From contig JBBTTG010000019.1 in the NCBI GenBank assembly GCA_038064355.1, positions 1 to 53,936 on the forward strand: a stretch of 53,936 nt of DNA, in the 5' to 3' direction. The stretch comes from Patescibacteria group bacterium. GTDB taxonomy: Bacteria; Patescibacteriota; Patescibacteriia; GWA2-47-26. Below the pieces are notes generated by a model. The model was not told the DNA's origin, ran no database searches, and was given only the letters and a program-made list of their open reading frames with translations. The position numbers were made by a program, and so were the translations under genes. Below are positions 1-53,936 of this stretch, piece by piece (the stretch's first letter is position 1; every line of letters begins with the position of its first letter).

Positions 1-505
1 TGAAACAGTCATCCGTTATCTTCGATTTTTGACATGTCGCGCGCATGCGATTAAAGCAATCCACTTTAAAAAGGCAGGCCAGCACGGTTTCTTTGCGCAG
101 ATGGTAGAAGCCGACTGATTTTTGTCTTTCCCCTGTCTTCGGTTGAAGAAGATATACCGTATCCCTCACAGGTTTTACGCAGAATGCGGATAAATCCTTC
201 GGATCCATGGCGAGATGACTTGTCAAGGCGGCATTGGTATATCCAAATGGGGGATCCACATTCTCGGGTTTGGGACACGAAGCGCCCGTCATAACGCTTG
301 AATTACCAGCGGAGGTGGCGTAGTAGCTATCGCCGTCGCTCTCGATCCGGATTCGGTTCCCCACAGCATCCATGTATGTTTTCGACACCTGTTCTTCACA
401 GGCGTCGCGCGCGAGACGAAGGAAGGCGGGGTCTTTTTGAAAATTTTGCGCGGCGCAATTGGCCAAAAGAACAATGGTCGCTCCCGCGAGCAGTAAGTGT
501 TTCAC
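1..505 (-). CDS. Secreted Cys-rich lipoprotein, N-terminal 168 codons (gene runs off the left window edge)
   Basis: Absent from the ORF track because it is truncated by the window edge. The reverse frame from GTG at 505 stays open to position 2. GGAG lies 8 nt upstream. The N-terminus MKHLLLAGATIVLLANC is a signal peptide plus lipobox. Confidence 0.6.
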   Translation of the reverse strand, partial: MKHLLLAGATIVLLANCAAQNFQKDPAFLRLARDACEEQVSKTYMDAVGNRIRIESDGDSYYATSAGNSSVMTGASCPKPENVDPPFGYTNAALTSHLAMDPKDLSAFCVKPVRDTVYLLQPKTGERQKSVGFYHLRKETVLACLFKVDCFNRMRATCQKSKITDDCF

Positions 506-634
506 TTGTCTGATCTCCTCTGAGGGTGATAAGGGAAAAGGACTGTTTGTTTATTACATCATAAAAGATGTCCTGTCAAACACTTCATACCTCGCTGTGT
601 CATGCCGGCGGGTGAGAGTTTGGCTGTATAATGT

Positions 635-742
635 GAGACTGTAGAAAATACCTCTTTCTCTGTCATTGCGAGGAGTAAACGACGAGATTGCCGCGCCCAC
701 TCGATGAACTCGGGGCTCGCAATGACGAATTTTTACAGTCTC
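635..742. repeat. Composite palindromic element: family-D termini enclosing a family-C hairpin (661-727)
   Basis: Termini are GAGACTGTAGAAAA ... TTTTTACAGTCTC. The interior is TGTCATTGCGAGG ... CTCGCAATGAC. Confidence 0.8.
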
Positions 743-788
743 AATGTAATATTTTTGAATTCAAACGTTATTATTAAAGATATGTGAT

Positions 789-1364
789 ATGCCCAGTGAA
801 AAATGGCTTATAAGCCGAGCAAAAACAGATAAAGAAGCCTTTTTGGAGCTTTATAGGGGATATTATCCCAAGCTTTTTGCTTTTCTTTTGGTGCGAACAA
901 GAAATAAAGAGCTGACCGAGGATATAGTTCAGGAAACCTTCACAAAAGCCATTGTCGCCCTAAAGAATTTCCAGTATAAAGGATGCTCTTTTGGTGCTTG
1001 GCTTTTTAGAATCGCCCAGAATGAGCTTATCAGCCAGTGGCGAAAAGAAAGAAAAGTTGTTCAACGGTCGCCTGAGGAGATGGAAGCTGTCGGGCCGGGT
1101 GGATTTTCAGTTGAGGAGCAGTTTATAAGCCAAGAAGCATCGCTTGAAACAAAAGAGCGCGTGAAAAATTTATCCAAAGCCTTGGATGAATTGAGCAAAG
1201 AAGAAAGCCAGTTGGTTATTATGAAATATATTTCAGACCTTTCTTATAAAGACATCGCGGTTTTTCTCAAAAAACGCCCGGCCACTTTGGCCGTTGCGCT
1301 TCACCGAGCATTGAGAAAATTAAAAGATATTTTAGAAAAATATGACAGCAAAACAAATGTTTAA
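789..1364 (+). CDS. RNA polymerase sigma factor, sigma-70/ECF family
   Basis: 191 aa. Region 2 resembles LTEDIVQETFTKA. Region 4 HTH is LSYKDIAVFLKKRPATLAVALHRALRKLK. Confidence 0.85.
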   Translation: MPSEKWLISRAKTDKEAFLELYRGYYPKLFAFLLVRTRNKELTEDIVQETFTKAIVALKNFQYKGCSFGAWLFRIAQNELISQWRKERKVVQRSPEEMEAVGPGGFSVEEQFISQEASLETKERVKNLSKALDELSKEESQLVIMKYISDLSYKDIAVFLKKRPATLAVALHRALRKLKDILEKYDSKTNV

Positions 1365-2490
1365 AATTACACCCGAAGAAGAAAAAATCAAAAGCGGACT
1401 GAAGGATGTTGGCAAGTCATTAAGGGATAAATCGCGCGCCGCGGATGACCGCTTGGGCGAGATGCTTGAAAATGTTTATGAAACAAGCGAAGGCAAAGGG
1501 GAAATTGGCTATGTTTTAAGTTTTTTTAAAAAGCCGTTGTTTTTAGTTCCTGCCGGATTGGTAGTTATATTCTTTGCAGTTATCATTTACAACGTTTACA
1601 AAGAATTTACTTACAACCCGTCTTATAATTATCCTTCTTACGGTGGTAGCTGGGAAGGAGGCGGAGATAGGTATTTTGGAGGGGCATCCGAAATGTCTGT
1701 AGGCGCAAGCTATCAACCCCCAACTTTTAAGCAAAGATTTTTGAGTCGGCTCGGACAAAATGAAGCAAGTCCGTATGAAATAGCCAAACGAGGGCCGATT
1801 CTTGAAAAAGACTTGAATGTTGAAATAATGACCGATAAAAAAGATGAAGCGAGCGGAATGATTCAAAACGCTTTTACTTCGCTTGGCGGTTTTATCAGCA
1901 GTATAAATAACGATACGGCCAGCCAGAGACGCGGCAGAATTTATGCCTATGGTAAAATCCCGGCCAATAACATAGAAGCATTCCGCATTCTGATAAAAGA
2001 TTTTGCCGAAGAAGAAAAATATTATCGCGAGGGGATACAAGCCAAAAGCCGGACAGCCGATATGATTGAAATTGAGAAAAAAATTAAAGAAGTTGAGGAT
2101 AGCGTCAAGTATTTAGAAGATGCCATTAAAAAAGAGGCAGATCCAGTGAAAAAAGCCGGGCTTGAAAAGAAATTAGCTGACAATCAGGCTTATCTTGGCG
2201 AACGAGAAGAGACGAAAAAAGGAATAGAAGAGAGGGTGGAATTTGTTGATGTGAAGCTGACCGCAATTGTCTTTCCAAAATTTTGGCAAGCCTCCTCAAT
2301 TGATGATTTCAAATCAATTTATGTGGGATTTGAAGAGCCGACTTTGCTTGATAAATTTAAAATAAATGCCACTCGTGTGCTGGTTATTTTCCTGCAAATT
2401 TTCAGCTACACTTTCTGGCTGATACCGATCATTATCTTGGTTTGGTGGAGGAAAAGAAAAGAAAAAGGACTACTTGAAGAGTTAGAATAA
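1342..2490 (+). CDS. Two-TM membrane protein, DUF4349-like; possible anti-sigma partner
   Basis: Overlaps the end of the sigma gene (alternative ATG at 1357). It has a cytoplasmic N-terminus, a TM segment LFLVPAGLVVIFFAVIIY, a coiled-coil ectodomain and a C-terminal TM segment. The family call is from memory of the architecture only. Confidence 0.5.
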   Translation: MTAKQMFKITPEEEKIKSGLKDVGKSLRDKSRAADDRLGEMLENVYETSEGKGEIGYVLSFFKKPLFLVPAGLVVIFFAVIIYNVYKEFTYNPSYNYPSYGGSWEGGGDRYFGGASEMSVGASYQPPTFKQRFLSRLGQNEASPYEIAKRGPILEKDLNVEIMTDKKDEASGMIQNAFTSLGGFISSINNDTASQRRGRIYAYGKIPANNIEAFRILIKDFAEEEKYYREGIQAKSRTADMIEIEKKIKEVEDSVKYLEDAIKKEADPVKKAGLEKKLADNQAYLGEREETKKGIEERVEFVDVKLTAIVFPKFWQASSIDDFKSIYVGFEEPTLLDKFKINATRVLVIFLQIFSYTFWLIPIIILVWWRKRKEKGLLEELE

Positions 2491-2633
2491 TAGGATGCCA
2501 TCAAAAAATATTTTTAAAAACCATTATACATACAGAAAGAGTCCCCGCAAAAGAGATTCTTATCTGCGATACCCAGGAGAGAGCCGCGTGGTTGCACACA
2601 CAGTTCTAGTGTCTAACGAGAAATAACTAAAGT

Positions 2634-2754
2634 GAGACTGTAGAAAAACGCGATCTGCTTCGTTGAAATCTGCGGTACTCACTCGCCGCACCTCAAGTGC
2701 ACCTCGATTCGTTCCTCGATTCCGTCTCGCATCTCATCATTTTTTTACAGTCTC
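2634..2754. repeat. Family-D MITE-like element (121 bp), diverged copy
   Basis: Termini are GAGACTGTAGAAAAACGCGATCTGC ... CGCATCTCATCATTTTTTTACAGTCTC. It aligns with the copies at 8340-8460 and 19068-19188. Confidence 0.85.
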
Positions 2755-2788
2755 AAAATACTGTGAATTACGAACACCCCTTCTCTTG

Positions 2789-2835
2789 TGTCATCCCCGC
2801 GAAAGCGGGGATCGACAGGGGGGGGCGGGGAATGA
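2789..2835. repeat. Family-F palindromic element (GTCATCCCCGCGAAAGCGGGGAT type)
   Basis: TGTCATCCCCGCGAAAGCGGGGATCGAC...GCGGGGAATGA. Related copies lie at 26901-27000, 34281-34350, 40207-40267 and 42944-43004. Confidence 0.7.
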
Positions 2836-2929
2836 TAAACAGAGAGTTTCGTAATTCAAAGAAAATAGCATTTTCTGTGCAAGTTCAAGTCTTGTACTAT
2901 CAAGTCTTTGTGTGTTCGTGACTTGCCCA

Positions 2930-3033
2930 CATCGCCTTCCCCCTTTGAAAAAGGGGGATTGAGGGGGATTTTCTCCAACCTGTTGCATAAATCCCTCGGC
3001 CTTCGGCCACTCCCTTTTTCAAAGGGAGAGAAA
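2930..3033. repeat. Family-G element, inverted relative to the copy at 39788-39925
   Basis: CCCCCTTTGAAAAAGGGGGATTGAGGGGGATTTTCTCC...CCCTCGGCCTTCGGCCACTCCCTTTTTCAAAGGGAGAG is the reverse complement of the 39.8 kb copy. Confidence 0.8.
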
Positions 3034-3130
3034 AATCCGACTGCCCATTGCGCGGCAGTGTAAAAAAACCGCAAAACCGCAACTCTCCCCCCTGTGCATA
3101 CTGACAGAGTGAACGAGCGTGATATGATGA

Positions 3131-3307
3131 AAGCGTAAGGATTGCTTTACTCAAGGTAAAACCTTGGAAGAAGCCAAGGCGATGGCCAAAGACGCTATCG
3201 ATGCCCATTGTCAAAGTTTAATGAAAGACGGCGAATCTATCCCTGAAGAAAAAGTTTATGAAGGTGAGTTTGTTGGGCACATGAGTTTTGAATTTCAGTA
3301 TGCATGA
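3131..3307 (+). pseudogene. HicB-family antitoxin remnant (C-terminal part only)
   Basis: The frame reads CFTQGKTLEEAKAMAKDAIDAHCQSLMKDGESIPEEKVYEGEFVGHMSFEFQYA*. It is preceded by two stops and has no plausible N-terminus. It resembles the GCMTQGETFEQAQERVKDAIQGYIEVLREDGEEVP segment of the intact hicB at 52217. Confidence 0.5.
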
Positions 3308-3372
3308 AGCCAAGACTGCCAGCTTTAGCTCTAAGGTTTTTTCAATTTTTTATAGCTTTCAAAAATTCCGCT

Positions 3373-4314
3373 TCAGTGTGAGCGTTTAGTATCTATAATT
3401 GCCAACCGATTAAGACCTGCAAGGTCTTTTTTTATTTTGATTTTGCAGGAGGGGAAATAGTGGCGGGCGAGGGTTTGAATGTCGTCGGATTGGTGGGGGC
3501 AAATTTCAAAAATTAAGTAAGTAGCGTGTAGGGAGTAGCGTGTAGAAAATTCCTTGAGCTGTTTCAAGAGGGTGCGGTAGTAGGTGAGGCCGTCTGGGCC
3601 GCCGTCCAGGGCGAGGCGGGGTTCATAGTGGCGCACGTCAGGCGGGGATTGCCGCCATTCGGAAGTTGGAAGATAAGGGAGGTTGGCGGTGATAAATAGC
3701 GTGTAGGGAGTAGCGTGTAGGGAGTAGACACGCAGGAAAGGCTCAAGAAGGTTGATATACAGGAAGGTGATATTTTTTTCGACGCCATGGAGGCGGGCGT
3801 TTTTGCGGGCGACGGTGAGTGCGGAGCGGGAGGCGTCGGTGGCGAAAAATTCAATTCCCCTCACCTCCATCCTCTCCCCGGAGGGGAGAGGGAGGGGAGA
3901 GGGGGCGAGGAGTTTGGCAAGAGCAATAATAACACACCCGCTACCGGTGCCGATGTCGATGATAACAGTTGGTAGCTTGTAGCTGGTAGCGAGTAGGTTG
4001 AGGGATTCTTTCACCATCAGTTCCGTCTCGGGGCGGGGAATGAGGACGCGCTTGTCCACGCAAAAATCCAATCCGTAAAATTCTTTGTGGCCGGTGATGT
4101 AGGCCACCGGCTCGTGCTTGGCGCGCCGTTTGATCAGTTTGCCGTAGGTAGCCGACTGTGAGCGTTGGAGATTGTATTCAGGATGAGCAAACAGTGTCTC
4201 CTTCGTGATTTTGAGTGTATGCGCGAGCAGTATTTCCGCATCGAGCGAGGCGGATTTGATTTTCGCAGATTGAAGACGGCTAGTGCCCCAGAGGAGAGCC
4301 TCTCGCGAGGTCAT
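3373..4314 (-). CDS. prmC: Release-factor glutamine methyltransferase PrmC/HemK, carrying several repeat-derived segments
   Basis: SAM motif IDIGTGSGCV. Other motifs are PRPETE and NLPY (in the NPPY position). It sits directly downstream of prfA. At 313 aa it is about 35 aa longer than typical PrmC. Confidence 0.9.
   Translation of the reverse strand: MTSREALLWGTSRLQSAKIKSASLDAEILLAHTLKITKETLFAHPEYNLQRSQSATYGKLIKRRAKHEPVAYITGHKEFYGLDFCVDKRVLIPRPETELMVKESLNLLATSYKLPTVIIDIGTGSGCVIIALAKLLAPSPLPLPSGERMEVRGIEFFATDASRSALTVARKNARLHGVEKNITFLYINLLEPFLRVYSLHATPYTLFITANLPYLPTSEWRQSPPDVRHYEPRLALDGGPDGLTYYRTLLKQLKEFSTRYSLHATYLIFEICPHQSDDIQTLARHYFPSCKIKIKKDLAGLNRLAIIDTKRSH
3518..3545. repeat. Heptanucleotide NNNGTAG tract (4 units) inside prmC
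   Basis: TAAGTAG CGTGTAG GGAGTAG CGTGTAG, translated on the minus strand as RYSLHATY. Confidence 0.85.
3693..3727. repeat. Heptanucleotide NNNGTAG tract (5 units) inside prmC
   Basis: TAAATAG CGTGTAG GGAGTAG CGTGTAG GGAGTAG, translated as VYSLHATPYTLF. It ends four codons upstream of the NLPY motif. Confidence 0.85.
3857..3908. repeat. Family-B GC-rich palindrome inside prmC
   Basis: CCTCTCCCCGGAGGGGAGAGG core, translated as PSPLPLPSGERMEVRG. It is about 85 percent identical by eye to the eno copy. Confidence 0.85.
3969..3996. repeat. Heptanucleotide NNNGTAG tract (4 units) inside prmC
   Basis: TTGGTAG CTTGTAG CTGGTAG CGAGTAG, translated as LATSYKLP just before the SAM-binding motif. Confidence 0.8.
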
Positions 4315-4315
4315 A

Positions 4316-5383
4316 TTATTCCTCGTCCTCTATGTCAGTCTCGCCGCGTTGAAGCGAGGTGATGACATCGTTGATATCGCCATCAAGAATGCCAGGCAAG
4401 CCATGCCAGCTTTTCTTGATGCGGTGGTCCGTCAGGCGGTCCTGGGGGACGTTGTAGGTGCGGATTTTTTCCGAGCGCTCTCCCGTGCCGATCTGTGAAC
4501 GGCGCGCCTCGGACCGTTCGCGGTGGCGCTTTTCTTGTTCAAGCGCGTAGAGGCGCGAGCGCATGACCTGCATGGCCCGTACGCGGTTTTGCTGTTGGGA
4601 GCGTTCGTCTTGGCAGGAGACGACGAGCCCCGTGGGGATATGGGTGATGCGGATGGCGGAGTAGGTTGTATTGACCGATTGCCCGCCGTGCCCGCCGGCC
4701 GTGGATGTTTCGATTTTTAAATCTTTCGGATCCACCTTGAAATCCATTTCTTCCACTTCGGGGAGTACGGCAACGGTGGCAGTTGAGGTGTGCACGCGCC
4801 CCGCTTTTTCGGTTTCCGGGATGCGTTGGACGCGGTGCACGCCGCTTTCGTGTTTCAGCGCGCGATACGCGTTGCGGCCCTCAATGAGGAATACAACTTC
4901 TTTGAAACCGTCGATATCGGTGCGGTTGGAAGAGAGGAGCCGAGTCGACCATCCTTGGCGTTCGGCGAAACGGCTGTACATGCGAAAAAGATTGCCGGCA
5001 AAGAGCGCGGCCTCATCGCCTCCGGTGCCCGCGCGGATTTCCACAATGATATTCTTCTTATTCATCGGATCAGCCGGATGCAGGAGTTCGGCGAGTTCAG
5101 TTTGTAGTTTGTAGTTTGTAGTTTGTAGTGTTTTGATCTCCTCTTCGGCAAGGGAGCGCAATTCCGTATCTGTTGTTTCCCGGAGCGTTTTTTCTATATC
5201 CTCCACGACGCGGGTATTGGTATCTATCCGTTCCGCGAGATCGAGAATTTCTCTCAACTCGTCGTATTCCTTGGAAAGCGCGCGCAAACGCTCCGGATCC
5301 GCAAGGGTGTCCGGTTGGCTCATAAGCGTTTCAAGCTCTTGGGCGCGTTTTTGATTTTTTTGTATTTCCGGGAGGAAATTCAT
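4316..5383 (-). CDS. prfA: Peptide chain release factor 1
   Basis: GGQ motif ([11 protein letters not shown]), RF1-type PxT tripeptide (RIPETEK) and [11 protein letters not shown]. The start was chosen at MNFLPEIQ; the ORF-track start at 5407 is also possible. Confidence 0.93.
5101..5128. repeat. Perfect tandem heptamer (TTTGTAG)x4 inside prfA
   Basis: Four identical units, translated on the minus strand as [10 protein letters not shown]. Confidence 0.95.
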
Positions 5384-5443
5384 ACCAATAGAAAAAGCCA
5401 CAAACATTGTAACACGGCGAATGTTACTCTGTCTGTGGCTTTC

Positions 5444-5737
5444 TTATTTTTCGGCCTTGGTCGCTTTTTCTATCGATTTGGCTTTTTTGGCGGCATGCTT
5501 GACCGTGCGTCCTTTGCGGCTGGCGGCACTCGCCGTTTTTTTGCCGGCGCGTTCTTGGAATTTCTCCACGCGGCGAGCGGTGTCAACGAGTTTCTGCTTG
5601 CCAGTATAGAAAGGATGGCAATTGGAACAGACTTCCACATGGATTTCCGGCACCGTGGAGCCTGTGATGTATGTCTTGCCGCAGACGCAGATGATTTTGC
5701 CGCCTGTGTGGTATTTCGGATGGATTTCTTTTTTCAT
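5444..5737 (-). CDS. rpmE: 50S ribosomal protein L31 with a Lys-rich C-terminal extension
   Basis: [10 protein letters not shown]...[16 protein letters not shown]. The 15 codons upstream in the ORF track were judged non-coding. Confidence 0.9.
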
Positions 5738-5799
5738 ACTCAATAGTGAGAATACTGTAGCATGGGGGGTTGAAAATGGCAAGTGTACGCGGGGATTAA

Positions 5800-5834
5800 G
5801 GTATAGGGAGTAGGCGGTAGCGTGTAGACAGTAA
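5800..5834. repeat. Heptanucleotide NNNGTAG tract (5 units), intergenic
   Basis: GGTATAG GGAGTAG GCGGTAG CGTGTAG ACAGTAA, located between the terminator and rpmE. Confidence 0.8.
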
Positions 5835-5868
5835 AAAAACGGACCCGAGGGGAAACCCTAGGGTCCGT
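5833..5868 (-). terminator. Rho-independent terminator of the lipoprotein gene
   Basis: On the minus strand: ACGGACCC-TAGGGTTTCCCC-TCGGGTCCGT followed by TTTTTTT. Confidence 0.75.
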
Positions 5869-5896
5869 GGTGCCGCGATGCGCGGACAAGGAGCGA

Positions 5897-6653
5897 TTAG
5901 TCGACGCGGACGCAGTTGCCGACGTAGGCGGGGCTGGGATCCGTGTCTTGCGAGGTGTAGATGCCCTCGACTTCTTTGCCTCCGACGCATTTGTAGACAT
6001 GAAGTTCGCCATCGAGCCTGTTGCCGCTCGCCCAGACGTTGCATACCCATTTGCCCTGGCCGCGGTCGATCTGGAAACTATCACTCCCCGGCACGATGAT
6101 GTTTATGAAATTGTTGAACCCGGGAATCTCTTTCCGGAAAGAGCCGTCCAAGCTCCTGAGCGTCAAGGATTCCATAGCGCCACCGGGAGTCTTGTAGATC
6201 ACGCGCATCTTGCTCGAGTCGCAAGATAGTGTCGGCGGCGCCGGATTGTCATCGTCATCGTCATCGTCGTTTGATGGCGGGGGATTCTGTGTTGGCGGAG
6301 GATAGTAGTGGTTCGTGACGTGGCCACTTTTTTCCTCCACCTCGCCGCCAGAGCCGTCATCCTCTTCCTCGTCCGGAGGATTGCAGATGAATTGGACGAC
6401 TTCGCCGGTGGCGTTGTTGATGGCGTAGTCGCGCCATTGGTTTCGGTTGCCGCAGCCCTTGCGCGATGCCGGTGTAACAAGCTGTTGCACCCAGGGAATC
6501 GCTTGGGGTGCATGTCCATTGCCCGTCGGGGCGCATCGTCAAGAGGGTGATTTGGGTGGGCGTGCCACCGTCGCCCACGTCTTCCTCGAGACCACAGGCG
6601 GGGATGATGGCGCCCATGATGAGTACCATCAATGCAAGAGCGTTCGTTTTCAT
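5897..6653 (-). pseudogene. Lipoprotein gene split over two frames (+1 shift near 6440-6480), or an assembly indel
   Basis: AGGAGGGAG SD plus ATG at 6653. The N-terminus MKTNALALMVLIMGAIIPAC has a lipobox. That frame degenerates into an Arg-rich tail, while the +1 frame continues protein-like for 197 aa (poly-Asp/Pro linker, C-terminal Cys-containing domain). Confidence 0.5.
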
Positions 6654-6800
6654 TCTTTTCTCCCTCCTTGGGAGTTTGGGGGTTTGTGTTGAACAGAGCG
6701 AAAAACTGACACCATTAAAGCATTATCCTTGACTTTTGTCAATGTTTCATCTATCTTCCCAAGAGATCTTCGCACTTCGCGGAGATAAGGAGGAAAGACC

Positions 6801-8015
6801 TTGAAAACTGAACTTGGATGTCTTCCGACGAAGTATGGGGTGATTGAATTCCGTACACGGCGTATTTCCGGATCCAATGCACGGGTACTCATGGAGCGAT
6901 GCGTTATTCCCGCCGGCGCCATGGACCGAAAAGGAACCATCTCCCAAAAGGATAAATCCATTCCCGCCGGCACGGTGTTGGTGCCGCATTGGGATGACTA
7001 TGACGCCCCGGGCGCGGAAAAGCTTTTTCATCTTTTTCCCGGCGGTATCTTTGAAGCCCTGCGTTCAATGATGCACGCGCTTTTCGGATATGGGGCGCGC
7101 GGCAAGCATGGCGAGCTTCGGCAGATTGATGCCCTTGTCAAGCGGATTGACGCGGCGGTGGATACGCTCCTGCAACGCCATGAACTCATGCCATTTGCCG
7201 TGGAGAAGGCACAGCAAGAGCTTGCGTCTATCGCAACCGATCTTGATACTGTTCGCAACAGGCGGAAGGTGAATGCGAGGGATGCGCTCGTAAAATCTTC
7301 AGCGCTTACGATTTCGTATCGCAATGCACCCCGCCGCAACGTGCCCGCCACCATTCGACGCATTGACGGCGCCAAGAATCGATTGGGGGGCCGCAGTCGG
7401 GAAATCCATCATATTGTCCCTCACGTGGCGTTTTTCGAACAAGCGCTCGCTTCAGAGATTGGCAGGATGATCCGCGGATTGGAAAACGCGGTGGTCACAC
7501 TCTTAGTGGAATCTTCGCGTCTTGAGCGGCGCAAGACGCCCTATAGCGAGGGGGAGCGCAGGATTTTTTTTCGCCGATATCGTGATGTCGGCGCGGTGCT
7601 TGAGAATATTCGGTGTGTGCCGTTTCTCCGTGCCGCGCACCTTGCGCGCGCGGATATGGGTGAGGCGGCCAAGTTTCTCGATGCCGGAAATTACGGCAAG
7701 GCGGCGTTGTCTCTCAAGCGCGCGGCGCGCGGACTCAAATGCAAACTCGCGCAGGTTTATTTTGAGCGTACCATTGTCTTCCCGATGTCCTTGCGCATTG
7801 GACTGGGTGTGTTTTCGGCGGCGGATGCGGAAAGGTTTGCAAAGAAGCTCACAAAGATACGGATATCCGCGGATGCTCGTCTCGACGATGAGGGGTTTCG
7901 CGCCCCCGTGAAGATGAGATTCATCTCCGCCATCGGTGAAGCGATCATTTCCCTGGAAGCGGGGGAATATCGTGCCGCCAAAGATAAAGTGAAGCGCGCT
8001 TCTCGCGCGCTCTAA
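6801..8015 (+). CDS. Hypothetical protein (404 aa, Arg/Ala-rich, helical)
   Basis: TTG start 7 nt after a perfect AAGGAGG. It is a long open frame in a GC-rich island. An internal repeat is AGNYGKAALSLKRAARGL / AGEYRAAKDKVKRASRAL. No family was recognised. Confidence 0.6.
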   Translation: MKTELGCLPTKYGVIEFRTRRISGSNARVLMERCVIPAGAMDRKGTISQKDKSIPAGTVLVPHWDDYDAPGAEKLFHLFPGGIFEALRSMMHALFGYGARGKHGELRQIDALVKRIDAAVDTLLQRHELMPFAVEKAQQELASIATDLDTVRNRRKVNARDALVKSSALTISYRNAPRRNVPATIRRIDGAKNRLGGRSREIHHIVPHVAFFEQALASEIGRMIRGLENAVVTLLVESSRLERRKTPYSEGERRIFFRRYRDVGAVLENIRCVPFLRAAHLARADMGEAAKFLDAGNYGKAALSLKRAARGLKCKLAQVYFERTIVFPMSLRIGLGVFSAADAERFAKKLTKIRISADARLDDEGFRAPVKMRFISAIGEAIISLEAGEYRAAKDKVKRASRAL

Positions 8016-8339
8016 TCCCCGTCATGTTTTCGCGTTTCTCGCTCCGCTCTTGACAATTTTTCGTCCTCGTGATGATATATTGGTAAGAGTGTTCGTTCTG
8101 TCTGCATTGCATCTGGTTGGCGGCCTCTGAATATTCCCCATCCCCGCGACATCCCTCCCCTCCCCGCGTGGCGTGGTTCAGGAAGTTCATTGGTCGTCCA
8201 ACCGTTTTCTTGGCCGTATGGTCATAAGGTTTGTTTTTTCAACGAAAGCGTCGTAACCCCCCCCGCAAACGACATTCGCTGGAGAGACACTCACTGTGAC
8301 TATACTGGCCAACTTTTGTTTATAATCGAGTTGTAATTT

Positions 8340-8460
8340 GAGACCGTAGAAAAACGCGATCTGCTTTGTTGAAACCTGCGGTATTCGCTCACCGTACCTT
8401 TCAGTACGGCTCGCTCACTCCTCGGTTTCGCCTCGCATCTCATCGTTTTTCTACAGTCTC
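8340..8460. repeat. Family-D MITE-like element (121 bp)
   Basis: Identical by eye to 19068-19188. It has roughly 20 bp terminal inverted repeats AATTTGAGACCGTAGAAAAA / TTTTTCTACAGTCTCAA and a central hairpin CCGTAC-CTTTCA-GTACGG. Confidence 0.9.
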
Positions 8461-8941
8461 AATTTCGCGGTCATGATTTCGCAAAGTCCCTGTAGCCGGT
8501 TTTTTCGCTACCAGGATTTGCCCAAAATGTGGTGGACTGATACAACGATTTGACTTTCTCCGCCAGGTGTGGTTTACTGAGCTATAAGCTTCGTTCTGTT
8601 CGACAATCGATGAGGTTGGTGACCTGGCGGTTTCCGCAAAATCCCTCTCTCCTTTCTGTTCTACTCTGGCTCATGCTCTGGTTCATACATGGCAATTGCG
8701 GATCCGTCGGTCACCAACCTTTGCTCTTTTCGCTGGGCTGAAGCCTTGGAAAGAAAGATGAACCGAAAATTGATCCCCCCCTCGACATGCGGTTCGGTGA
8801 ATTCTTTCCCCAAGGTTTCGGCCTTTTTTATTTTTTGTCCAGAATACCCCATGGCTTGCCATGGGGATGAATGGAAACAAAAAATAAAACCCCGCCTTGG
8901 CGGGGTCATATTACCGCACCGCAAGCAGTGTGATAATTGAT

Positions 8942-8976
8942 TTTTCAAAAAAATCCCCCCGATCGGAATCGGGGGG
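8942..8976 (-). terminator. Rho-independent terminator downstream of the 9004-9549 gene
   Basis: On the minus strand: CCCCCCGAT-TCCG-ATCGGGGGG followed by ATTTTTTTG. Confidence 0.75.
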
Positions 8977-9003
8977 CTATAAGCCAGCGAAAGTTTTTGA
9001 CGG

Positions 9004-9549
9004 TTACCTGCGCCAGCGGGGCTTTGGGAGATCGCCGCCGAGGTCGCTCCACTGGGCGAAGACGTGAGCGACCGGCACCTCCAGGACGACATGGTCGATA
9101 CGGCTCGGCTGGTTGCCATGTTGGTAGCCCAAGGCGAGGTGGCCTCCCGGAAAGATTTTTTGCTCGAGCGTCGATGGACCTTCGGTCAGGGACATTGCCC
9201 AGCGAGTCGAATAGTTCAGGTGGCAACCGATGAGCAGGTTTGGCAGATTCGGCTGCGCCCACTCGGGCCAATTGCGGAGCTTTATATGCTTGATCCATGC
9301 GCCTTCCGCGTGGAAGTCGCTGAGTGTAACCTCGATTTCCCCGACTATGCTCGGTTGATTCGCCAAGCGGCCGTGTAGGATGATGCGCAGGATCCAGTAG
9401 GGCGTAAGCCATCCGGGCGCGAGATTGGGAGCGATGGAAAATTCATCCACCCGCCCCTCATGCGACAAATGCCGTTCGTCAAATTCGGGTATTTGTTTTC
9501 CTTGGCAGTAGGGGCAGTCTGGATGCGGGTGGGTTTGGGTGTTTCGCAT
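9004..9549 (-). CDS. Hypothetical protein (181 aa)
   Basis: The start was chosen at ATG 9549, with AGGAG 9 nt upstream (the ORF-track start at 9603 has no SD). The N-terminus carries a CPYC motif. No family was recognised. Confidence 0.55.
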   Translation of the reverse strand: MRNTQTHPHPDCPYCQGKQIPEFDERHLSHEGRVDEFSIAPNLAPGWLTPYWILRIILHGRLANQPSIVGEIEVTLSDFHAEGAWIKHIKLRNWPEWAQPNLPNLLIGCHLNYSTRWAMSLTEGPSTLEQKIFPGGHLALGYQHGNQPSRIDHVVLEVPVAHVFAQWSDLGGDLPKPRWRR

Positions 9550-9615
9550 GGCGCGCGTCTCCTGTGTGAAAAGGGCACTCTCACCGTAGCTTAAAAAAGG
9601 CATAAGGTCAAGCCA

Positions 9616-9662
9616 TTGACAAGGGGAGGGAAATTCTATATCATACTGTTCAAGTATGATAT
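9616..9662 (+). promoter_or_regulatory. suf operon promoter with an overlapping palindromic operator
   Basis: TTGACA (9616-9621), a 17 nt spacer, then TATCAT (9639-9644). A perfect 10 bp inverted repeat ATATCATACT-gttca-AGTATGATAT spans 9638-9662 and covers the -10 element. Confidence 0.65.
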
Positions 9663-9671
9663 CTTCGTTTT

Positions 9672-10061
9672 ATGGCCTATCTCAATAAAGAAATTGACTA
9701 CGCGCTTCAGTTGATGTCCGCACTGCGCGGACATGATGAAGGAGTGCCGCTCTCACTGAAAGCTTTTGCCAAAGATGCCGGTATTTCTTTTCTTTTTTTG
9801 CAAAGGATCGCAAGCAAGCTCAAAGAGGCGGGTCTTGTTCGGGCGCGATTGGGCGCCTCGGGTGGGTATTTTCTGTCATACTCTCCCGAAGGGGTGAGCT
9901 TGGCCAATGTCATTGCTGCCATCGATGGGAGTTTCGGGGTGGTGCCGTGCGTGGCGGGTTTTTGTCCGCAGGCGAAAATGTGTGGACACAAAAATTCTTT
10001 TCTTTCGCTCGATCAAGAGCTCAAAGTTTTTTTTGCCAGCAAGAAACTGTCACAGTTATGA
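9672..10061 (+). CDS. Rrf2-family transcriptional regulator (IscR/SufR-like)
   Basis: The N-terminal wHTH is YALQLMSALRG...LSLKAFAKDAGISFLFLQRIASKLKEAGLVRARLGASGGY, with a C-terminal Cys cluster. Its stop overlaps the sufB start (ATGA). Confidence 0.85.
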   Translation: MAYLNKEIDYALQLMSALRGHDEGVPLSLKAFAKDAGISFLFLQRIASKLKEAGLVRARLGASGGYFLSYSPEGVSLANVIAAIDGSFGVVPCVAGFCPQAKMCGHKNSFLSLDQELKVFFASKKLSQL

Positions 10062-11467
10062 AAGCGGAAATACCGATGCAGGATATAACCCGACGGGAAC
10101 TCTATGATCAGGCCGACGCTACTCGGTCTCGCTTTGTTTCGCCCCCCGGCTTGAACGAGGGGACCGTCCGTGAGATTTCACGGCAAAAAAATGAGCCTGC
10201 GTGGATGCTCGAGAAGCGCTTGTCCGCGTTCGCGCTCTATCAAAAGGCGTCCCTGCCAACCTGGGGTCCGGATTTGAGCGGACTGGACTTAAGTAAGATT
10301 GTTTACTTCGCGCGTCCGGAGGCTGATGAATCCAAGAGTTGGGAAGACGTGCCCGAGGAGATCAAAAAAACCTTTGACCGATTGGGGATTCCCGAAGCCG
10401 AGAAAAAGATACTGGGCGGCGTGGGCGCGCAATATGATTCGGATGTGGTGTATCACAATATCCGGGAGGACATTGCCAAGCAGGGCGTGATTTTTGAAAA
10501 TATGGACACGGCGCTCCGTGATCACGAGGAGCTCGTGCGGAAATATTTTATGACGAGTTGCGTGCCCATAAACGATCACAAGTTCGCCATGCTCCACGCC
10601 GCGGTCTGGAGCGGCGGCACTTTTATCTCTGTACCGCGGGGCGTCAAAGTTTCTATGCCCCTACAGGCCTATTTTCGGATGAACGCGAAAGCCGGCGGGC
10701 AGTTTGAACACACGCTGATTATCGTGGACAAGGGCGCGGAGCTTCATTATATTGAAGGATGCAGCGCACCGCGGTTTGACGTGAGCGCGTTGCATGCGGG
10801 GTGCGTGGAGATTTTTGTGCACGAGGGCGCGCGGACGCGTTACACGAGTATAGAAAATTGGAGCAAGAATACCTACAACCTCAACACCAAGCGCGCGCTC
10901 GTGGACAAAGATGGTACGATTGAATGGGTGAACGGAAATTTCGGCAGCGGGGTGACCATGCTCTATCCATGCAGTATCCTGCGCGGAGAAGGCGCGCGAG
11001 CCGACAGTCTCGGCATTGCATTTGCCGGTCCTGGTCAGCATCAGGATACCGGACTCAAGGTGATTCACGCGGCGCCGCGCACCACTTCGGTAATGAAATC
11101 AAAAAGCATCAGCCGCGGCGGCGGAGTTTCCACCTATCGCGGCTATGTGCGTATCGCCAAAAATGCCGCGCAGTCCAAAAACAGCGTGGTCTGCGACGCG
11201 CTGTTGGTGGGTGATACCTCGGTTTCAAATACTCATCCGTTTATGAAGATTGAGCGCGCGGACGCCACGGTGGCCCATGAAGCGACCGTTGGAAAAATTG
11301 GCGATGAAGAGATTTTTTATCTCATGAGTCGCGGTCTTACCGAAGAACAAGCCTTGCGGATGGTGGTGAGCGGTTTTGTGGAACCCATCGTGAAAAAATT
11401 GCCGCTTGAGTATGCGGTCGAGATGAATCGCCTCATCGAAATGGAGATGGAAGGAGCTGTCGGATAA
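10058..11467 (+). CDS. sufB: Fe-S cluster assembly protein SufB
   Basis: Typical SufB sequence (GAELHYIEGCSAP, TYNLNTKRA, HEATVGKI). The start was trimmed to ATG 10058. Confidence 0.95.
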   Translation: MKAEIPMQDITRRELYDQADATRSRFVSPPGLNEGTVREISRQKNEPAWMLEKRLSAFALYQKASLPTWGPDLSGLDLSKIVYFARPEADESKSWEDVPEEIKKTFDRLGIPEAEKKILGGVGAQYDSDVVYHNIREDIAKQGVIFENMDTALRDHEELVRKYFMTSCVPINDHKFAMLHAAVWSGGTFISVPRGVKVSMPLQAYFRMNAKAGGQFEHTLIIVDKGAELHYIEGCSAPRFDVSALHAGCVEIFVHEGARTRYTSIENWSKNTYNLNTKRALVDKDGTIEWVNGNFGSGVTMLYPCSILRGEGARADSLGIAFAGPGQHQDTGLKVIHAAPRTTSVMKSKSISRGGGVSTYRGYVRIAKNAAQSKNSVVCDALLVGDTSVSNTHPFMKIERADATVAHEATVGKIGDEEIFYLMSRGLTEEQALRMVVSGFVEPIVKKLPLEYAVEMNRLIEMEMEGAVG

Positions 11468-11482
11468 AGATGCAAGACTAAA

Positions 11483-12616
11483 ATGGAAAATCAATTATTG
11501 GAAAAACAGAAAGAGAGGGTGCGGGAAGTATTCGCTTCCTTGCCTCTGCCGAATTTCAAGCACGGACTCAATATTCACTCCGCGCCGGATTTTGTTTTTC
11601 CGTTTGAGCGATCTCTCACGCCGGAACGCGCGCCGTGGAAGCTCATGAAACAAAGCGGCTCGGTGGGGATTGAAGATCTCGCACTCGCAGTACGACGGTC
11701 GGAAGTGGCGCGCTTCATAGAGGATGGGAAATTTTTGGAAGCAAAAGACAAGATTGACGCCTGGAATGTGCTTTCGGCTTCTGCCGGACACTATGTGCGC
11801 TTGGAGGGGGAGTGTATGGTTTCCTTCAATGTGGATTGTTCGAAAGAGCGCCATGATCAAGTCATTTTTCATGCTTTGCCGGGGAGTCGCGCGCAGGTGG
11901 TGATTCGGTATCGCGGTAAGCCGCGACGGAGTGATGGTACGTTTCAGACAGAGCGCATCCTGGCCGCCTGTGAAGAGGGGGGCACACTTTCCATAGTCTC
12001 GCTTCACGAGGGTGGTCAGCCGATTGTTTTTCAAAATCGGCAGGCGAAGGTCGCGCGTGATGGTAAGATGGAGTGGAATGACTTCATGGGTGGTGCAGAG
12101 TTTTTTTCTTTGCGCGTGAATACGGAGCTTATTGGTGAGGGCGCGCGCGTCGGGCAGACGCTCGGATATGCGGGCGCGGGAAAAGCGATTGCGGATATTG
12201 ACGCGAGGATTCTTCATCGCGCGCCGCGCACGGATTCCGACATGCGCATGCGGCTTGCCGCGAGCGGACAATCGAGAATCGTCTGCCAGGGAACGGTGGT
12301 CATTGACCCCCGGGCTCGCGCGGCAAACGGCTTTCAGGATATCAAGGGTATAATTTTTGATACCGCCGAGATTGATCCGGTGCCGCATCTTGAAATTGGC
12401 AACGCCGATGTGAAGTGCGGGCATGCCGTGACCGTAAGCCCTTTTGATGAAGAGACGTTGTTTTATCTCTCTTCACGGGGTATCGGCGAAGCGGATGCGA
12501 GGAAGACTCTCTTGAAAAGTTTCTACCGTTCGCTTGTGGGTAAGAATATCGGGGCCGCGACGGTCAAAATATGTGCGCGTTTTATAAAAAAAGCCGTCGC
12601 TTCAATGGCATCGTAA
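11483..12616 (+). CDS. sufD: Fe-S cluster assembly protein SufD
   Basis: SufB/D beta-helix family (HRAPRTDSDM, GHAVTVSPFDEETLFYLSSRGI). Its position follows sufB. Confidence 0.85.
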   Translation: MENQLLEKQKERVREVFASLPLPNFKHGLNIHSAPDFVFPFERSLTPERAPWKLMKQSGSVGIEDLALAVRRSEVARFIEDGKFLEAKDKIDAWNVLSASAGHYVRLEGECMVSFNVDCSKERHDQVIFHALPGSRAQVVIRYRGKPRRSDGTFQTERILAACEEGGTLSIVSLHEGGQPIVFQNRQAKVARDGKMEWNDFMGGAEFFSLRVNTELIGEGARVGQTLGYAGAGKAIADIDARILHRAPRTDSDMRMRLAASGQSRIVCQGTVVIDPRARAANGFQDIKGIIFDTAEIDPVPHLEIGNADVKCGHAVTVSPFDEETLFYLSSRGIGEADARKTLLKSFYRSLVGKNIGAATVKICARFIKKAVASMAS

Positions 12617-12621
12617 ATCCT

Positions 12622-13854
12622 ATGAATACTGAACAGATTAAAAAAGATTTTTCCATATTTTCTCACGCGGCTCGGTCCGGGAAGCCTTTGGTGTATCTTG
12701 ATAACGCGGCTACCTCGCAGACGCCTGATGAGGTGTTGGAGGCGATGAACGCCTATTATCAAAAATACAGATCGAATATCCACCGCGGGGTGTATGCCAT
12801 CGCCGAGCGGGCGACCTCCGCTTATGAGGGCGCGCGTTTAGCGGTTGCGGAATTTATCGGTGCCGGCGATCCGGGGGAGATTATCTTCACCCGCGGCACC
12901 ACCGAGGGATTGAATATTTTGGCAAGCCGGTTGACCCTTGGGCTTTCCGCGGGCGACGAAGTGGCGGTGAGCGAAATGGAACATCACGCAAACCTCGTTC
13001 CATGGATGCAGGCCGTTAAAGCGCGAGGATTGACGCTGCGCTTTTTACCCGTGCGAAAAGACGGACGGTTGGACATTGAAGCCGCGCGCGCGATTATCGG
13101 CCCGCGCGTCAAAATCGTCTCGCTGTGCCACGCGAGCAATGCCCTGGGTCTTGTTAATCCCGTCCATGAGATCGCGGATATGGCGCACGCGCATGGCGCC
13201 GTCGTGGTGGTGGACGGAGCACAAAGCGTTCCGCACCTGCCGGTGAATGTCGAGGAGCTTGGCGCGGATTTTTTCGCTTTTTCCGGACACAAGATGTTTG
13301 GGCCAACGGGTATCGGCGTCCTGTGGGGGAAAAAAGCATTGCTGGAAAAGATGGAACCGTTTTTATACGGCGGCGACATGATTCAGGAAGTGACTCTTGA
13401 TGGCGCGACATGGACCGACGTGCCGTGGAAATTTGAAGGCGGTACCCCACCCATTGCCGAAGCGATCGGACTTGCCGCGGCCGTACGGTACCTCCGGCGT
13501 CTCGGGATGGAAAATGTGGTTCGTCATGAGCGCGAGCTGACTCGATACGCGCTGGAACGGATGTCCGCCCTCGGGGGAGTGATGCTCTATCCTGCGGGAG
13601 ACGCCCCCGACGCGCCGGATCGCATAGGAGTTATCGCGTTCAATATAGAAAAAGTGCATCCGCATGATGCGGCCTCCATTTTGGATCGCCATGGTATCGC
13701 GGTGCGCGCCGGTCATCACTGCGCCATGCCGCTTTTGCGCAAACTGGGGATTAATTTTTCTCTGCGGGCGAGTTTTTCGGCATATAACACGCGCGAGGAT
13801 GTTGACCTGCTTATTGCGGCGATCGCAGACGCCCAAAAAATTTTTCACGTGTAA
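12622..13854 (+). CDS. sufS: Cysteine desulfurase SufS (class V aminotransferase)
   Basis: YLDNAATSQ, the PLP-lysine motif FSGHKMFGPTGIG, and RAGHHCA. The start was trimmed to MNTEQIKK. Confidence 0.93.
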   Translation: MNTEQIKKDFSIFSHAARSGKPLVYLDNAATSQTPDEVLEAMNAYYQKYRSNIHRGVYAIAERATSAYEGARLAVAEFIGAGDPGEIIFTRGTTEGLNILASRLTLGLSAGDEVAVSEMEHHANLVPWMQAVKARGLTLRFLPVRKDGRLDIEAARAIIGPRVKIVSLCHASNALGLVNPVHEIADMAHAHGAVVVVDGAQSVPHLPVNVEELGADFFAFSGHKMFGPTGIGVLWGKKALLEKMEPFLYGGDMIQEVTLDGATWTDVPWKFEGGTPPIAEAIGLAAAVRYLRRLGMENVVRHERELTRYALERMSALGGVMLYPAGDAPDAPDRIGVIAFNIEKVHPHDAASILDRHGIAVRAGHHCAMPLLRKLGINFSLRASFSAYNTREDVDLLIAAIADAQKIFHV

Positions 13855-13856
13855 GT

Positions 13857-14243
13857 ATGGAAGATTTTCAGGGCGACGAGCTCTATCGGGAGAATATATT
13901 GGATCATTACCGACATCCGCATAACACCGGGGTGATGGAGCAGTGCACTCACCGCGCGCGCGAGGTCAATCCTTTATGCGGCGACGAGATCGAGATTTTT
14001 TTGCGGTTTGACGAAGTGGGGAAAGCCGCGAATGTTTCTTTTGTCGGACAGGGATGCGCCATCAGTCAGGCGGTGGTGTCTATGCTCACTGATTGGGTGA
14101 AAGGGAAAAGTCGTGAGGAGCTCGCAAGGGCGGATGAGACATATGTGCGGCAATGGCTCGGAGCGCCGGTGAGTGTCTCGCGGGAGAAGTGCGCATTTCT
14201 GGGTTTACGCGCTCTGCGGAGGGCCATTGATATCAATAATTGA
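13857..14243 (+). CDS. sufU: SufU/IscU-like Fe-S scaffold or sulfur acceptor
   Basis: LYRENILDHYRHPHN, NPLCGDEI, GQGCAISQA. Confidence 0.88.
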   Translation: MEDFQGDELYRENILDHYRHPHNTGVMEQCTHRAREVNPLCGDEIEIFLRFDEVGKAANVSFVGQGCAISQAVVSMLTDWVKGKSREELARADETYVRQWLGAPVSVSREKCAFLGLRALRRAIDINN

Positions 14244-14253
14244 ATCATACACT

Positions 14254-14976
14254 ATGCACACTTTAGAAATCAAAAATTTACACGTGGCCGTGGATGGAAA
14301 AGAAATCGTGAAAGGTGTAAATTTTTCCGTGCGCTCCGGGCAGGTGCACGCGCTCATGGGTCCAAACGGCTCGGGCAAGAGTACGCTTGCCAACGCTTTG
14401 CTCGGCCATCCGCGCTACACTATTACGGACGGGAAAATTTTCATGGACGAAAAAGATATAACGGCAGAGAAGACTCATCTTCGAGCGAAGGCGGGGGTAT
14501 TCCTTTCCATGCAGTATCCGCCGTCGGTGGCCGGACTCAATGTCGGGCAATTTTTACGCACGGCCTATCAAGAGCTTACAGGGTTAAAAGTTTCCGTGCA
14601 GGAGTTCCATAAAAAAATAAAGGCGGACATAGCACAGCTGGGCATGGACGCATCGTTGTTAAGACGCGGCTTAAGTGAAGGGTTTTCGGGTGGCGAGAAA
14701 AAGCGCATGGAGATTCTGCAGATGTTGGTACTTGAACCAAAGATTGCGATTCTTGACGAAACGGATTCAGGGCTCGATATCGATGCCCTCAAAGCCGTGG
14801 CAAAAGGCATCAGCGTCATGCGCGAGAAAGGCCTTGGGGTTTTACTGATTACGCACTACACGCGATTTCTTGAATATCTCATGCCGGATTTTGTTCATGT
14901 CATGAGCGATGGAAAGATTATCCGTGAAGGCGGACAGGAGGTGGCTCGCGAGATTGAAGAGCAGGGGTATGATTAA
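14254..14976 (+). CDS. sufC: Fe-S assembly ATPase SufC
   Basis: Walker A GPNGSGKST, signature FSGGEKKR, Walker B ILDETDSGLD. The start was trimmed to MHTLEIKNL. Confidence 0.95.
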   Translation: MHTLEIKNLHVAVDGKEIVKGVNFSVRSGQVHALMGPNGSGKSTLANALLGHPRYTITDGKIFMDEKDITAEKTHLRAKAGVFLSMQYPPSVAGLNVGQFLRTAYQELTGLKVSVQEFHKKIKADIAQLGMDASLLRRGLSEGFSGGEKKRMEILQMLVLEPKIAILDETDSGLDIDALKAVAKGISVMREKGLGVLLITHYTRFLEYLMPDFVHVMSDGKIIREGGQEVAREIEEQGYD

Positions 14977-14999
14977 AAAAAATTGAAGAAGGTTACAAT

Positions 15000-15302
15000 A
15001 TGTTACAAGAGAAAAAGCTCACAAAAGAAAATATAGAGGTTACGCTTCAGACGATTCTTGATCCGGAGGTTGAGGTCGACATCTGGACTATGGGTTTGAT
15101 TTATCGAGTGGGTATAAGGGGTGATACAGTGGACGTCGATATGACCTATACAACGCCTCTGTGTCCTTTTGGGCCGGAGATTGTTGGGCAGGTGAAGGCG
15201 AAGATTCTCGAGCTCGGAGCCAAAGAAGTAAGAGTGAACGTGGTGTTTGATCCGCCCTGGAAGCCGCCTGCAGAGCTCAAAGAAATACTGGGGATGGAAT
15301 AA
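15000..15302 (+). CDS. DUF59/SufT-like Fe-S assembly factor
   Basis: 100 aa with ILDPEVEVDIWTMGLIY...TTPLCPFG. Confidence 0.8.
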   Translation: MLQEKKLTKENIEVTLQTILDPEVEVDIWTMGLIYRVGIRGDTVDVDMTYTTPLCPFGPEIVGQVKAKILELGAKEVRVNVVFDPPWKPPAELKEILGME

Positions 15303-15332
15303 AAAAAGTCCCGACTAGCGTGAGCTGTCGGG
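15302..15332 (-). terminator. Hairpin terminator between convergent genes (T-run on the minus strand)
   Basis: On the minus strand: CCCGAC-AGCTCACGCTA-GTCGGG followed by ACTTTTTTT. The hairpin overlaps the stop codon of the 15315-15566 gene. Confidence 0.55.
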
Positions 15333-15566
15333 GGTGGGGAAAACCGGCTCGCGGATCTCGAGGATGTAACCGCCTTCGGCGAGGATTTCCATGAGACGTT
15401 CTTTTTTGACCGCGTGGTGGATTGGGTTGCCTTGCGCGCGCCACTGCACGAGCTCGCCGGTAAAGCCAAGAATTTTGATTCTTGGGCGCTGGGTGGTGCA
15501 GGGTTTGTCGCTTGCGGGCGCGCGCCAAATCTGTCCTTCGGCAAGTTGAATGCTTTTTGCATCCAT
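15315..15566 (-). CDS. Hypothetical small protein (83 aa)
   Basis: ATG at 15566 with GGAGG 10 nt upstream. No family was recognised. Confidence 0.5.
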   Translation of the reverse strand: MDAKSIQLAEGQIWRAPASDKPCTTQRPRIKILGFTGELVQWRAQGNPIHHAVKKERLMEILAEGGYILEIREPVFPTPDSSR

Positions 15567-15663
15567 CAAGATGTTCCTCCGTGGAAAGAGCATTGGTTTC
15601 TGAAAACACCATAGTATAAAAATAATTTTTTGTCAATACGCATACGCGAAACTTATTCATATT

Positions 15664-15948
15664 ATGAACGACAAAGAAAAGAAATATCACGTGCGCGTAT
15701 TGAGCGATACCTGTATCGGCGCAGGACCTTGTACGGTGATTGCGTCAAAAGTATTTGAGCTGACCGAAGAGGGGAAAGCGGTGATCTTAAAAAAGGATGG
15801 CACAAAAACAAGCGATAGCACCTCGTACGCGGAACTCTCGGAGGAGGATGCATCGATAATCCTTGAAGCCGCGAAATCATGCCCGGTATTTGCGGTGGTC
15901 ATAGAAGATGGCGAAGGGCGCCAGATTTGGCCGGAGGTAAGGCCTTGA
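15664..15948 (+). CDS. Small ferredoxin (single-cluster type)
   Basis: VRVLSDTCIGAGPCTVIA...AAKSCPVFAV. Confidence 0.75.
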   Translation: MNDKEKKYHVRVLSDTCIGAGPCTVIASKVFELTEEGKAVILKKDGTKTSDSTSYAELSEEDASIILEAAKSCPVFAVVIEDGEGRQIWPEVRP

Positions 15949-15973
15949 CAAAAAAATCATAATCATCTATAGT
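15945..15973 (+). promoter_or_regulatory. Consensus-like sigma-70 promoter for the 16028-17389 unit
   Basis: TTGACA (15945-15950), a 17 nt spacer, then TATAGT (15968-15973). Confidence 0.6.
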
Positions 15974-16027
15974 AGCCGCGCACATTGAAAGAGACAGAAA
16001 AACTACAACCTGCAGGGAGGGATAGCC

Positions 16028-16927
16028 ATGATTCCAGAGATTCTTCAGCGATCCCTGCTTGCCAAAGTGGGGTCAAACGTTACGAGGACATTGAGGAGCT
16101 TTCTTTTGAGTCCCGATGCCCGGCTGGTTGCCGCGGTGGGAGAAAAGACCCACTGGATCGACATCAACCCGTTTACCGGCATTCAGTTGTGCGAGGGTGT
16201 GGCGATCGTGGATCTCTTGCCACAGGTGCAGAAATCGCTGTGGCTGTTTTCGGAAACGTGCGGATTGCTCGTGACGCACGAACCGCATCCGGAGTTTCCG
16301 ACTGCAAGCGGCGTGTGCCGCGTGGTCATTCATTGGCGTGAGAAGCCCAGCTTCGTACGTGGTGGCGGATATCTGAAAGACGATCCGCTTCCCGCCTGTT
16401 GCAATGCCCTGGGTCAGCGCAACCGTGTCGGCGAGTGGATTGCTTCGATCCTGCTTGAAGGAGAGGATCTGCCGTTCACCGCTCTTGCCGGATTCGATGA
16501 GTTTACCGTTGAGTGTCCGGAGGAATTGCGAGAGGTTCCGCGAGATCTCGCGGAGTCCGTGGTGCGAGATTGGAATACCTTCCTTTCTCCGACTTCGGAT
16601 GGGCGACAGGCTTCTTGCAGGGTTTTCGTGCTTGAGCCGCAGGCCAGTCTGCCGCTGACGTTGCGGTTTCAGATTCTGCCGCCACCCATGGTGGTTGCGC
16701 CGATTGAGCCGCCTGCCGTGAACGCGCCGCCGCCTTTGGCGCCCGTCGCTCCGATCAAGCCGAGGCGTACGCCGGCGCCGTACTGTAATGGCTATTCACT
16801 TACCGATAGGCTTGCTCGTCTCATGCCGCCCAAGGTGAGCGTTACCGAGAGGACGGATGAGCCGCCGATCTATCCGCGGTATCACCCGAAATGGTTGTTT
16901 CGCAGGAGGTCAGGAGGTGATGAATAG
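16028..16927 (+). CDS. Hypothetical protein (299 aa) with a Pro-rich C-terminal region
   Basis: GGGAGGG SD 7 nt upstream of the ATG. The gene is GC-rich. No family was recognised. Confidence 0.6.
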   Translation: MIPEILQRSLLAKVGSNVTRTLRSFLLSPDARLVAAVGEKTHWIDINPFTGIQLCEGVAIVDLLPQVQKSLWLFSETCGLLVTHEPHPEFPTASGVCRVVIHWREKPSFVRGGGYLKDDPLPACCNALGQRNRVGEWIASILLEGEDLPFTALAGFDEFTVECPEELREVPRDLAESVVRDWNTFLSPTSDGRQASCRVFVLEPQASLPLTLRFQILPPPMVVAPIEPPAVNAPPPLAPVAPIKPRRTPAPYCNGYSLTDRLARLMPPKVSVTERTDEPPIYPRYHPKWLFRRRSGGDE

Positions 16928-17041
16928 GAGAATCGGTGGAGAGATTTCCAATTTCCCAAAGAATCCGAAGCTTCCAAGTGATTTTCAAGTGAGAAGCGGA
17001 GGTTTCCCATACCGTGCGCAAGCACACCAGGAGATACATCA

Positions 17042-17389
17042 ATGACGAATGCACAAGGTTACGCAGAACTGTTCGAGGCAGTGGAGGCGCGGAATCTCGA
17101 GGCGGTGCAGAAACGCACGATCGCGGCCGCGATCGTGCAGATGATCAATGAGCCGGAATTTATGGACCTTGCCGCTATGGGGCATTGGTGTTTCGCTTTC
17201 CAGGTTCCCGAGGTCATCGGCCTCACCGACGAGACGGTCGACGAGTTGATCAAGGCGCGGAAAGAGAAGGCCAACCAGTACGAGAACGTGCGCCTGGCGA
17301 CCAAGGCGGAGATCACCCAGGCGGAGGCGTGTGAGATTCCGGTCATCAAGACCGGACACAACGGGAAGTGGCTCATCTTCACGTATTAG
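17042..17389 (+). CDS. Hypothetical protein (115 aa)
   Basis: AGGAG SD upstream, followed by a strong terminator. No family was recognised. Confidence 0.55.
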   Translation: MTNAQGYAELFEAVEARNLEAVQKRTIAAAIVQMINEPEFMDLAAMGHWCFAFQVPEVIGLTDETVDELIKARKEKANQYENVRLATKAEITQAEACEIPVIKTGHNGKWLIFTY

Positions 17390-17411
17390 GTGCAACGGAG
17401 ACACCTGCACA

Positions 17412-17447
17412 AGCGGTTCGACCCTTTGGGTTGAGCCGCTCTTTTTT
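17412..17447 (+). terminator. Rho-independent terminator
   Basis: A 13 bp stem AGCGGTTCGACCC-TTT-GGGTTGAGCCGCT (two G-U pairs) followed by CTTTTTTG. Confidence 0.85.
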
Positions 17448-17482
17448 GTGAAAGAATGAAATTTTTGGGATAATAATATTCT

Positions 17483-18112
17483 ATGGACACGCGCACCCGA
17501 GCCGAGGAGGCATTGAAGCGCCTCAAAAAGGAATATCCCGAGCGCGGGCCGTTTGTGGAGTGGAAAAATTCGCTCGAGCTTGTTGTCGGCACCATGCTTT
17601 CGGCGCAGTGCACGGACGTGCGGGTGAATATGGTGACGAAGACTCTTTTTAAAAAATACAAAACAGCGAAGGATTACGCCCGCGCGGATCTGTGTACGCT
17701 GGAGAAGGAAATTTACAGCACGGGATTTTTTAAAAGCAAAGCGAAGTATTTGAAAGGGATAGGGGAGCGGATCGTAAAAGATTTCGGCGGCCGCGTGCCG
17801 GCAACGCTTGAGGATCTCTTGACTCTGCCGGGACTGTCGCACAAGAGCGCGCATTTGGTCATGGCCAAAGCGTTTGGAAAATTTACCGGTATTGCCGTTG
17901 ATACACATGTCTATCGCGTGGCGCCGCGGCTCGGGCTGACTCAATCAAAAGATCGCGACAAGGTGGCCGGCGATCTTGAGAAGCTCTATCCGCCGAAAGA
18001 GTATTTAAATGTCAACGAATACTGTATCATGCACGGCCGCGCGATCTGTAAACCGCGGCCTTTGTGCGGGGAGTGCGTCTTGCAGGATATTTGTCCATCG
18101 GCGGATATTTGA
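17483..18112 (+). CDS. nth: Endonuclease III
   Basis: HhH-GPD fold (LLTLPGLSHKSAHLVM, VDTHVYRV) and a 4Fe-4S loop CKPRPLCGECVLQDIC. Confidence 0.93.
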   Translation: MDTRTRAEEALKRLKKEYPERGPFVEWKNSLELVVGTMLSAQCTDVRVNMVTKTLFKKYKTAKDYARADLCTLEKEIYSTGFFKSKAKYLKGIGERIVKDFGGRVPATLEDLLTLPGLSHKSAHLVMAKAFGKFTGIAVDTHVYRVAPRLGLTQSKDRDKVAGDLEKLYPPKEYLNVNEYCIMHGRAICKPRPLCGECVLQDICPSADI

Positions 18113-18137
18113 CATAATCCCGGGCTTTTTGTATACT
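18109..18137 (+). promoter_or_regulatory. Promoter of rpsB-tsf
   Basis: TTGACA (18109-18114), a 17 nt spacer, then TATACT (18132-18137). Confidence 0.6.
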
Positions 18138-18295
18138 CTTTGCATTGTAAAGGACTTCCACTTTATACTTTTAATTATTTGCCGCCATGGGCGGCACCCC
18201 GCCAAAGGCGGTGGAACTTCACCCACATACTCTCAAGTATTTCCTGTCTTGCCCCCGGCAAGATTGAGAGGAGAGGCAAAGGAAATCGAATCTCT
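18138..18295 (+). promoter_or_regulatory. Long structured 5' leader of rpsB (candidate autoregulatory leader)
   Basis: About 150 nt between the promoter and the ATG. It holds three GC hairpins: TGCCGCC-ATG-GGCGGCA, CCGCC-AAA-GGCGG and TCTTGCC-CCCG-GCAAGA. Confidence 0.3.
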
Positions 18296-19057
18296 ATGAC
18301 TCAAATCCCGGAACTCGTGGATCTCTTGAAATCAGGTGCGCATTTTGGCCACCAGATTTCCAAATGGCACCCGAAGATGGCGGAGTATATTTTTACTTCG
18401 CGCAGCAGTATACACCTTATTAACCTTGAGATAACCCAGAAGAAGCTCGCGGAGGCGGCTGATTTTGCGCGTCAGCTTGGACGCGAGGGAAAAGTCTTGT
18501 TGTTTATTGGCACGAAGAAGCAGACACAGGAAATTATCAAAAAATACGCCAGTGAATGCGGCGCGCCCTATGTGTCCAATAAATGGCTTGGCGGGACTTT
18601 TACGAATTTCGCGGAAATCAGCAAGCTGATCCGGCGGTATATTGATCTCAGGGATCGAAGCGCTCGCGGACTTCTTTCCAAATACACCAAGAAGGAGCAG
18701 GTGGATTTTGCCAAGGAGATTGAAAAGACCGAGCATGCCATTGGCGGCATTACGGTGCTCACCAAACTTCCAGACGCGGTGTATATCGTTGATATCAAAC
18801 ATGAAAAGACGGCGCTCGTGGAGTCGCATCGCGTGCGTCTGCCGATTATCGCCATCTGCGATACCAATGTCGACCCGAGTCTTGTGGATTATATTATTCC
18901 CGCCAATGACGACGCGGTGAAATCCGTTGAGATGATTACGGCGGTGATTGCGGGTGCTTATCAGGAGGGGAAAGCCGAAGCAAAAGTGCAGGCCGCAAAA
19001 CCGAAAGAAGAGGTGAAGGAGGAAGTGAAGATGGAGGCGGTGGTGAGTAGCGTATAG
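18296..19057 (+). CDS. rpsB: 30S ribosomal protein S2
   Basis: LLKSGAHFGHQISKWHPKM, GGTFTNF, PDAVYIVD. The start was trimmed to MTQIPEL. The stop TAG lies inside a GTAG heptamer tract. Confidence 0.95.
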   Translation: MTQIPELVDLLKSGAHFGHQISKWHPKMAEYIFTSRSSIHLINLEITQKKLAEAADFARQLGREGKVLLFIGTKKQTQEIIKKYASECGAPYVSNKWLGGTFTNFAEISKLIRRYIDLRDRSARGLLSKYTKKEQVDFAKEIEKTEHAIGGITVLTKLPDAVYIVDIKHEKTALVESHRVRLPIIAICDTNVDPSLVDYIIPANDDAVKSVEMITAVIAGAYQEGKAEAKVQAAKPKEEVKEEVKMEAVVSSV

Positions 19058-19067
19058 TATGTAATTT

Positions 19068-19188
19068 GAGACCGTAGAAAAACGCGATCTGCTTTGTTGA
19101 AACCTGCGGTATTCGCTCACCGTACCTTTCAGTACGGCTCGCTCACTCCTCGGTTTCGCCTCGCATCTCATCGTTTTTCTACAGTCTC
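19068..19188. repeat. Family-D MITE-like element inserted between rpsB and tsf
   Basis: Identical by eye to 8340-8460. Confidence 0.9.
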
Positions 19189-19229
19189 AAATTGTTCCCC
19201 GCGAAATTTTTTTTGCAACATTTTTATAT

Positions 19230-19817
19230 ATGGCCGACGCAAAGCTTGTCATGCAATTACGCGAACAAACCGGTGCGGGTATCCTTGACGCCAAAAATGC
19301 GCTCGAAGAATCGGGGGATGATCTCATGAAGGCGGCTGAACTGTTGCGCAAGAAGGGCGCGGTAAAGGCGGCTTCAAAATCGGATCGCGAAACGCACGAA
19401 GGAGTGATCCATGCTTATATCCACGCGGGGGGGAAAGTGGGCGCCATGGTGGAGGTACTCTGCGAGACGGATTTTGTGGCCCGCAATGAGCAGTTCCAAG
19501 ATTTCGTTCATGGTATTGCCATGCATGTGGCGGCGGCCAATCCGCTCTACCTCAAGCCCGAAGATGTACCAGAAGAGGTGGTTGAAAAAGAGAAAGAGAT
19601 TATCAAAGAGCAGATGGCGGGGGAGAATAAACCCGCGAATGTGGTTGAAAAAATTGTTGAAGGCAAGATGAATAAGTATTTCCAGGAAACTTGCCTCTTG
19701 AAACAGGCCTTCGTTAAAGACGATTCCGTGACGATTGAGGAGTTGGTGAAGAGCCAGATTGCCAAGATCGGCGAGAATATCCAGGTCAAACGTTTCAGCC
19801 GATTCAGTTTGATGTAA
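19230..19817 (+). CDS. tsf: Elongation factor Ts (short form)
   Basis: LREQTGAGILDAKNALEESGDDLMKAAELLRKKG, CETDFVARNEQF. Confidence 0.93.
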   Translation: MADAKLVMQLREQTGAGILDAKNALEESGDDLMKAAELLRKKGAVKAASKSDRETHEGVIHAYIHAGGKVGAMVEVLCETDFVARNEQFQDFVHGIAMHVAAANPLYLKPEDVPEEVVEKEKEIIKEQMAGENKPANVVEKIVEGKMNKYFQETCLLKQAFVKDDSVTIEELVKSQIAKIGENIQVKRFSRFSLM

Positions 19818-19822
19818 CATAA

Positions 19823-19874
19823 AAAACACCAGCCCGTCCGGAGATGCGTTTTCCAGACGGGCTGGTGTTTTTTA
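19823..19874 (+). terminator. Rho-independent terminator after tsf
   Basis: A 16 bp stem AAAACACCAGCCCGTC ... GACGGGCTGGTGTTTT followed by a T-run. Confidence 0.85.
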
Positions 19875-19952
19875 ATTCCCGAGGACCATGGTATGCTTTC
19901 AGGAAAGCTTAACCTGCCTGCCGCAGGCAATAATTTAGGATTTAACACTACT

Positions 19953-20975
19953 ATGGCAAAAAAATTGAAAGTCGCAATCAATGGTTTCGGGCGTATCGGC
20001 CGCACGGCATTTAAGGCAGGATGGGGGCGCAAGGGGATTTCCTTTGTCGTGATCAATGATCTTACTTCGCCGGAGATTTTGGCGCATCTTTTAAAATATG
20101 ATTCCGTTTTTCGCACCTGGGACCATGATGTCTCGCACGATGAAAAACACGTCATTGTGGACGGAGTGAAGATTCCCGTGGTGGCCGAAAAAGAGCCGAT
20201 GAAATTGCCATGGAAGGAATATAAGGTGGATGTTGTGATGGAGTGTACCGGGCGATTCACCAAGATGGAGCTGGCCAAACAGCATATCGCCGCCGGGGCC
20301 AAACGCGTGGTGATCTCGTCGCCTGCCAAAGAGGTGCCGACGTATCTCATGGGCGTCAATCACGGGGCGGCAAAATCCGGTGATACTATCGTCAATAATG
20401 CTTCCTGCACCACCAATTCTATTGCGCCGGTAGCCGCCATTATAAATGACTGGTTTGGTATAGCCAAGGCGATGATGACGACCATCCATTCGGTGACCGC
20501 CGAGCAAAATCTTGTAGACGGACTTCCTCCCGCGCTGCATCCCGATCTGCGCCGCGCGCGTTCCGCTCTCATCAATATGGTACCCACTTCAACCGGCGCC
20601 GCCAAGGCCGCTGTGGAGGCGATTCCCTCGCTCCAAGGTTTATTCGACGGCATTGCCGTGCGCGTGCCGACGCTCGACGTTTCGCTTTCGGATTTTACTT
20701 TTTTATTGAAGCGCAAAACCACGGCGGATGAGGTGAATGGCGTGTTTAAAAAGGCGACCAAAGACAAACGATGGAAGGGGATCATTGGGGTAAGCGAGGT
20801 GCCGCTCGTGTCTTCCGACTTTATCGGGACGACGTATTCCACTGTCGTTGACCTTGAGATGACGCGTGTCGTGGACGGCGATCTCGTGAAAGTGATGGCG
20901 TGGTATGACAACGAGTGGGGATACAGCATGAGGTTGGTGGATATGGTTGAACATATAGGGGGTTTGATGAAGTAG
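19953..20975 (+). CDS. gap: Glyceraldehyde-3-phosphate dehydrogenase
   Basis: VAINGFGRIGR, active site ASCTTNS, WYDNEWGYS. The start was trimmed to MAKKLKV. Confidence 0.95.
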   Translation: MAKKLKVAINGFGRIGRTAFKAGWGRKGISFVVINDLTSPEILAHLLKYDSVFRTWDHDVSHDEKHVIVDGVKIPVVAEKEPMKLPWKEYKVDVVMECTGRFTKMELAKQHIAAGAKRVVISSPAKEVPTYLMGVNHGAAKSGDTIVNNASCTTNSIAPVAAIINDWFGIAKAMMTTIHSVTAEQNLVDGLPPALHPDLRRARSALINMVPTSTGAAKAAVEAIPSLQGLFDGIAVRVPTLDVSLSDFTFLLKRKTTADEVNGVFKKATKDKRWKGIIGVSEVPLVSSDFIGTTYSTVVDLEMTRVVDGDLVKVMAWYDNEWGYSMRLVDMVEHIGGLMK

Positions 20976-20984
20976 GGCAGTGTT

Positions 20985-21033
20985 TGTCATTGCGAGCCCA
21001 GAGCTTGTCGAGGGGCGTGGCAATCTCGTCTCT
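20985..21033. repeat. Family-C left arm only (solo half element)
   Basis: TGTCATTGCGAGCCCAGAGCTTGTCGAGGGGCGTGGCAATCTCG aligns with the left arm of the element at 21350-21398. Confidence 0.75.
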
Positions 21034-21072
21034 TAAGATAGGAAAGAAGAAAAAAGATATGGTGTTTATATA

Positions 21073-21333
21073 ATGACAAACCAGCGAAACACGACTCTTT
21101 ACACTGGCGTAACGGGCAATTTGGCGAAGCGGGTTTGGGAACATAAAAATAAAGGAGTCAAAGGGTTTACCGAAAAATACAATATCGGTAAACTCGTTTA
21201 TTTTGAGGTGTTTCCTTCGCCATACGAAGCGATACAAAGAGAAAAGCAGATCAAGGCTGGATCGAGGAAAAAAAAGCTGGATCTTATTGCAAAGATGAAT
21301 CCTGAATGGAAGGATTTAAGTGATTCATTGTAG
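21073..21333 (+). CDS. GIY-YIG nuclease family protein (86 aa, COG2827/UPF0213-like)
   Basis: LYTGVTGNLAKRVWEHK...YFEVF...AIQREKQIKAGSRKKK matches the GIY...YIG / R / E core. Confidence 0.85.
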   Translation: MTNQRNTTLYTGVTGNLAKRVWEHKNKGVKGFTEKYNIGKLVYFEVFPSPYEAIQREKQIKAGSRKKKLDLIAKMNPEWKDLSDSL

Positions 21334-21349
21334 GAATTCCTCTCCCCTT

Positions 21350-21436
21350 TTGTTATCGCGAGTCCCGACGCTTCAGTCGGAACGTGGCGATCTCGAATCT
21401 CGGCGGGATTGCTTCGCTCCGCTCGCAATGACAGTC
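21350..21436. repeat. Family-C palindromic element, complete, intergenic
   Basis: TGTTATCGCGAGTCCCGACGC...GATTGCTTCGCTCCGCTCGCAATGACA. Confidence 0.85.
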
Positions 21437-21441
21437 TTGAT

Positions 21442-22707
21442 ATGAACGAATTTTTTCTCAAAACGTCCGAATTTGATTACCCTTTACCCGAGCGGCTCAT
21501 TGCGCAGAAGCCGTTTTCGCCGCGCGATTGTTGCCGTCTGCTTGTTTTGCATCGCGAGAGCGGGAAGATGGAACACCGGAAATTCTTTGATATTACGGCA
21601 TATCTTCGCGCGGGTGATGTGCTTGTGCTCAACGACAGCCGTGTTTTTAAAGCGAGACTTTTTGGAAGATTGTCATTGCGAGGAGCGGGGCGACGAAGCA
21701 ATCCCGTCCAAGTACAAGATCGCCGCGCCTCGCCTGCGGTGAAGCTCGCGATGACAGAGAAAAAGATAGAGGTATTTTTGTTGAGGGAAGTTGATAAAAC
21801 GGGAACATGGGAAGCGTTGGGAAATCCCGGGAAAAAATTAAAAGACGGGGTGAAGGTTTCTTTTTCAAAAACCGTCGAGTGTGAAGTCATCGGGAAGCGT
21901 GAAGGGAAATATCTGGTGCGTTTTAATATCCGCGGCTTGGCTTTTCAAAAGTTTTTGGCGCGGTATGGCCATGTGCCCATTCCTCCTTATATAGGGAAGG
22001 AGCCAAAAGACGCCGGAGACTATCAAACCGTCTATGCGCGGCAGAGCGGGTCAGTCGCCGCTCCGACGGCCGGGTTTCATTTCACGAAACGCCTTTTAAA
22101 AAAGATTGAGCGCATGGGAGTGGAGGTGCGATATATCACTTTGCATGTCGGATATGGAACATTTAAGCTCGTGAAATCCGAAGAGGTGAGCGCGCATAAG
22201 ATGGAAGAAGAGTGGGTGGAAATTTCGGCAGAGACCGCACGAGCGATTTCGCGCGCCAAGAGCGAGGGCAGGAGAGTGGTTGCCGTTGGGACGACGACAG
22301 TCAGAGCGCTTGAGGGATACTCCCTGATTAGTCATCGCGAGGAGCCGAAGGCGACGCGGCGATCCCGTACTCGAAACGAGATTGCTTCTCCGCCAAAGGC
22401 GGATCGCAATGACATTCTTTCGGCCTACTCCGGTCCTGTAAATATATTCATCTACCCCCACACCAAAAATTTTGGTGTGGGGGTAAACCCGGGCTATAAG
22501 TTTCAAATCGTTGACGCGCTGGTGACCAATTTTCACCTGCCAAAATCCACTCTGCTCGTGCTCGTTTCCGCCTTCGCGAAATCCCCCCTCTCCCTTGATG
22601 GGAGAGGGCAGGGTGAGGGTGTCATTTTGATCAAAACCGCCTACCAAGAGGCAATCAAGAAAAAATATCGCGTTTATTCGTTTGGAGATGCGATGATAAT
22701 TGTGTAG
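21442..22707 (+). CDS. queA: S-adenosylmethionine:tRNA ribosyltransferase-isomerase, with four in-frame palindromic insertions
   Basis: FDYPLPERLIAQKP, PIPPYI, YQTVYA, AAPTAGFHFT, VGTTTVRALE, VDALVTNFHLPKSTLLVLVSAF, YRVYSFGDAM. The start was trimmed to MNEFFLK. Confidence 0.93.
   Translation: MNEFFLKTSEFDYPLPERLIAQKPFSPRDCCRLLVLHRESGKMEHRKFFDITAYLRAGDVLVLNDSRVFKARLFGRLSLRGAGRRSNPVQVQDRRASPAVKLAMTEKKIEVFLLREVDKTGTWEALGNPGKKLKDGVKVSFSKTVECEVIGKREGKYLVRFNIRGLAFQKFLARYGHVPIPPYIGKEPKDAGDYQTVYARQSGSVAAPTAGFHFTKRLLKKIERMGVEVRYITLHVGYGTFKLVKSEEVSAHKMEEEWVEISAETARAISRAKSEGRRVVAVGTTTVRALEGYSLISHREEPKATRRSRTRNEIASPPKADRNDILSAYSGPVNIFIYPHTKNFGVGVNPGYKFQIVDALVTNFHLPKSTLLVLVSAFAKSPLSLDGRGQGEGVILIKTAYQEAIKKKYRVYSFGDAMIIV
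21671..21756. repeat. Family-C element inside queA
   Basis: TGTCATTGCGAGG...CTCGCGATGACA, translated as LSLRGAGRRSNPVQVQDRRASPAVKLAMT between the conserved LFGR and KKIEVF. Confidence 0.9.
22330..22414. repeat. Family-C element inside queA, read in a different frame from the first copy
   Basis: AGTCATCGCGAGG...GGATCGCAATGACAT, translated as ISHREEPKATRRSRTRNEIASPPKADRNDI. Confidence 0.9.
22455..22483. repeat. Perfect 14 bp-arm palindrome inside queA
   Basis: CCCCCACACCAAAA-A-TTTTGGTGTGGGGG, translated as PHTKNFGVGV inside the conserved IYP-GYKF segment. Confidence 0.85.
22581..22621. repeat. Family-B GC-rich palindrome inside queA
   Basis: CCCTCTCCC-TTGAT-GGGAGAGGG followed by CAGGGTGAGGG, translated as PLSLDGRGQGEG. 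Confidence 0.8.
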
Positions 22708-22806
22708 TATTGCCGTTTTTGTTTGATTTTTTAGTGTGCTATACTATTGGTAACTGGGGTAACTGAATAATCGAATCATTCAACAACGAAAGAGTATGGG
22801 AATTCT

Positions 22807-22834
22807 ATTTGTCATTTGCCATTTGTAATTTTTA
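22807..22834. repeat. Heptanucleotide tract (ATTTNNN x4) just upstream of a start codon
   Basis: ATTTGTC ATTTGCC ATTTGTA ATTTTTA. Confidence 0.75.
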
Positions 22835-22840
22835 TCGCTT

Positions 22841-23029
22841 ATGTCCTACAAAATCGGCGACCGGGTGTCGAAAACCGGAAAATACCAATGCATCAACTGC
22901 GACACCGTTGAAACCTTCGAAGCGGAGGAGGAATTTCCGGACTGCGAGACGTGTTTTACGGGCGGCACACACACAGCCGACGATGAAATGGGCTGGGAGT
23001 TTGTGGCAGCCGATCCAACAATGGATTAG
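22841..23029 (+). CDS. Small zinc-ribbon protein (62 aa)
   Basis: The pairs CINC...CETC form a putative Zn ribbon. It abuts pgk. Confidence 0.55.
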   Translation: MSYKIGDRVSKTGKYQCINCDTVETFEAEEEFPDCETCFTGGTHTADDEMGWEFVAADPTMD

Positions 23030-23031
23030 TT

Positions 23032-24297
23032 ATGAAACTACACACCATTCGAGAAATAGACATGCGAGCACTTCGCGGGAAGCGGGTGCTTTTGCGTGTG
23101 GATTTTAACGTGCCAATGGGGGAAAAGGGCGTGTTTGACGATACGCGGATGCGCGCGGCATTGCCCACGATCAATTATCTTCGTCGCGCGGGAGCCAAGA
23201 TGATTCTTGTCTCGCATCTCGGGCGGCCGGCGCCCGCCTCGAGCTCGCGGCTCACCCCTGCCCAATTTCAGACCATTTGCAAAAAGAATAAGATGTTCAG
23301 TTTGAAACGTGTCGCGTCATACCTTGAGACGCTCACGCAGGGTGTGAGATTTGCCGACGATCCGATCGGGAGCGAGGCGCTTGCGCGGACGCTTGGAGCC
23401 GCAAAAGATGGGAGTGTCACACTTTTGGAAAATATCCGTTTCTATCCCGGGGAGGAGAAGAACGACGCGAAGTTTGTAGAGGCGCTGGCGGAGCTTGCGG
23501 ATTTTTTTGTCAACGACGCGTTTTCAGCCTCACACCGGGCGCATGCTTCTGTCGCGGGAGTGGCGAAATTACTCCCTTCGTATGCCGGTTTGCTCGTGGA
23601 AAAAGAAGTGGAGGCGCTTGGCGGACTTTTAGGCAAACCCAAGACGCCGTTTGTGGTGATGCTTGGCGGCGCAAAGATTGCCGACAAGGTGGGGGTGATT
23701 CGGAGTCTCTCAAAGCGTGCGGATAAGATTCTCCTTGGGGGCGCGCTCATCAATAGTTTTTACATGGCGATGGGGTGCGATGTTGGTGCGTCGATGGTGG
23801 AAGAGAAGGGGATACAGATAGTCAAACGCTTGCTCAAGAATAAAAAAATCGTTTTGCCGACGGATGTAGTGGTGGGTGATGTGCGGGATCCCGGGCGGAA
23901 TGGGTACGTGGTCAATCTGAATTTGCGTCGCGGCAACGGCAAGAAAGAAGTGGGGATTATCTGTTCGGCGCCGTATGCTATCTATGACATTGGCCCAAAA
24001 ACGATCTTGGAGTACGCGAAGGTGATTAAAAAGGCGAAGACCTTGGTGTGGAACGGTCCGCTCGGTATGTATGAGATTGAAAAATTCAGCCATGGCACCT
24101 TGGCATTGGGAAGACTCTTTGCCTCGCGTTCCTGCGGGCGTGCCTTTGGCATTGCGGGCGGCGGCGAGACGCTTCACGCGCTGAAACTCACAGGGATGGG
24201 TTCGTGCGTGGACTGGATTTCCACCGGCGGGGGTGCTATGCTTGAATTCTTGGAAGGAAAGACCTTGCCGGGATTAAAACTGTTGCTGAAGAAATAA
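23032..24297 (+). CDS. pgk: Phosphoglycerate kinase
   Basis: RVDFNVP, ILVSHLGRP, NDAFSASHRAHAS, LGGAKIADK, WNGPLGMYE, STGGGA. Confidence 0.95.
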   Translation: MKLHTIREIDMRALRGKRVLLRVDFNVPMGEKGVFDDTRMRAALPTINYLRRAGAKMILVSHLGRPAPASSSRLTPAQFQTICKKNKMFSLKRVASYLETLTQGVRFADDPIGSEALARTLGAAKDGSVTLLENIRFYPGEEKNDAKFVEALAELADFFVNDAFSASHRAHASVAGVAKLLPSYAGLLVEKEVEALGGLLGKPKTPFVVMLGGAKIADKVGVIRSLSKRADKILLGGALINSFYMAMGCDVGASMVEEKGIQIVKRLLKNKKIVLPTDVVVGDVRDPGRNGYVVNLNLRRGNGKKEVGIICSAPYAIYDIGPKTILEYAKVIKKAKTLVWNGPLGMYEIEKFSHGTLALGRLFASRSCGRAFGIAGGGETLHALKLTGMGSCVDWISTGGGAMLEFLEGKTLPGLKLLLKK

Positions 24298-24325
24298 TTT
24301 TGCATTTTTAACTTTTGACTTTTTA
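24298..24325. repeat. Heptanucleotide tract (YTTTTNA x4) forming the pgk-SIMPL spacer
   Basis: TTTTGCA TTTTTAA CTTTTGA CTTTTTA, then CCTAT and the ATG. Confidence 0.75.
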
Positions 24326-24330
24326 CCTAT

Positions 24331-25104
24331 ATGTTCTGGCCTACCTGGAGGGAAAATAAATTATTCACCGCGCTTCTTGGTCTTGTGGGCCTTGGGGTCG
24401 TGTTGCTCCTGGGGGTAAAGACCATGAATGGTTTCAAGGAGAATGCGTTTATCGGAAAACCCGAGATTCGCGACATGATTACGATTGAAGGAGAGGGGAA
24501 GGTCGCTGGCGTCCCGGAAATCGCGGTTATCGGTGTCGGGATTTCTACGGAGAATAAGGAGGTCGTGAAAGCGCAGACTGAAAATAATACAAAAATGACT
24601 ACGCTCATCGGCCGCGTCAAGGGATTCGGCGTGGACAGCAAGGATATTCAGACGACCAATTATTCCCTCTCTCCGCAGTATGAATGGCCGGATGGAAAGC
24701 GGGTGTTGCGCGGGTATCGGGTGACCCAAGAGGTGCAGGTAAAGATCAGGGATTTGGGAAAGATCGGCGCTATCCTTTCCTCGGTAGGCGAGTCGGGAGC
24801 CAATCAAGTATCGGGTGTTTCTTTCACTATCGACGATCCGGAAACGCTTCGCGAGCAGGCACGCGAGAAGGCGCTTGAGAATGCCAGAGCAAAAGCCAAA
24901 TCGGTGGCAGAGAAAGCGGGCGTGAAGCTCGGAAAGCTTGTGACTTTCAGCGAGTATTCCCCGAGCGGATCGACGTATTATAAAGGGTTTGATTCTTATG
25001 CAATGGGCCTCGGCGGTGCTACAGAAGCCGCGGCACCAGCACCGGTGGAGAGCGGAAGTTTGGATATCGTGGTCAATGTAAATGTCACATACGAAATCCT
25101 GTAG
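24331..25104 (+). CDS. SIMPL/DUF541 domain protein with an N-terminal TM anchor
   Basis: ITIEGEGKV...TTNYSLSPQYEW...GYRVTQEVQVKIRDL...SGSLDIVVNVNVTYEI. Confidence 0.8.
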   Translation: MFWPTWRENKLFTALLGLVGLGVVLLLGVKTMNGFKENAFIGKPEIRDMITIEGEGKVAGVPEIAVIGVGISTENKEVVKAQTENNTKMTTLIGRVKGFGVDSKDIQTTNYSLSPQYEWPDGKRVLRGYRVTQEVQVKIRDLGKIGAILSSVGESGANQVSGVSFTIDDPETLREQAREKALENARAKAKSVAEKAGVKLGKLVTFSEYSPSGSTYYKGFDSYAMGLGGATEAAAPAPVESGSLDIVVNVNVTYEIL

Positions 25105-25125
25105 TCAGTAGACGGTAGTCTGTAT
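25098..25125. repeat. Heptanucleotide NNNGTAG tract spanning the SIMPL stop and the eno start
   Basis: CCTGTAG TCAGTAG ACGGTAG TCTGTAT. The TAG at 25102-25104 is the SIMPL stop, and the eno ATG begins at 25124. Confidence 0.85.
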
Positions 25126-26425
25126 GCGTATTCAAAGTATTCATGCCTACGAAATATTGGACTCGCGCGGGAATCCGACCGTGCGGGTGAGGGTGCGCCT
25201 GAAAGATGGTTCCGAGGGAGTCGCCTCGGTGCCTTCGGGCGCCTCGACCGGCGTGCATGAAGCGCTCGAACTTCGCGATGGAGACAAAAAGCGCTATGGC
25301 GGCAAGGGGGTGCAAAAGGCGTGCCGATTTGTGAATAAAATCATGGCTCCAAGGATTGCCGGTATGGCGGTGGAGGATCAACGAGTCATAGATGGTTTGA
25401 TGTGCGAGCTCGATGGGACAAAGCACAAGTCGCATTTTGGAGCTAATGCTATTTTGGGTATATCGCTTGCCTGCGCGCACGCGGGTGCGGCATCGGCCAA
25501 GCTCCCGCTTTATCGCTACCTCCGCAAAATCTACTCTCTCCACGCTACTCCATACAGGTTGCCCCACCCAATGATGAACATCCTTAATGGCGGACGGCAC
25601 GCGGATTGGAGTTTGGATTTGCAGGAGTGCATGATCGTGCCCGGGCAGAAGAAGTTTTCCGATCGCCTGCGTTGCGGCGCGGAGGTTTTTCATGCGTTGT
25701 ATGATATCTTGAAGAAACGAGGGCTTACGGTCGGTGTGGGCGACGAAGGGGGATATGCGCCGCGTTTAAAAAGCAATGAAGAGGCTTTTCGTCTCATCGG
25801 CGAGGCGGTGCAAGCGGCGGGATATATGTATGGAAAACAAGTGAAGGTGGCGATTGATGCCGCGGCCTCGGAGTTCTATAACGGAAAAACAGGACGTTAT
25901 GAGATGAATGTGGATAAGAAAAAATTGAGCTCGGATGAGCTGGGAAAACTCTATAGACGATGGATGAAGCAGTATCCGCTGATTTCCCTTGAGGATCCAT
26001 TTGCCGAAGATGATTGGGACGCGTGGAAGAAGTTTACTCATCAACTTTCCTCACCCTTCCCTCTCCCCAGAGGGGAGAGGATTAAGGTGAGGGGGAAAGG
26101 CACCATGATCGTTGGAGATGATCTTTTCGTAACGAATGTTGAGCGTTTAAAGAAAGGGATAGAAATGGGAGTGGGGAATGCCATTCTTATCAAGGTCAAT
26201 CAGATAGGCACGCTCTCCGAGACCATGGATGCGATTGATCTGGCGCGAAAACATGATTACCGCGTGATCCTTTCTCACCGCTCGGGTGAGACCGCGGATA
26301 CGACGATCGCGGATTTGGCCGTGGCGGTGAATGCCGACTACATCAAGACCGGAAGCCTCTCGCGCAGCGAACGCGTGGAAAAATATAATCGATTGCTGGA
26401 GATTGAGTCGGAAGTGAGTTTGTGA
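25124..26425 (+). CDS. eno: Enolase, with two repeat-derived segments
   Basis: ILDSRGNPTV, SGASTG, PMMNILNGG, GDEGGYAP, VGDDLFVTN, IKVNQIGTLSET, SHRSGETAD. Confidence 0.96.
   Translation: MRIQSIHAYEILDSRGNPTVRVRVRLKDGSEGVASVPSGASTGVHEALELRDGDKKRYGGKGVQKACRFVNKIMAPRIAGMAVEDQRVIDGLMCELDGTKHKSHFGANAILGISLACAHAGAASAKLPLYRYLRKIYSLHATPYRLPHPMMNILNGGRHADWSLDLQECMIVPGQKKFSDRLRCGAEVFHALYDILKKRGLTVGVGDEGGYAPRLKSNEEAFRLIGEAVQAAGYMYGKQVKVAIDAAASEFYNGKTGRYEMNVDKKKLSSDELGKLYRRWMKQYPLISLEDPFAEDDWDAWKKFTHQLSSPFPLPRGERIKVRGKGTMIVGDDLFVTNVERLKKGIEMGVGNAILIKVNQIGTLSETMDAIDLARKHDYRVILSHRSGETADTTIADLAVAVNADYIKTGSLSRSERVEKYNRLLEIESEVSL
25531..25558. repeat. Heptanucleotide tract (CTACNNN orientation) inside eno
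   Basis: CTACTCT CTCCACG CTACTCC ATACAGG, translated as YSLHATPYR. prmC carries the same peptide. Confidence 0.85.
26048..26097. repeat. Family-B GC-rich palindrome inside eno
   Basis: CCTCACCC-TTC-CCTCTCCCC-AGA-GGGGAGAGG-ATTAA-GGTGAGGG, translated as SSPFPLPRGERIKVRG before VGDDLFVTN. Confidence 0.9.
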
Positions 26426-26469
26426 TAGAGTGGAATAAGGAAACTAAAGTTCAAGAGTTCAATTTTTTA

Positions 26470-26793
26470 ATGTATAGTATGTCCATGGACCATGAATCAA
26501 ACCAAGAGATTTTGGAAGCAATCCATGAATTTTCTACGCATGTTGACACGCGCTTTGAAGACGTGAACAAGCGCTTTGAAGACGTGACTCAAGAGATAGG
26601 CAAGGCTAAAATTGACATCCTTGACGCCGTAGACGACAAGTTGGTCAATCTCAAGGGTGATTTGATTTTACTTATGCGCAGTGAAGATAAAAAACTTTTG
26701 TATTTGGTGCAGGTATTGAAAAACAAAAAAATCTTGACTGAAGAAGAAACCCGCAATATCTTGAAACTGCAACCGTTCCCGCAGGCTCTTTAG
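26470..26793 (+). CDS. Small coiled-coil protein, paralog of 34425-34829
   Basis: EILEAIHEFSTHVDTRFEDVNKRFEDV...LQPFPQ aligns with the 34.4 kb gene. The start is uncertain (26422-26485). Confidence 0.6.
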   Translation: MYSMSMDHESNQEILEAIHEFSTHVDTRFEDVNKRFEDVTQEIGKAKIDILDAVDDKLVNLKGDLILLMRSEDKKLLYLVQVLKNKKILTEEETRNILKLQPFPQAL

Positions 26794-26873
26794 GTTTTCG
26801 GTAAAAATTTCGAAGGGCGGAAAAATCATATTACCGCATACCGCACTGCTTGCGGCGCGGTAATTGATTTACG

Positions 26874-27030
26874 ATAGGACTTACGCACTTGACCTCTTTC
26901 TGTCATCCTCGCGAATGCGGGGATCCAGTATCCAGGCTCCTTTCCGAGGCCTGGATTCCCGCTGGAGTTTACCCCGCACTGGTGCGGGGCGGGAATGACA
27001 CCCCTAAATGGGTTTTTGCGTAAGTTCTAT
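26874..27030. repeat. Composite element: family-E termini enclosing a family-F palindrome
   Basis: Termini are ATAGGACTTACGCACTTGACC ... TGCGTAAGTTCTAT. The interior is TGTCATCCTCGCGAATGCGGGGATCCAG...GCGGGGCGGGAATGACA. Confidence 0.8.
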
Positions 27031-27133
27031 ACGAGCTACATCGACGAACGCGTGGAAAAATATAATCGATTGCTCGTGTTTGTTGTTGTTTTGTTTTTTT
27101 GGGAAAACCTGATACAGTGGGCGTACTTATTTT

Positions 27134-28753
27134 ATGCCAAAAACACGTCAACCAAAGAATCAATCCACGCAAGAAGGCGGTAGAAAAGGGCCGGTGGTGC
27201 TCATAATTCTTGATGGATGGGGTATCGCTCCGGCCGGCGACGGGAATGCCGTGACTGGGGCTGAAACTCCGGTGATGAATCGGCTCATTCGAACCTATCC
27301 TGCTTTTCCGGTACGCGCTTCGGGCGATGAGGTCGGGCTTTCTTGGGGAGAGATGGGAAATTCCGAAGTGGGACATCTCACGATTGGCGCTGGCCGCGTA
27401 TTTTATCAATCTTTGCCGCGCATCAATAAAGCGATCTCCGATGGGAGTTTTTTTGAAAATGAGGCATTGCGCCAGGCGATGGATCACGCGAAGAAAAAAG
27501 GTTCTACGCTTCATTTGGTCGGCCTGGTTTCTCCGGGCGGCGTGCACTCTCATCAAGATCACCTCTACGCGCTTTTGGAACTTGCCAAAAAGCGGGGAGT
27601 GAAAAAAGTCGCCGTGCAGGCGATTTTAGATGGACGGGATACGATTTTCAACGTGGGGGTGGATTTTATCGTGAAACTTCAGGATAAAATGAAAGAGATC
27701 GGTGTGGGGGCGCTCGCATCGCTCTCCGGGCGTTTCTACGCGATGGATCGCGACAACCGCTGGGACCGCACGAGCAAAGCGTATGCCGCTCTGGTCGCGG
27801 GCGAGGGTGAGACAGCAGAGGATCCCATAGAGGCGCTCAAAGCATCCTACGAGAAGAAAGTGTACGACGAGGAATTTGTCCCGACGGTGATCACCAAAGG
27901 GGGTAAGGCCGTCACAACGGTGGCAGGAGATGATGCCGTCGTATTTTTTAATTTTCGCGAGGATCGCATGCGCCAGCTCGCGGAGGCGTTTACCTTGCCG
28001 ACGTTCGAGAAATTTGAGCGGAAGGATTTTTTGAAGGGCGTCTTTTTTGTCACCATGACCGAATATGAAAAAGATCTGCCGGTCAAAGTAGCTTTTTTAC
28101 CCGAGGTGGTTTCAACCTGTCTTGCCCGAGTCGTTTCTGACGGGGGGATGAAGCAGTTTCATATTGCCGAGACGGAGAAGTACGCGCACGTGACTTTCTT
28201 TTTGAATGGCATGACCGAAGAGCCGTTTAAGAATGAAGAACGCGAGATCATCCCGTCGCCGAAAGTGGCTTCGTATGATAAAAAACCGGAAATGTCTTCG
28301 GCGGAGATCGCCGATCGCGTGGTGAAAGAAGTGATGGGCGGGGCGTATGATTTTATCGCGTTGAATTTCGCGAATCCGGATATGGTGGGGCATACGGGAA
28401 GCAAGGAGGCGACCATCAAAGCGCTTGAAACGACCGACAAAGCGATGGGAAAGATTATTGACGCGGTGCTCCTGAAAGATGGAGTGGCGGTCATCACCGC
28501 TGATCATGGAAACGCGGAGGAGCTTGTGAATCTCCAGACGGGGAAGATGGATAAAGAGCACAGTACGAATCCGGTGCCGGTCGTTGTGGTTGGCAAGGCC
28601 TATGAAGGACAGGTGCGTCCGGAGCTTGAGGGGGTGGGTTGGGATATGTCGCTTCTGCCGCCGGTGGGGTCGCTCGCGGACGTGGCGCCTACGGTGCTCA
28701 CTATTTTAGGCCTTGAGAAACCGGAGGATATGACAGGGGTAAGTCTTTTGTAA
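27134..28753 (+). CDS. gpmI: 2,3-bisphosphoglycerate-independent phosphoglycerate mutase
   Basis: ILDGWG, NSEVGHLTIGAGR, SPGGVHSH, NFANPDMVGHTG, ITADHGNAE. Confidence 0.95.
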   Translation: MPKTRQPKNQSTQEGGRKGPVVLIILDGWGIAPAGDGNAVTGAETPVMNRLIRTYPAFPVRASGDEVGLSWGEMGNSEVGHLTIGAGRVFYQSLPRINKAISDGSFFENEALRQAMDHAKKKGSTLHLVGLVSPGGVHSHQDHLYALLELAKKRGVKKVAVQAILDGRDTIFNVGVDFIVKLQDKMKEIGVGALASLSGRFYAMDRDNRWDRTSKAYAALVAGEGETAEDPIEALKASYEKKVYDEEFVPTVITKGGKAVTTVAGDDAVVFFNFREDRMRQLAEAFTLPTFEKFERKDFLKGVFFVTMTEYEKDLPVKVAFLPEVVSTCLARVVSDGGMKQFHIAETEKYAHVTFFLNGMTEEPFKNEEREIIPSPKVASYDKKPEMSSAEIADRVVKEVMGGAYDFIALNFANPDMVGHTGSKEATIKALETTDKAMGKIIDAVLLKDGVAVITADHGNAEELVNLQTGKMDKEHSTNPVPVVVVGKAYEGQVRPELEGVGWDMSLLPPVGSLADVAPTVLTILGLEKPEDMTGVSLL

Positions 28754-28823
28754 GTGCAAAGTGATCAATGCAAAGTGAAAAGTCAGGGGTGAAAAATGAA
28801 GACTATGGTATACTACATCTACT
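28754..28823. repeat. Intergenic spacer of exactly ten heptamers (RTGNNNN periodicity)
   Basis: GTGCAAA GTGATCA ATGCAAA GTGAAAA GTCAGGG GTGAAAA ATGAAGA CTATGGT ATACTAC ATCTACT, followed by the ATG. Confidence 0.7.
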
Positions 28824-29372
28824 ATGAGCGTGGATGTTTTTTTGCTTCATGCGGTCAATGGACTGACGGGGAAAAGCGGAGCGCTTGATGCGTTTGGGAT
28901 TTTTTCGGCAGTCATCTTGCTCCCCGTGCTTTTCCTTCTTCTCTTGCCGGTGACTTTTTCCGCAAAATCCCCAAGCCATGACGATTGGTGGCAGTTTGTG
29001 CTCAAGGCGAGCACGGCGGCTCTCGTCGCCTATGGATTCGTTCGGCTTATCTGGTTATTCGTTTTTCGCGCGCGGCCATTTCTCGCGTTCTCGGATATAA
29101 AACAGCTCATCGCTTTCTCGCCGGAGCTGAATTCTTTTCCCTCCGGGCATGCTTCAGTCGCTTTTGCTCTTGCTTTTATGGTGTGGCGCGCCGATCGGAT
29201 CTGGGGTATTGTTTTTCTGATACTTGCGGCGTTGATTTCGCTTGGTAGGGTGTTTGTCGGTGTGCATTATCCGTTTGATATCGTGGGTGGGGTTTTGGTT
29301 GGATATCTCACGGCATTCACCGTGCGCTGGATCGACGAACGCGAGAACGGTACCACCAAGAGACGCATGTAG
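28824..29372 (+). CDS. PAP2-family phosphatase (undecaprenyl-diphosphatase-like)
   Basis: Motifs RARPF, PSGHAS and GRVFVGVHYPFD, with multiple TM segments. Confidence 0.8.
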   Translation: MSVDVFLLHAVNGLTGKSGALDAFGIFSAVILLPVLFLLLLPVTFSAKSPSHDDWWQFVLKASTAALVAYGFVRLIWLFVFRARPFLAFSDIKQLIAFSPELNSFPSGHASVAFALAFMVWRADRIWGIVFLILAALISLGRVFVGVHYPFDIVGGVLVGYLTAFTVRWIDERENGTTKRRM

Positions 29373-29381
29373 TTTGACGTT

Positions 29382-30500
29382 ATGGATTTTTTTCCAATCA
29401 TTATGGCCGGAGGCGCGGGTACAAGGCTCTGGCCGGTGTCCCGCCGCGGCAAGCCAAAGCAGGTATATCCGCTCATTGACAGTGATTCCTTGCTCCAAAA
29501 AACATGGAAACGACTCCGTGCGGCGTTTCCTGTGAAAAATATTTTTCTGGCGACGACCGAGGCGCTTGGGGGCGAGATCCAGCGGCAGTTGCCGGAATTT
29601 CGAGAGGAGAATGTCTCTCTTGAGCCTCTTCAACGCGGGACGGCCGCGGCATTCGGCGCAGCACTCCTCAAGGTGAGCGAAAAAAATCCGCGCGCTTTTT
29701 TTGTCTATGTAAACGCGGATAACTTTATCCGCGATGACCGCGAATTCGCGCGCGTGCTTTTGGCCGCAAGGCTCGCCGCTCTCAAAAAGCCTTCGCATGT
29801 GGTGCTCGTTGGCGTTAATCCCACATATCCCGAGACCGGATATGGCTATATCAAAATGGGAGAACAGGCTTTCAAGATTCAGGATACAAAATCCAAACCC
29901 CGCACGAGGAATGTCTATCCGGTGTTTCATGTGGAGCGTTTTGTTGAAAAGCCGGATCTCGCAACCGCCAAACAATATCTTGAATCGTGGGAATATCTGT
30001 GGAACCCGACTCTGATTGTCTCCCGCGTTGATTTTTTTCTTGGCCTCTATAAAAAACATCTGCCGGCCATGTGGAAAGAGCTTGAACGCATGCGCCGCGC
30101 ATCCGGCAAGCATGGAGAGGGTGGTATTCGGCGTGAAGCGTTCTCCAGGATGGATACCGTGAGCATAGACAACGGTATCCTGGAAAAAGAGGGCTCCATG
30201 CTCGTCCTTCCGGCGGATTTCGGCTGGACGGACGTTGGTCATTGGCGCGCGGTGAAGGATATTTTTTCAGCGAAGCCCGCCGAAAATACCATAAAGGGGA
30301 GAGGTCGGTATGTCGCCGTTGAAAGTTCTGGTAATCTTGTTTATAGTATGACAGGCAAGCTGGTAGCCACGGCGGGTTTGCACGATTGCATTATCATCGA
30401 AACCGAGGATGTCGTCATGGTTTGCCCAAAGGATCGGGCACAGGATGTGAAAAAGATTGTGGCGGAGCTTGAGAAAAAGAAACTGCATGCTTATCTTTAG
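29382..30500 (+). CDS. Mannose-1-phosphate guanylyltransferase-like nucleotidyltransferase
   Basis: IMAGGAGTRLWPVSRRGKPKQ, TGYGYI, VERFVEKP, WTDVGHW. Confidence 0.85.
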   Translation: MDFFPIIMAGGAGTRLWPVSRRGKPKQVYPLIDSDSLLQKTWKRLRAAFPVKNIFLATTEALGGEIQRQLPEFREENVSLEPLQRGTAAAFGAALLKVSEKNPRAFFVYVNADNFIRDDREFARVLLAARLAALKKPSHVVLVGVNPTYPETGYGYIKMGEQAFKIQDTKSKPRTRNVYPVFHVERFVEKPDLATAKQYLESWEYLWNPTLIVSRVDFFLGLYKKHLPAMWKELERMRRASGKHGEGGIRREAFSRMDTVSIDNGILEKEGSMLVLPADFGWTDVGHWRAVKDIFSAKPAENTIKGRGRYVAVESSGNLVYSMTGKLVATAGLHDCIIIETEDVVMVCPKDRAQDVKKIVAELEKKKLHAYL

Positions 30501-30506
30501 CGCGAT

Positions 30507-31526
30507 ATGAAGAAGCGGTATATTCTCCTTGCGGTTGTTGTTCTCGCTTGGATGTTTTCACGGGCGCTATTTGGCGTCCCTTCTTCCGTGCCGAAAAATC
30601 CGGCGGAGTTTTTCGTGATTGAACGAGGGTTGGGCGTCAAGCAAATCGCACAGCGGCTTGAAGACGGCGGATATATAAAATCCGTTACGGGTTTTCAGGT
30701 GTATGTGTGGCGGCATCGTCTGGGTGGCAGGCTCCAGGCGGGGGAGTATCGTCTTCCCGAAAAGGCCAAGCTTTCAGAAATCGCTCGTATTCTTTCTCAA
30801 GGCGTGGGCACGGTTACCGATCGAGAAGTGACCATTATTGAAGGGTGGACCAAGGAGGAAATTGCGGATTACCTGGAAAAAGAGGGGGTGGCGACGCGTG
30901 CCGAGTTTTTGAAAATAATCTCGTCATCTGCCAGTTTCGCCCGGGAGTTTGAGTTTTTGAGCGACCAGCCGGCAAAAGTGGGCATGCCTACCGGACAGGC
31001 AGGGCTTGAGGGCTATCTTTTTCCGGACACCTATCGAATACCCAAAGGGGCATCCGCGCGTGATGTGGTTGTAAAGATGCTTGAGAATTTTGATCGCAAA
31101 TTCACCCCCGATCTTCGCGCGGAGGTGCGGCGACAAGGAAAAACCGTGTTTGATATCGCGCGTATGGCTTCGATAATCGAGGCGGAGGTTCCGTATACCA
31201 AGGATCGTCCCGTTGTGTCGGATATTTTATGGAAACGGCTCAAGGTCGGGATGGCGCTTCAGGTGGATTCGAGCGTCAATTATGTTACCGGCCGCGGGAG
31301 CCGCGCGCTTTCCTCGGCGGAGCTTGAGACAGATTCCCCCTATAATACCTATAAACATAAGGGTTTTCCGCCTACACCCATCGGAAATCCGGGTCTTGAT
31401 GCGATCCGCGCCGCCATTTCCCCGATCCCCTCGCCCTACTGGTATTTTTTGTCGGATAAGCAGGGGAATACTATTTTTTCAAAAACGTATGAAGACCATC
31501 TTACGGCAAAAAGGAAATACCTATAG
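30507..31526 (+). CDS. mltG: Endolytic murein transglycosylase MltG (YceG-like)
   Basis: N-terminal TM segment, LEGYLFPDTY, ASIIEAE, DSPYNTYKHKGFPPTPIGNPG. Confidence 0.9.
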   Translation: MKKRYILLAVVVLAWMFSRALFGVPSSVPKNPAEFFVIERGLGVKQIAQRLEDGGYIKSVTGFQVYVWRHRLGGRLQAGEYRLPEKAKLSEIARILSQGVGTVTDREVTIIEGWTKEEIADYLEKEGVATRAEFLKIISSSASFAREFEFLSDQPAKVGMPTGQAGLEGYLFPDTYRIPKGASARDVVVKMLENFDRKFTPDLRAEVRRQGKTVFDIARMASIIEAEVPYTKDRPVVSDILWKRLKVGMALQVDSSVNYVTGRGSRALSSAELETDSPYNTYKHKGFPPTPIGNPGLDAIRAAISPIPSPYWYFLSDKQGNTIFSKTYEDHLTAKRKYL

Positions 31527-31653
31527 GCGCTTTTGTTGTAAAAATAGTGAGCGGATATGGAAAGAATCCTTCTGTGTATAACTCCCATTTCAAGTGAGCT
31601 TTTTTTCTGATAAAATAAATGGGTGTAATTTTTAGTGATGTTTGTGTTTTTTT

Positions 31654-34230
31654 ATGGAAAAAGAAATACTTGAAGCGCTTGCAACGCGCACACGCCGGAC
31701 TCCCTATACGAAGCGGCGATCGGTAACGGCGGAATTTTCGGAGGATATGGCGTTTCAGTCTCCTCCGCCGTCTTCTCCACGGCAGACATCAGGGTCGGGG
31801 AGTGTATTGGGAAAATGGGCGACTGCTCTATCGCGCTTTACCCTGTACGCGCTTCTTTTTCTTTCTCCATTCTTCTTTTTGCCCTGGGTGAGTAATTCCG
31901 TCTATTTGGGCAAGCAATTCCTGGCGGCGTGTCTTCTTTCCCTTGCGGCTCTGCTTTTTACAGTCAAGGTACTCGCGGGCGGCGAGTCGTTTACCTACGC
32001 CAAGATGAGCGGAGGATTCCTTTTGTTCCTCCTCGGGGTGGTATCGGCGGTGAGCGCGTACCTTTCGGGCGCCAGGAGTTTGAGTTTTTGGGGGTTCGGC
32101 GGCAGTGAGCCGTTTGCCGGTATCTCCATTATTCTCATCATGCTGTTTTATTTTCTCTCCCTCATCTATTTTCACGATACGCGAGTTCGGGAGAAGGTGG
32201 TGGTTCTTTTTGGATATGGCTCTCTGGTGCTTTTCTTGGGAAGCTTGGTCGCGATTCTTGGAGCGGGATTATTTCACCTTGAGTTTTTTGTGCGGTTATT
32301 CGGGAGCGCGGGATGGAATCCGTTTGGCACGCCCAACGCCTTGGCGCTGTTTGCCGCTACTGTTTTTTCCTATGCAGCCGGATATCTCTTGATGGGGGGC
32401 GGGCGTTCAGGCCGTGAGAGTACGGTATGGGTTCTTAATGTTATTCTGGGAACTCTCCTCATGCTGGTGATCGGATTTCGTCTCGCCTATCTCGTGGCCG
32501 CCATCTCCATGGTTGTTTTACTGGGGCTTTCCTTTGCCCGGTTTCGCGGAGAATTCGTCAGGCGTTCCAACCTGGTTCTTTTGGGAACGGTTTTTTTTCT
32601 CGCGCTTTTCCTATTCAAAATATCACTTGCCTCGCTCGTTGCTTTCCCTGCCGAGGTTGGACCCAATGTCAGGTTATCATTTCAGATTGGCGTGAGCTCC
32701 ATGACGGAGAGTGTGAAGAATTTGATCATCGGGTCCGGTCCGTCTACGTTTGCCTATGACTATGCGCGGTATCGGCCCGAAGAGCTCAATCAAACGGCTC
32801 TGTGGAATGTGCGGTTCACTTCCGGATATGCCGCGCTCCCGACCCTCATGGCGGAACTTGGTTTCCTTGGGGTGCTTTCGCTGGCAATATTCCTGGTTTT
32901 CCAAGGAGTACGATTTTTGAAGGGCGTACTCGCCGCGGATGACAAAGGGGCGGCCTCTATCACTGCGGCGTTTTTGGGAACACTCGCGGGGATTGTTTCT
33001 CTCGGTGCTTACCCGATCAGTTTTGTTTCTTTCCTCTATCTGATGTTCTTTGTTGCGCTTGGAGTTACATCGCTTGCGCGAGCGCAAGGACTTGAGCGTA
33101 CTTTTTCTTTTGCTATTTTGTCCCACAAAGCGCTCTTGGTTTCTTTGGCCATTATCTGTCTTTTCCTGGGATCACTTTTCCTGCTTCTTACGACTACGCG
33201 TCATTTGGTTGCTGAGGTGTATTACAGTTCTGCCGTGCGTGCCTATCTCAAACAGGATACCGACAAGGGTTTTGATCGTTTCAACAAAGCAGTTCAGTGG
33301 TATAATGATGATGAGTATTCTCGTACCTATGCGGTTGCGCTGACGGAGACGACCTTGAATCAGTCTCAAGATGAAAAAGCAGATCCGGCGTTGTTGCAGG
33401 CGGGGTTTCAGAATGCGATTGGACTCGCGCAGAGAGCAACGGTGATTAATCCAAAGGATCGTGAAAACTGGCTGGTTCTCGGTTCGGTGTACGAACGCTT
33501 GATCGGGGTGATGAGCGGTGCCGAAACCGCGGCGCAGGATGCCTATCGAAAAATAGAGGAGCTTGAGCCGGCAAGTCCACTTTCGCATTTAGCGCTGGGT
33601 CGTGTCTCGCTCACGGCCGCAAAGGCGATTCAGGGCGCTATCACTTCCGCGCAGGGGAGGCAGGGTACCGATCAAAAGGCGATAGGTGAGGCTACCAAGC
33701 GGAAGGATGCGCTCGTGGCGCAGGCTCGCGAGGAGCTTCAAAAAGCGCAGGAGAAGAAACCGAATTTTGAGGCGGTGTATCTCTTGTGGGCGCAGCTTGA
33801 AGAATTTTTGGGAGACAAGCAAAAAGCTCTTGAGAAGATCATTGAAGCGCGAAAATTGAACGCACCCAATTTGGATTCATTGTTTACTTTGGGGAGATTG
33901 TACTACGAAACCGCCCAATATGAGAATGCGCGCGCCGCGTTTGAGAATATCGTCAAGGCATCGCCCGAGCACCGCAATGGTTTGCTGTATCTTACCCTGG
34001 CTTACGATAAGACAGGGATGAAAAACAAGGGGATTGAGACGATAAGGAAGCTTGCCGTGCTTGAGCCGGAGAATACGCTCGTCAAGGAAATTCAGAGGAA
34101 TCTGGAAGCCGGGCGCGATGCGTTGTCTGGAGCCGGCTTGGAATCTTCGGTGACTCAAACTGAGAAGGAAGGTGAGCCTATTCCGAGTGAGCAGGGAAGT
34201 GGTGTGACGGGAGTCAGAAAGGAAAAGTAG
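31654..34230 (+). CDS. Polytopic membrane protein (O-antigen ligase/polymerase-like) with a C-terminal TPR domain
   Basis: More than 10 hydrophobic segments followed by TPR-like repeats (LVLGSVYERL, LGRLYYETAQYENA, LTLAYDKTG). The start was chosen at MEKEIL. Confidence 0.6.
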   Translation: MEKEILEALATRTRRTPYTKRRSVTAEFSEDMAFQSPPPSSPRQTSGSGSVLGKWATALSRFTLYALLFLSPFFFLPWVSNSVYLGKQFLAACLLSLAALLFTVKVLAGGESFTYAKMSGGFLLFLLGVVSAVSAYLSGARSLSFWGFGGSEPFAGISIILIMLFYFLSLIYFHDTRVREKVVVLFGYGSLVLFLGSLVAILGAGLFHLEFFVRLFGSAGWNPFGTPNALALFAATVFSYAAGYLLMGGGRSGRESTVWVLNVILGTLLMLVIGFRLAYLVAAISMVVLLGLSFARFRGEFVRRSNLVLLGTVFFLALFLFKISLASLVAFPAEVGPNVRLSFQIGVSSMTESVKNLIIGSGPSTFAYDYARYRPEELNQTALWNVRFTSGYAALPTLMAELGFLGVLSLAIFLVFQGVRFLKGVLAADDKGAASITAAFLGTLAGIVSLGAYPISFVSFLYLMFFVALGVTSLARAQGLERTFSFAILSHKALLVSLAIICLFLGSLFLLLTTTRHLVAEVYYSSAVRAYLKQDTDKGFDRFNKAVQWYNDDEYSRTYAVALTETTLNQSQDEKADPALLQAGFQNAIGLAQRATVINPKDRENWLVLGSVYERLIGVMSGAETAAQDAYRKIEELEPASPLSHLALGRVSLTAAKAIQGAITSAQGRQGTDQKAIGEATKRKDALVAQAREELQKAQEKKPNFEAVYLLWAQLEEFLGDKQKALEKIIEARKLNAPNLDSLFTLGRLYYETAQYENARAAFENIVKASPEHRNGLLYLTLAYDKTGMKNKGIETIRKLAVLEPENTLVKEIQRNLEAGRDALSGAGLESSVTQTEKEGEPIPSEQGSGVTGVRKEK

Positions 34231-34244
34231 AATTTTTTGCTCTC

Positions 34245-34377
34245 GAGACTGTAGAAAAACTCTTAAAAATCACTTCCTTCTGTCATTCCCGCGAAAGCGG
34301 GAATCCAGAAACCACTTCAAACCTGGATCCCCGCTTTCGCGAGGATGACAGAAAGAGGTCAAGTGCGAAGTCCTATA
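34245..34377. repeat. Chimeric element: D-type left end, family-F core, E-type right end
   Basis: GAGACTGTAGAAAAA..., then TGTCATTCCCGCGAAAGCGGGAATCCAG...GAGGATGACA, then ...GGTCAAGTGCGAAGTCCTATA. Confidence 0.8.
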
Positions 34378-34424
34378 AGTTACTACAAGGATGTGATATA
34401 CTGTAAGAGACCTCTGCAAAATAT

Positions 34425-34829
34425 ATGACGGAAAATACGCCGCCGACCAGCCAGGAAATTTTGCCGACCATTCAGGATGTTCTTGAGGCCGTAAACGAGT
34501 TTGCCAGTCATGTAGACAAGCGGTTTTCGGATATAGACAAGCGGTTTTCGGATATAGACAAACAGTTTTCGGGTATAGACAAACAGTTTTCGGGTATTCG
34601 CGAAGAGATGGCGACAAAGAGTGATCTCAACCGTTTTAAGCTAGACTTGATTGATGTCATAGATGAGAAGAACGCCGATCTCAAGGCTGATCTTACTATC
34701 CTTATGAGAAAAGAAGATAAGAAGGTGGTGAGTTTGATTGATCTTTTGCGAAAAAAATCCGTCATTGATAATACAGAGGCGGCAAAGATTCTTGGTATGG
34801 ATCCGTTTCCGCAGGATGTGGTTATATAA
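34425..34829 (+). CDS. Small coiled-coil protein, paralog of 26470-26793
   Basis: EILPTIQDVLEAVNEFASHVDKRFSDIDKRFSDIDKQFSGIDKQFSG...MDPFPQ. Confidence 0.65.
   Translation: MTENTPPTSQEILPTIQDVLEAVNEFASHVDKRFSDIDKRFSDIDKQFSGIDKQFSGIREEMATKSDLNRFKLDLIDVIDEKNADLKADLTILMRKEDKKVVSLIDLLRKKSVIDNTEAAKILGMDPFPQDVVI
34512..34595. repeat. 21 bp tandem repeat x4 inside the coiled-coil gene
   Basis: GTAGACAAGCGGTTTTCGGAT / ATAGACAAGCGGTTTTCGGAT / ATAGACAAACAGTTTTCGGGT x2, encoding the heptad DKRFSDI / DKQFSGI. Confidence 0.95.
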
Positions 34830-34851
34830 CGAAAGCTAAGGAGGAGCTTTT

Positions 34852-37800
34852 ATGCGAAAAGGAGTCATTATAGCAAAAAGTCTGCTCTGGGCGGCATCTT
34901 TTGTGTTTTTTGTCGGTATACTCGGTGCGCGTGCCGGTGTACTCACTCCATCTGCCGCTCCCGGAGCCACCATGCGCACCTTAACCGAGATTTTTGACGC
35001 GCTTGCCGGCACCTATGATGCTACGTCGCAATCCGCATCGGCAAATGGCAATGTGGTGCAACAGCTCAAATATATCGCCACTCTTGGCATTCAGAATATC
35101 TACACGAATTCCTCATCGGCCACCATCACGACCGCCAGTGGCAAGGATGTAACTTTTAGTTTGGCGGATACCGCCACGGATTCAGACATCATCGTGGATA
35201 TTTTGGGCACGGGTAACACCTTTGAGGTGCGCGACACCGGCACCGCCGTATTCACTGTTGCCGATGGCGGAATAAGTACCGTTACCGGATCGCTTGGGCT
35301 TGCTCCAAACGGTGCGGGAGCCGGGGCGACCAGCCCCGTGCGGTTTTATGAGCTTGCCGCCGGTGGGTCCAATTACATTGCCTTCAAGGCTCCCGATGCC
35401 ATTGCCGCAAATGTAACTTGGATATTGCCCGATGCCGATGGCGCGAGCGGACAATCGCTCTCGACGAATGGCAGCGGAACATTGAGCTGGACTACTCCAT
35501 CGGGAGCGGGCGATATTACCGCCGTTGGTTCCATGATTACCTCCGCCGTTTTTGCCGATACCACCGCTGACGATGATTGGCTCGGCTTGGGCGCCGCGGC
35601 CGGACGCATTGAGTTTGACGATCAGGCGACTGATGAAGTGAATATTTTGAATGCCAGCGTGGGTATCGGCACCAGCACCCCGGGTTCAACGCTTGACGTA
35701 ACCGGTACGGTCAATATCAGTTCAACGCTTACGGTTGGCGGAACGACTACGTTTGACGGAGTGCAGATTATAGATAATACGGGTGTGGAAGCGTTTCTCG
35801 TCCGTCAAAATGCTGACGCGGGCGATGTATTTACAGTAAACACCACCGCTCCCTCTGTAACGCTTGGGACGAGTGTTTCCCTCACCACCACCGGCGGCGG
35901 TTCTCTCACGGGAACATGGACCGACCTTGGTTCCGTAACCACCGTAGACATCAACGGAGGCACGATTGACGGTGTAACGATCGGAGGATCATCCGCCGGC
36001 GCCGGTACATTTACAACCCTTCAGAGCACGCCCTCAAAGACCGTCGCCTCGGCAACCGGCGCTGTCTATGACGGCTTCACCATTCCCGCCGCCACAATGA
36101 CGGCTTCGGGAAGCACGGCCATCACCACGGCAACCGGATTTAATCTGATGAATGTATCCATCCCGAACATCGCCACCGCGGCCAATGTAACCAATTCGTC
36201 TACGGTGTACATCGCGGGCGCTCCGACCATTTCCGGAGGCGGGGCGATTACCAATGCCTACGCCCTCTGGGTGGACGCGGGAGAATCCCGTTTTGACGGG
36301 AATCTTGAGTTTGGAACCGGTGTAGCCATCACGGCCGGTGATTATATGATTGGCCGCGATGCCGATGGCACAAACCAGCTTCATTTCAATGTGCCAACCG
36401 GAGCGTCAATGGAATGGAGCATCAACGATGTTTCAAGAATGGTGATGAATAGCTCCGGGCAATTGGAACTGCGTCAATTTTCTACTGACGCGGTTGCCAA
36501 TCAACTCACTGTACGAAAAGCGCGTGGAACGGAAGGATCCCAAACGATTGTCGCAAATAATGATAACCTCGGTCTCGTTGAATTTCAAGGTTATGATGGA
36601 GCAGGCACTCATCAGCCAGCCGCTAGGATTCTTGCAAGAGTGAATGGAACTCCCGGAGCGGGAGATATGCCCGGAATCTTATCCTTGCAGACAACCCTAG
36701 ACGGCGCGGCTGCTCCAACGGAAAGGATGACCATTGATAACGGTGGAAACTTCGTCTTTACGCAGGGAGCGCAAGCATCCGGCTCGCCCACCGGCCTCAC
36801 CTTCACCGGCGGAGCGCATACCACGCTTGCCGCATCAACTGAAGCAACTGATATCAACTTCAATTTAGCCAGAACAGTCCAATTTGCCACAGGAGCTCTT
36901 GCGAGCCAGAGAGCAATGTTAATTCAAGCTCCCACCTATGCTTTTGCGGGCGCATCCACACTCGCAAGCGCGTCAACATTGGTGCTTACCGGCGCTCCCC
37001 AAGCAGGAACCAACGCGACTATCACAGCGACCTATGGATTGGTTGTCAATTCAAATACGTACGCGAGTAGCGAGGCTTATCAGGCAAACATCGGAATGCC
37101 GGGAATTTCTAACGGAATTGGAGCCGTGGCAAACCGTTTTGGGTTATCAATTACCGGCTCTAATACTTCGCTCGGGAACCAAACTGCCGCCTTAAGTTCT
37201 CTTATAGGGTTGTTTATCGATCCGGGAACATACGTATCCACCACAAATACAAGAACGGTAACGCAAGCCACTGGTTTAGTGGTCGGTCCTCCCTCGGCGG
37301 GAGCGAATGTTGCGATGACCACGGTGGCGTCTGGAGCGTTCGGAGACAATGCAACCCATGTCAGCGCCGCCGGGTTTAATTATTCGGATATCATCACTGG
37401 CGGCAATACCTTAACGCTTACCGGCACCACCAATGTTACCAGCACACCCGGCGTATCCAGCGTCAATGTCGGGCAGATTACGGTTACAGATTCTTCCGCC
37501 GTGACGGTGAATAATTCCGCGAGTGTTTATATCGCCGACGCTCCCATTGCGGCTGGTTCAGTAACCCTAACAAATGCGTATTCCTTATGGGTGGATGCGG
37601 GAGCGGCGAGATTGGATGGCACGCTGGCCTTGAATGATGCGGCAACTCTTACAAAAGACGGTATCGCCGCCACATCAACCGATGGTTTCGTACTCCAGAA
37701 TACGACCGATTCCACCGTAGGCGTTCCAAACCAATGGTCGCCTCGCGCGAGACAACACGCCGAGGTTTGGGATACCGACGGGAGCAACGATACATTTGAT

Positions 37801-39786
37801 TTCATACAGGAGGTAAAGGGCACCAGCGCGGCAACGACTTTGGCCGACTTCACCTTGTCCATGTCGAAAAACGGAGGGGCGTATAACGATTTGATTTCTG
37901 TTGATGAAGCGGGAAACCTGGCGATTCTGAACCAGCCGGCACAAATCCAATTCGCCAATGGCCAGTATTTTCAGGATAATAACAACGGAGGATTGAATAT
38001 TTATTCCCCGGCGGCATTGAATTTCTCTCTTGGGGCAAGCTATCCGAATACGAGTCCAATTTGGGGAGTCACGGGCGGCACAAGGACGGCCGGCGCGGCG
38101 GACGACAAAGGTTTCAGCTTTACCAATACGCTTAATGATTCCTCCACCGCCGGTGGAGAATCCTATACGGCGTTCTTTGTAAACATCACCGAAACCAACA
38201 AGACGGGCTGGCCAACGGTAAACCTGATGGATTTGCAGGTTGGCGCGGTGAGCAAGTTTCTTGTGAATGACGCGGGAGGTATAACAAGCGCAGGCGGACA
38301 AACATCAATCACACCCACTTTTTCCGTTGCTTCCGCCGCCGGGGCGGTCTATAACGGCCTCACTATTCCCGCCACAACGATGACATTGTCGGGTTCAACT
38401 GGTGTTACCACCGCAACAGGATTCAATCTGATAAACATTGCAATTCCCAATATCGCCACGACTGATGCGAACGCCGATGTTACCAATACGGCAACGGTTT
38501 ACATTGCCGGCGCTCCGACCATTTCCGGAGGCGGGGCGATTACGAATTCCTACTCTTTGTGGGTTGATGCGGGAACGGTGAGGTTTGATGGAGCGGTTAT
38601 TATGGGCGGACTTGCTTCGGGCACGGGCGGCGGCACCTATGATGCTATTTGTTTGAATACCGCCGACAATGCGCTTACCGTGAATACCAACGGAGACGAT
38701 TGTGTTGTTTCTTCGCGACGGTTTAAAGAGAATATTGCGAATCTTGATCTTGGTCTCTCGTTCATTAACGCTTTGACTCCAAGGCAGTTTAATTACATCG
38801 GAGAAGGCGATTCGCGCGTCGGATTCATCGCTGAAGAAGTGGCGGCAATTGATTCACGTCTCATGTTTTATGAAAATGATGGAGTTACCGCGCGCGGTGT
38901 CAGGTATCAGGATATGACAGCCGTGCTTACAAAAGCGGTGCAGGAACAGCAGGCGCAGATACAGAAGTTAACGTTAGATTTACAGGGGTTATTGAATGGA
39001 GGCGGGTCATCCTCGTCAGGCGGGTCGGCCTATACCGCCGGATATTGGTCGCTTGACGACAAGGGGAACCTGGTCGCGGATAAGGCGATTGGATTGAAGG
39101 TTTCCACGAGCAAGGGTGAGCGGACGCTGATGGCGCTTCTTGGCGCCAAAGCGGAGCTTATGCTTTCCGGAAGCTCGGAGCTGGTGGGCGGAGAGAGGAG
39201 GATTTATTTTCAAGAGTTTGATGAGACCTTCGCCGAGCTCGTTTCCGCGACTACACCGTTTAAGGTCTTACTTACACCCACTTCGTCCACACAAGGTCTC
39301 TATATTGCCGAAAAAATCAAAGAACTGGTTGAGGGTCGGGAGCGTTATGTTGGTTTTCGTGTAAAGGAGCAGGGAAGCGGCACATCTTCCGGTACATTTG
39401 ATTGGGTGGTGGTGGCGGTGCGCGAGGGTTTTGAAGGGGATGCGCCGGTGGTGCCGGCAGTGGCGGCGCCGATAGCAAACCCCTCACCCCAACCCTTTCC
39501 CACAGGGGGAGAGGGAGACGCGACAGAACAATCGCCAGTTGAACCAGTCGCGCCCGTAGCTCCGGTTGAGCAGGCGGCTCCTGTTGTTCCCGTTGAACCG
39601 GTAGCGCCCATTGAGCCGATAACTCCGGTTGAACCCGCACCTGTTGCTCCGTCTGCTCCCGTTGCACCACCGATTGTTCCCGAAGTGCCAGTCGAGCCCA
39701 TAGCACCAGTGGAACCGGCGGCTCCTATTGAAGAACCTGTCGCTCCGATTGAACCACCGGCAACCGCTGAACCCCCAGCGACTTAA
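34852..39786 (+). CDS. Giant secreted/anchored tail-fibre-like surface protein (1644 aa) with an internal peptidase-S74 intramolecular-chaperone domain
   Basis: - AAGGAGG SD upstream.
- N-terminal TM/signal segment.
- Tail-fibre-like motif [39 protein letters not shown].
- Three roughly 90-aa modules ending in [27 protein letters not shown].
- S74-like segment [12 protein letters not shown]...VGFIAEEV...[24 protein letters not shown] at about 38710-38975.
- Pro-rich PVEPxAP tail. Confidence 0.8.
39478..39520. repeat. Family-B-like GC-rich palindrome inside the giant gene
   Basis: CCCTCACCCCAACCCTTTCCCACAGGGGGAGAGGGAG, translated as [14 protein letters not shown]. Confidence 0.6.
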
Positions 39787-39787
39787 A

Positions 39788-39925
39788 CGGTTCTCTCCCT
39801 TTGGAAAAGGGAGTGGCCGAAGGCCGAGGGATTTGCGTCAATGGTTTTGGGAAAATCCCCCTTAATCCCCCTTGTTTCTCCGCCAGAGGCGGATCCGCCT
39901 CTGGCGGAGAAGGGGGAAGTCAAAA
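39788..39925. repeat. Family-G element with a nested perfect palindrome (39868-39909)
   Basis: CTCTCCCTTTGGAAAAGGGAGTGGCCGAAGGCCGAGGG...AAAATCCCCCTTAATCCCCCTT, interrupted by CTCCGCCAGAGGCGG-AT-CCGCCTCTGGCGGAG. Confidence 0.8.
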
Positions 39926-39934
39926 GGGAATTCT

Positions 39935-40171
39935 ATGACACGATGGATGATCTATCTAACAGCGGCCATACTCATCATCGGCATGATGCAATTTTTTGCC
40001 GTGCGTGCCGGCAGTCTCAATCCATCGGCAACTCCGGTTGGCACCATGAAAACCACCGAGGAGTCATACAATGTCATTGTGGGTACTAACGATGCTTCGG
40101 GTGTGAGCGCGAATATCAACGGCGATATCCTGCAACAGCTCAAAGCGGTGAGGAATGGATTTGGACTTTAG
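39935..40171 (+). CDS. Small membrane-anchored protein sharing the N-terminal module of the giant protein
   Basis: It has a TM segment, then AGSLNPSATPVGTMKTTEESYNVIVG...SANINGDILQQLK. The giant protein has [26 protein letters not shown]...[11 protein letters not shown]. Confidence 0.6.
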   Translation: MTRWMIYLTAAILIIGMMQFFAVRAGSLNPSATPVGTMKTTEESYNVIVGTNDASGVSANINGDILQQLKAVRNGFGL

Positions 40172-40206
40172 GGGAAATGACGAAAGGCAAATGTCGAATA
40201 AAATGG

Positions 40207-40267
40207 TTGTCATTCCAGCGGAAGCGGGAATCCAGGCCTGGACCCCGCATCAAGTGCGGGGTGACAA
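40207..40267. repeat. Family-F palindromic element
   Basis: TTGTCATTCCAGCGGAAGCGGGAATCCAGGCCTGGACCCCGCATCAAGTGCGGGGTGACAA. Confidence 0.8.
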
Positions 40268-40278
40268 GAAGGGCAAGG

Positions 40279-42522
40279 GTGAAAAATTTAAAAAGCAATG
40301 TGACACATTTTAAAAGGCATTGGATATTAGATATTCGTTATTTTGGTAAGGCGGCTTTTTTCGTTTTTGCCCTATTTTTCGCCTTGCCGGTTCTCGCCGT
40401 CGACACATCCACCGGCGGGATTGATTCCACGAACAAATACGCATGGGGAGAAAACATCGGATGGTTGAATTTTGGCACGAGCGAGGGCGCGGTGTCCGTG
40501 AGTGACTCCGCTCTCTCCGGTTATGCCTGGGGCGAAAATATCGGTTGGATCAGTCTCAATTGCTCCAATACAAGCTCATGCGCGACCGTGAATTATAAAG
40601 TGGCAAATAATGGCGCAGGTACTCTTTCCGGCTATGGATGGGGTGAGAATATCGGATGGGTGAATTTTAGTCCGACATACGGCGGCGTGACTATCGACGG
40701 AAACGGGAATTTTTTCGGCTATGCCTGGGGAGAAAATATCGGGTGGATTGTTTTTAACTGCTCGACGACAAGCTCGTGCGGCACGGTAAGCTATAAAGTG
40801 AATACGGCGTATCGCACGGGAGGCGAGCGATCACAATGCAACAACGCGGCGGATGATGATGGAGATGGCGCCATAGATTATCCGGCGGATACGGGATGCG
40901 AATCTCTTGATGATACATTGGAATTGAATCCCGGTGGCGGTGGGGTTTTTGTTTCCACCGGCGGGGGAGGGATATCCCCGGTTGCGCCCGCGGAAATTTT
41001 ACCTCCTCCGTCCGCAGTTCCACCGGCATCGGAAGTGACAGCCCCGCCTCAACCCGCAGCGCCTCCGGCTGTTTCGCCTCCCGCGCCGCCATTTGAGGTT
41101 CAACCGTTGTTCCCGCCGGCTCTTCCAGAGGCGTCGCCATTTTCCATTTTTGATCGGATCGGGGAGATTATTCGCAAGGCTCTACCTTTCTCCAAAAAAG
41201 AAGAGCCGTCTCTTTTTACCCCCCTCTTGCCGCGGGAATTGCCGGTAGCGCCTCCGGATTCGCTTGCATTACAATGGCCATTAATCCGTAAAGATTCAAT
41301 AAACAGTTTGGTATTTTTGCCGCCGCTAAAGGTGTTGATCTACGCGCCGAGTTTCAAATTCATTGATCCGCGGCCGGTGTCCAAGCTTGCCGATCTTCCC
41401 TTGCCGCCGGAGGTGCAAGTGCTCGCGGAGAAATTTCCGGCCGTGCGTGAAACATTCAAAAAAGTCGGCATCGCGCGTTTTAATGATTTGGAGAAATTGC
41501 AATCAGCGCGTCTCGTTCTTCCCGGATTGAACGATCTCTTGGGGGTTGCCCCCATCGGAGATTTTGGGAAAAGCTTGCCCATAAACGCGCTCACCCCGTC
41601 GCTCAAAATGCAACTGCCCTCGGAGGTGGTGTTTGCCAAGACCGCCGAGCAGGCGATTGATTTTAGAATCGGTCTTCGCGTGACGGATCAAGGAGAAGTG
41701 CGCCAGCGCATTGTGACGATTGTCAATAAACCCCTGAATCTATCCATAAAACCGGATGGTAGCGCAAAGACAGTGAGGGGATATTTGGTGTTTCGGTCCA
41801 AAAATCCGGTGCCAATGAGCACAATGGATTTGCATCTCGCCTCGCTGATGGGACGGTTAATGTTCGCGCGTCCGGTGTTCGCGCAAGCGCAGGATGTGCC
41901 GGTGCGAGTGGAGGAGCAATTGGTGCTTTTGGAGTTTGAATACACGGATTTGGACGGGGACGGTATTTATACGGCGACCATAGAGACGCCCGGGGTGGAT
42001 GGTGAATATGAAATTATTACGGTGATTGATTATACTTCGCCGGCAAAAGGCATCAAAGCGGTGCGTCTCATCACCGTCATAGATCCGGAGGGATATGTGT
42101 ATGAGGAGATTGTTGGAGGCAAGGAAGCGCGCATCCCGGATGCCCGGGCGAGTCTTTTTTGGAAAAATCCAGGAACAGATGCCTATGAGCTCTGGCCGGC
42201 GTATGAGTTTGTGCAGGAAAATCCGCAGACCACCGATACCAGCGGGCGATATTCTTTTCTTGTGCCGAAAGGCGTCTATATTCTTGGGGTTCAAGCAAAT
42301 GGGTATAAGGCATACCGCAGTGAACCGTTTGCTGTCGTGGAGGGAAGGGGTGTGCATATCAATGTGCGTTTGAAGCCGGAATATTGGTTGGAGCGCTTGC
42401 CGGATGCGAAAATACTCCTTCTTGTTGCTTTGATTATTCTGATTGTCTATAATTTTTATCGTGATCGTATGAGGGAAAAGCGAGCGAAAAAAATGCCGCC
42501 GTCCATCACTGGCGAGTTGTAA
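40279..42522 (+). CDS. Surface protein with five YAWGENIGW repeats, a Pro-rich linker, a CarboxypepD_reg-like domain and a C-terminal TM anchor
   Basis: The start was moved to the in-frame GTG at 40279, because the ORF-track N-terminus is a translated family-F repeat. The signal-like segment is FFVFALFFALPVLA. The repeat motif Y[AG]WGENIGW[ILV].[FL] occurs 5 times. Also present: SGRYSFLVPKGVYILGVQANGYKAY and a C-terminal TM segment. Confidence 0.7.
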   Translation: MKNLKSNVTHFKRHWILDIRYFGKAAFFVFALFFALPVLAVDTSTGGIDSTNKYAWGENIGWLNFGTSEGAVSVSDSALSGYAWGENIGWISLNCSNTSSCATVNYKVANNGAGTLSGYGWGENIGWVNFSPTYGGVTIDGNGNFFGYAWGENIGWIVFNCSTTSSCGTVSYKVNTAYRTGGERSQCNNAADDDGDGAIDYPADTGCESLDDTLELNPGGGGVFVSTGGGGISPVAPAEILPPPSAVPPASEVTAPPQPAAPPAVSPPAPPFEVQPLFPPALPEASPFSIFDRIGEIIRKALPFSKKEEPSLFTPLLPRELPVAPPDSLALQWPLIRKDSINSLVFLPPLKVLIYAPSFKFIDPRPVSKLADLPLPPEVQVLAEKFPAVRETFKKVGIARFNDLEKLQSARLVLPGLNDLLGVAPIGDFGKSLPINALTPSLKMQLPSEVVFAKTAEQAIDFRIGLRVTDQGEVRQRIVTIVNKPLNLSIKPDGSAKTVRGYLVFRSKNPVPMSTMDLHLASLMGRLMFARPVFAQAQDVPVRVEEQLVLLEFEYTDLDGDGIYTATIETPGVDGEYEIITVIDYTSPAKGIKAVRLITVIDPEGYVYEEIVGGKEARIPDARASLFWKNPGTDAYELWPAYEFVQENPQTTDTSGRYSFLVPKGVYILGVQANGYKAYRSEPFAVVEGRGVHINVRLKPEYWLERLPDAKILLLVALIILIVYNFYRDRMREKRAKKMPPSITGEL

Positions 42523-42561
42523 TTCCATAAAACAGTTTAATCATAAAGTCTCATCGAAAAT

Positions 42562-42918
42562 ATGAAAACAAAGTTGATCGTGTTCATCATCGTAATTCTT
42601 TTTTCCGGAAATATCGCGCTCGGCTCGCAATATTTTTGGAATATGCAGGAGCTCGTTCGCACTCGCGCCCTCGTGCGCGATCAGCGTTTCAATGATGCCG
42701 CTTTGCAATTTGCCAAGCTTTTTATCAATGAGGTCATCAATACGGAGCAGACGGTGGATTTTGAAACCCGCCTGCGATTGGAGAATGCCGTTCGCGCTCT
42801 CAAAGATGAAGAGGTGTTGGCGCAGTGGCTTGCTTTCGTGAACAGCGCCGATGAAGGCGCGGCACAGCGAGAAGTGCGCGCTCTCCTTCAGCTTTTGATG
42901 AAAAAGATACGGGTGTAG
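42562..42918 (+). CDS. Hypothetical membrane-anchored protein (118 aa)
   Basis: N-terminal TM segment KLIVFIIVILFSGNIALG followed by a helical remainder. Confidence 0.5.
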   Translation: MKTKLIVFIIVILFSGNIALGSQYFWNMQELVRTRALVRDQRFNDAALQFAKLFINEVINTEQTVDFETRLRLENAVRALKDEEVLAQWLAFVNSADEGAAQREVRALLQLLMKKIRV

Positions 42919-42919
42919 T

Positions 42920-43004
42920 AATCCCGTCATTCTCCCCACCAATCCCGTCATTCCCGCGCAGGCGGGAATCCAGGCATAGACCCCCGCTTTCGCGAGGGTG
43001 ACAG
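42920..43004. repeat. Family-F element with a partial duplication of its left end
   Basis: AATCCCGTCATTCTCCCC, then AATCCCGTCATTCCCGCGCAGGCGGGAATCCAGG...CGCGAGGGTGACAG. Confidence 0.8.
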
Positions 43005-43013
43005 ATTAACTTC

Positions 43014-43194
43014 TATAGGACTTACGCGCTTCCGCCCGGGAGTCCTGTAATTGTGGAACTTCCCATGGCGGAAGCCACAGGGGTTTGACCAATCTCTTCG
43101 TTAAAAGGCTCTGCTCTTGCTCGCCGTAGCTCTACTACGCCTCGCAACATCCTCGCCTTTTGCCTCGACCTTGGTCAAACGCGTAAGTCCTATT
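43014..43194. repeat. Family-E MITE-like element (about 180 bp) with perfect 14 bp terminal inverted repeats
   Basis: ATAGGACTTACGCG ... CGCGTAAGTCCTAT. Its first 66 bp recur at 53871-53936 with two mismatches. Confidence 0.9.
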
Positions 43195-43237
43195 CTAGTT
43201 GACAGAGGGGTCAAGCGTCAGTTCAAGTGTCAATGCC

Positions 43238-43266
43238 TTGACAGTTTTTTTGATATCAGTTATTCT
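43238..43266 (+). promoter_or_regulatory. Candidate promoter of rplJL
   Basis: TTGACA (43238-43243), a 17 nt spacer, then TATTCT (43261-43266). Confidence 0.45.
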
Positions 43267-43408
43267 ATACCCAGTGCCATAGACCATAGGTAGCCTGTGC
43301 TGAACGGGCATAAAACCTATGCAGGCGAGCTCATCATGCGAGCATCGTTTTATATGTCGTCTGTGGCCATAAAGGTCGCAGATTATTTATTTGTGCGCGA
43401 AAACATCT
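43267..43408 (+). promoter_or_regulatory. Candidate L10 (rplJ) leader
   Basis: A 140 nt untranslated leader with hairpins (CCATAGGT...ACCTATG) in the position where L10 leaders occur in other bacteria. No consensus match was verified. Confidence 0.3.
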
Positions 43409-43930
43409 ATGGCGAAAACAAAAGAGCAAAAAGAGGGCGCCTTTAGTGATCTCTTGGAGAGGCTTGAGCATATGAAGTCTGCCGTCATCGTGAGCTTTTC
43501 GGGCCTCAAAGTAAAAGACGCGCAGAAATTGCGCGAGAAGTCCTGGAAGAGCGGTGTCGAATACGCGGTGGTGAAGAAAACCCTGCTCGGGATCGCGCTC
43601 AAGAAAGCGGGTCTCGCGGAGGTCGATATTAAATCGTTCACAGGGAATGTGGCAGTGGCCTTTGGTCTCGAAGATGAGACGAGCGCCCCAAAATTGATTG
43701 CCGAATTCGCGAAGGAGAATGAAGCGATGAAGATACTCGGCGGGTTATTGGGAAAACAATATATCCCCGTCGCCGGCGTAAAATCCCTGGCGAGTCTTCC
43801 CGGAAAACAGGAGTTGCTTGGACAGTTGGTCGGCACCATTGCGGCGCCCATGTCCGGAATGCTCAATGTCCTTCAGGGAAATATTCGAGGGCTTGTACAG
43901 GTGCTTCATGCGATCAGTAAGAAATCCTAA
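43409..43930 (+). CDS. rplJ: 50S ribosomal protein L10
   Basis: [22 protein letters not shown]...YAVVKKTLL. The start was trimmed to MAKTKEQK. Confidence 0.92.
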
Positions 43931-43943
43931 TCCCTAATCCCTA
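43923..43943. repeat. Heptanucleotide tract (AATCCTA ATCCCTA ATCCCTA) spanning the rplJ stop
   Basis: Three units; the TAA at 43928-43930 is the rplJ stop. Confidence 0.75.
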
Positions 43944-43947
43944 CTTT

Positions 43948-44358
43948 ATGTCAGACGAAAAAAAGATCGTAGAGGTTCCCGAGAAGTTCAAGGCTCTCGT
44001 GGAGCAGATTGAGAAGCTTTCCGTCTTGGATTTGTCCGAGCTCGTGAAAGTGCTCGAGGAGAAATTTGGTGTATCAGCCGCCGCTCCGGTTATGGCGATG
44101 GCCATGGCTCCGGGCGTCGCGGCGGGTGCCGCCCCGGCAGAGGAGCAGACCTCCTTTACGGTGGAGCTCACCGAGACAGGTGCCAATAAGATCAATGTCA
44201 TTAAGGCTCTTCGCGAGATCACTCAGCTTGGTCTCAAAGAAGCCAAGGATATAACAGATACCGCGCCGAAAGTGGTGAAGGAAGGCGTGAGTAAGGAAGA
44301 GGCCGCCACCATGAAGAAGAAACTCGAAGAGGCGGGCGCCAAAGTAACACTCAAGTAA
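43948..44358 (+). CDS. rplL: 50S ribosomal protein L7/L12
   Basis: Ala-rich hinge, then [21 protein letters not shown]...[10 protein letters not shown]...[10 protein letters not shown]. Confidence 0.95.
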
Positions 44359-44373
44359 CTTTTGTCGTTACTC

Positions 44374-44408
44374 AAAAAGACCCCGACGATTTCGTCGGGG
44401 TCTTTTTT
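44374..44408. terminator. Bidirectional rho-independent terminator between convergent genes
   Basis: AAAAAGACCCCGACG-ATTT-CGTCGGGGTCTTTTTT. Confidence 0.85.
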
Positions 44409-44417
44409 ATCTCTTTG

Positions 44418-46484
44418 CTATTTGAGATGCGTGATAGGAGCTTCAAAGACCCCCGAGTCGCTCAGGAGGAGTATTGTTTTTGATCCCTCGTCAACGATAA
44501 AATCATAAATGCTCCCGACGCCCGGGGCAAGATATTGGGTGATTAATTTCCCTTTCTTATTGTAGACAAGGATACGGTCCCCCTTATTTTCAAGGATGTA
44601 GATGAGGTCGCTTTCCGTGGTGGTGAAAATTTTTCGACCGGAACTCACGGGAGGATCAATAGTGTCTAAAGTAAAGTTTTTTGCCGCGCCTCCGGAGAAT
44701 TTTTGAACACCGCCACCGTCTCGGAGCGCGTAGATTTCCCCGTCAATGGCAAGACTTACGGTATCGGAAAGATCCGCCGGTTTCGTGAGCCATTTGTTTG
44801 AAACGAGTTTATTATTGACCCGCGTGAGACGATAGATGCTCTTTGGCGTTTCGCCCACCGCGTAGAGCCTCTTTCCATAGGACGCGAAGACACTCGCCTC
44901 ACGTACCGGAATGGCGTCTTGCGTGCTCATGTTTTTTTGCGGGGAGAAGTCAATGAGGGTGCCTTTATTTTTATCAATGAGCAGGAGTGATCGAGTTTCC
45001 TCATTGACGAGGATTTTTGTCAGAGTGAGATTGAGATTTTGATAGATGACGCCGGCCGTTTTTTTGCTGGTATCCAATTTCAAAAGAGAGTTGTCTCCGG
45101 CAAGGTAGAGTGTGCCGTCCAGCCGTGCCATGGAGGTCGGGCGTTTTTGATCGCCAAACGTATAGAGAGAGGAGGAAGTGAGCTTGCTCTCATGGCGAAG
45201 GGTGCTTTTCGCGCGGTCCAAGTCTTGGAGAATGCTGTCCCGTGTTTCTTGCTTAAGCGTGCGTTCTCCCGCGAGCGCGGCAAAGAGGGTTTCTGTTTCC
45301 GCGAGGACAGTTTTTCCTTTGGCTTCATCTCCATACAGGAGCGCGGCGCGGATTTCGTTGAGATTGTTTTGGATTTTTTCCACATGGGTATTCAGTTGCG
45401 CTTGGGCGGCGCGGCTCCCTGAGGTGAGTTTGAGGTAGGCAAGGCTTTGCAGGAAGATAACGAGGGCAATCGCGCAAAAAATAGACAGAGTCTTTGCGCC
45501 CGTGGGCAATTTTTTGAAATACCGCGCGGCCCGGTCAAAATTTATTTCCGGTATCCGGAAATCGGGCAGTTTTGGAACACGGAACTTTGGTATCATGCGG
45601 CGCATGTCTGCCGCGGTTGGCGTTTTGATGCGATTGCGCCGTGCGTTTATTTTTTGGACGAATTCCCTCACTTGTTCGCCCAATTCCGGCAAACGGTCTT
45701 GAGCTTGTTTCAAGAGAGCTTTCAGTTGAGTGATTCCCGATAATGTCGTTTTTGAGACCGCGCTTCGGATATCCGGCAGGAGCGGCGGGGTGAGAATTTT
45801 ATCGGTGGCGCTTTCGGTTGCCGTAAGGCCTTTCATGGAAGTCATGGGCGCCATGGCGTCGCGTCTCGTTGGGAGGATGTGGATGGCGCCGAAGGGGAGT
45901 GAGGCATCGTATCCGGTGAGGGCTTCTTTGAGTTGCCAGAGTCCATTGGGAGAGGAAAGGAGTGTCGTGGCGACGCGTAGGGGGGTGAAGTAGGTGTTCA
46001 TTTCTCTCGTGGAAAAAAAGAGAGACTGATTGGTCTCAATGGCGCCATTGGCAAAACGGCCAAAGAACGGTCCGTCCGCCGCTTCCTCGATGAGTTCATG
46101 GAGCGCGGAGACGGCGACATCCCCCTGCTCGCGTTTTTCGATGAAGATGGCCATAATATCTCCAAAGGCGGAGAAGAGAATGTGGTTGTGGTATTTAAGG
46201 CCAAAAATGAGCTGAAGATTTTTCTTCTGCGCGGCAAAAGGGGAGAGGAGCGCGTTGAGTTTTTGGAGTGCGCCTTCGAAAATCGGCTCCGCCGCCGATA
46301 GGTTTTTTCCGGTGTTTCCCTGCGCCACTTCTTGGTAGAGGTGGAGTATTTCTTTCGGCGCGGCTTCATTCTGCGCGCGGATAAGGCCGAAAAATTCGGC
46401 GTCAGGAATCGTGGGCAAGCGCTTCGCAAAAAGCTTAATGTTTCCACGCTTATCATCGGTCATGCACATGATATCGGTAGCCAT
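44418..46484 (-). CDS. Single-pass membrane protein with an unknown cytoplasmic domain and an extracellular beta-propeller-like domain (688 aa)
   Basis: The start was trimmed to MATDIM, because the upstream part of the ORF is a translated repeat. The TM segment is TLSIFCAIALVIFLQSLAYL. The C-terminal part shows repetitive beta-strand motifs. Confidence 0.6.
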   Translation of the reverse strand: MATDIMCMTDDKRGNIKLFAKRLPTIPDAEFFGLIRAQNEAAPKEILHLYQEVAQGNTGKNLSAAEPIFEGALQKLNALLSPFAAQKKNLQLIFGLKYHNHILFSAFGDIMAIFIEKREQGDVAVSALHELIEEAADGPFFGRFANGAIETNQSLFFSTREMNTYFTPLRVATTLLSSPNGLWQLKEALTGYDASLPFGAIHILPTRRDAMAPMTSMKGLTATESATDKILTPPLLPDIRSAVSKTTLSGITQLKALLKQAQDRLPELGEQVREFVQKINARRNRIKTPTAADMRRMIPKFRVPKLPDFRIPEINFDRAARYFKKLPTGAKTLSIFCAIALVIFLQSLAYLKLTSGSRAAQAQLNTHVEKIQNNLNEIRAALLYGDEAKGKTVLAETETLFAALAGERTLKQETRDSILQDLDRAKSTLRHESKLTSSSLYTFGDQKRPTSMARLDGTLYLAGDNSLLKLDTSKKTAGVIYQNLNLTLTKILVNEETRSLLLIDKNKGTLIDFSPQKNMSTQDAIPVREASVFASYGKRLYAVGETPKSIYRLTRVNNKLVSNKWLTKPADLSDTVSLAIDGEIYALRDGGGVQKFSGGAAKNFTLDTIDPPVSSGRKIFTTTESDLIYILENKGDRILVYNKKGKLITQYLAPGVGSIYDFIVDEGSKTILLLSDSGVFEAPITHLK

Positions 46485-46552
46485 ATGGGTTTTTTGACGG
46501 GGGACTCTTTTAAGGTATAATATACGATAGTGTGAGCGTTGGCAATAAGGAT

Positions 46553-46676
46553 GAAACCGTAGAAATTCCTCAATCTGCTTTGTTGCGGGGCGCCCTGAAG
46601 CTCGTCGCTGTACACTGCAGGTACACCTCCTCGCTTCTCTCCCCGCGCCTCGCATCTTGAGTTTTTCTCCGGTTTC
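46553..46676. repeat. Family-D-related element (variant termini GAAACCGTAGAAA / TTTCTCCGGTTTC)
   Basis: It shares the internal blocks ATCTGCTTTGTTG and CCTCGCATCT with family D. Confidence 0.7.
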
Positions 46677-46700
46677 GGGGTTTATTCACTGACTTCCTTT

Positions 46701-47306
46701 ATGCCGAGTCGCGGACGATCCAGCCTTGAACAATTATTTGGTTCAAAAGTGCGCGTACGCCTTTTGCGGCTTTTCCTGGAGAATCCGCAGGACCGTTTTT
46801 ATGTGCGCGAGATTACGCGTCGTATCGGCGCCCATATCCACTCCGTTCGGCGAGAAATTTCGAATTTGCAGAAGCTCGGCCTCATTGCCGCCCGCGAAGA
46901 CGGAGTGAAGACTCCGCAAACCAATCGCCGTTACTATGAAGTACGCCCGGATTTTCTCCTGTTTGAGGAGTTGCGGAGTTTTATTTTGAAATCCCACACC
47001 CTCTTGCAATCGGATTTCGCGCGCGCCCTGCAGGAGAGCGGGGATGTGAAATACCTCGCTTTCACCGGCCACTTTGTCGGAGCCAAGGATATGCCAACGG
47101 ATATGTTGATCGTGGGCCGCGTCAAGCGTGAGGATTGCCGACGCTGGGTGCGTCTCTTGGAACAGGAGCTCGGACGTCTTATAAATTATACCCTGATGAC
47201 GCCCGAGGAGTATGAGCATCGCAAGAAGATGACGGACCGTTTTATCTATCAGGTGCTCGAGAGTCCGAAAATCGCCCTCGTGGATAAGCTGAATATACTT
47301 CCATGA
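46701..47306 (+). CDS. Winged-helix (ArsR-like) DNA-binding protein with an extra C-terminal domain
   Basis: VRVRLLRLFLENPQDRFYVREITRRIGAHIHSVRREISNLQKLGLI. Confidence 0.6.
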   Translation: MPSRGRSSLEQLFGSKVRVRLLRLFLENPQDRFYVREITRRIGAHIHSVRREISNLQKLGLIAAREDGVKTPQTNRRYYEVRPDFLLFEELRSFILKSHTLLQSDFARALQESGDVKYLAFTGHFVGAKDMPTDMLIVGRVKREDCRRWVRLLEQELGRLINYTLMTPEEYEHRKKMTDRFIYQVLESPKIALVDKLNILP

Positions 47307-47710
47307 TCCTCGTCGTTCATATTGGCGAACAGATTATGATGCGTCTCTCTGGGAAACGCGGAGAAAAAGGGGAGAGCGTTGTGCTCGACTCCCGTTCTTT
47401 TCTTCGAGAGTGCCTCGCCTATCTGCGTTCCCAGAGACAAGATCCCACAAGGCTCGATGGCATACTCCTTCTTTCCGGTGAAGCGAAGTTCAGTCTTTCG
47501 CGGCAGGTGACCACAGCGCTCAACACCCTTGCGTTCGCTTATGGAATAAAAATTGCCGGTATCCGTGCTTCTTTTTTGGATGAGGCGTCGATGTTGCAGG
47601 GTTTGCGCGCGCTGCACCGCGTTTCCCCCGGCGTACCCACGCTTCCATGGTATGCAGGAGCCCCGCATATTACCAAGCCCAAGAAAAGGCAATGGCACGA
47701 GAAAGTATGA
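47303..47710 (+). CDS. Short TsaB/YeaZ-like protein (135 aa)
   Basis: MILVV..., LDGILLLSGEAKFSLSRQVTTALNTLAFAYGIKIAGI resembles the TsaB N-terminal core but lacks the GPGSFTG motif. ATGA overlaps occur at both ends. Confidence 0.35.
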   Translation: MILVVHIGEQIMMRLSGKRGEKGESVVLDSRSFLRECLAYLRSQRQDPTRLDGILLLSGEAKFSLSRQVTTALNTLAFAYGIKIAGIRASFLDEASMLQGLRALHRVSPGVPTLPWYAGAPHITKPKKRQWHEKV

Positions 47711-49212
47711 GGATACCAATACTCTATCGTTTCTATGAGATTCTTCCCGGGGCGCTGGTTTGGGCAGCGCTTCTTGGGTCAGTGGCGCTCTCGTTTATTC
47801 GCCCGCTGTGGGTGATTTATTTTATTCTGGTATTTGATCTCTATTGGCTGTTCCGCGTTGCCTATTTTGTTTTTTATATATTGCTCTCTTGGCGGCGGTT
47901 TCGCGAGGCGGTTTCGATTGACTGGCTTTCCAGGGTGCAAGAGAAGTCCGACTGGAAACGGATTCGTCATCTGGTTTTTCTTCCGATCTGCGGGGAGGAC
48001 GAGGCCGTCGTGCGCTCGACACTGGAAGGGCTCTTGCGGGCGCATTATCCCAAAGAGAGCATGTTCGTTGTTCTGGCGGGGGAGGAGAGAAAGAAAGAGG
48101 CTTTCCTCCGGGTTGCCCAATCCATGACGCGCGAATTTGAACACCGTTTCGGCCAGCTGTGGATTACCATACACCCGAAGAATCTTCCGGATGAAATCCC
48201 GGGCAAGGGTTCAAATCTCAATTATTCCGGACACATGGCGCAGGCGCTCATTGATGGATTAAAGATTCCCTATGATGATATTATTGTTTCGGCGTTTGAT
48301 GTTGACACGATGGTTCATCCGCAGTATTTCGCCTATCTTTCGCATCGCTATCTGACCGTGCCGAATCCCACCCGTGCTTCCTATCAGCCGATCGTTCTTT
48401 ATAACAATAATATCTGGGATGCCACGGCTCCGGTCCGCGTTGCGGCGCTGGGGACGACTTTTTGGCTCATGACCGAGCTCTCTCGGCCGGAGCGCCTTTT
48501 CACTTTTTCTTCGCACAGCATGCCGTTCCGCGCGCTTGTGGATGCCGGTTTTTGGCAAAAGGATATCGTCTCCGAGGATTCGCGTATTTTTTTACAGTGT
48601 TTTTTGCGCTATCATGGAGAGTATCGGGTGGAGCCGCTTTTTATTCCGGTGTCTATGGATGCGGTTTTTGGGAACAATTACCGGCAGGCGCTCGTAAACC
48701 TCTATAAACAGCAGCGCCGCTGGGCATGGGGGGTGGAGAATACTCCTTTCATGTTGTGGAATTTTAGCCGCGACGCGCTCATTCCGCTCCGCAAGCGCAT
48801 CAAGTATCTTTGGAATCAGCTTGAGGGGATGTTTTCGTGGGCCACGGCGCCGATTCTCATTTTTCTCCTCGGGCGATTGCCATTTTGGGTGAGCCGAGAG
48901 GCGCCGGGCGCGTCCCTGTTGTACTATCAAACTCCGGTCATACTGCAGTGGCTCATGCGTCTCTCGATGGTCGGACTTTTAGTGTCTGTATTTTTGATGA
49001 TATTTCTCTTGCCGCCAAAACCGCAGACCGCGCCGTCGCATAAGAAATTTTTTCTTCTGCTTCAGTGGGCCATACTGCCGGTGACTCTCGTGCTTTTTGG
49101 AGCGCTTCCCGCCATCGACGCGCAAACTCGTTTGATGTTCGGCCGTTATTTAGGGTTTAATGTGACCGAAAAAAAACGTACAGGTTCACAATTATCCTAT
49201 GTCAGAAATTGA
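47707..49212 (+). CDS. Membrane-embedded processive family-2 glycosyltransferase
   Basis: There are several TM segments. Motifs are the DxD-type FDVDT and QxxRW (QQRRWAWG). Confidence 0.75.
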   Translation: MRIPILYRFYEILPGALVWAALLGSVALSFIRPLWVIYFILVFDLYWLFRVAYFVFYILLSWRRFREAVSIDWLSRVQEKSDWKRIRHLVFLPICGEDEAVVRSTLEGLLRAHYPKESMFVVLAGEERKKEAFLRVAQSMTREFEHRFGQLWITIHPKNLPDEIPGKGSNLNYSGHMAQALIDGLKIPYDDIIVSAFDVDTMVHPQYFAYLSHRYLTVPNPTRASYQPIVLYNNNIWDATAPVRVAALGTTFWLMTELSRPERLFTFSSHSMPFRALVDAGFWQKDIVSEDSRIFLQCFLRYHGEYRVEPLFIPVSMDAVFGNNYRQALVNLYKQQRRWAWGVENTPFMLWNFSRDALIPLRKRIKYLWNQLEGMFSWATAPILIFLLGRLPFWVSREAPGASLLYYQTPVILQWLMRLSMVGLLVSVFLMIFLLPPKPQTAPSHKKFFLLLQWAILPVTLVLFGALPAIDAQTRLMFGRYLGFNVTEKKRTGSQLSYVRN

Positions 49213-51103
49213 GAAAGTATCTCCCAAGAAAAAAGGATGGGTGCTTGGAGCCGCGGGTGTAATTGTTGTTATTGGTATTTTTGGCGGGGCAACCCTTGTC
49301 CGGGCACTCGCGTCTCCTGTCTCTGACGCGCGCTCGGGTTACGATTTTCTCGCGGCGGGCATCCGTTCTCTCCGGCGCGCCGAATTCACGGACGCCACCG
49401 GATTTTTTGATCAAAGCTCCGCGCTTTTTTTCTCCGCCCAAAAAAAGGTGGAGGATCGTTCTTTCGCCAAACGGATGCCGATTATCGGGCGCGAACTTCA
49501 AAGCGCCTCGCAGTTGTTTTCGGTTGGCGGCATACTGGCGCAAACGGCCTCCGAGGCGGCGGGTCTCGCGGCACAGGCGGTCGCCCCGTTTAGACGCGAG
49601 CAAGCGGCGGATATTTCCTCGCTGACGCCCGAGATGCGCAGGGTTTTCCTTGAAACCGTTTATCAATCTCCGCCGGTGTTGCGCGGGCTTCGCGCGGAGG
49701 TCGGCCTTGCCGAGCACACCATTGATTCTTTGCCGCGTGGGGTGATCACTTTTTTCTTGCGTCGTGAGATGAGCGATCTTCAGGGCGCCCTAGCGCTTGC
49801 CGGAACCACCTTGGATGACGCCATTCCTCTCATTGAACTCTTCCCGAAACTCGCGGGGTACCCATCCGAGCGTACCTATCTGTTTTTACTGCAGAATAAT
49901 ACCGAGTTGCGTCCCTCGGGTGGATTCATAGGGACATACGGCATCGTAAAAGTGGAGAATGGCCATCTCACGCAGTTCTTCACCGATGACAGCTATAATC
50001 TTGATCGTTTCGTTGATGCAAAAAAACGGCCGCCCACTCCCGCGCCGCTTCTCAAGTATCTGGGTCAAAAGCAATGGTATTTCCGTGATGCCAACTGGTC
50101 TCCAGATTTTGAGGTGTCCGCGCAAACGGCTTTGCGTTTCTATAAAGAAGAAGGAGGAACGGAAAATCCGCACGGCGTTATTGCCGTCACTCCGGACGTG
50201 GTCATTCCCTTTGTGCGCGCCATGGGGCCGATCACGGTTGAAGGGCAGACATTCACCGCTGAAAATTTTGTGGACCTGCTTGAATATCAAGTGGAAGTGG
50301 CTTTTGCCGAATCCGGTATTCCACGCCCCCAACGCAAGGCGATTATCAGCGTCCTCGCGCATGAACTTTTGGGGCGATTCTACCGGATACCGCTTGAGCG
50401 CATTCCTTCGCTGGTGAGTGATCTGCGCCGCGCGCTGGATGAAAAGCATTTTCTGGTTTATTCCGATGATGCGGATTTGCAGGGGTTTGTGGAATCCATG
50501 GGTTGGGCTGGACGAGTGTTGCCATCAGAAGGGGATGCGCTTTTGGTGGTTGACGCGAATCTGGCGAGTCTCAAAAGCGATCCCGTCGTTGATCGCACGG
50601 TGGAGTATACAGTAGCGCCCGAAGCAGGTGAATTTGTGGGCCGCGTGAAAATTACCTATACTAACAAGGGCGAATTTTCTTGGAAGACGACCCGGTATCG
50701 AACCTATACCCGTGTTTATGTTCCATTGGGGAGCGTTTTGCGCGAGGTGCGCGGAGCCATGGTCAAAGAAAAAGACGCAACGCCGGGAATGGTTGATGTG
50801 ACCCAAGAGCTTGGGAAGACGGTGTTCGGCGCTTTTATTTCCATTGAGCCGGGCGAGAGTCGGGCTTTGGAATTCACCTACACCCTGCCGCAGAGCGTGC
50901 GCCAGGATATTGAGCAAAAAAAGTATCAGCTTTTGATTCAGAAACAGGCCGGCGTGCCGGATCGCGACTTGACCGTGCGGCTTGATTTTGGTACAAAAGT
51001 GCGTGTATGGAGTCCAACCGGATTGAGCGCGAAACGCGTCCAAAACGGTGTGGAGTGGAGGACTCCATTGCGCCGAGATCAGATATTTGAAGTTGGGCTG
51101 TAA
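49199..51103 (+). CDS. DUF4012 domain protein (membrane-anchored)
   Basis: N-terminal TM segment. LLQNNTELRPSGGFIGTYG is characteristic of DUF4012 as I recall it. Confidence 0.7.
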   Translation: MSEIEKVSPKKKGWVLGAAGVIVVIGIFGGATLVRALASPVSDARSGYDFLAAGIRSLRRAEFTDATGFFDQSSALFFSAQKKVEDRSFAKRMPIIGRELQSASQLFSVGGILAQTASEAAGLAAQAVAPFRREQAADISSLTPEMRRVFLETVYQSPPVLRGLRAEVGLAEHTIDSLPRGVITFFLRREMSDLQGALALAGTTLDDAIPLIELFPKLAGYPSERTYLFLLQNNTELRPSGGFIGTYGIVKVENGHLTQFFTDDSYNLDRFVDAKKRPPTPAPLLKYLGQKQWYFRDANWSPDFEVSAQTALRFYKEEGGTENPHGVIAVTPDVVIPFVRAMGPITVEGQTFTAENFVDLLEYQVEVAFAESGIPRPQRKAIISVLAHELLGRFYRIPLERIPSLVSDLRRALDEKHFLVYSDDADLQGFVESMGWAGRVLPSEGDALLVVDANLASLKSDPVVDRTVEYTVAPEAGEFVGRVKITYTNKGEFSWKTTRYRTYTRVYVPLGSVLREVRGAMVKEKDATPGMVDVTQELGKTVFGAFISIEPGESRALEFTYTLPQSVRQDIEQKKYQLLIQKQAGVPDRDLTVRLDFGTKVRVWSPTGLSAKRVQNGVEWRTPLRRDQIFEVGL

Positions 51104-51114
51104 TTTTCTCGATT

Positions 51115-52122
51115 ATGTTGTTCAGAAAAATCGGCATTGATCTTGGTACCACCACCGTGCGCGTATATGTTCCGCGCCGCGGCATCATTATCAATGAGCC
51201 GTCGGTCGTGGCTGTGTCTTTGAGCGACAAAAAGATTCTCGCGGTCGGGAAAGAGGCCAAGGAGATGATCGGCCGCACGCCCGAAAGCGTGGTGGCTATA
51301 CGCCCGATGCGCGACGGTGTTATTGCTGATTACAAAACCACGGAGCGCATGTTGCGTTATTTTATCAATAAAGCCGTTGGCGGTTTCAGGTTGTTTCGTC
51401 CCGAGGTGATGGTCGCTGTTCCCGGCGGTATCACCTCCACCGAACGTCGTGCCGTCATTGATGCCACACTTGCCGCCGGCGCCAAAGCGGCTTTTATCAT
51501 CAAAGAGCCGATCTGCGCCGCGATCGGCGCGCAGATTCCGATCGGGAGCGCCTCCGGGCACATGATCGTGGATATCGGGGGTGGAACGATGGAAGCGGCG
51601 GTTATCTCACTCGGCGGCATTGTCTCGTCGGCTTCGGTGCGCATCGGCGGCAACAAGCTCGACGCGGCAATCAGCGAGCACATTCGCCGCAGATATAATC
51701 TCGCGATCGGCGAGCGGACATCGGAAGATATTAAAATCCATGTCGGTTCGGCTCTGTATCTTTCCGATAAGCTCGTCAAAGAGGTGAAGGGGCGCGATAT
51801 GGTGACAGGTCTGCCGCGCATGGTGAGCGTGAATTCCGATGATGTTACTGACGCCATCCAGAATGAGCTCGAGGGGATGATCAACACGATAAAAGAAGTC
51901 CTCTATAACACGCCACCGGAGCTTTCGGCTGATGTGATGGAGTGCGGAATGGTGCTCTCGGGCGGTACTTCCCAACTTCGGCATCTGGCGGATCTTTTTT
52001 CGCAGGCGACCGGAGTCCCCGCCCAGCTCGCGGACGAGTCGGCGCTCTGCGTGGCAAAAGGAACCGGTATCGCGCTCGAAAATTTGGAGTCCTACAAGCG
52101 CAGTATATTCGCGTCGAAATAG
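51115..52122 (+). CDS. mreB: Rod-shape-determining protein MreB
   Basis: IGIDLGTT, RPMRDGVIAD, DIGGGT, GIVLSGG-like VLSGGTSQL. Confidence 0.95.
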   Translation: MLFRKIGIDLGTTTVRVYVPRRGIIINEPSVVAVSLSDKKILAVGKEAKEMIGRTPESVVAIRPMRDGVIADYKTTERMLRYFINKAVGGFRLFRPEVMVAVPGGITSTERRAVIDATLAAGAKAAFIIKEPICAAIGAQIPIGSASGHMIVDIGGGTMEAAVISLGGIVSSASVRIGGNKLDAAISEHIRRRYNLAIGERTSEDIKIHVGSALYLSDKLVKEVKGRDMVTGLPRMVSVNSDDVTDAIQNELEGMINTIKEVLYNTPPELSADVMECGMVLSGGTSQLRHLADLFSQATGVPAQLADESALCVAKGTGIALENLESYKRSIFASK

Positions 52123-52216
52123 ACCCGCACACCCTTATAATCTCTGTAATGATTTATGCGGCTCATGAATGGTGGAGGTTGACATTAGTCGTGTTTATGG
52201 TTACAATAGGGTTATT

Positions 52217-52462
52217 ATGGAGTCCACAAAAATATTAACCTACACTGTGATTTTTGAGAAAGCGCCGGAGGGCGGCTATGTTGCTCTTGTACCCGCGCTT
52301 CCCGGATGCATGACGCAGGGCGAAACGTTTGAACAGGCGCAGGAGCGCGTGAAAGATGCGATTCAGGGCTATATTGAGGTACTGCGGGAAGATGGTGAAG
52401 AAGTGCCGGTGGAACAAGGCGAACACATCGCCGCAACCGTCGCGGTGCCGGTAAGTATATAA
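52217..52462 (+). CDS. hicB: HicB-family antitoxin
   Basis: YTVIFEKAPEGGYVALVPALPGCMTQGETFEQAQERVKDAIQGYIE. Confidence 0.85.
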   Translation: MESTKILTYTVIFEKAPEGGYVALVPALPGCMTQGETFEQAQERVKDAIQGYIEVLREDGEEVPVEQGEHIAATVAVPVSI

Positions 52463-52468
52463 GATTTT

Positions 52469-52696
52469 GTGCCTCAACGTTTGCCGCAATTGAAGCCGAT
52501 GGAATTGATCCGAGCGCTTGAGCGGCTCGGATTTGTCGTTCGACGCCAAACGGGAGGTCATGCCGTTCTGCGGCATCCGATGACAAAACGGATCGCGACG
52601 GTACCGGTTCATGCGGGGGATATCAAGCGAGGCCTTCTTTTTGGAATCTTGAAACAAGCGGGTATTTCACAGGATCAGCTCTCGACCGTGTTATGA
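52469..52696 (+). CDS. hicA: HicA-family mRNA interferase toxin
   Basis: GTG start. MELIRALERLGFVVRRQTGGHAVLRHP...VPVHAGDIKRGLLFGILKQAGI. Confidence 0.85.
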   Translation: MPQRLPQLKPMELIRALERLGFVVRRQTGGHAVLRHPMTKRIATVPVHAGDIKRGLLFGILKQAGISQDQLSTVL

Positions 52697-53823
52697 TGAT
52701 GACACTGGGCATTGACGCTTCGCGGGCGAACGCGGAACAAAAAACCGGCGTGGGCTGGTATGCCTACGAACTCATCGAAGCCCTCAAAAAAGTTATACCC
52801 GCAGACAACTGTCGGGTTGTTTTATATACGGATATGTCCCTGCGCGGAGAGTTCGCCAAACTTCCGTCGCATTGGCGCGCAAAAGAGCTTTGGTGGCCGA
52901 CGCGCTTTTTCTGGGCAGAGGGACGTTTGTCGTTTGAGATGTTGGCGCATGCGCCGGATGTTCTTTTCATGCCGGCGTCGCCCCTACCGATCATCTGTCC
53001 CAAGCGCACGGTCAATACTATCCATGATATCGGATTCGCACGCAGGAGCGAGTACTATCCGCCCTTCAAACGGCTGTATCTTGACTGGAGTACGCGCCGC
53101 GCGCTCGCCCGCGCCACGGCAATTTTGGCGCCATCGGAATTCACGAAAAAAGAACTTTCCGAATGTTATCCCGAGGGGCGCCGCGAGGGGATTACGGTTA
53201 CCCCGATCGCGCTCACGCGGGCCAATGTCGCCTCGCCGGATAAAGATTTTGCGATTCCCGAGGGGAGATATTTTATTTTTATCGGCCGCCTTATACAAAA
53301 GAAAAATATTACGCGTCTCATCGAAGCATTTCGCATGGTGCGGGGGCGTCCCGGATTTGAGGATGTAAAACTGGCGCTTGTCGGCCCCGTGGAGGATATT
53401 CCACCGCGCGCGTATTTTGAAAGTTTGCCGGAGCGGGGGACCAGTATTTTACAATATTCCTGGCTTGCGCCGGAAAAAGTTTCAGCACTTTTACATGGAG
53501 CGGCGGGTATGGTTCTCCCTTCGCTGTATGAAGGATTCGGGATGCCGATACTCGAGGGGTTCGCGGCGGGTGTGCCAGTGATTACATCAAAAGAGGGTGC
53601 CACCGAAGAAGTGGCAGGCGGCGCGGCACTGCTTGTTGACCCTCATAATACCGCTGATATCGCGGACGCCCTGGAGTGGATTTTGCAGGATACTATTTTC
53701 CGCGAAAATCTCGTCGTGCTGGGTCGTGAGCGGCTCAAGGAGTTCTCATGGGAAAAATGCGCGAGGCTTACCTGGGAGGCGATTAAGGGCCCCCTCGGAT
53801 CTTCCGCACCGCCTAAGGCGTGA
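52693..53823 (+). CDS. GT4 (GT-B fold) glycosyltransferase
   Basis: PSLYEGFGMPILEGFAAGVPVITS, the E(x7)E-type motif. Confidence 0.85.
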   Translation: MMMTLGIDASRANAEQKTGVGWYAYELIEALKKVIPADNCRVVLYTDMSLRGEFAKLPSHWRAKELWWPTRFFWAEGRLSFEMLAHAPDVLFMPASPLPIICPKRTVNTIHDIGFARRSEYYPPFKRLYLDWSTRRALARATAILAPSEFTKKELSECYPEGRREGITVTPIALTRANVASPDKDFAIPEGRYFIFIGRLIQKKNITRLIEAFRMVRGRPGFEDVKLALVGPVEDIPPRAYFESLPERGTSILQYSWLAPEKVSALLHGAAGMVLPSLYEGFGMPILEGFAAGVPVITSKEGATEEVAGGAALLVDPHNTADIADALEWILQDTIFRENLVVLGRERLKEFSWEKCARLTWEAIKGPLGSSAPPKA

Positions 53824-53870
53824 ATTTGAGGCTTCCTATGGATGCTTCGCCGACCGATCCGCCGGGCTCG

Positions 53871-53936
53871 TATAGGACTTCCGCGCTTCCGCCCAGGAGT
53901 CCTGTAATTGTGGAACTTCCCATGGCGGAAGCCACA
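53871..53936. repeat. Family-E element, left part (cut by the window end)
   Basis: TATAGGACTTCCGCGCTTCCGCCCAGGAGTCCTGTAATTGTGGAACTTCCCATGGCGGAAGCCACA matches 43014-43079 with two mismatches. Confidence 0.9.

Follow-up and report, generated by a model that had tools for sequence, protein, structure and literature searches.

Why should one GC-rich, self-complementary stretch of DNA be read as protein inside four unrelated genes? The question is raised by the window analysed here (the whole 53,936-nucleotide stretch of Patescibacteria DNA), in which an earlier note had described a palindrome, called family B, with a core of two 9-nt arms around three nucleotides, flanked by CCTCACC and GGTGAGG, in eno, prmC, queA and a giant surface gene. 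We identify the four sites, with a probability of about 0.8, as copies of BoxC, otherwise named PIT or TMECO, a dispersed bacterial repeat of ~35-48 bp, of which pre-formed copies were inserted into the genes and retained as passengers. Knowledge of BoxC dates from the 1990s: the element folds into a triplex in vitro and has been associated with local instability of the genome, and earlier descriptions place it in intergenic DNA, mainly of Proteobacteria. It is said to have been described in E. coli and other Proteobacteria by Bergler in 1992 and by Hoyne and Maher in 2000. New here are the in-frame intragenic copies, their occurrence in Patescibacteria and the element's two-sided form.

Four copies within unrelated genes

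The host genes are indeed unrelated, profile searches and alignment to solved structures identifying a genuine enolase, PrmC/HemK and QueA. The genes and their copies are:

3373..4314, minus strand: prmC/hemK, release-factor glutamine methyltransferase, 313 aa (alignment to solved HemK and Pfam)
3856..3906, minus strand: prmC element, in frame, encoding APSPLPLPSGERMEVRG (9/9 pairs and 9/9 triads on each strand)
21439..22707, plus strand: queA (Pfam Queuosine_synth, 1.7e-114, and solved-structure alignment)
22582..22620, plus strand: queA insertion of 39 nt, in frame, encoding SPLSLDGRGQGEG (39-nt gap in syntenic contig L297)
25124..26425, plus strand: eno, enolase, 433 aa (E = 3.7e-133 to solved enolases)
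26048..26092, plus strand: eno insertion of 45 nt, in frame, a two-sided triplex-motif element (gap in sister contig L001)
26060..26094, plus strand: complete class II triplex motif on the eno coding strand (9/9 Watson-Crick pairs, 9/9 purine-motif triads)
26048..26081, minus strand: second, partial triplex motif in the eno element, the central hairpin being common to both (8/9 pairs, 8/9 triads)
34852..39786, plus strand: giant ORF, 1644 aa, with a Peptidase_S74 (endosialidase chaperone) domain (Pfam)
39481..39515, minus strand: degraded, one-sided copy in the giant ORF (8/9 pairs, 8/9 triads)

The start codon of queA is uncertain, its ORF opening at 21409. All four copies lie within ORFs and in frame, translation being judged from the intact frames, and their sequences and peptides are as first described, each site being read within a long ORF: SSPFPLPRGERIKVRG across the eno site, PSPLPLPSGERMEVRG across that of prmC and PLSLDGRGQGEG across that of queA. 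The inserts read as Pro/Gly/Arg-rich linkers, for example PLPxGERxxVRG or SPLSxxGRGxGEG.

The eno element consists of a T followed by CCTCACC-CTTC-CCTCTCCCC-AGA-GGGGAGAGG-ATTAA-GGTGAGG and encodes SSPFPLPRGERIKVR; the enolase reads SSPFPLPR at the insert junction and GTMIVGDDLFVTNVER after the insert. Its plus-strand motif, the 35-mer CCTCTCCCCAGAGGGGAGAGGATTAAGGTGAGGGG, comprises a C-rich arm (26060-26068), the loop AGA, a G-rich arm (26072-26080), the loop ATTAA and a mirror G-rich arm, GGTGAGGGG (26086-26094), and the third strand of the partial minus-strand motif is GGGTGAGGA. In prmC, complete motifs on both strands (minus 3857-3891, plus 3871-3904) surround one hairpin. The queA motif at 22586-22619 is one-sided, CCCTCTCCC-TTGAT-GGGAGAGGG-CA-GGGTGAGGG, as is the copy in the giant ORF, CCCTCTCCC-CCTGT-GGGAAAGGG-TTG-GGGTGAGGG, for which the G-rich strand is the template strand and the coding strand is read as peptide.

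The exact 9+3+9 core is confined to eno and prmC: queA has the arms CCCTCTCCC/GGGAGAGGG around a 5-nt loop, and the giant-gene copy has one arm mismatch. Likewise, eno alone keeps both flanks intact (CCTCACC and GGTGAGG): prmC combines CCTCACC with GGCGAGG at the opposite end, queA retains GGTGAGG alone and the giant gene CCTCACC alone. Between eno and prmC, whose copies were put at about 85 percent DNA identity, 32 of 37 positions over the core agree (86%); the arms are identical, and all five differences fall in the two loops.

Such matches far exceed what shuffled sequence yields. The 9-nt core with up to three mismatches matches four times in the window (0.01 expected from shuffles of the 54 kb), and CCTCTCCC-N2-8-GGGAGAGG three times (0.00 expected). 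The string GGTGAGGG occurs eight times (1.07 expected), with four of the eight inside the four elements. A relaxed scan of the window detected no further copy of the BoxC-type subfamily; it did pick up a different, CCCCC-type motif at 2938-2970. Rfam, run on the whole window at gathering thresholds, gave no match and thus nothing in support of a described RNA family.

A BoxC-type triplex motif

The motif has three arms separated by two loops: first a C-rich arm of 9 nt, then a G-rich arm of 9 nt, and last a G-rich arm that is a mirror repeat. What the earlier note called the outer arm is this mirror-repeat third strand. The first two arms would form a hairpin on one strand, and the third arm, folding back onto it, would complete an intrastrand triplex of the purine-motif type (G·G:C, A·A:T and T·A:T). 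When the copies were scored for these triads, all nine pairs and all nine triads were allowed in eno (plus strand), in prmC on both strands and in queA (plus strand), with 8/9 of each in the giant gene. The queA arms equal the published consensus CCCTCNCCC / GGGNGAGGG / GGGNGAGGG exactly, including the T for the T·A:T triad. A C-rich arm of the form CCCTCNCCC is exact in queA and the giant gene (CCCTCTCCC) and shifted by one base in eno and prmC (CCTCTCCCC), and a mirror G-rich arm of the form GGGNGAGGG is present in all four copies. First loops of 3, 3, 5 and 5 nt in eno, prmC, queA and the giant gene fall within the 3-6 nt range, with pairing of 9/9, 9/9, 9/9 and 8/9, respectively. The second loop departs from the 3-nt consensus in eno (5 nt), prmC (4 or 5 nt) and queA (2 nt), and is 3 nt in the giant gene. 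Copies in other genomes also vary in this loop, the search pattern used there itself allowing 2-8 nt.

Several further features are shared with the described element. The three-arm layout is the same, the arms CCCTCTCCC / GGGAGAGGG / GGGTGAGGG are essentially equal to the published ones with their A·A, G·G and T·A centre, the loop sequences are variable, and the element is dispersed on either strand (here four copies in the 54 kb of one window), present or absent between close relatives, and known with no mobility gene alongside. The differences lie in location, host and detail. Copies here, together with one in relative L175, are all inside ORFs and in frame, whereas the 23 copies of MG1655 are "always located intergenically" (Holder et al. 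2015, PMC4666352), and the host is a Patescibacteria metagenome-assembled genome. In addition to the one-base arm shift and the second-loop lengths, the opposite-strand motifs of eno and prmC have one hairpin in common, whereas inverted pairs in E. coli are two separate motifs.

Triplex folding of the Patescibacteria variants is a prediction from their sequence. The triplex may even be irrelevant, with the hairpin alone being what matters, because Holder et al. (2015, PMC4666352) saw a stable triplex neither in vivo nor in double-stranded DNA. The hairpin of the eno plus-strand motif is calculated at -32 kcal/mol as RNA and -15.7 kcal/mol as DNA, and those of the copies range from -30 to -39 kcal/mol as RNA.

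Other descriptions of the same symmetry were considered. A simple nested Watson-Crick palindrome, the form in which family B was proposed, suits eno and prmC, which ViennaRNA draws in this way, but fails for queA and for most copies elsewhere; nor is the family private to one genome. A G-quadruplex in the G-rich half was set aside by analogy with the E. coli motif, for which 18 imino signals in NMR point to a triplex and not a quadruplex. A literal literature search for GGGGAGAGG returned 551 unrelated matches, mostly primers and human G-rich DNA.

Among other small repeats, the closest in behaviour are the Rickettsia palindromic elements (RPEs) and the protein-coding palindromes of Wolbachia, selfish palindromes that lie in frame in conserved genes. 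As far as their features (Ogata et al. 2000, 2002) are summarised in PMC2229807, RPEs are absent from orthologues, are tolerated through their loop position and occur as several families per reduced genome. The copies here are likewise in-frame palindromes absent from orthologues (judged from DNA alignments for eno and queA and from protein alignments for prmC), and a position in a surface loop with an intact fold is indicated for eno by a predicted model. Size and sequence differ: RPEs are 105-146 bp, AT-rich, restricted to one lineage and without mirror-repeat or triplex architecture, whereas these copies are 34-48 bp, of a cross-phylum BoxC type and without sequence similarity to RPEs. REP/BIME repeats with RAYT resemble them as G+C-rich imperfect palindromes of 20-40 bp with high copy number and no target duplication. 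However, REPs carry a conserved 5' GT[AG]G, are species-specific in sequence and are tied to a RAYT gene, whereas the BoxC-type sequence is near-identical across phyla, and no GT[AG]G tetranucleotide was found beside the palindrome in the four copies, whose flanks are unrelated gene sequence. ORF-fused MITEs (ERIC/IRU, the 107-bp Correia element and YPAL; Delihas 2007/2008) are also small, non-autonomous, open in frame and sometimes intragenic, but are longer, at ~100-200 bp, and are bounded by terminal inverted repeats and by target duplications of TA or another sequence; the 34-48-bp copies here have inverted ends only in the two-sided form and no visible duplication.

Empty sites and competing explanations

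The earlier note had proposed looking for empty sites in relatives, and these exist. On syntenic contig L001, an enolase 82% identical to that of the window lacks exactly 45 nt at the site, and on L297, a syntenic queA-pgk contig, exactly 39 nt are missing from queA; both lengths are multiples of three. The eno peptide is absent from 13 CPR enolases (that of L001 and twelve further) and from all solved enolases, and the queA peptide from solved QueA and the nearest full-length QueA. By protein-level comparison, the prmC peptide stands opposite a gap in the HemK of T. maritima and E. coli, and most relatives are without it; each of the three peptides is opposite a gap in solved orthologues. Alignment of filled and empty loci shows the copies in eno and queA to be DNA insertions. 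No target-site duplication of 4 nt or more is visible at the eno and queA junctions, where flanks are only 66-85% identical, so a duplication of 1-3 nt may be present.

An orthologue that kept the peptide without the DNA symmetry would, the earlier note held, speak against insertion. This is not what was found, because the prmC of L175, 58% identical, carries a copy in the same loop with its DNA motif intact. The two prmC copies may stem from a single ancient insertion or from separate events in a loop that tolerates them. At the same places, the prmC and queA loops of relatives hold unrelated inserts, which argues for tolerance rather than function. In the AF2 model of the eno product (mean pLDDT 85), the insert (residues 310-325) scores below 50 and lies after helix 298-309 and before strand 328-331, and no other long stretch of the barrel has low confidence; the insert is accordingly predicted to be a disordered surface loop that leaves the fold intact.

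A rather unlikely alternative is that the copies are nested-palindrome mini-transposons, REP- or MITE-like, moved in trans by a RAYT or IS200-IS605-type HUH enzyme, with the triplex incidental. The two-sided copies do end in inverted repeats of 7-9 bp (CCCCTCACC...GGTGAGGGG), strong hairpins are predicted, and the lack of a visible target duplication fits single-strand HUH transposition, by which IS200/IS605 elements move without target duplication. The one-sided copies (queA and most of those sampled elsewhere) nevertheless have no left arm, so terminal inverted repeats are no constant feature; the 3' arm mirrors the G-rich arm, with T exactly at the T·A:T position; and no transposase, integrase, phage or plasmid association was found for the element (Holder et al. 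2015, PMC4666352). There is a slim chance that the copies are useful in place, whether as an mRNA hairpin pacing translation or serving as an RNase site, as a replication or recombination hotspot, or as an exapted Pro/Gly/Arg-rich surface peptide. Arms perfectly conserved in three of four copies, the stable RNA hairpins and the recurrence of a copy in the prmC loop of two proteins only 58% identical would suit a function. Against it, the copies sit in unrelated genes at different positions and in different frames and orientations, close relatives manage without the insert or hold unrelated ones in the same loops, disorder is predicted for the eno insert, and PIT elements in E. coli showed neither promoter nor terminator activity (Holder et al. 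2015, PMC4666352).

Two further explanations are very improbable. Shared protein ancestry or a convergent motif, with the DNA symmetry a by-product, could account for the P-L-P-x-G-E-R-x-x-V-R-G pattern of both eno and prmC; it is contradicted by queA and the giant gene, where translation of this DNA uses another frame or the opposite strand, by the exact empty sites, and by copies of the same DNA elsewhere, which are mostly non-coding. On empty sites, differing frames and orientations, and conservation of the DNA arms, the earlier note's preference for an inserted element is supported. Repeats can mislead assemblers, although no specific evidence of chimeric joins or collapsed repeats was found, and we give an assembly artefact hardly any credence: the frame of each host gene is kept on either side of the copy and the whole gene aligns with solved orthologues, an identical eno copy is present in a second, independent assembly (GCA_964365935.1, one of two related assemblies, the other being GCA_964365605.1), and the motif occurs in isolate genomes, complete E. 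coli chromosomes included.

Under the preferred reading, pre-formed BoxC-type copies would have entered coding DNA in the Patescibacteria lineage in multiples of three and without visible target-site duplication. Their persistence would be eased by a G/C-rich sequence that is almost stop-free, in which only the TGA of GGTGAGG closes one frame in three, and in-frame copies in tolerant surface loops would be those retained by selection. The eno-type frame of queA does contain stops, as had been noted (two TGA codons); the frame in use and one other are open, and the unusual 2-nt second loop of queA keeps its frame open. The proposed filtering by selection for open frames is consistent with these data, from which we infer it, and we infer too that the copies are selfish or neutral passengers, not functional modules. 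As to how copies arise, our best guess is that an existing copy is copied into single-stranded DNA while the cell replicates or repairs its DNA, through template switching or gap repair, in a way that depends on structure and needs no transposase. Extending this, BoxC-type triplex elements could conceivably be domain-wide, transposase-independent mobile DNA whose own fold directs precise copy-in at single-stranded DNA and which, in small gene-dense genomes such as those of Patescibacteria, together with several other hairpin mini-elements seen in the same genes, regularly supplies essential proteins with loop insertions. We regard this as doubtful; if true, pairs of filled and empty genes would show directly how a new mechanism of insertion works. 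In any case, exact empty sites in close relatives provide material for working out how the element inserts.

Distribution beyond the window

A known, widespread intergenic element can thus also land within genes and be readable as protein, and the BoxC-type motif extends, nearly unchanged, to Patescibacteria and many other phyla. A 44-nt version, built as a query from a sampled Enterobacteriaceae copy, is present in all 5,426 of 5,426 E. coli genomes, at a median of 18 places per genome. The classical E. coli copy in the flgF-flgG spacer offers no clean empty site, the spacer of other strains being longer and rearranged. A 25-base pattern matched 51 viral contigs and at least 120 stretches of genomes that span many phyla, Enterobacteriaceae included, and the two-sided form matched at least 120 metagenome stretches.

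In the Patescibacteria lineage, five of five copies are in frame inside genes, compared with ~9-15% in samples from other bacteria, where most copies are non-coding. Coding calls elsewhere came from a heuristic combining a spanning ORF with codon-position GC; both percentages are rough because at least two cases that Pfam confirms, VgrG and HrpA, escaped it, and the 9% for the genome and viral sample is an undercount. Pfam-confirmed carriers elsewhere include IleS, HrpA, VgrG, Cmk, MiaB, CheA and a metallophosphoesterase; among isolate genomes, Sphingomonas has such a copy in ileS, Dyella in hrpA and Stutzerimonas in vgrG. For annotation, PLPxGERxxVRG, PSPxxGEGxGEG and LTPxLSPxGRG in conserved proteins are to be read as the footprint of a DNA element and not as protein motifs. 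One metagenome stretch equals the eno copy except for 2 nt, both in the first loop.

A BoxC-type element inside four genes

The sequences that the earlier note had reported at four sites were recovered when each site was re-read in the window, and the peptides it quoted were all found in the host open reading frames (ORFs). The pattern CCTCTCCC-N2-8-GGGAGAGG has three matches in the window versus 0.00 expected from shuffles, and the 9-nt core, when up to three mismatches are allowed, has four versus 0.01. By sequence and architecture, the four copies belong to the family of the BoxC repeat of the 1990s, which was rediscovered by Hoyne and Maher as the PIT element and named TMECO (PMC4666352). 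The element itself is already known, with the consensus CCCTCNCCC-N3-6-GGGNGAGGG-N3-GGGNGAGGG (Holder et al. 2015, PMC4666352), and CD and NMR showed that in vitro it folds into a stable intrastrand purine-motif triplex (PMC4666352). An explicit triad test gave the following counts of Watson-Crick pairs and allowed triads.

26048-26092, eno (enolase): + strand, pairs 9/9, triads 9/9; - strand, pairs 8/9, triads 8/9
3856-3906, prmC (PrmC/HemK methyltransferase): + strand, pairs 9/9, triads 9/9; - strand, pairs 9/9, triads 9/9
22582-22620, queA (QueA): + strand, pairs 9/9, triads 9/9
39481-39515, giant gene (1644-residue ORF with an endosialidase-chaperone domain): - strand, pairs 8/9, triads 8/9

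GGTGAGG, previously described as an outer arm, repeats the G-arm in mirror image and represents the third, reverse-Hoogsteen strand, and its T occupies the position of the T*A:T triad in the E. coli motif. In eno and prmC the copy is two-sided, with one motif per strand, and looks like a nested palindrome because the two motifs share one central hairpin; the ViennaRNA fold of both copies is likewise a nested palindrome. In contrast, inverted pairs in E. coli are made of separate motifs. Sequence conservation is concentrated in the arms, with 32 of 37 positions identical between eno and prmC and all five differences in loops. A two-sided metagenome copy, L267, differs from that in eno by only 2 nt, which both lie in the first loop. 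At the mRNA level the copies are predicted to form a hairpin of -30 to -39 kcal/mol, and given that purine-motif triplexes are not formed in RNA, only the hairpin exists in the message.

The second loop also differs from the described motif, with 5 nt in eno, 4-5 nt in prmC and 2 nt in queA, and only the giant gene has the consensus 3 nt. The host is a Patescibacterium, whereas the strict TMECO pattern was published from 262 proteobacterial genomes (PMC4666352). Finally, the E. coli MG1655 motif is "always located intergenically" (PMC4666352), whereas all four copies here, and a fifth in a prmC relative (P0122, contig L175), lie inside ORFs.

Empty sites and reading frames

The window comes from a Patescibacteria MAG, and an identical eno that includes the element is found in a second assembly. 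The eno ORF encodes a complete enolase (E = 3.7e-133 versus solved enolases). When aligned to solved structures, the eno, prmC and queA peptides fall in gaps of 15, 16-17 and 13 residues, respectively. The closest enolase, P0002, is 82% identical and 17 residues shorter, and its contig is syntenic with the window (eno, gpmI, PAP2, nucleotidyl transferase, yceG). Its DNA is without exactly the 45 nt at 26048-26092, consisting of T plus CCTCACC...GGTGAGG. Given that the insert is absent from P0002, twelve further CPR enolases and all solved enolases, the filled eno state is derived. Similarly, a Logan contig carrying queA and then pgk, as in the window, is without exactly the 39 nt at 22582-22620, and the 13 residues are absent from the nearest full-length QueA (~60% identical). 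Both gaps are multiples of three. The copies in eno and queA are therefore derived, exact, in-frame insertions, bearing out the insertion proposed in the earlier note.

For prmC, the nearest database relative is only 58% identical, and in most relatives the loop is empty or holds an unrelated short insert. P0122, however, has its own copy in this loop with the DNA motif intact (CCCCCTCACCCTCCCCTCTCCCCATGGGGAGAGGGTGTCCGAAGGACGGGTGAGGGGG), and the two may go back to one old insertion or to separate hits in a loop that tolerates them.

Stop codons are nearly absent from the element: the G-rich strand has a single built-in one, the TGA in GGTGAGG, which closes one frame in three, and all three frames of the complementary strand (CCCCTCACC) are open. 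On the eno coding strand the other two frames are closed by TGA and by TAA in the ATTAA loop. The eno-type frame in queA had been said to contain TGA, and two such codons are present. In queA the hairpin is read as LS..GRG, in a frame that with a 3-nt second loop would run into GGG-TGA-GGG; due to the 2-nt loop (CA), the third arm becomes GGT-GAG-GGT and the frame stays open. This loop and the stop pattern fit the proposal that insertions are filtered for open frames, which we infer from four copies. The copies are probably translated.

AlphaFold modeling of the enolase gave a mean pLDDT of 85, with values below 50 for the insert (residues 310-325), which the model places in a loop joining helix 298-309 to strand 328-331, the GDD-motif strand. 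In TIM barrels, loops of this kind and the active site are on opposite faces. The same loops in prmC and queA of relatives hold other, unrelated short inserts, which points to tolerant sites. Alignments of prmC relatives (A3; loop after the GxGxG motif) and QueA relatives (A5) show CPR surface loops whose inserts differ by lineage, including KNWKLEIGNWK, PLTKGGRGG and LTPSLSP...GRG, and these loops therefore seem to be hot spots filled by several repeat families.

Distribution and mode of spread

The element is very widely distributed. Public collections scanned with CCTCTCCCCNNNGGGGAGAGG-N2-8-GGTGAGG (25 fixed bases) gave matches in 51 IMG/VR viral contigs and at least 120 GTDB genome stretches. 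Hosts among the matches listed include Xanthobacter, Dyella, Rhodanobacter, Pseudomonas/Stutzerimonas, Enterobacter, Leclercia, Azospirillum and Sphingomonas, as well as Acidobacteriota, Planctomycetota (including an anammox MAG), Nitrospirota, Chloroflexota, Omnitrophota, Rokubacteria and a Clostridia MAG. Most viral and genome copies among the matches listed have the hairpin and 3' GGGTGAGGGG without the 5' CCTCACC. In metagenomes the two-sided form is frequent, with at least 120 matching stretches; among the matches listed, 43-47 nt separate the outer ends and the median contig GC is 0.48. A 44-nt version made from a sampled Enterobacteriaceae copy was found in 5,426 of 5,426 complete E. 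coli genomes at a median of 18 places each, its best match being in the flgF-flgG spacer.

Intragenic copies, called by a heuristic that combines a spanning ORF with codon-position GC, account for 15 of 98 two-sided metagenome sites and 17 of the 187 sites that could be evaluated in the genome and viral samples, the latter being a minimum, since two Pfam-confirmed cases escaped the heuristic. Pfam-confirmed hosts are IleS of Sphingomonas (inverted pair), HrpA of Dyella (array), VgrG of Stutzerimonas, Cmk of a Deltaproteobacteria MAG, MiaB of Omnitrophota, CheA, a metallophosphoesterase whose copy occupies the same position in two contigs, and a phage AAA_25 protein with three copies. Intragenic BoxC-type copies are not confined to this genome, and no description of such motifs inside genes was found in the literature searched. 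If the general rate were 15%, five of five intragenic copies would have a probability of ~8e-5, so this lineage stands out; for a genome that is 87% coding (the window is ~87% by a greedy ORF estimate), the same count is no departure from random placement. The AAA_25 (primase/helicase-like) ORF, at 11609-13654 of phage or plasmid contig L025 (IMG/VR), carries its in-frame copies in a duplicated segment.

The two empty sites bear on the long-standing question of how BoxC-type repeats spread. The main alternative to the route we favor is a REP/RAYT-like or MITE-like process, with which the inverted ends of two-sided copies agree. Neither at the eno nor at the queA site was a target duplication of at least 4 nt seen, the flanks there being only 66-85% identical and able to hide a very short one; this too is compatible with such a process, whereas the existence of one-sided copies argues against it. 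Holder et al. found no link of the motif to transposases, phages or plasmids (PMC4666352), although their lack of phage association in E. coli differs from the 51 IMG/VR contigs matched here. Our best guess is that an existing copy is copied into single-stranded DNA during replication or repair, and that the folded structure would help this copy-in. The copies are probably selfish or neutral passengers, kept only where harmless. The earlier observation is real and its interpretation right as far as it goes; what is new is the in-frame, intragenic life of the element in a Patescibacterium, the two-sided form and the two clean empty sites.

Other repeats in the window

A second in-frame palindromic insertion in queA, unrelated to the BoxC-type copy, lies at 22456-22488. 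This perfect palindrome, I8, has 16-nt arms (22453-22468 and 22470-22485; TACCCCCACACCAAAA-A-TTTTGGTGTGGGGGTA), is read as PHTKNFGVGVN, and is absent from the syntenic queA-pgk contig L297 and other QueA proteins. Two more inserts relative to solved QueA, at 21670-21756 and 22342-22419, are read as LSLRGAGRRSNPVQVQDRRASPAVKLAMT and EPKATRRSRTRNEIASPPKADRNDIL and are based on GTCATTGCGAGGAGCG...CGCGATGAC-type palindromes; the former is shared with P0241, a 78%-identical relative. Counting the BoxC-type copy, the inserts in queA thus number at least four and come from different repeat families.

The intergenic stretch 2938-2970, between ORFs ending at 2490 and 3373, holds another kind of triplex-like motif, CCTTCCCCCTTTGAAAAAGGGGGATTGAGGGGGAT, made of a hairpin and a G-run third arm; it passed the cutoff of 8/9 or more for both pairs and triads. 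The PLTKGGRGG of prmC relative P0140, in the loop of the BoxC-type copy, resembles it in composition at the peptide level.

Two stretches of prmC (3520-3537, 3709-3726) and one of eno (25532-25555) encode the peptide YSLHAT(PY). In prmC it corresponds to a direct repeat of the decamer CTACACGCTA, with TAGCGTGTAG on the + strand at 3522, 3536, 3697, 3711 and 5818. Given that Y-x-L-x-x-T variants are present at these places in CPR relatives, the peptide may mark a further family of intragenic repeats.

The final 34-38 nt of eno (26368-26405) recur at 27045-27082, ~677 bp downstream and directly before gpmI. The intervening 26406-27044 resembles an insertion bordered on both sides by a long direct repeat of the target sequence; its 123-aa ORF (26422-26793) has no Pfam match, and the eno-gpmI spacer is only ~85 bp in L001, the syntenic sister contig with the empty eno site.

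A family based on GTCATTCCCGCGAAAGCGGGAATCCAG occurs at 2790-2827, 34272-34359 (I1, an inverted pair with 37-nt arms), 40209-40246 and 42947-42984, with one copy at the 5' end of a 781-aa ORF (40177-42522). A 134-nt dispersed repeat is found at 2626-2759, 8332-8465 and 19060-19193 (and 629-648), the copies at 8332 and 19060 being 99% identical. A 66-nt repeat at 43014-43079 recurs with 97% identity at 53871-53936, reaching the window end, and the giant ORF is preceded, at 34510-34593, by four tandem copies of the 21-nt unit ATGTAGACAAGCGGTTTTCGG.

Follow-up and report, generated by a model that had tools for sequence, protein, structure and literature searches.

The 53,936-nt stretch of DNA analysed here (the window) is a contig of a Patescibacteria/Uhrbacteria-like MAG, and sequence with a period of 7 nt recurs at its gene boundaries in the form of genuine tandem arrays that resemble the short tandemly repeated repetitive (STRR) sequences of cyanobacteria, as the first-pass annotation had proposed. 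The spacer between gpmI and PAP2 (28754–28823, plus strand) is exactly 70 nt long and can be read in register as GTGCAAA GTGATCA ATGCAAA GTGAAAA GTCAGGG GTGAAAA ATGAAGA CTATGGT ATACTAC ATCTACT, that is, as a degenerate run of roughly seven units of the RTGMAAA type, followed by three further heptamers up to the PAP2 ATG. The spacer had been described as exactly ten heptamers, seven of them beginning with RTG; the length is correct, but only six units begin in this way. The lag-7 identity of this spacer is 0.46, which differs from that of shuffled sequence (P = 0.0002 at lag 7 and 0.005 for any lag from 2 to 12), while the spacer yields no TRF call at a score of 30 and its strict local score has a P value of 0.11.

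The other named junctions differ in how clearly the period is expressed. The pgk-SIMPL spacer (24298–24325, plus strand) consists of TTTTGCA TTTTTAA CTTTTGA CTTTTTA (lag-7 identity 0.73, local P = 0.015), an array of the complement type of the RTGMAAA family; three of these four units fit the proposed YTTTTNA consensus, but the other one does not. At the SIMPL-eno junction (25098–25125, plus strand), CCTGTAG TCAGTAG ACGGTAG TCTGTAT represents three NNNGTAG units plus TCTGTAT, with a lag-7 identity of 0.67, a GTAG chain from 25101 and a triple stop at 25102. As originally noted, this tract contains the SIMPL stop codon (TAG, 25102–25104) and its last unit overlaps the eno ATG at 25124. The rplJ-rplL junction (43923–43943, plus strand) is occupied by (CCCTAAT)x2.6, called by TRF at 43926–43943 as CCTAATC x2.6 with 100% matches (local P = 0.000), and the rplJ stop codon (TAA, 43928–43930) indeed lies within it. 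An (ATTTGNC)x4 array, ATTTGTC ATTTGCC ATTTGTA ATTTTTA (22807–22834, plus strand; TRF score 36 for 3.6 copies at 22807–22831; local P = 0.000), is the tract reported earlier as four ATTTNNN units, and it is located upstream of a 62-aa ORF that precedes pgk. The tract TGAGTAG CGTATAG TATGTAA (19044–19064, plus strand) does hold the rpsB stop, with three stops in three frames and a triple stop at 19048, but its periodicity is weak and not significant (P = 0.05 at lag 7 and 0.43 for any lag). Finally, an array upstream of rpmE (5797–5838, minus strand) reads TAAGGTA TAGGGAG TAGGCGG TAGCGTG TAGACAG TAAAAAA on the plus strand and is thus of the CTAC type in the sense of the gene; it includes a GTAG chain at 5810 and triple stops at 5797–5818.

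If a heptanucleotide simple-sequence repeat (SSR) is defined by at least three head-to-tail copies, the TRF arrays at 5099–5129, 22807–22831, 3520–3545, 3697–3727 and 3970–3996 are repeats of this kind, and the array at 43926–43943 has 2.6 copies. The tracts had been thought to make up whole intergenic spacers, which is true of about 5 of the 32 spacers assessed in the window, but most spacers have no tract.

Tracts picked by eye in A/T-rich spacers might be nothing more than a chance or compositional pattern. The weakness of the 70-nt gpmI-PAP2 spacer and of the rpsB tract would be in keeping with this, as would the modest pooled lag-7 autocorrelation of the window (z = 2.0 for the short spacers, which total 2 kb, and z = 3.2 for all intergenic sequence). 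However, the period-7 signal in the window exceeds that of shuffled sequence: TRF reports 8 period-7 rows, while 100 dinucleotide shuffles gave 0.96 such rows on average and never more than 4, and the lag-7 local score has a P value ≤0.05 in 10 of the 32 spacers, compared to 1–5 spacers for each of the other lags between 4 and 13. Moreover, there are 16 GTAG pairs at a distance of 7 in the window, while the mean at other distances is 0.2. The tracts are also found outside the window. In a comparison set of 80 related loci (1.27 Mb in total), the autocorrelation of 530 short spacers peaks at lag 7 (z = 10.4) with harmonics at lag 14 (z = 5.7) and lag 21 (z = 3.7), and 7 is the commonest repeat period (156 TRF rows). 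By contrast, 100 kb of Escherichia coli sequence used as a control contains 3 short period-7 rows, all within coding sequence, and no comparable excess. The shuffle, spacer, relatives and GTAG-spacing results thus refute chance as an explanation, and we give it almost no weight.

The arrays are strongly biased towards intergenic DNA. The density of merged period-7 arrays in the 80 loci is 0.64 per kb of intergenic sequence but only 0.062 per kb of coding sequence, a difference of approximately 10-fold, and the intergenic densities for period 8 and period 10 are 0.19 and 0.11 per kb, respectively. The tracts are not exclusively intergenic, however: arrays also occur inside genes, with one in prfA and three in prmC.

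The array in prfA, which encodes RF1 (5099–5129, minus strand), is a perfect (CTACAAA)x4.4 on the sense strand, or (AGTTTGT)x4.4 as read on the plus strand (TRF 100% matches, score 62), and codes for a 10-residue peptide. The Pfam PCRF domain is continuous across the array, and the array causes no length change relative to homologues, since no gap is found in an alignment of 16 proteins. Orthologous but less perfect prfA arrays are present in two relatives (L087 and L088). Where the window has a perfect (CTACAAA)x4, an 86%-identical relative has CTGCAAA CTACCAA CTACCGA CTGCAAA; of the five differences between them, four leave the amino acid unchanged, a pattern in keeping with homogenisation or decay of the repeat rather than with selection on the protein. 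The prfA array persists in a relative with 70% amino-acid identity, in which 7 of 8 codons at conserved residues in the array are identical, compared to 43% elsewhere in prfA (P = 0.016, as one of several tests); among nine array-bearing comparisons, codon identity at conserved residues, that is, conservation of synonymous sites, was significant in one.

In prmC, all three arrays are of the CTAC type on the sense strand of this minus-strand gene: CTACTCG CTACCAG CTACAAG CTACCAA (3970–3996) codes for LLATSYKLPT, (CTACTCC CTACACG)x2.2 (3697–3727; TRF period 14, 100% matches, score 62) codes for YSLHATPY, and CTACACG CTACTCC CTACACG CTACTTA (3520–3545) codes for YSLHATY. In L087, the ortholog of the 3970–3996 array consists of 2.4 perfect copies of a 14-mer. 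A decayed array, CTACTCT CTCCACG CTACTCC ATACAGG, is found in eno (25531–25558, plus strand), in a loop of 15 aa, where it also codes for YSLHATPY, so that the same peptide is common to the eno loop and to one of the prmC arrays. In five relatives (L077, L057, L046, L066 and L009), an array of the CTAC or GTTACAG type occupies the orthologous loop, and about 24 other loci have a loop of equal length that is not a repeat; with or without an array, 29 of 30 sequences have a loop of 15 aa. In general, the in-gene arrays sit in frame as 21-nt blocks, and frameshifted variants were not encountered. In-frame entry of repeats into ORFs is known from the Rickettsia palindromic elements. Phase-variation contingency loci, in which a non-triplet SSR in an ORF or promoter switches a gene, usually one for a surface or restriction function, by a change in copy number, were considered and rejected, since the in-ORF arrays lie in the essential housekeeping genes prfA, prmC and eno, are in frame and leave the length of the protein unchanged.

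The first-pass annotation had also held that the tracts supply stop codons. The stops of SIMPL, rplJ and rpsB do lie inside tracts, which would be expected if arrays had been selected as three-frame stop barriers at gene ends that insulate neighbouring genes. On the plus strand of the window, we found 16 stop-stop-stop triples with a 7-nt spacing, but only 1–3 for each of the other non-triplet spacings (5–8 times fewer). In the relatives, stop triplets occur in 64% of arrays nearer a stop codon compared to 42% of those nearer a start codon, and 17 arrays start at a stop codon, a slight excess over the 12.2 expected from uniform placement. However, only 2 of the 16 triples are found at the ends of plus-strand genes, the other 14 being located in antisense to minus-strand genes or upstream of such genes, the difference between 64% and 42% is not significant (P = 0.12), and many of the abundant units (e.g. 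GATACTC, AAATTCG and ATTACGA) are free of stops. The orientation rule seen within genes is likewise a trivial consequence of avoiding stops. Units that bear TAG, TAA or TGA stop all three frames after three copies, and thus arrays of such units are expected only at or beyond a stop codon or in antisense, which is why a tract seems to supply the stop at some gene ends. We therefore consider selection for stop barriers very improbable as the reason for the arrays. The same constraint bears on strand. All six GTAG chains in the window are on the plus strand, and a leading-strand bias was considered for them and rejected: TAG is barred from the sense strand of the minus-strand genes, which accounts for the orientation and makes an explanation at the level of replication unnecessary.

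A second suggestion was that the tracts sit at the position of a Shine-Dalgarno (SD) motif. It is correct that SD-like 4-mers are absent from all of the named junctions. Such 4-mers occur upstream of 9 of 48 genes, compared to a background of 13.6%, so that the genes are nearly devoid of SD motifs with or without a tract, and since SD motifs are almost absent everywhere, the tracts do not replace them. The arrays are also not enriched next to start codons; in the relatives, 17 arrays end between −8 and +10 of a start codon, compared to 17.4 expected from uniform placement (the starts are from a simple ORF caller and are approximate). GATACT and TATACT units were also considered as −10-like elements of leaderless promoters, a reading that was set aside: the TANNNT peaks at −15 and −12 are only modest, and a promoter scan was blank at the gpmI-PAP2 spacer.

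The arrays could instead serve RNA structure, with inverted pairs acting as terminators, RNase III sites or mRNA stabilisers, or with single arrays keeping starts unstructured for SD-independent initiation. In relatives, a unit array and its reverse-complement array often pair into long hairpins with an MFE of −30 to −65 kcal/mol, as the first of these possibilities would require. The second is consistent with the folding of the five named junctions in the window, which is no better than that of shuffles (z = +0.07 to +1.7); MFE is 0 at pgk-SIMPL and rplJ-rplL, and the gpmI-PAP2 spacer has no RNA structure (MFE −7.5 kcal/mol, z = +1.7). However, the two possibilities predict opposite structures, and neither is borne out by further comparisons. 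Of the array-bearing spacers, 44% are strongly structured, which is little more than the 31% among array-free spacers. When the two strands of the hairpin spacers are compared, 6 spacers fold more stably on the sense strand and 9 on the antisense strand, which does not support selection of a hairpin in the sense-strand RNA; an RNA element on the transcribed strand predicts the opposite bias. Most array hairpins in the relatives are not followed by a T-run. In the window itself there is no array hairpin, the terminators after tsf and rplL are classical, and Rfam at gathering thresholds gave no match. Nor is a role as an unstructured leader supported in the window, since the start regions at array junctions show no less structure than those at other junctions (P = 0.26). 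An origin in RNA structure thus appears improbable.

The units themselves are highly diverse. The 151 arrays from relatives reduce to 95 canonical units, and unit families are specific to sub-lineages. Nevertheless, a CTAC/GTAG core is enriched 4.4-fold among units across genomes, and variation between units is confined to 1–3 positions around an invariant core of 4–5 nt (GTAG/CTAC or GATAC; combined Z = 5.0). This clustering of variation would fit a binding motif, and duplication of a 14-nt double unit can give the same pattern.

Comparison of orthologous sites reveals both turnover and persistence. The spacer downstream of gpmI bears a tract in 9 of 42 cases, and the units are all different; gpmI abuts or overlaps the next gene in many relatives, so that the array-bearing spacers look like gains. 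Between congeneric species, unit number can differ by one (4 versus 5). The assembly GCA_964365935.1 and the Logan assembly ERR3858126, which are independent, are 100% identical and thus offer no unit-number variants to compare. On the other hand, in four congeneric species that share 78–86% nucleotide identity, some arrays have the same unit at the same position and nearly the same sequence, as exemplified by (GATACTC)4-5 just upstream of gpmI and by the rplJ-rplL hairpin. The rplJ-rplL spacers of L035, L052 and L058 contain a heptamer-array hairpin, and in L035 an array is retained even though the remaining spacer is unalignable.

These patterns bear on whether the arrays are cis-regulatory platforms, in which GTAG/CTAC and GATAC cores at a 7-nt spacing bind a lineage-specific protein (S1-, CSP- or CsrA-like, or oligomeric) that tunes translation or mRNA fate in a genome without SD motifs. 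The combination of a core with variable positions, the recurrence of the CTAC/GTAG core in several genomes, the retention in four species of the arrays upstream of gpmI and between rplJ and rplL, the location of arrays at junctions of glycolytic and ribosomal-protein genes, and the near absence of SD motifs all point in this direction, and the same idea has been published for the TAACTGA repeats of Beggiatoaceae (PMC4679880). Against it, arrays are not concentrated at start codons, their units are very diverse, they are gained and lost at orthologous spacers, the same cores are found in both orientations and in coding sequence, synonymous constraint is not consistent among the comparisons, and no candidate binding protein was identified. 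On balance, we regard a regulatory origin as unlikely, although it merits consideration. A more elaborate form is a clade-specific CPR system in which a putative dedicated oligomeric protein would recognise CUAC/GUAG and GAUAC cores, repeated at 7-nt intervals in mRNA or DNA, and would organise the initiation or coupling of translation and the processing of transcripts in SD-less genomes. Inverted pairs would serve as hairpins for processing or insulation, and arrays within genes as internal control sites; such a system must be considered speculative and distinctly unlikely.

We think it probable that the tracts are heptanucleotide SSRs, similar to STRRs and lineage-wide in Uhrbacteria-type Patescibacteria, and that they owe both their origin and their uniformity to slippage or templated mutation with a register of 7 nt. 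In this register, slipped-strand mispairing or templated correction during replication would create the arrays, and the same process would keep them homogeneous; why the register should be 7 nt is, like the mechanism, something we infer. A polymerase-slippage hypothesis has been proposed for the excess of heptamer SSRs in bacteria (PMC4692102). Arrays would then survive where a non-triplet period is harmless, and the main refuge would be short spacers between co-directional genes, which arrays may fill or even create. Within genes, only blocks of 21 nt (7 codons) would be retained, in loops that tolerate them and only in a stop-free orientation, and the stop codons in tracts would be a by-product. 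Slippage is consistent with the period-7 excess, the diversity of units, the turnover downstream of gpmI, the change between 4 and 5 units in congeners and the neutral effect of in-frame arrays on length, as well as with the absence of a functional signature in stops, placement, hairpin strand, folding and synonymous sites. The conservation of arrays across species, the clustered variation of units, the enriched CTAC/GTAG core and the persistence of the prfA array are less easily accommodated, as are the matched inverted arrays of relatives, whose hairpins have energies of −40 to −65 kcal/mol and which are not a product of simple slippage. The arrays that persist across species and those that pair into hairpins in relatives may reflect secondary co-option.

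Several known repeat systems resemble these arrays in part. Cyanobacterial STRRs are tandem 7-nt units in heterocystous genera (Calothrix, Nostoc and Anabaena) for which a function has not been established. As with STRRs, there are several 7-nt unit families per genome and many dispersed, mostly intergenic arrays; the arrays here differ in that the host is an Uhrbacteria-like member of the Patescibacteria with a genome of about 1 Mb, in that they are short (3–8 units), and in that some are in frame in essential genes. The host is not a heterocystous cyanobacterium, as the best relatives of its gpmI are from Uhrbacteria, Parcubacteria or Patescibacteria MAGs and its PrfA is named as a protein of a Patescibacteria group bacterium, and the STRR1-3 units (CCCCAGT, TTGGTCA and CAACAGT) have no tandem matches in the window or the 80 loci. 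REP/REPIN elements are dispersed copies of one palindromic unit with a GTAG head, mobilised by RAYT, a Y1 transposase. The GTAG core is common to both, but the elements here are tandem heptamers of variable unit rather than one palindrome, and no Y1 transposase was found among 40 window ORFs scanned against Pfam.

Parallels at gene junctions, of which the first-pass annotation knew none, have been published (PMC4679880, PMC4692102). Heptamer repeats lie by start codons in SD-poor intergenic regions, including those of ribosomal-protein operons, in marine Beggiatoaceae and in some Cyanobacteria and Bacteroidetes (MacGregor 2015, PMC4679880). These TAACTGA direct repeats, present in 2–6 copies, share with the present arrays their intergenic location, the rarity of SD motifs in the repeat regions and a restriction of orientation relative to ORFs by the stop codons of the unit (PMC4679880). 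They differ in having a single dominant unit a few nt upstream of starts, while we find dozens of units and no enrichment at start codons; tandem TAACTGA matches number 0 in the window and the 80 loci. An excess of heptamers among the long SSRs of bacterial intergenic DNA is described in PMC4692102, which cites a 2007 survey of prokaryotic SSRs. The GGGAATC/GGGGAYT repeats of Xanthomonas and Nostoc (PMC4692102) likewise form occasional inverted pairs, and at a given intergenic site their length and sequence vary among related species. Those repeats are G-rich and capable of forming G-quadruplexes, whereas most of the present units are rich in A, T and C, their cores are GTAG/CTAC, GATAC or A/T runs, and G-run units are absent. 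We found no match to GGGAATC or GGGGAYT, and TTTTGAT has none in the window and one tandem match in the 80 loci. The tandem repeats of Borgs (PMC9879509) are similar in that they are tolerated in coding sequence and create new peptide segments, as do the arrays here that encode YSLHATPY and the 10-residue peptide of RF1. In Borgs, however, the in-ORF units are multiples of 3 and create disordered regions (PMC9879509), while a 7-nt unit is accommodated here only as 21-nt blocks in loops of conserved enzymes of unchanged length. No account of heptamer arrays in Patescibacteria was found in the literature searched.

Taken together, the period-7 tracts look like a by-product of mutation in a 7-base register and not like a device that supplies stops or replaces the ribosome-binding site, and on present evidence they do not reveal a new mechanism of translation initiation or termination; some arrays may yet have a role in cis. 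Genomes of the CPR/Patescibacteria are about 1 Mb and are thought to hold very little non-functional DNA, and thus a process that fills or creates spacers with heptamers is notable for the dynamics of these genomes. The same process would rewrite loops of RF1, PrmC and enolase in 21-nt blocks and build long hairpins from inverted arrays. For annotation, arrays affect the calling of gene starts and gene stops and the assembly of MAGs in this clade. More generally, the unexplained ‘7-nt preference’ of long bacterial SSRs is extended to a very distant phylum, which provides comparative material for deciding whether this preference originates in the replisome or reflects a selected function.

Arrays of tandem 7-nt units are found in excess over chance. 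The tandem-repeat caller TRF reports eight period-7 rows in the window, compared to 0.96 on average and at most 4 in 100 dinucleotide-preserving shuffles, as well as period-14 rows that correspond to double units. The local lag-7 score, which measures self-similarity at a 7-nt shift, reached P ≤0.05 in 10 of the 32 spacers, while each other lag from 4 to 13 did so in 1–5 spacers, and GTAG motifs lie exactly 7 nt apart 16 times, compared to an average of 0.2 for other distances. The pooled lag-7 autocorrelation across the 2 kb of short spacers in the window is modest (z = 2.0), and thus the majority of these spacers carry no tract. Among 80 loci from related genomes (L001–L080, 1.27 Mb), TRF reports period 7 more often than any other, in 156 rows compared to 75 rows of period 8 and 59 of period 10. 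Merged arrays number 0.64 per kb of non-coding DNA and 0.062 per kb of ORF sequence. The autocorrelation of 530 short spacers from these relatives has z = 10.4 at lag 7 and harmonic peaks at 14 (z = 5.7) and 21 (z = 3.7). A 100-kb control from E. coli K-12 gave three period-7 rows, each of them short and inside coding sequence. The first-pass annotation had reported 7-nt periodicity at many gene boundaries; since this signal is significant relative to shuffled sequence and is not confined to the window, the period-7 arrays are real and lineage-wide, though absent from 32 of the 80 loci.

The gene names given in that annotation (rpsB, tsf, gap, queA, pgk, SIMPL protein, eno, gpmI, PAP2 protein, rplJ and rplL) agree with Pfam, which adds prfA, prmC, rpmE and a suf cluster. 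The nearest gpmI relatives (59–68% identity) come from MAGs that bear the labels Candidatus Uhrbacteria, Parcubacteria or Patescibacteria, and the window DNA is 100% identical in GCA_964365935.1 and the Logan assembly ERR3858126. All six tracts that had been named lie where they were placed. Four are clear, with lag-7 identities of 0.67–0.73: the pgk-SIMPL spacer (24298–24325), the SIMPL-eno junction (25098–25125), the rplJ-rplL spacer (43923–43943) and the tract before the ATG at 22841 (22807–22834). The SIMPL and rplJ stop codons do fall within their tracts, and a tract overlaps the eno ATG. The rpsB stop codon likewise lies inside its proposed tract (19044–19064), but the periodicity there is not significant. 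The gpmI-PAP2 spacer (28754–28823) is exactly 70 nt, or ten heptamers, although six rather than seven units begin with RTG; it has a lag-7 identity of 0.46 (P = 0.0002 versus shuffles), no TRF call and no significant strict local score, and is a degenerate array.

The roles proposed for the tracts in termination and initiation fared less well. Stop-stop-stop triples with period 7 number 16 on the plus strand, compared to 1–3 for spacings of 4, 5, 8, 10, 11 and 13, but 14 of these lie antisense to, or upstream of, minus-strand genes, which argues against a supply of stops; in relatives, 17 arrays begin at a stop codon (12.2 expected). The suggestion that tracts stand in for a Shine-Dalgarno (SD) motif is not borne out, with SD-like 4-mers before 9 of 48 genes versus a background of 13.6%, nor are arrays enriched next to start codons, near which 17 end (17.4 expected). 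The lag-7 signal extends across spacers, reaching from ∼10 nt upstream of the stop to a point ∼10 nt short of the start. The five named junctions folded no better than shuffles, and start-region structure did not differ between array-bearing and other genes (P = 0.26).

Start context was also surveyed in the window and L001–L080. Among 392 starts with at least 25 nt of spacer upstream, assigned by a simple ORF caller, the base before the ATG is T in 69%; the first base of TANNNT hexamers peaks at −15 and −12, and SD-like 4-mers are most frequent at −12 to −9, occurring at 11–29 of the 392 starts at each position from −13 to −8. These patterns hint that transcripts in the clade have short leaders or none, and that TATG is the start context.

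The units are diverse, with 95 canonical units among 151 arrays, and some families are common to sub-lineages: GATACTC (L035, L052, L058, L063), GTAGCTG/CTACCAG (L020, L040, L060, L077, with close GTAGC units in the prmC of the window) and AATTACG (L043, L055, L065). A CTAC/GTAG core is enriched 4.4-fold among units, and unit-to-unit differences are concentrated on 1–3 positions surrounding a core that does not vary (combined Z = 5.0); such clustering could also arise if 14-nt double units were duplicated. Four congeneric species keep arrays ahead of gpmI and between rplJ and rplL, their unit counts differing by one. Downstream of gpmI, a tract occurs in only 9 of the 42 orthologous spacers, the units all differ, and many relatives have no spacer.

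In many array-bearing spacers of relatives, an array is followed by its reverse complement to form hairpins of −30 to −65 kcal/mol. Whole-spacer hairpins with heptamer-array arms (MFE −41 to −65 kcal/mol) occur in L012 (3215–3335), L065 (705–805), L043 (3025–3150), L035 (18825–18955), L052 (19960–20070) and L047 (7215–7375), and the rplJ-rplL spacer is an array hairpin in L035, L052 and L058. Strong structure is found in 44% of array-bearing spacers versus 31% of the remainder. We found no sense-strand stability bias in these hairpins, the sense strand being more stable in 6 cases and the antisense in 9; in most examples examined by eye, the purine-richer or stop-bearing arm comes first, an order unchanged on reading the opposite strand. 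The window has no array hairpin of this inverted-pair type; its hairpins after tsf and rplL are ordinary and terminator-like. Matched inverted arrays, the conserved cores within units and the retention of some arrays across species would fit a cis-regulatory role of the sort suggested for TAACTGA repeats (PMC4679880), but we consider such a role unlikely.

Arrays also occur inside genes, where the sense strand always has the CTAC form; three GTAG units in the sense strand would put TAG in all three frames. A perfect (AGTTTGT)x4.4 called by TRF at 5099–5129, (CTACAAA)n in the prfA sense strand, codes for a 10-residue peptide at which the PCRF domain is uninterrupted and 16 aligned RF1 proteins are gapless. 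In two relatives, whose amino-acid identities are 86% and 70%, the orthologous DNA reads CTGCAAA CTACCAA CTACCGA CTGCAAA and CTACAAA CTACTCA CTACAAA CTACAAG, respectively. The prmC gene contains three CTAC-type arrays. Two of them encode YSLHAT(P)Y, a peptide that recurs in a 15-aa enolase loop, where it comes from a decayed copy of the same array. A heptamer array occupies this loop in L077, L057, L046, L066 and L009 (unit GTTACAG in L009), and non-repeat sequence of identical length does so in ∼24 other loci. The ancestral Y-x-L-P...Y-x-L-P pattern, seven residues apart, naturally supplies CTAC seeds that are in phase at 7 nt. Among nine array-bearing comparisons of coding arrays, codon identity at conserved residues was significant in one.

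In prmC (3373–4314), NLPY (ITANLPYL) replaces NPPY, which we take to be the canonical PrmC/HemK catalytic motif, repeat-derived inserts break up the methyltransferase domain, and Pfam methyltransferase matches are weak. A ∼46-nt palindromic element (CCCCTC..TCCCTCTCCCC-loop-GGGGAGAGGAT.GAGGTGAGGGG) lies in frame in prmC (3856–3902, minus strand) and eno (26049–26094), yielding the peptides PLPLPSGERMEVRG and PFPLPRGERIKVRG. The copies are 85% identical, each folds at ∼−38 kcal/mol, and both are reminiscent of Rickettsia palindromic elements in ORFs; at the prmC site, L087, an 86%-identical relative, has (AAATTGG)x4 instead.

Several other repeats and structures were noted. A ∼131-nt element with 22-nt terminal inverted repeats (AATTTGAGACCGTAGAAAAACG ... 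CGTTTTTCTACAGTCTCAAATT) has three copies (19063–19193, 8335–8465, 2633–2755), two differing at one position only and the third diverged in the central hairpin; it is either a MITE-like element or a structured RNA, and its sole Rfam match, a sub-threshold plant miRNA precursor, is meaningless. One copy lies in each of two unusually long stretches, 2491–3372 (0.9 kb) and 8016–9671 (1.7 kb), that lack an ORF of convincing codon usage in an otherwise tightly packed genome and have no Rfam match at gathering thresholds. The rpmE-prfA spacer (5394–5442) holds a strong hairpin with a T-run after it (MFE −26.6 kcal/mol in a 50-nt window, z = −8.4); kept in L087, it is probably the rpmE terminator. When the prfA ORF is taken at its longest, its first ATG overlaps this hairpin, and the annotated start (MNFLP) lies 8 codons downstream. 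An inverted repeat at 34272–34359 has 37-nt arms containing GTCATTCCCGCGAAAGCGGGAATCC-like sequence, also found in spacers of several relatives, including downstream of gpmI in L060, L008 and L017. The ORF at 34425–34829 contains a 21-nt repeat in four tandem copies (34513–34597), with no visible internal 7-nt structure.

An excess of heptamer repeats is documented in heterocystous cyanobacteria (STRR). It is likewise documented in Xanthomonas and Nostoc (GGGAATC, GGGGAYT), according to PMC4692102, and such repeats are known in Beggiatoaceae, Cyanobacteria and Bacteroidetes (TAACTGA; PMC4679880). The units of these systems were not found here, and the papers retrieved by full-text searching on heptamer or tandem repeats in CPR, Patescibacteria, Parcubacteria or Uhrbacteria describe no repeats of this kind in the group. 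The best-supported reading, which we favour with some reserve, is mutational: the arrays are probably heptanucleotide simple-sequence repeats, made and homogenised in 7-nt register. The mechanism may be slippage or templated correction, possibly tied to the polymerase footprint, a link proposed for heptamer repeats in literature cited in PMC4692102. Arrays would survive where a non-triplet period is harmless, and gene-end stops and apparent junction roles would be by-products of where they can survive. Two features of the arrays in this lineage are less familiar: essential genes carry them as in-frame blocks of 21 nt, and inverted arrays pair to form hairpins.

What the first reader, a model, noticed from the sequence alone, without database searches (positions are those of the whole stretch)
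34245..34377. Nested and chimeric repeat architecture: the families recombine with or insert into one another
Four cases show repeats combining.
- 34245-34377 joins a family-D left terminus, a family-F palindrome and a family-E right terminus.
- 26874-27030 has family-E termini around a family-F core.
- 635-742 has family-D termini around a family-C core.
- The family-G copy at 39788-39925 is interrupted by a perfect 15 bp-arm palindrome (CTCCGCCAGAGGCGG-AT-CCGCCTCTGGCGGAG) that is absent from the inverted G copy at 2930-3033.

This shows repeated insertion of hairpin elements into the loops or arms of other hairpin elements. Such preferred targets are a hallmark of structure-directed mobility.
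Basis: seen in the sequence. Interest (0 to 1): 0.6.

Follow-up and report, generated by a model that had tools for sequence, protein, structure and literature searches.

The report
Hairpin repeats riding inside small transposons
In this tiny uncultured (Patescibacteria) genome, known nuclease-linked DNA hairpins sit as cargo inside two kinds of miniature transposons, and shared hairpins let the elements recombine; the parts are known kinds, but the combination looks undescribed.

Summary
All four composites exist at the stated coordinates. They come from three processes, not one.

1. 26875-27029 and 635-742 are complete miniature transposons (MITEs).
   - Each has terminal inverted repeats and a perfect 5-bp target duplication (TACGA, AATGT), so each moved as a unit.
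   - E termini match an IS701-family insertion sequence, found intact in other Patescibacteria. The partner for the D termini is unknown.
   - Their cores are family F and family C hairpins. F equals the Neisseria NTS/dRS3 (CGTC-tagged REP) motif cut by small GIY-YIG Ssn nucleases. C is a related tagged hairpin.

2. 34245-34375 is a single-crossover hybrid of a D-type and an E-type MITE, joined inside their shared NTS hairpin. It has no target duplication.

3. Two cases are hairpin-in-loop.
   - The extra hairpin in the NTS loop at 26963-26988 is an old compound motif. It occurs in at least 24 genera with covarying stems, so it was probably swapped in by short-patch recombination.
   - The palindrome in the family-G loop (39878-39909) is a one-off. 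It is widespread in metagenomes but shows no preference for hairpin loops there.

MITEs with such hairpin cores recur across the class with different hairpin types, so modular recombination is real. Structure-directed insertion is not shown.

The parts
34245..34375 (+). Case 1: hybrid element made of a D-type left half and an E2-type right half, with no target duplication (flanks CTCTC / TAAGT).
   Evidence: Positions 34245-34341 are about 96% identical to the D-type element at C35:16895. Positions 34342-34375 match E2 copies at 34 of 35 positions.
34245..34259 (+). D-type terminal inverted repeat, GAGACTGTAGAAAAA.
   Evidence: The same 16-mer occurs in 26 of 401 genomes of the class, with 0 hits in the reversed control.
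34281..34308 (+). NTS/SRM hairpin TGTCATTCCCGCGAAAGCGGGAATCCAG (family F).
   Evidence: It matches the published SRM pattern and the NTS consensus.
34323..34350 (-). Second, convergent NTS/SRM hairpin. The crossover lies within TTCGCG at about 34336-34341.
26875..27029 (+). Case 2: E2 MITE with IS701-type termini and an NTS-pair core. Target duplication TACGA at 26870-26874 and 27030-34.
   Evidence: The sister copy C34:1230-1363 (duplication TAGAA) is identical at 129 of 133 positions outside one indel.
26955..26999 (-). Compound NTS: GTCATTCCCGC + inner hairpin CCCGCACCAGTGCGGG + linker GTAAACTCCA + GCGGGAAT. The extra 26 nt lie at 26963-26988.
26901..26928 (+). Simple NTS/SRM hairpin of the E2 core.
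635..742 (+). Case 3: D-terminus MITE with a family-C (GTCATTGCGAG...CTCGCAATGAC, 662-726) core. Target duplication AATGT at 630-634 and 743-747.
   Evidence: The core matches the C arms that flank the GIY-YIG gene (pairs I8 and I24).
39788..39925 (+). Case 4: family-G array of four hairpins (G1 = H1+H2, H3 clamp, G2 = H4).
39878..39909 (.). 32-nt perfect palindrome, a head-to-head pair of the small CTCCGCC-NNN-GGCGGAT hairpin. It sits at the 3' edge of the G2 loop and has no target duplication.
   Evidence: The same kind of palindrome occurs in at least 120 metagenome stretches.
2930..3033 (-). Family-G copy without the palindrome (reference 'empty' form).
43016..43192 (+). E1 MITE, 177 nt, the abundant family with E termini. 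Target duplication TTCTA.
   Evidence: Twenty copies are 99-100% identical.
42946..43003 (+). Free NTS hairpin pair, 13 nt from the E1 MITE. The first hairpin is a perfect match to the Neisseria NTS consensus.
21058..21276 (+). Small GIY-YIG nuclease domain flanked by family-C hairpins (candidate Ssn-type partner of family C).
8340..8460 (+). D1 MITE: D termini with a core that holds no tagged hairpin. It shows that D termini occur with other cores.
   Evidence: It is 99% identical to the copy at 19068-19188.

Best explanation
The window comes from a 0.8-Mb Patescibacteria genome that carries two layers of small repeats, and these layers combine.

**Layer 1: true MITEs, moved in trans by DDE transposases**
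- E-type MITEs have the termini TAGGACTTACGCGTTTGACC and make 5-bp duplications. They derive from an IS701-family insertion sequence.
- D-type MITEs have the termini GAGACTGTAGAAAAA and make AT-rich 5-bp duplications. Their partner is unknown.

**Layer 2: oriented, GTCAT-tagged hairpins, usually in convergent pairs**
- Family F is the NTS/dRS3 (CGTC-REP) motif recognised by small GIY-YIG Ssn single-strand nucleases.
- Family C is a related tagged hairpin that flanks a GIY-YIG gene in this window.
- Smaller untagged hairpins also occur (the CCGCC...GGCGG hairpin and the G hairpins).

**How the four cases arose**
- Cases 2 and 3 are MITEs whose whole core is a hairpin or hairpin pair. They transposed as units (shown by the target duplications).
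- How cores enter MITEs is inferred: the hairpin pair is either inserted into, or captured between, a pair of termini. This happens repeatedly, each time with the resident hairpin type.
- Case 1 arose by one crossover, or one template switch, between a D-type and an E-type MITE. The join lies within the roughly 28-nt NTS hairpin that both carry (shown by crossover mapping and the missing duplication).
- The compound hairpin in case 2 is an old NTS variant, probably exchanged between copies by short-patch recombination through the conserved arms (inferred).
- Case 4 is a single insertion of a widespread small palindrome.

**Why extra DNA sits in loops**
- Most likely, loops are where extra DNA leaves folding and protein recognition intact. 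Ssn tolerates loop changes, and transposases read only the termini.
For: **E-type MITEs and their insertion sequence**
- 22 of 30 E pairs have perfect 5-bp duplications, against 0 in the control.
- The case duplications are TACGA at 26875-27029 and AATGT at 635-742.
- An intact 1,060-bp insertion sequence has the same 20-bp termini and the duplication AGTAT.
  - It encodes a 323-aa transposase that scores 359 bits against the IS701 model NF049921, cut-off 250.
  - Further copies are L290 and L291.

**Identity of family F**
- F matches the NTS consensus and the SRM pattern of Chenal et al. 2025.
- The window also has a perfect NTS at 42946.

**Recurrence of composites**
- Composites with other hairpin types and perfect duplications occur in other genomes.
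  - E-type: L054, L067/68/77, L081, L102 and L114.
  - D-type: L140, L150, L152, L158, L168 and L169.
- D elements made of termini only, 30-33 nt long, also exist (L146 and L154).

**Case 1 and the compound hairpin**
- The case 1 crossover is mapped.
- The compound NTS occurs in 55 of 401 class genomes, with 0 control hits.
- Its inner helix is 92% paired. It has 39 doubly changed cells, against 12.4 +/- 2.6 in shuffles (0 of 500 reach it).

**Loop tolerance and precedent**
- The NTS loop is dispensable and extendable for SsnA.
- Di Nocera et al. 2013 reported REP dimers inside palindromes and noted that CGTC REPs lack a dedicated transposase.
Against: - The assembled genome holds no IS701-type transposase and no multi-copy insertion sequence. 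Current mobility of the E elements therefore rests only on the 99-100% identity of E1 copies.
- The D-type transposase is unidentified. D flanks are often AAWTT-like, and several copies have imperfect duplications.
- No empty E2 or D element, with the same body but lacking the hairpin pair, was found. The way hairpin pairs enter MITEs is therefore not shown.
- Covariation of the inner stem could also arise from independent insertions of different hairpins at one spot. Only the conserved linker argues for common descent.
- No GIY-YIG gene flanked by family F was found here.
- The genome is a short-read metagenome assembly, and reads could not be inspected.
Confidence: 0.68

Rival explanations
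1. Small hairpin elements move on their own, perhaps through a single-strand nuclease or transposase acting on extruded hairpins. They insert preferentially into the single-stranded loops, or palindrome centres, of other hairpin elements, and this builds the nested forms.
For: - All extra segments lie in unpaired parts of the host fold.
- Hairpin pairs fill the centre of both D- and E-terminus palindromes in many genomes.
- D hairpins made of termini only exist as possible targets.
- Di Nocera et al. 2013 saw REP dimers inside palindromes in three other species, with unoccupied target palindromes present in one of them.
Against: - Cases 2 and 3 have their own duplications, and case 1 is a crossover.
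- The compound NTS is old and conserved.
- In 79 metagenome contexts the case 4 palindrome shows no excess of outer stems: mean 4.46 against 4.40, with 5% above the control's 95th percentile.
- No junction signature or duplication flanks the hairpin pairs.
- Loop tolerance, and the fact that only still-foldable copies are recognised, explain the same pattern.
Confidence: 0.2
2. The composites are the canonical, ancestral full-length elements, and the separate 'families' are only their fragments.
For: - 7-8 of about 11 F hairpin pairs in this genome lie within D or E termini.
- The composites carry duplications.
Against: - D termini occur with at least six unrelated cores here and E termini with an unrelated 177-nt core.
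- Composites in other genomes carry different hairpin types.
- NTS hairpins occur without such termini in many phyla.
- Free pairs exist here, at 42946-43003 and C32:568-660.
Confidence: 0.07
3. New MITE cores are captured during repair of the gap left by cut-and-paste transposition. In this 'abortive gap repair' the polymerase switches template at short homologies, and hairpin-forming repeats are favoured filler. Case 1 and the loop indel of E2 would be products of the same template switching.
For: - The case 1 crossover and the E2 indel both lie in short shared hairpin arms.
- A 72-nt fold-back mini-E1 (C43:43-114, duplication TCTTA) is what a strand switch within the element would give.
- C8:10799-11032 is a fusion of two D elements at a shared TAGAAAAAC.
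Against: - There is no direct evidence for excision or gap repair in this lineage.
- The idea does not explain why hairpin pairs fill the whole core in both MITE classes.
- The tools available here cannot separate it from ordinary homologous recombination.
Confidence: 0.2
4. The D/E hybrid of case 1 is an assembly artefact, created when a short-read assembler jumped between two repeats.
For: - The genome is a 50-contig metagenome assembly in which many contigs end in E1 repeats.
Against: - The exact sequence shared by the two parental types around the crossover is at most about 12 nt (CTGGATCCCCGC) plus a 6-nt TTCGCG. That is far below usual assembler word sizes.
- Both flanks continue into unique genes.
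Confidence: 0.05

Closest known systems
NTS / dRS3 hairpins (Ssn-related motifs, SRM) with small GIY-YIG Ssn single-strand nucleases (Chenal et al., Nat Commun 2025, PMC11893778). These equal the CGTC-tagged REPs of Di Nocera et al. 2013 (PMC3733652).
   Same: - Family F matches the NTS consensus CGTCATTCCCGCGMAVGCGGGAATCYRG, with a perfect match at 42946.
- It also matches the SRM pattern.
- The hairpins are oriented, GTCAT-tagged and mostly in head-to-head pairs.
- Small GIY-YIG genes are present, and one is flanked by the related family-C hairpins.
   Different: - There are only a couple of dozen copies here, not hundreds.
- No GIY-YIG gene flanked by family F was found.
- Most pairs sit inside MITE termini.
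- A compound form with a second hairpin and a conserved linker in the loop falls outside the published pattern, which allows loops of 0-5 nt.
IS701-family insertion sequences and their MITEs
   Same: - The E elements share 20-bp termini and 5-bp duplications with an intact 1,060-bp insertion sequence.
- Its transposase passes the NCBIfam IS701 model.
- The elements are non-coding, 72-280 nt long, multi-copy and AT-rich in their targets.
   Different: - The host genome lacks the transposase.
- The left terminus of E1 is split by a conserved, covarying 50-nt hairpin.
- Some members carry nuclease-linked hairpin pairs as their whole core.
Neisseria intergenic mosaic elements (NIMEs) and E. coli BIMEs
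   Same: They are mosaics built from a small set of hairpin modules. The same dRS3-type hairpin serves as a recombination substrate.
   Different: - Here the hairpins are enclosed by transposon termini and carried as cargo with target duplications.
- NIMEs and BIMEs are arrays without termini or duplications.
REP dimers inside longer palindromes (Anabaena variabilis GTAG-15, Thermomicrobium roseum GTAG-23 and Halothiobacillus neapolitanus CGTC-1; Di Nocera et al. 2013)
   Same: Pairs of tagged hairpins lie at the centre of a longer inverted repeat. The A. variabilis palindrome even begins TATAGGA, like the E terminus.
   Different: - Those host palindromes were not shown to be MITEs with duplications or linked to an insertion sequence.
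- Here two unrelated terminus classes host several hairpin types.
Nested or composite pneumococcal repeats (RUP within BOX) and other nested bacterial MITEs. This is recalled from my own knowledge and was not checked here.
   Same: One small repeat is found inside another, and modular sub-units are re-assorted.
   Different: The sequences, enzymes and lineage all differ.

Membership tests
MITE (non-autonomous DDE transposon) | Terminal inverted repeats | tested here: met
   E has TAGGACTTACGC(G) at both ends and D has GAGACTGTAGAAAAA at both ends. Case 1 has one terminus of each kind, so it is not a competent unit.
MITE (non-autonomous DDE transposon) | Target-site duplication of fixed length | tested here: met
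   - 22 of 30 E pairs have a perfect 5-bp duplication, against 0 in the control.
- Case 2 has TACGA and case 3 has AATGT.
- D elements in other genomes have ATCTT, AGTTT, AATCT, ATTAT and AATAT.
- Case 1 has none.
MITE (non-autonomous DDE transposon) | Autonomous element with the same termini that encodes a transposase | tested here: met
   - For E it is met: L105:2625-3684, an IS701-family element with duplication AGTAT, plus L290 and L291.
- For D no partner was found.
- The own genome has no partner for either class.
NTS / Ssn-related motif (SRM) | Match to the published NTS consensus or SRM pattern | tested here: met
   - The pattern has 18 hits in the genome, against 3-10 in shuffles. Six are in the window, including 34281, 34350, 26901 and 42946.
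- The compound form at 26955-26999 does not match, because its loop exceeds 5 nt.
NTS / Ssn-related motif (SRM) | Genomic association with a small single-domain GIY-YIG (Ssn) gene flanked by the motif | tested here: inconclusive
   The genome has six small GIY-YIG domains. Only the one at window 21058-21276 is flanked by tagged hairpins, and those are family C, not F.
NTS / Ssn-related motif (SRM) | Cleavage of the single-stranded motif by the cognate nuclease | not testable with these tools
   This needs a biochemical assay.
REPIN / REP with RAYT | Inverted pair of REP hairpins as the unit | tested here: met
   Convergent pairs predominate.
REPIN / REP with RAYT | GTAG tag and an associated IS200-like tyrosine transposase (RAYT) | tested here: not met
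   The tag is (C/T)GTC, not GTAG. No RAYT search was run, and Di Nocera et al. 2013 report that CGTC REPs are not flanking such genes. It works like a REPIN pair but is not filed as one.
Neisseria intergenic mosaic element (NIME) | Repeat units each flanked by dRS3 hairpins, arranged in arrays | tested here: not met
   Here the dRS3-type hairpins are the inner part and transposon termini are the outer part.

The most novel reading that the evidence does not exclude
The 'transposase-less' CGTC/NTS hairpin pairs, the targets of Ssn nucleases, spread in Patescibacteria mainly by hitch-hiking as the cores of DDE-transposon MITEs.
- At least two unrelated terminus classes are involved: IS701-type E and the D type.
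- Each genome's resident hairpin type is captured repeatedly at the centre of a terminus palindrome.
- This would couple two unrelated selfish systems. It would also answer the question, left open in 2013 and 2025, of how these hairpins multiply.
- A stronger form of the idea is that capture is an active, loop-directed insertion linked to the single-strand nuclease.
Probability: 0.35. Interest if true: 0.65.

Novelty: new variant of a known kind. Interest (0 to 1): 0.45.

Why it matters
**An open question about how these hairpins spread**
- NTS/dRS3-type hairpins occur in many phyla. They were tied to a nuclease family only in 2025, and how they multiply is unknown.
- The 2013 survey found no dedicated transposase. 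It suggested that they might be moved by 'a broad spectrum of transposases'.
- Here, and in many other candidate-phyla genomes, such hairpin pairs lie between the ends of bona fide MITEs with target duplications. This gives a concrete and testable route of spread.

**Why loops can hold extra DNA**
- The compound form, with a covarying second hairpin in the loop, fits the experimental finding that the nuclease ignores the loop.

**Practical consequences**
- These repeats break short-read assemblies: many contigs of this genome end in E1.
- They create recombination substrates inside 0.8-Mb genomes that are usually regarded as repeat-poor.

Tried and rejected
- **Rfam.** A scan of the whole window at gathering thresholds gave no hit, so none of the elements is a described RNA family.
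- **Autonomous element in the own genome.**
  - Pairs of degenerate termini 600-3000 nt apart are only neighbouring MITEs.
  - One candidate, C23:8250-10040, encodes RelA/SpoT-like and HAD-like proteins, not a transposase.
  - No repeat of 230 nt or more looks like an insertion sequence.
  - A search with the IS701-type transposase found nothing.
- **D-type partner.** The IS701 model was searched in 11 genomes rich in D elements. The hits have E-like termini, not D termini.
- **Closest relatives.** The E1 MITE is absent from 40 relatives, so no orthologous empty sites were available.
- **Gene-plus-repeat unit.** I tested whether the E2 ends next to the two paralogous small genes (26422-26793 and 34425-34829) mark a duplicated unit. 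The orientations differ. The third E2 end (contig C36) is followed by a tyrosine recombinase gene, so the idea was rejected.
- **General loop preference of the case 4 palindrome.** Rejected.
- **Strong palindrome preference of E1 insertion sites.** Only a mild excess was seen: 5 of 22 sites at or above the control's 95th percentile.

Full report
**Setting**

The window is contig C19 of a 795-kb, 50-contig genome with 52% G+C, estimated 97.6% complete. Its genes are ordinary chromosomal ones, such as enolase, phosphoglycerate mutase, ribosomal protein L10 and a sigma factor. Earlier notes of this scan call the organism an Uhrbacteria-like Patescibacteria. My own cross-genome hits all fall in that group. 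No relative in the genome collection shares the genus.

**Observation**

I read the four places and mapped repeats within the window and genome-wide. All four composites are present as described, and each module recurs elsewhere in the genome. As single-stranded DNA the elements fold far better than shuffled controls. The z-scores are -7.2, -5.1, -4.7 and -8.0 for cases 1 to 4, and no shuffle does as well.

**Layer 1: two classes of true MITE**

*E termini*
- E termini (TAGGACTTACGC) form 30 inverted pairs in the genome.
- Most pairs belong to a 177-nt element, E1. It has 20 copies that are 99-100% identical, and many more copies sit at contig ends.
- 22 of the 30 pairs have a perfect 5-bp target duplication and 4 more match at 4 of 5 positions. 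An offset control gives 0. The target consensus is T-W-N-W-A.
- One scan of the species-representative genomes with the first 20 nt of the terminus hit more than 94 stretches.
  - The hits come from many Patescibacteria lineages: Saccharibacteria, Komeili-, Doudna-, Falkow-, Yanofsky-, Uhr-, Lipton-, Sungii- and Moranii-bacteria.
  - A few come from other phyla.
  - Most are 160-180-nt MITEs homologous to E1 over their whole length.
- One hit, L105:2625-3684 in a Sungiibacteriota assembly, is an intact 1,060-bp insertion sequence.
  - Its ends are TAGAACTTACGCGTTTGACC and GGTCAAACGCGTAAGTCCTA, and its duplication is AGTAT.
  - Its 323-aa transposase matches DDE_Tnp_1 and DDE_5. It passes the NCBIfam IS701 model NF049921 with 359 bits against a cut-off of 250.
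- Two more such insertion sequences turned up in other class members.
- The own assembly has no homologue of this transposase and no multi-copy insertion sequence.

*D termini*
- D termini (GAGACTGTAGAAAAA) bound at least a dozen elements here, with at least six unrelated cores.
- The 16-mer occurs in 26 of 401 genomes of the class, with 0 hits in the reversed control.
- In those genomes D elements of 30 to 247 nt often show perfect 5-bp duplications: ATCTT, AGTTT, AATCT, ATTAT and AATAT.
- I did not find their transposase.

**Layer 2: tagged hairpins**

- Family F (TGTCATTCCCGCGAAAGCGGGAATCCAG) fits the Neisseria 'NTS' consensus CGTCATTCCCGCGMAVGCGGGAATCYRG, which contains dRS3. The copy at 42946 is a perfect match.
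- Chenal et al. 2025 showed that NTS and related 'Ssn-related motifs' flank small GIY-YIG genes in many phyla. They also showed that SsnA cuts them only as single-stranded DNA (PMC11893778).
- Their search pattern hits 18 sites in this genome, against 3-10 in shuffles. Six are in the window, including both hairpins of case 1 and the simple hairpin of case 2.
- Di Nocera et al. 2013 had classed the same hairpins as 'CGTC-tagged REPs' (PMC3733652).
  - They are mostly head-to-head dimers.
  - They have no dedicated transposase.
  - In three species the REP dimers sit inside longer palindromes.
- Family C (GTCATTGCGAG...) shares the GTCAT tag.
- The genome has five other small GIY-YIG domains.
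  - Four lie beside tRNA genes.
  - One of those four is split by an E1 MITE.

**Cases 2 and 3**

- 26875-27029 has E termini and the duplication TACGA. A sister copy at C34:1230-1363 has the duplication TAGAA and is identical at 129 of 133 positions, apart from one indel.
- 635-742 has D termini and the non-palindromic duplication AATGT.
- Both therefore moved as whole units.
- Their cores are, from one terminus to the other, a pair of NTS hairpins (case 2) or a family-C hairpin (case 3).
- This is a general architecture.
  - Other genomes hold E-terminus elements with perfect duplications whose cores are pairs of other tagged hairpin types: L054, L067/68/77, L081, L102 and L114.
  - They also hold D-terminus elements of the same build: L140, L150, L152, L158, L168 and L169.
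  - D elements that consist of the two termini only, 30-33 nt long, exist as well (L146 and L154).
- In this genome 7-8 of about 11 NTS pairs lie within D or E termini.
- Because the hairpin type differs from genome to genome, the composites must have formed many times. The step that forms them is not visible in the data.

**Case 1**

- Positions 34245-34341 are about 96% identical to the D-type elements at C35:16895 and C8. The match includes the D-specific spacer AAACCACTTCAAAC.
- Positions 34342-34375 match the E2 right end at 34 of 35 positions.
- The switch falls inside TTCGCG, within the NTS hairpin that both parents share.
- The flanks (CTCTC and TAAGT) are not a duplication.
- This is a single crossover or template switch, not an insertion.
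- An assembly error is unlikely because the parents share at most about 12 exact bases at the junction. I could not check reads.
- Similar re-assortments occur elsewhere in the genome.
  - C8:10799-11032 is a fusion of two D elements at a shared TAGAAAAAC.
  - C43:43-114 is a 72-nt fold-back mini-E1 with its own duplication, TCTTA.
  - An E1 copy is inserted in the right D terminus of C35:16895, with the duplication TACAA.
  - Another E1 copy sits at the same position of a D terminus on C10.

**The extra hairpin in the NTS loop (case 2, 26963-26988)**

- The same 26 nt, with one mismatch, sits at the same place in three different contexts in this genome: the E2 element, the D element at C35 and a free pair at C32:568.
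- Across 401 genomes of the class, GTCATTCCCGC-N16-46-GCGGGAAT occurs in 55 genomes, with 0 hits in the reversed control.
- The commonest form is the same compound motif: outer arms, an inner hairpin, then the linker (T/C)A(A/G)(A/G)CTCC(A/G)GC.
- I aligned 26 sequences from 24 genomes, including this one.
  - The inner helix is 92% paired, and 4 of its 6 pairs show changes on both sides.
  - There are 39 doubly changed cells, against 12.4 +/- 2.6 in shuffles (0 of 500 reach the observed value) and at most 18 with slid partners.
- With its conserved linker, this is best read as an old variant of the motif.
- The difference between the two E2 copies is then a short-patch exchange through the conserved arms.
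- Other compound classes recur too. The 30-nt block CTCGCCTCGCTGAAG...GGCGAAGCGGG fills NTS loops in another genome and appears as an insert in two E1 variants here.
- Those E1 inserts lie in predicted internal loops of the E1 fold.
- Chenal et al. report that loop identity is not needed for cutting and that the loop can be removed or extended. This explains why loops can carry extra DNA.

**Case 4**

- Family G is an array of four hairpins. Its halves also occur alone.
- The 32-nt palindrome at 39878-39909 is a head-to-head pair of the small hairpin CTCCGCC-NNN-GGCGGAT. It stacks on the last G stem, and the fold energy changes from -26.5 to -43.9 kcal/mol.
- 19 of the genome's G2 hairpins have plain 5-nt loops.
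- Single copies of the small hairpin also sit inside other clamps, here and elsewhere. Examples are a family-C hairpin at 22390 and NTS loops in other genomes.
- Palindromes of this form occur in at least 120 metagenome stretches.
  - In 79 distinct contexts their flanks form outer stems no more often than mismatched flank pairs do: mean 4.46 against 4.40, with 5% above the control's 95th percentile.
  - The usual context is a T-run on one side and an A-run on the other.
- Case 4 is therefore a real nested insertion, but it is not evidence of a general preference for loops.

**Verdict**

- The evidence points to three things:
  - transposition of composite MITEs by DDE enzymes;
  - recombination within shared hairpins;
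  - tolerance of loop insertions.
- It does not point to a demonstrated structure-directed insertion mechanism.
- All the building blocks are known kinds.
- I did not find two features described in the papers I read or in a search of the library for Patescibacteria MITEs:
  - the packaging of Ssn-type hairpin pairs as MITE cargo in two terminus classes;
  - the compound loop form.
- Other notes of this scan report the same pattern in other phyla. Those notes are leads, not independent evidence.

Noticed in passing
window 26368-26405 and 27045-27082: About 30 nt of the enolase 3' end is duplicated (92% over 38 nt). The two copies flank a 639-bp block that holds a small coiled-coil ORF (26422-26793), a hairpin repeat and the E2 MITE. 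It looks like a mini-insertion into the end of eno that brought its own replacement 3' end.
   Followed up: partly
genome contig C1:3990-4343 (outside the window): An E1 MITE (4167-4343, flanked by GATCA on both sides) splits a small GIY-YIG nuclease gene.
   Followed up: partly
genome contigs C28:3029, C25:21407, C17:26264 and C1:3990: Four of the six small GIY-YIG genes lie directly beside tRNA genes. None of the four is flanked by tagged hairpins.
   Followed up: no
window 43016-43192; L051:2827-3006: - The left IS701-type terminus of the E1 MITE is split, between TAGGACTTACGCG and GTTTGACCAA, by a hairpin of about 50 nt.
- A Saccharibacteria homologue keeps the same layout with a different, compensating stem (GCTTCCGCC/GGCGGAAGC against GCTTGAGCCAC/GTGGCTCAAGC).
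- The sub-terminal pair also compensates (GTTTGACCAA against GTTTGGCCAA).
   Followed up: partly
genome contig C43:43-114: A 72-nt mini-element consists of the E1 left end folded back on itself. It has its own duplication, TCTTA, so a rearranged derivative stayed mobile.
   Followed up: partly
L098, L099, L104, L073, L080, L069, L118: The same 20-nt E terminus occurs in assemblies labelled Poribacteria, Planctomycetales, Bdellovibrionales and Anaerolineaceae, as 72-123-nt elements with duplications. This suggests either transfer of this IS701 lineage across phyla or mis-binned contigs.
   Followed up: no
window 26826-26870: The hairpin repeat ATTACCGCATACCGCACTGCTTGCGGCGCGGTAAT lies directly before the E2 MITE. 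Five other copies exist in the genome, and two of them are at contig ends (C12 and C10).
   Followed up: no
L170-L249: The CCGCC-NNN-GGCGGATCCGCC-NNN-GGCGG palindrome is widespread in environmental contigs. It is nearly always flanked by a T-run and an A-run, and its loop triplets vary freely.
   Followed up: partly
genome contigs C31:35950-36177 and C35:2273-2302: E1 variants carry a 30-nt insert, CTCGCCTCGCTGAAGATCCGGCGAAGCGGG. The same block fills NTS loops in another genome of the class (G130).
   Followed up: partly

Follow-up and report, generated by a model that had tools for sequence, protein, structure and literature searches.

A giant phage-fibre-like surface protein of a Patescibacteria bacterium with an internal Peptidase S74 domain and a conserved C-terminal module

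The window, a 53,936-nucleotide stretch of DNA from a Patescibacteria (candidate phyla radiation) bacterium, carries a chromosomal gene for a giant phage-fibre-like surface protein. Within this protein a Peptidase S74 domain is followed by a module and a disordered tail, which together form a conserved, undescribed element that defines a large, unannotated family of giant proteins. The locus exposes a C-terminal cassette, represented by at least 4,782 sequence clusters, that follows self-cleaving chaperones taken over from phage fibres. The protein is probably a homotrimeric fibre, exported through the Sec pathway, that would be cut by its own S74 domain, with the cassette serving assembly or retention rather than acting as a host-binding tip. 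Patescibacteria are ultrasmall, mostly host-dependent bacteria that build and display many giant surface proteins. As a candidate host-attachment fibre, the protein is plausible.

Architecture of the fibre protein

The fibre gene and its neighbours comprise the following features:

31642..34230, + strand: polytopic membrane protein (~12 transmembrane segments, predicted topology) with a C-terminal TPR domain (Pfam TPR), 862 aa
34852..39786, + strand: fibre ORF, 1644 aa, ATG start
34852..34935, + strand: predicted signal peptide, aa 1-28, the sole hydrophobic segment of the fibre protein
34936..35259, + strand: conserved N-terminal domain, aa 29-136, containing QQLKYI, kept in the homologues P0006 and P0021
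35260..38709, + strand: variable mosaic fibre shaft, aa 137-1286 (PHROG match, patchy homologues)
36025-36306, 37360-37629 and 38308-38601, + strand: shaft modules A, B and C of ~90 aa each, aa ~392-485, 837-926 and 1153-1250
38710..38994, + strand: Peptidase S74 chaperone/autoprotease domain, aa 1287-1381 (PF13884 and alignment)
38710-38712, + strand: putative nucleophile Ser1287 (S74 alignment)
38725-38727, + strand: putative general base Lys1292 (S74 alignment)
38995..39033, + strand: Gly/Ser linker, aa 1382-1394 (direct reading of the sequence)
39034..39441, + strand: post-chaperone beta-sandwich module with a fibre-tip/lectin-like fold, aa 1395-1530 (family profile, AlphaFold2)
39442..39783, + strand: disordered, Pro-rich acidic tail, aa 1531-1644 (composition, PVEPxAP-like repeats)
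39872..40171, + strand: small ORF, 99 aa as listed, probable start at Met codon 39935, paralogue of the fibre N-terminal domain
40177..42522, + strand: 781-aa protein with 'AWGENIGWxNF' repeats, a Pro-rich region, a CarboxypepD_reg-like domain and a C-terminal transmembrane segment

The fibre ORF is preceded by an AGGAGG ribosome-binding site 7 nt 5' of its ATG. An earlier sequence-only reading had described a tail-fibre-like protein here, and both its extent and its character hold: the ORF is exact, and the PHROG 9942 'tail fiber protein' model matches aa 382-727 (E=3e-18). That reading had also proposed an N-terminal anchor or signal. A hydrophobic stretch at aa ~4-32 followed by GARA|G fits a signal peptide, with a signal-peptidase site at ARA|G predicted from the AXA rule. 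Hydrophobic windows over the whole protein confine strong hydrophobicity to aa 3-32. Of 94 full-length members of the module family described below, 80 carry a hydrophobic segment at the N-terminus; a C-terminal hydrophobic segment or membrane anchor is absent from all 94.

The N-terminal region that follows the signal peptide belongs to the conserved part of the protein. It is 62% identical over 136 aa to that of P0006, the positional orthologue, and its domain is also found in P0021. The small ORF downstream of the fibre gene encodes a secreted paralogue of the same domain, with 36% identity to fibre aa 3-75 over 76 aa (E=3e-16), and orthologues of this ORF lie beside the genes for P0006 (55%) and P0021 (45%).

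The shaft shows patchy similarity to 134 giant proteins. The three ~90-aa modules expected within it were recovered: modules A and C share 74% identity (z=42 against shuffled sequences) and are 84% identical in their DNA, and the A-B and B-C pairs share 42-45% identity (z=18-20). The only cysteines of the protein, C1267 and C1284, lie just N-terminal of the predicted cleavage site. Other S74 proteins likewise have Cys around this region, and such a pair would fit an extracytoplasmic disulfide.

The internal S74 domain and its predicted cleavage site

The segment previously likened to an S74/endosialidase chaperone is recognized by the Pfam Peptidase_S74 model PF13884 at aa 1287-1334 (E=1e-8; 35.8 bits against a gathering score of 22). 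Alignment with 21 other S74 domains extends the domain to about aa 1381, including a putative 16-residue C-terminal helix, and places a 23-residue segment opposite its conserved equivalent in the other domains. Conserved motifs across this alignment include S-[SD]-x-R-x-K-x-N-I, GFIAEEV and IQEQQ. The conserved Ser that the sequence-only reading had proposed to look for is present together with its partner: catalytic Ser1287 and, at +5, Lys1292 are intact, S1287-S-R-R-F-K1292 matching the SDxRxK of the other domains, and the conserved Arg of S74 domains is likewise retained. The scissile bond is predicted to be Val1286|Ser1287, which offers a testable site. Ser/Lys(+5) dyads have precedents in S578/K583 of myelin regulatory factor, MYRF (PMC3742443), and in S1264/K1269 of the T5 fibre protein pb1 (PMC4690869).

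Like the K1F endosialidase and the L-shaped T5 fibre pb1, the Patescibacteria fibre combines an S74 domain, the Ser/Lys(+5) dyad and a putative C-terminal helix with a long, trimeric-fibre-like upstream region and a predicted cut directly before the Ser (PMC4690869). Phage S74 fibres, however, are virion components in which the chaperone is the discarded extreme C-terminus, whereas this protein is the product of a chromosomal bacterial gene, has a signal peptide and continues for ~263 residues (module and tail) after the chaperone. The extension noted earlier is therefore real, and the S74 alignment makes it slightly shorter than the ~270 residues first estimated. Extensions of more than 100 aa past the S74 domain occur in 7 of the 31 S74 proteins in the comparison set. 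Because the domain is internal, cleavage would release a fragment of 358 aa (aa 1287-1644), in keeping with the sizeable fragment foreseen.

Another parallel for this arrangement is MYRF, which also carries an internal S74/ICA domain. Its trimerisation-dependent self-cleavage yields a functional N-terminal trimer and a substantial C-terminal fragment, and thus works as a release switch (PMC3742443). MYRF differs in being eukaryotic, with a transmembrane anchor in its C-terminal fragment and a DNA-binding domain in its N-terminal part; the Patescibacteria protein has no hydrophobic segment after S74, and its N-terminal part would be an extracellular fibre. The fibre would be a further, bacterial instance of an internal S74 domain, a logic otherwise characterised in eukaryotic MYRF.

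The C-terminal module family and its alternative chaperones

The Gly/Ser linker, the globular segment of ~130 aa and the PVEPxAP tail that had been read after the chaperone are all present, at aa 1382-1394, 1395-1530 and 1531-1644. The module is modeled by AlphaFold2 as an all-beta domain with a pLDDT of 93.8. Foldseek searches of BFVD with this model return phage tail-fibre and minor-tail proteins (best E=3.8e-6, TMq 0.67), and the PDB yields weak matches to tailspike C-terminal domains and H-type lectins (E of at least 4.7e-3, TMq 0.41-0.44); 'K1 lyase C-terminal domain' entries and pyocin fibre knobs are also among the structural matches. Superposition of the beta-sandwich with H-type lectins, the Pam1 tailspike and K1 capsule lyase C-terminal domains is partial, and no sequence-level relationship was found between the module and H-type lectins or tailspike C-terminal domains. 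No Pfam, NCBIfam or PHROG model matches aa 1395-1530, and no ligand or catalytic motif was identified in the module. The tail comprises 114 aa, of which 31% are Pro and none Lys or Arg, with two copies of PVEPVAP and one each of PVEPAP and PVEPIAP; it contains no anchor motif, and its DNA no tandem repeat.

A profile of the module matches 4,782 cluster representatives at E<=1e-3 and 1,002 at E<=1e-10, and the module is thus a candidate for a new domain model. The fibre's own module scores 221.6 bits (E=2.5e-61, aa 1395-1530). Across the family, the module-bearing proteins are almost always 1,000-4,500 aa long, with the module 60-250 aa from the C-terminus and an acidic, low-complexity Pro/Glu/Thr/Ser tail (median length 92 aa) behind it. 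Among the best 150 of the 4,782 matches, which were inspected, nearly all are giant proteins, and those that carry names come without exception from Patescibacteria; any name given is 'hypothetical'. The trimeric autotransporter adhesin label that JGI gives to some relatives does not suit the fibre: it has no Pfam match to a YadA-type beta-barrel membrane anchor, and its C-terminus is disordered and Pro-rich.

The domain directly upstream of the module was recorded for 120 members with at least 230 aa in that position. A full domain with a D-x-A-E motif (DxAE domain) precedes the module in 112, an S74 domain in 4, including the fibre, and neither in the remaining 4. This reverses the earlier view of the extension as an addition to a normal S74 fibre: the extension is the conserved, family-defining element and S74 the unusual part, and the fibre, with S74 in place of the DxAE domain, is a variant member.

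The DxAE domain appears to be an autochaperone of the type found in the phi29 pre-neck appendage gp12 (Peptidase G2 in MEROPS and Pfam), an assignment drawn from a marginal sequence match and a fold match. Its profile aligns with 3gqh (E=0.0045), starting at residue 1 of the fragment left by cleavage ('DFAEYF'), and also matches a tailspike 'chaperon domain D4', while the AlphaFold2 model of the domain has its best matches in 3suc (E=4.4e-6) and 3gqh (E=7.5e-5). Within the motif, D, A and E never vary, and the relatives share with phi29 gp12 both the fold and an N-terminal D-[FY]-A-E motif with which the cleaved fragment opens. The Pfam G2 model has no match to the Patescibacteria domain. G2-type chaperones are functionally equivalent to S74 in that they trimerise, fold and self-cleave; in phages the domain is terminal, whereas in the Patescibacteria family it is followed by module and tail.

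Comparison of the S74 and G2-type profiles with hhalign gives a probability of 0.06%, and the two chaperones thus appear to be unrelated yet interchangeable before one conserved cassette. The S74-linked modules do not group together, and the module closest to that of the fibre belongs to a protein that lacks S74, P0006; this scatter implies repeated swaps of the chaperone. Two unrelated self-cleaving chaperones in one slot argue that what is selected is the separation of fibre from cassette by proteolysis. P0006 shares the fibre's N-terminal domain and C-terminal cassette but carries no recognisable S74 or G2 domain before the module, which indicates that a self-cleaving chaperone is not strictly required.

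The favoured reading of this layout (signal peptide, N-terminal docking domain, mosaic shaft, S74 chaperone, and a cassette of Gly/Ser linker, lectin-like beta-sandwich and acidic Pro-rich tail) is as follows. After export, the S74 domains of three chains would associate by way of their C-terminal helices, and the resulting trimer would seed folding of the shaft, beginning at the shaft's C-terminal end. Once a correct trimer has formed, Ser1287 and Lys1292 would cut Val1286|Ser1287, as in the precedents for S74 self-cleavage (PMC4690869, PMC3742443), yielding a mature fibre (aa ~29-1286) and a trimeric 358-aa fragment of chaperone, module and tail. S74 would here have been swapped in where most relatives carry the phi29 gp12-like chaperone. 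During assembly the cassette may hold and register the last-exported C-termini at the cell envelope, perhaps through contact with a conserved self ligand or with the TPR membrane protein encoded by the adjacent gene. Cleavage would serve as release: it would free the distal tip of the fibre, which would remain attached to the cell through its N-terminal domain. One point against this reading is the acidic tail, from which adhesion to an anionic cell wall would not be expected.

The same domains could instead form a distal receptor-binding knob, with S74 acting solely as a trimerisation and folding nucleus, or cleaving and staying bound, and the tail serving as a flexible extension. The resemblance of the module to phage fibre and minor-tail proteins, K1 lyase C-terminal domains, H-type lectins and pyocin knobs speaks for such a knob, as does the architecture of P0006, and the P22 tailspike provides a precedent for an uncleaved auto-chaperone (cited in PMC4690869). 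We nevertheless regard it as unlikely. Conservation of Ser/Lys in the S74 variants and of D-x-A-E in the G2 variants points to selection for proteolysis, chaperone and module are set apart by a flexible Gly/Ser linker, and the module is better conserved than any other part of these highly variable proteins, the opposite of what is usual for receptor-binding tips.

It is also rather improbable that the precursor gives rise to two independent products, the fibre and a separate trimeric lectin-like protein of chaperone, module and acidic tail that might coat or bind a host glycan or the envelope of the cell itself. The 358-aa fragment would carry a well-folded and strongly conserved domain, and in MYRF the C-terminal trimer outlasts cleavage by S74 (PMC3742443). 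However, no module was seen to be encoded on its own behind a signal peptide, the short family members being gene fragments, and the module lacks an identified ligand or catalytic motif. This possibility is compatible with retention and release as favoured here, and does not exclude it.

The architecture superficially resembles that of polymorphic toxins, in which stalks are built from tail-fibre repeats and a releasing peptidase precedes the C-terminal toxin (PMC3482391); the fibre repeats would then be the stalk, S74 the peptidase and the module a delivered effector. Such a function is very improbable for a C-terminal module that is conserved across thousands of proteins rather than polymorphic, adopts a lectin-like beta-sandwich and has no toxin match; the small ORF downstream is a paralogue of the fibre N-terminus and not an immunity gene.

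A conserved surface-protein locus

The fibre gene is part of a conserved surface-protein locus in a cellular setting. The ~35 kb upstream and 14 kb downstream contain cellular genes only, among them SUF, glycolysis, YceG, L10/L7-L12 and MreB genes, and no structural PHROGs were found among the neighbours within the window, in line with the earlier remark that phage genes are not adjacent. The comparison with orthologues that the sequence-only reading had suggested revealed the same four-gene arrangement in another Patescibacteria genome (locus L001), where the block is chromosomal and lies beside ribosomal protein and EF-G genes. These contexts bear on the possibility that the gene encodes a prophage tail fibre, or part of a phage-derived particle (tailocin or contractile injection system) that extends beyond the window. 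The PHROG match, the general association of S74 with phage fibres and the NCBI name 'tail fiber domain-containing protein' for relatives would suit such an origin, but the flanking genes, the conserved chromosomal block, the Sec signal peptide and the lack of any tblastn match to the module among 50,697 phage genomes make it highly unlikely.

The TPR membrane protein encoded upstream is a candidate partner of the cassette. The protein or a homologue adjoins module-bearing giant genes in all four loci examined, those with enough flanking sequence (the window, L001, L004 and L002); the homologue in L001 shares 41% identity over 802 aa, and that in L002 matches at E=2e-44. Its membrane part has no Pfam or PDB match. 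We tentatively raise the possibility that the cassette and this protein belong to an unrecognised fibre assembly pathway of Patescibacteria, in which the C-termini would be captured by the membrane protein or by the cell's own envelope, the three chains brought into register and folded with the G2 or S74 chaperone, and cleavage used as a checkpoint that releases folded fibres. The 781-aa protein with 'AWGENIGWxNF' repeats also has an orthologue in L001, with 69% identity over 191 aa and 39% over 567 aa.

Fibre gene and its internal S74 domain

The phage-fibre-like surface protein studied here (the fibre) is encoded at exactly the position proposed by the sequence-only reading, with an ATG start and an AGGAGG ribosome-binding site 7 nt upstream. 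Its parts are as follows.

Parts of the fibre (34852..39786, + strand, 1644 aa), in residue numbers
~4-32: hydrophobic stretch
392-485: ~90-aa module A (protein alignment vs shuffles)
837-926: ~90-aa module B (same method)
1153-1250: ~90-aa module C (same method)
~1287-1381: S74 domain
1382-1394: Gly/Ser linker, read from sequence
1395-1530: 136-aa segment after the linker, the C-terminal module (profile search, AlphaFold2)
final 114 residues: tail, 31% Pro, no Lys or Arg, PVEPxAP-like repeats

The fibre has a single strongly hydrophobic stretch, aa ~4-32, which ends in GARA followed by G and fits a Sec signal peptide, consistent with the anchor or signal suggested earlier. Its supposed tail-fibre character is borne out by a match of PHROG 9942 ('tail fiber protein') to aa 382-727 (E=3e-18). 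The three ~90-aa modules are likewise real: A and C share 74% identity (z=42), with DNA identity still at 84%, and B shares 42-45% with either one (z=18-20).

The Peptidase_S74 model PF13884, which describes an autocleaving chaperone domain, matches aa 1287-1334 with E=1e-8 and 35.8 bits (cut-off 22), as the sequence-only reading had anticipated. Alignment with 21 other S74 domains from the homologue set places the domain at ~aa 1287-1381 and shows that the fibre keeps all hallmarks: S1287-S-R-R-F-K1292-E-N-I, GFIAEEV, and the terminal helix. The conserved cleavage serine is thus present as S1287, with a lysine, K1292, at +5. Such a Ser and Lys(+5) pair forms the catalytic dyad demonstrated experimentally in MYRF (S578/K583; PMC3742443), and the T5 pb1 structure shows the dyad S1264/K1269 with cleavage between T1263 and S1264 (PMC4690869). 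The scissile bond of the fibre is predicted from sequence to be Val1286-Ser1287. The only cysteines in the protein, C1267 (38650-38652) and C1284 (38701-38703), stand 20 and 3 residues ahead of the predicted cleavage serine. A cysteine pair is similarly placed ahead of the S74 domain in the homologues P0092, P0071, and P0118; in the fibre the pair may form a disulfide clamp, outside the cytoplasm, where the shaft ends.

The S74 domain is not the extreme C-terminus of the fibre: the linker, the 136-aa segment, and the 114-aa tail come after it. By sequence the fibre qualifies as an S74 family member and would be expected to work like a phage S74 fibre, but its domain is neither terminal nor virion-encoded. 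Like MYRF it has an internal S74 domain; unlike MYRF it has no transmembrane anchor. The fibre is not a trimeric autotransporter, because it lacks a beta-barrel anchor; a conserved C-terminus and the absence of an immunity gene likewise rule out a polymorphic toxin.

C-terminal module and the chaperones that precede it

All claimed parts of the extension are present, namely the Gly/Ser linker, the folded 136-aa segment, and the Pro-rich PVEPxAP-like tail. Neither module nor tail matches Pfam, NCBIfam, or PHROGs, the module has no match in a PDB sequence search or in a tblastn search of 50,697 phage genomes, and no tandem DNA repeats were found beneath the Pro-rich tail. Word-indexed homologue searches with the module profile gave just 3, then 1 match, and an exhaustive HMMER search was required; it yielded 4,782 cluster representatives at E<=1e-3 and 1,002 at <=1e-10. 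The extension past S74 is therefore real, as first proposed, but it is not peculiar to the fibre.

Among the best 150 of the 4,782, the usual arrangement, with few exceptions, is a protein of 1,000-4,500 aa with the module 60-250 aa short of the C-terminus and an acidic, low-complexity Pro/Glu/Thr/Ser tail (median 92 aa) after it. An N-terminal hydrophobic segment occurs in 80 of 94 full-length module-bearing members and a C-terminal one in none. Short members are gene fragments rather than stand-alone module proteins. Named relatives of the fibre are almost all Patescibacteria. A scan of species-representative genomes with a narrow module alignment found one locus, so the taxonomic range of the module rests on a few named cluster members; every source-named one is from Patescibacteria (Uhrbacteria, Magasanikbacteria, 'Patescibacteria group'), and all are annotated as 'hypothetical' or 'tail fiber domain-containing'.

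AlphaFold2 models the module as an all-beta domain (pLDDT 93.8). Against the PDB this model finds weak partial matches only (best E=4.7e-3, TMq ~0.4), to the Pam1 and phi297 tailspike C-terminal domains, K1 capsule lyase, H-type lectins, and pyocin fibre knobs. Matches to predicted viral structures are clearer (best E=3.8e-6, TMq 0.67), and are to phage tail-fibre and minor-tail proteins. By its modelled fold the module is a fibre-tip or lectin-like beta-sandwich, with no phage relative by sequence. The extensions that follow S74 in the homologues P0118, P0012, and P0039 resemble it by eye; the module profile did not detect them.

Nearly all family members carry a D-[FY]-A-E-[MY]-F motif at a fixed distance, 172-179 aa, ahead of the module. 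A profile of this DxAE domain, in which the D, A, and E are invariant, matches the cleaved autochaperone fragment of the phi29 pre-neck appendage gp12 in the PDB (3gqh, from residue 1, 'DFAEYF'; E=0.0045) as well as a tailspike 'chaperon domain D4'. The best PDB matches of its AlphaFold2 model (core pLDDT >90) are pre-mature gp12 (3suc, E=4.4e-6) and 3gqh (E=7.5e-5), and by tblastn the domain also has matches among jumbo-phage virion structural proteins. Since it escapes the Pfam G2 model, it is termed 'G2-like' here, on custom-profile and fold evidence.

In 120 inspected members the module is preceded by at least 230 aa; a full G2-like domain lies directly upstream in 112 of them and a Pfam-confirmed S74 domain in four (the fibre, P0178, P0131, and P0136), and the other four have neither. 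The two profiles are unrelated (hhalign probability 0.06%). S74-linked modules form no cluster together: the closest relative of the fibre's module is that of the non-S74 protein P0006, and the closest relatives of P0131's module are G2-linked. From these sequence relationships, S74 seems to have replaced G2 more than once. The fibre belongs, as a variant, to an unnamed family of Patescibacteria proteins that canonically use a G2-like chaperone.

In P0006 (locus L001, 10001-18370), the ~180 aa before the module (aa ~2400-2577) are recognized by neither profile, S74 or G2-like, and have no match in the PDB; a third kind of domain may thus precede the module there. P0211, a 1083-aa JGI metagenome protein, has an internal S74 domain (aa 515-611) and later a DxAE motif and then a module (aa 879-1001), and may hold both chaperone types. 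Locus L004, that of the homologue P0040, has two giant genes in tandem (1-7827, of which >2600 aa were read, and 8001-15449, 2482 aa), both ending in G2-like chaperone, module, and acidic tail, with a TPR membrane protein gene next.

Conserved neighbours and a possible role for the cassette

The genes around the fibre gene are as follows.

Neighbours of the fibre gene in the window
31642-34230, + strand: polytopic TPR membrane protein, ~800 aa, ~12 TM, C-terminal TPR domain
34425-34829, + strand: coiled-coil ORF, 134 aa, DKRFSDIDKRFSDIDKQFSGIDKQFSG repeats, just 5' of the fibre gene
39872-40171, + strand: small ORF, probable start 39935, signal peptide and ~55-aa domain
40177-42522, + strand: 781-aa protein, 'AWGENIGWxNF' repeats, Cys-rich inserts, Pro-rich region, CarboxypepD_reg-like domain, C-terminal TM

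Comparison with orthologues identifies P0006 (2789 aa, GCA_028711565.1) as the positional orthologue of the fibre, with four genes in the same order: a TPR membrane protein (41% identity over 802 aa to the window copy), the giant P0006 itself (62% identical to the fibre in the N-terminal 136 aa and 42% in the C-terminal cassette of linker, module, and tail), a small secreted protein (L001 18870-19139), and an ~800-aa 'AWGENIGW'-repeat protein. The last corresponds to the 781-aa neighbour (69% and 39% identity).

The TPR membrane protein gene adjoins a module-bearing giant gene in all four loci with enough flank, the homologues lying at L001 7050-9488, L004 15479-17863, and ~4308-6344 of a fourth locus, L002. 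The motif GSGPxTFxYxxxRYxP...N.T..WN.RF is invariant within a loop of 72 aa (aa 330-401) of this protein. For the membrane part, neither Pfam nor PDB sequences gave a match, even with a three-sequence profile; its topology (12 TM, large TM9-TM10 loop) may be WaaL/O-antigen-ligase-like, a resemblance that no match backs. The small ORF is paralogous to the N-terminal domain of the fibre (36% identity, E=3e-16), has equivalents beside P0006 and P0021 (L003 10019-10270), and may encode a partner for the fibre's base. The coiled-coil ORF is weakly similar to a 133-aa coiled-coil gene beside P0021 (L003 9598-9999) and to PHROGs of unknown function.

Both chaperone types trimerize, template folding of the upstream fibre from its C-terminal end, and finally detach by self-cleavage (PMC4690869); in MYRF, S74 chemistry works as a release switch and a large C-terminal fragment stays behind (PMC3742443). 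S74 and G2-like domains can replace each other at one position, and neither has lost its catalytic residues. This is most simply explained if selection acts to separate the fibre (aa ~29-1286) from the cassette; the fragment released would then be aa 1287-1644 (358 aa). We infer export, trimerization, cleavage, polarity, and the role of the cassette along these lines. Nothing else in these otherwise mosaic proteins is as conserved as the cassette, which suggests a constant binding target, perhaps the TPR membrane protein or the envelope of the cell itself. It would serve assembly or retention of the last-exported C-termini, self-cleavage would free the distal fibre tip, and the conserved N-terminal domain, with its small secreted paralogue next door, would hold the fibre on the cell.

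Three findings count against this assembly and release model: P0006 has the cassette without a recognizable chaperone, an acidic tail is not an obvious ligand for an anionic wall, and the module fold resembles fibre tips. The last of these keeps alive the idea that the module is a receptor-binding knob.

The original observation is confirmed, and its interpretation is supported in part and substantially refined, the cassette being widespread and its canonical chaperone G2-like. Self-cleaving chaperone fibres are a known kind; the attached C-terminal cassette is undescribed and very widespread. The literature searched held no paper linking S74 or G2 chaperones to Patescibacteria, an absence that does not prove newness. 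Taken singly, the fibre is of limited interest; what merits specialist attention, and can be tested directly, is the pattern across the family together with its conserved TPR partner.

Chromosomal setting

The window is ordinary chromosome. Upstream of the fibre lie genes for SufB/D/S, GAPDH, PGK, enolase, iPGM, QueA, PAP2, ManC, and YceG, and downstream those for L10, L7/L12, a GT2, DUF4012, and MreB. No structural PHROGs occur in the ten neighbours of the fibre gene, in agreement with the earlier remark that no phage genes are adjacent, and no tRNA or Rfam features were found in the window. A prophage tail fibre is rejected because of these cellular flanks and the four-gene synteny with the P0006 locus.

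Small Avd-like genes (PF05635, 23S_rRNA_IVP / bAvd) near P0021 (L003 9161-9523) and P0040 (L004 21417-21782) hint at diversity-generating retroelements in those genomes. Such a link was dropped for the fibre, since neither an Avd counterpart nor a pair of template and variable repeats was seen in the window. Three copies of an intergenic direct repeat of 134 nt, with no Rfam match, are present (2626-2759, 8332-8465, and 19060-19193), two of them 99% identical and the third 74%. Another direct repeat, of 66 nt, has one copy ahead of the L10/L7-L12 genes (43014-43079) and one, 97% identical, at the very end of the window (53871-53936).
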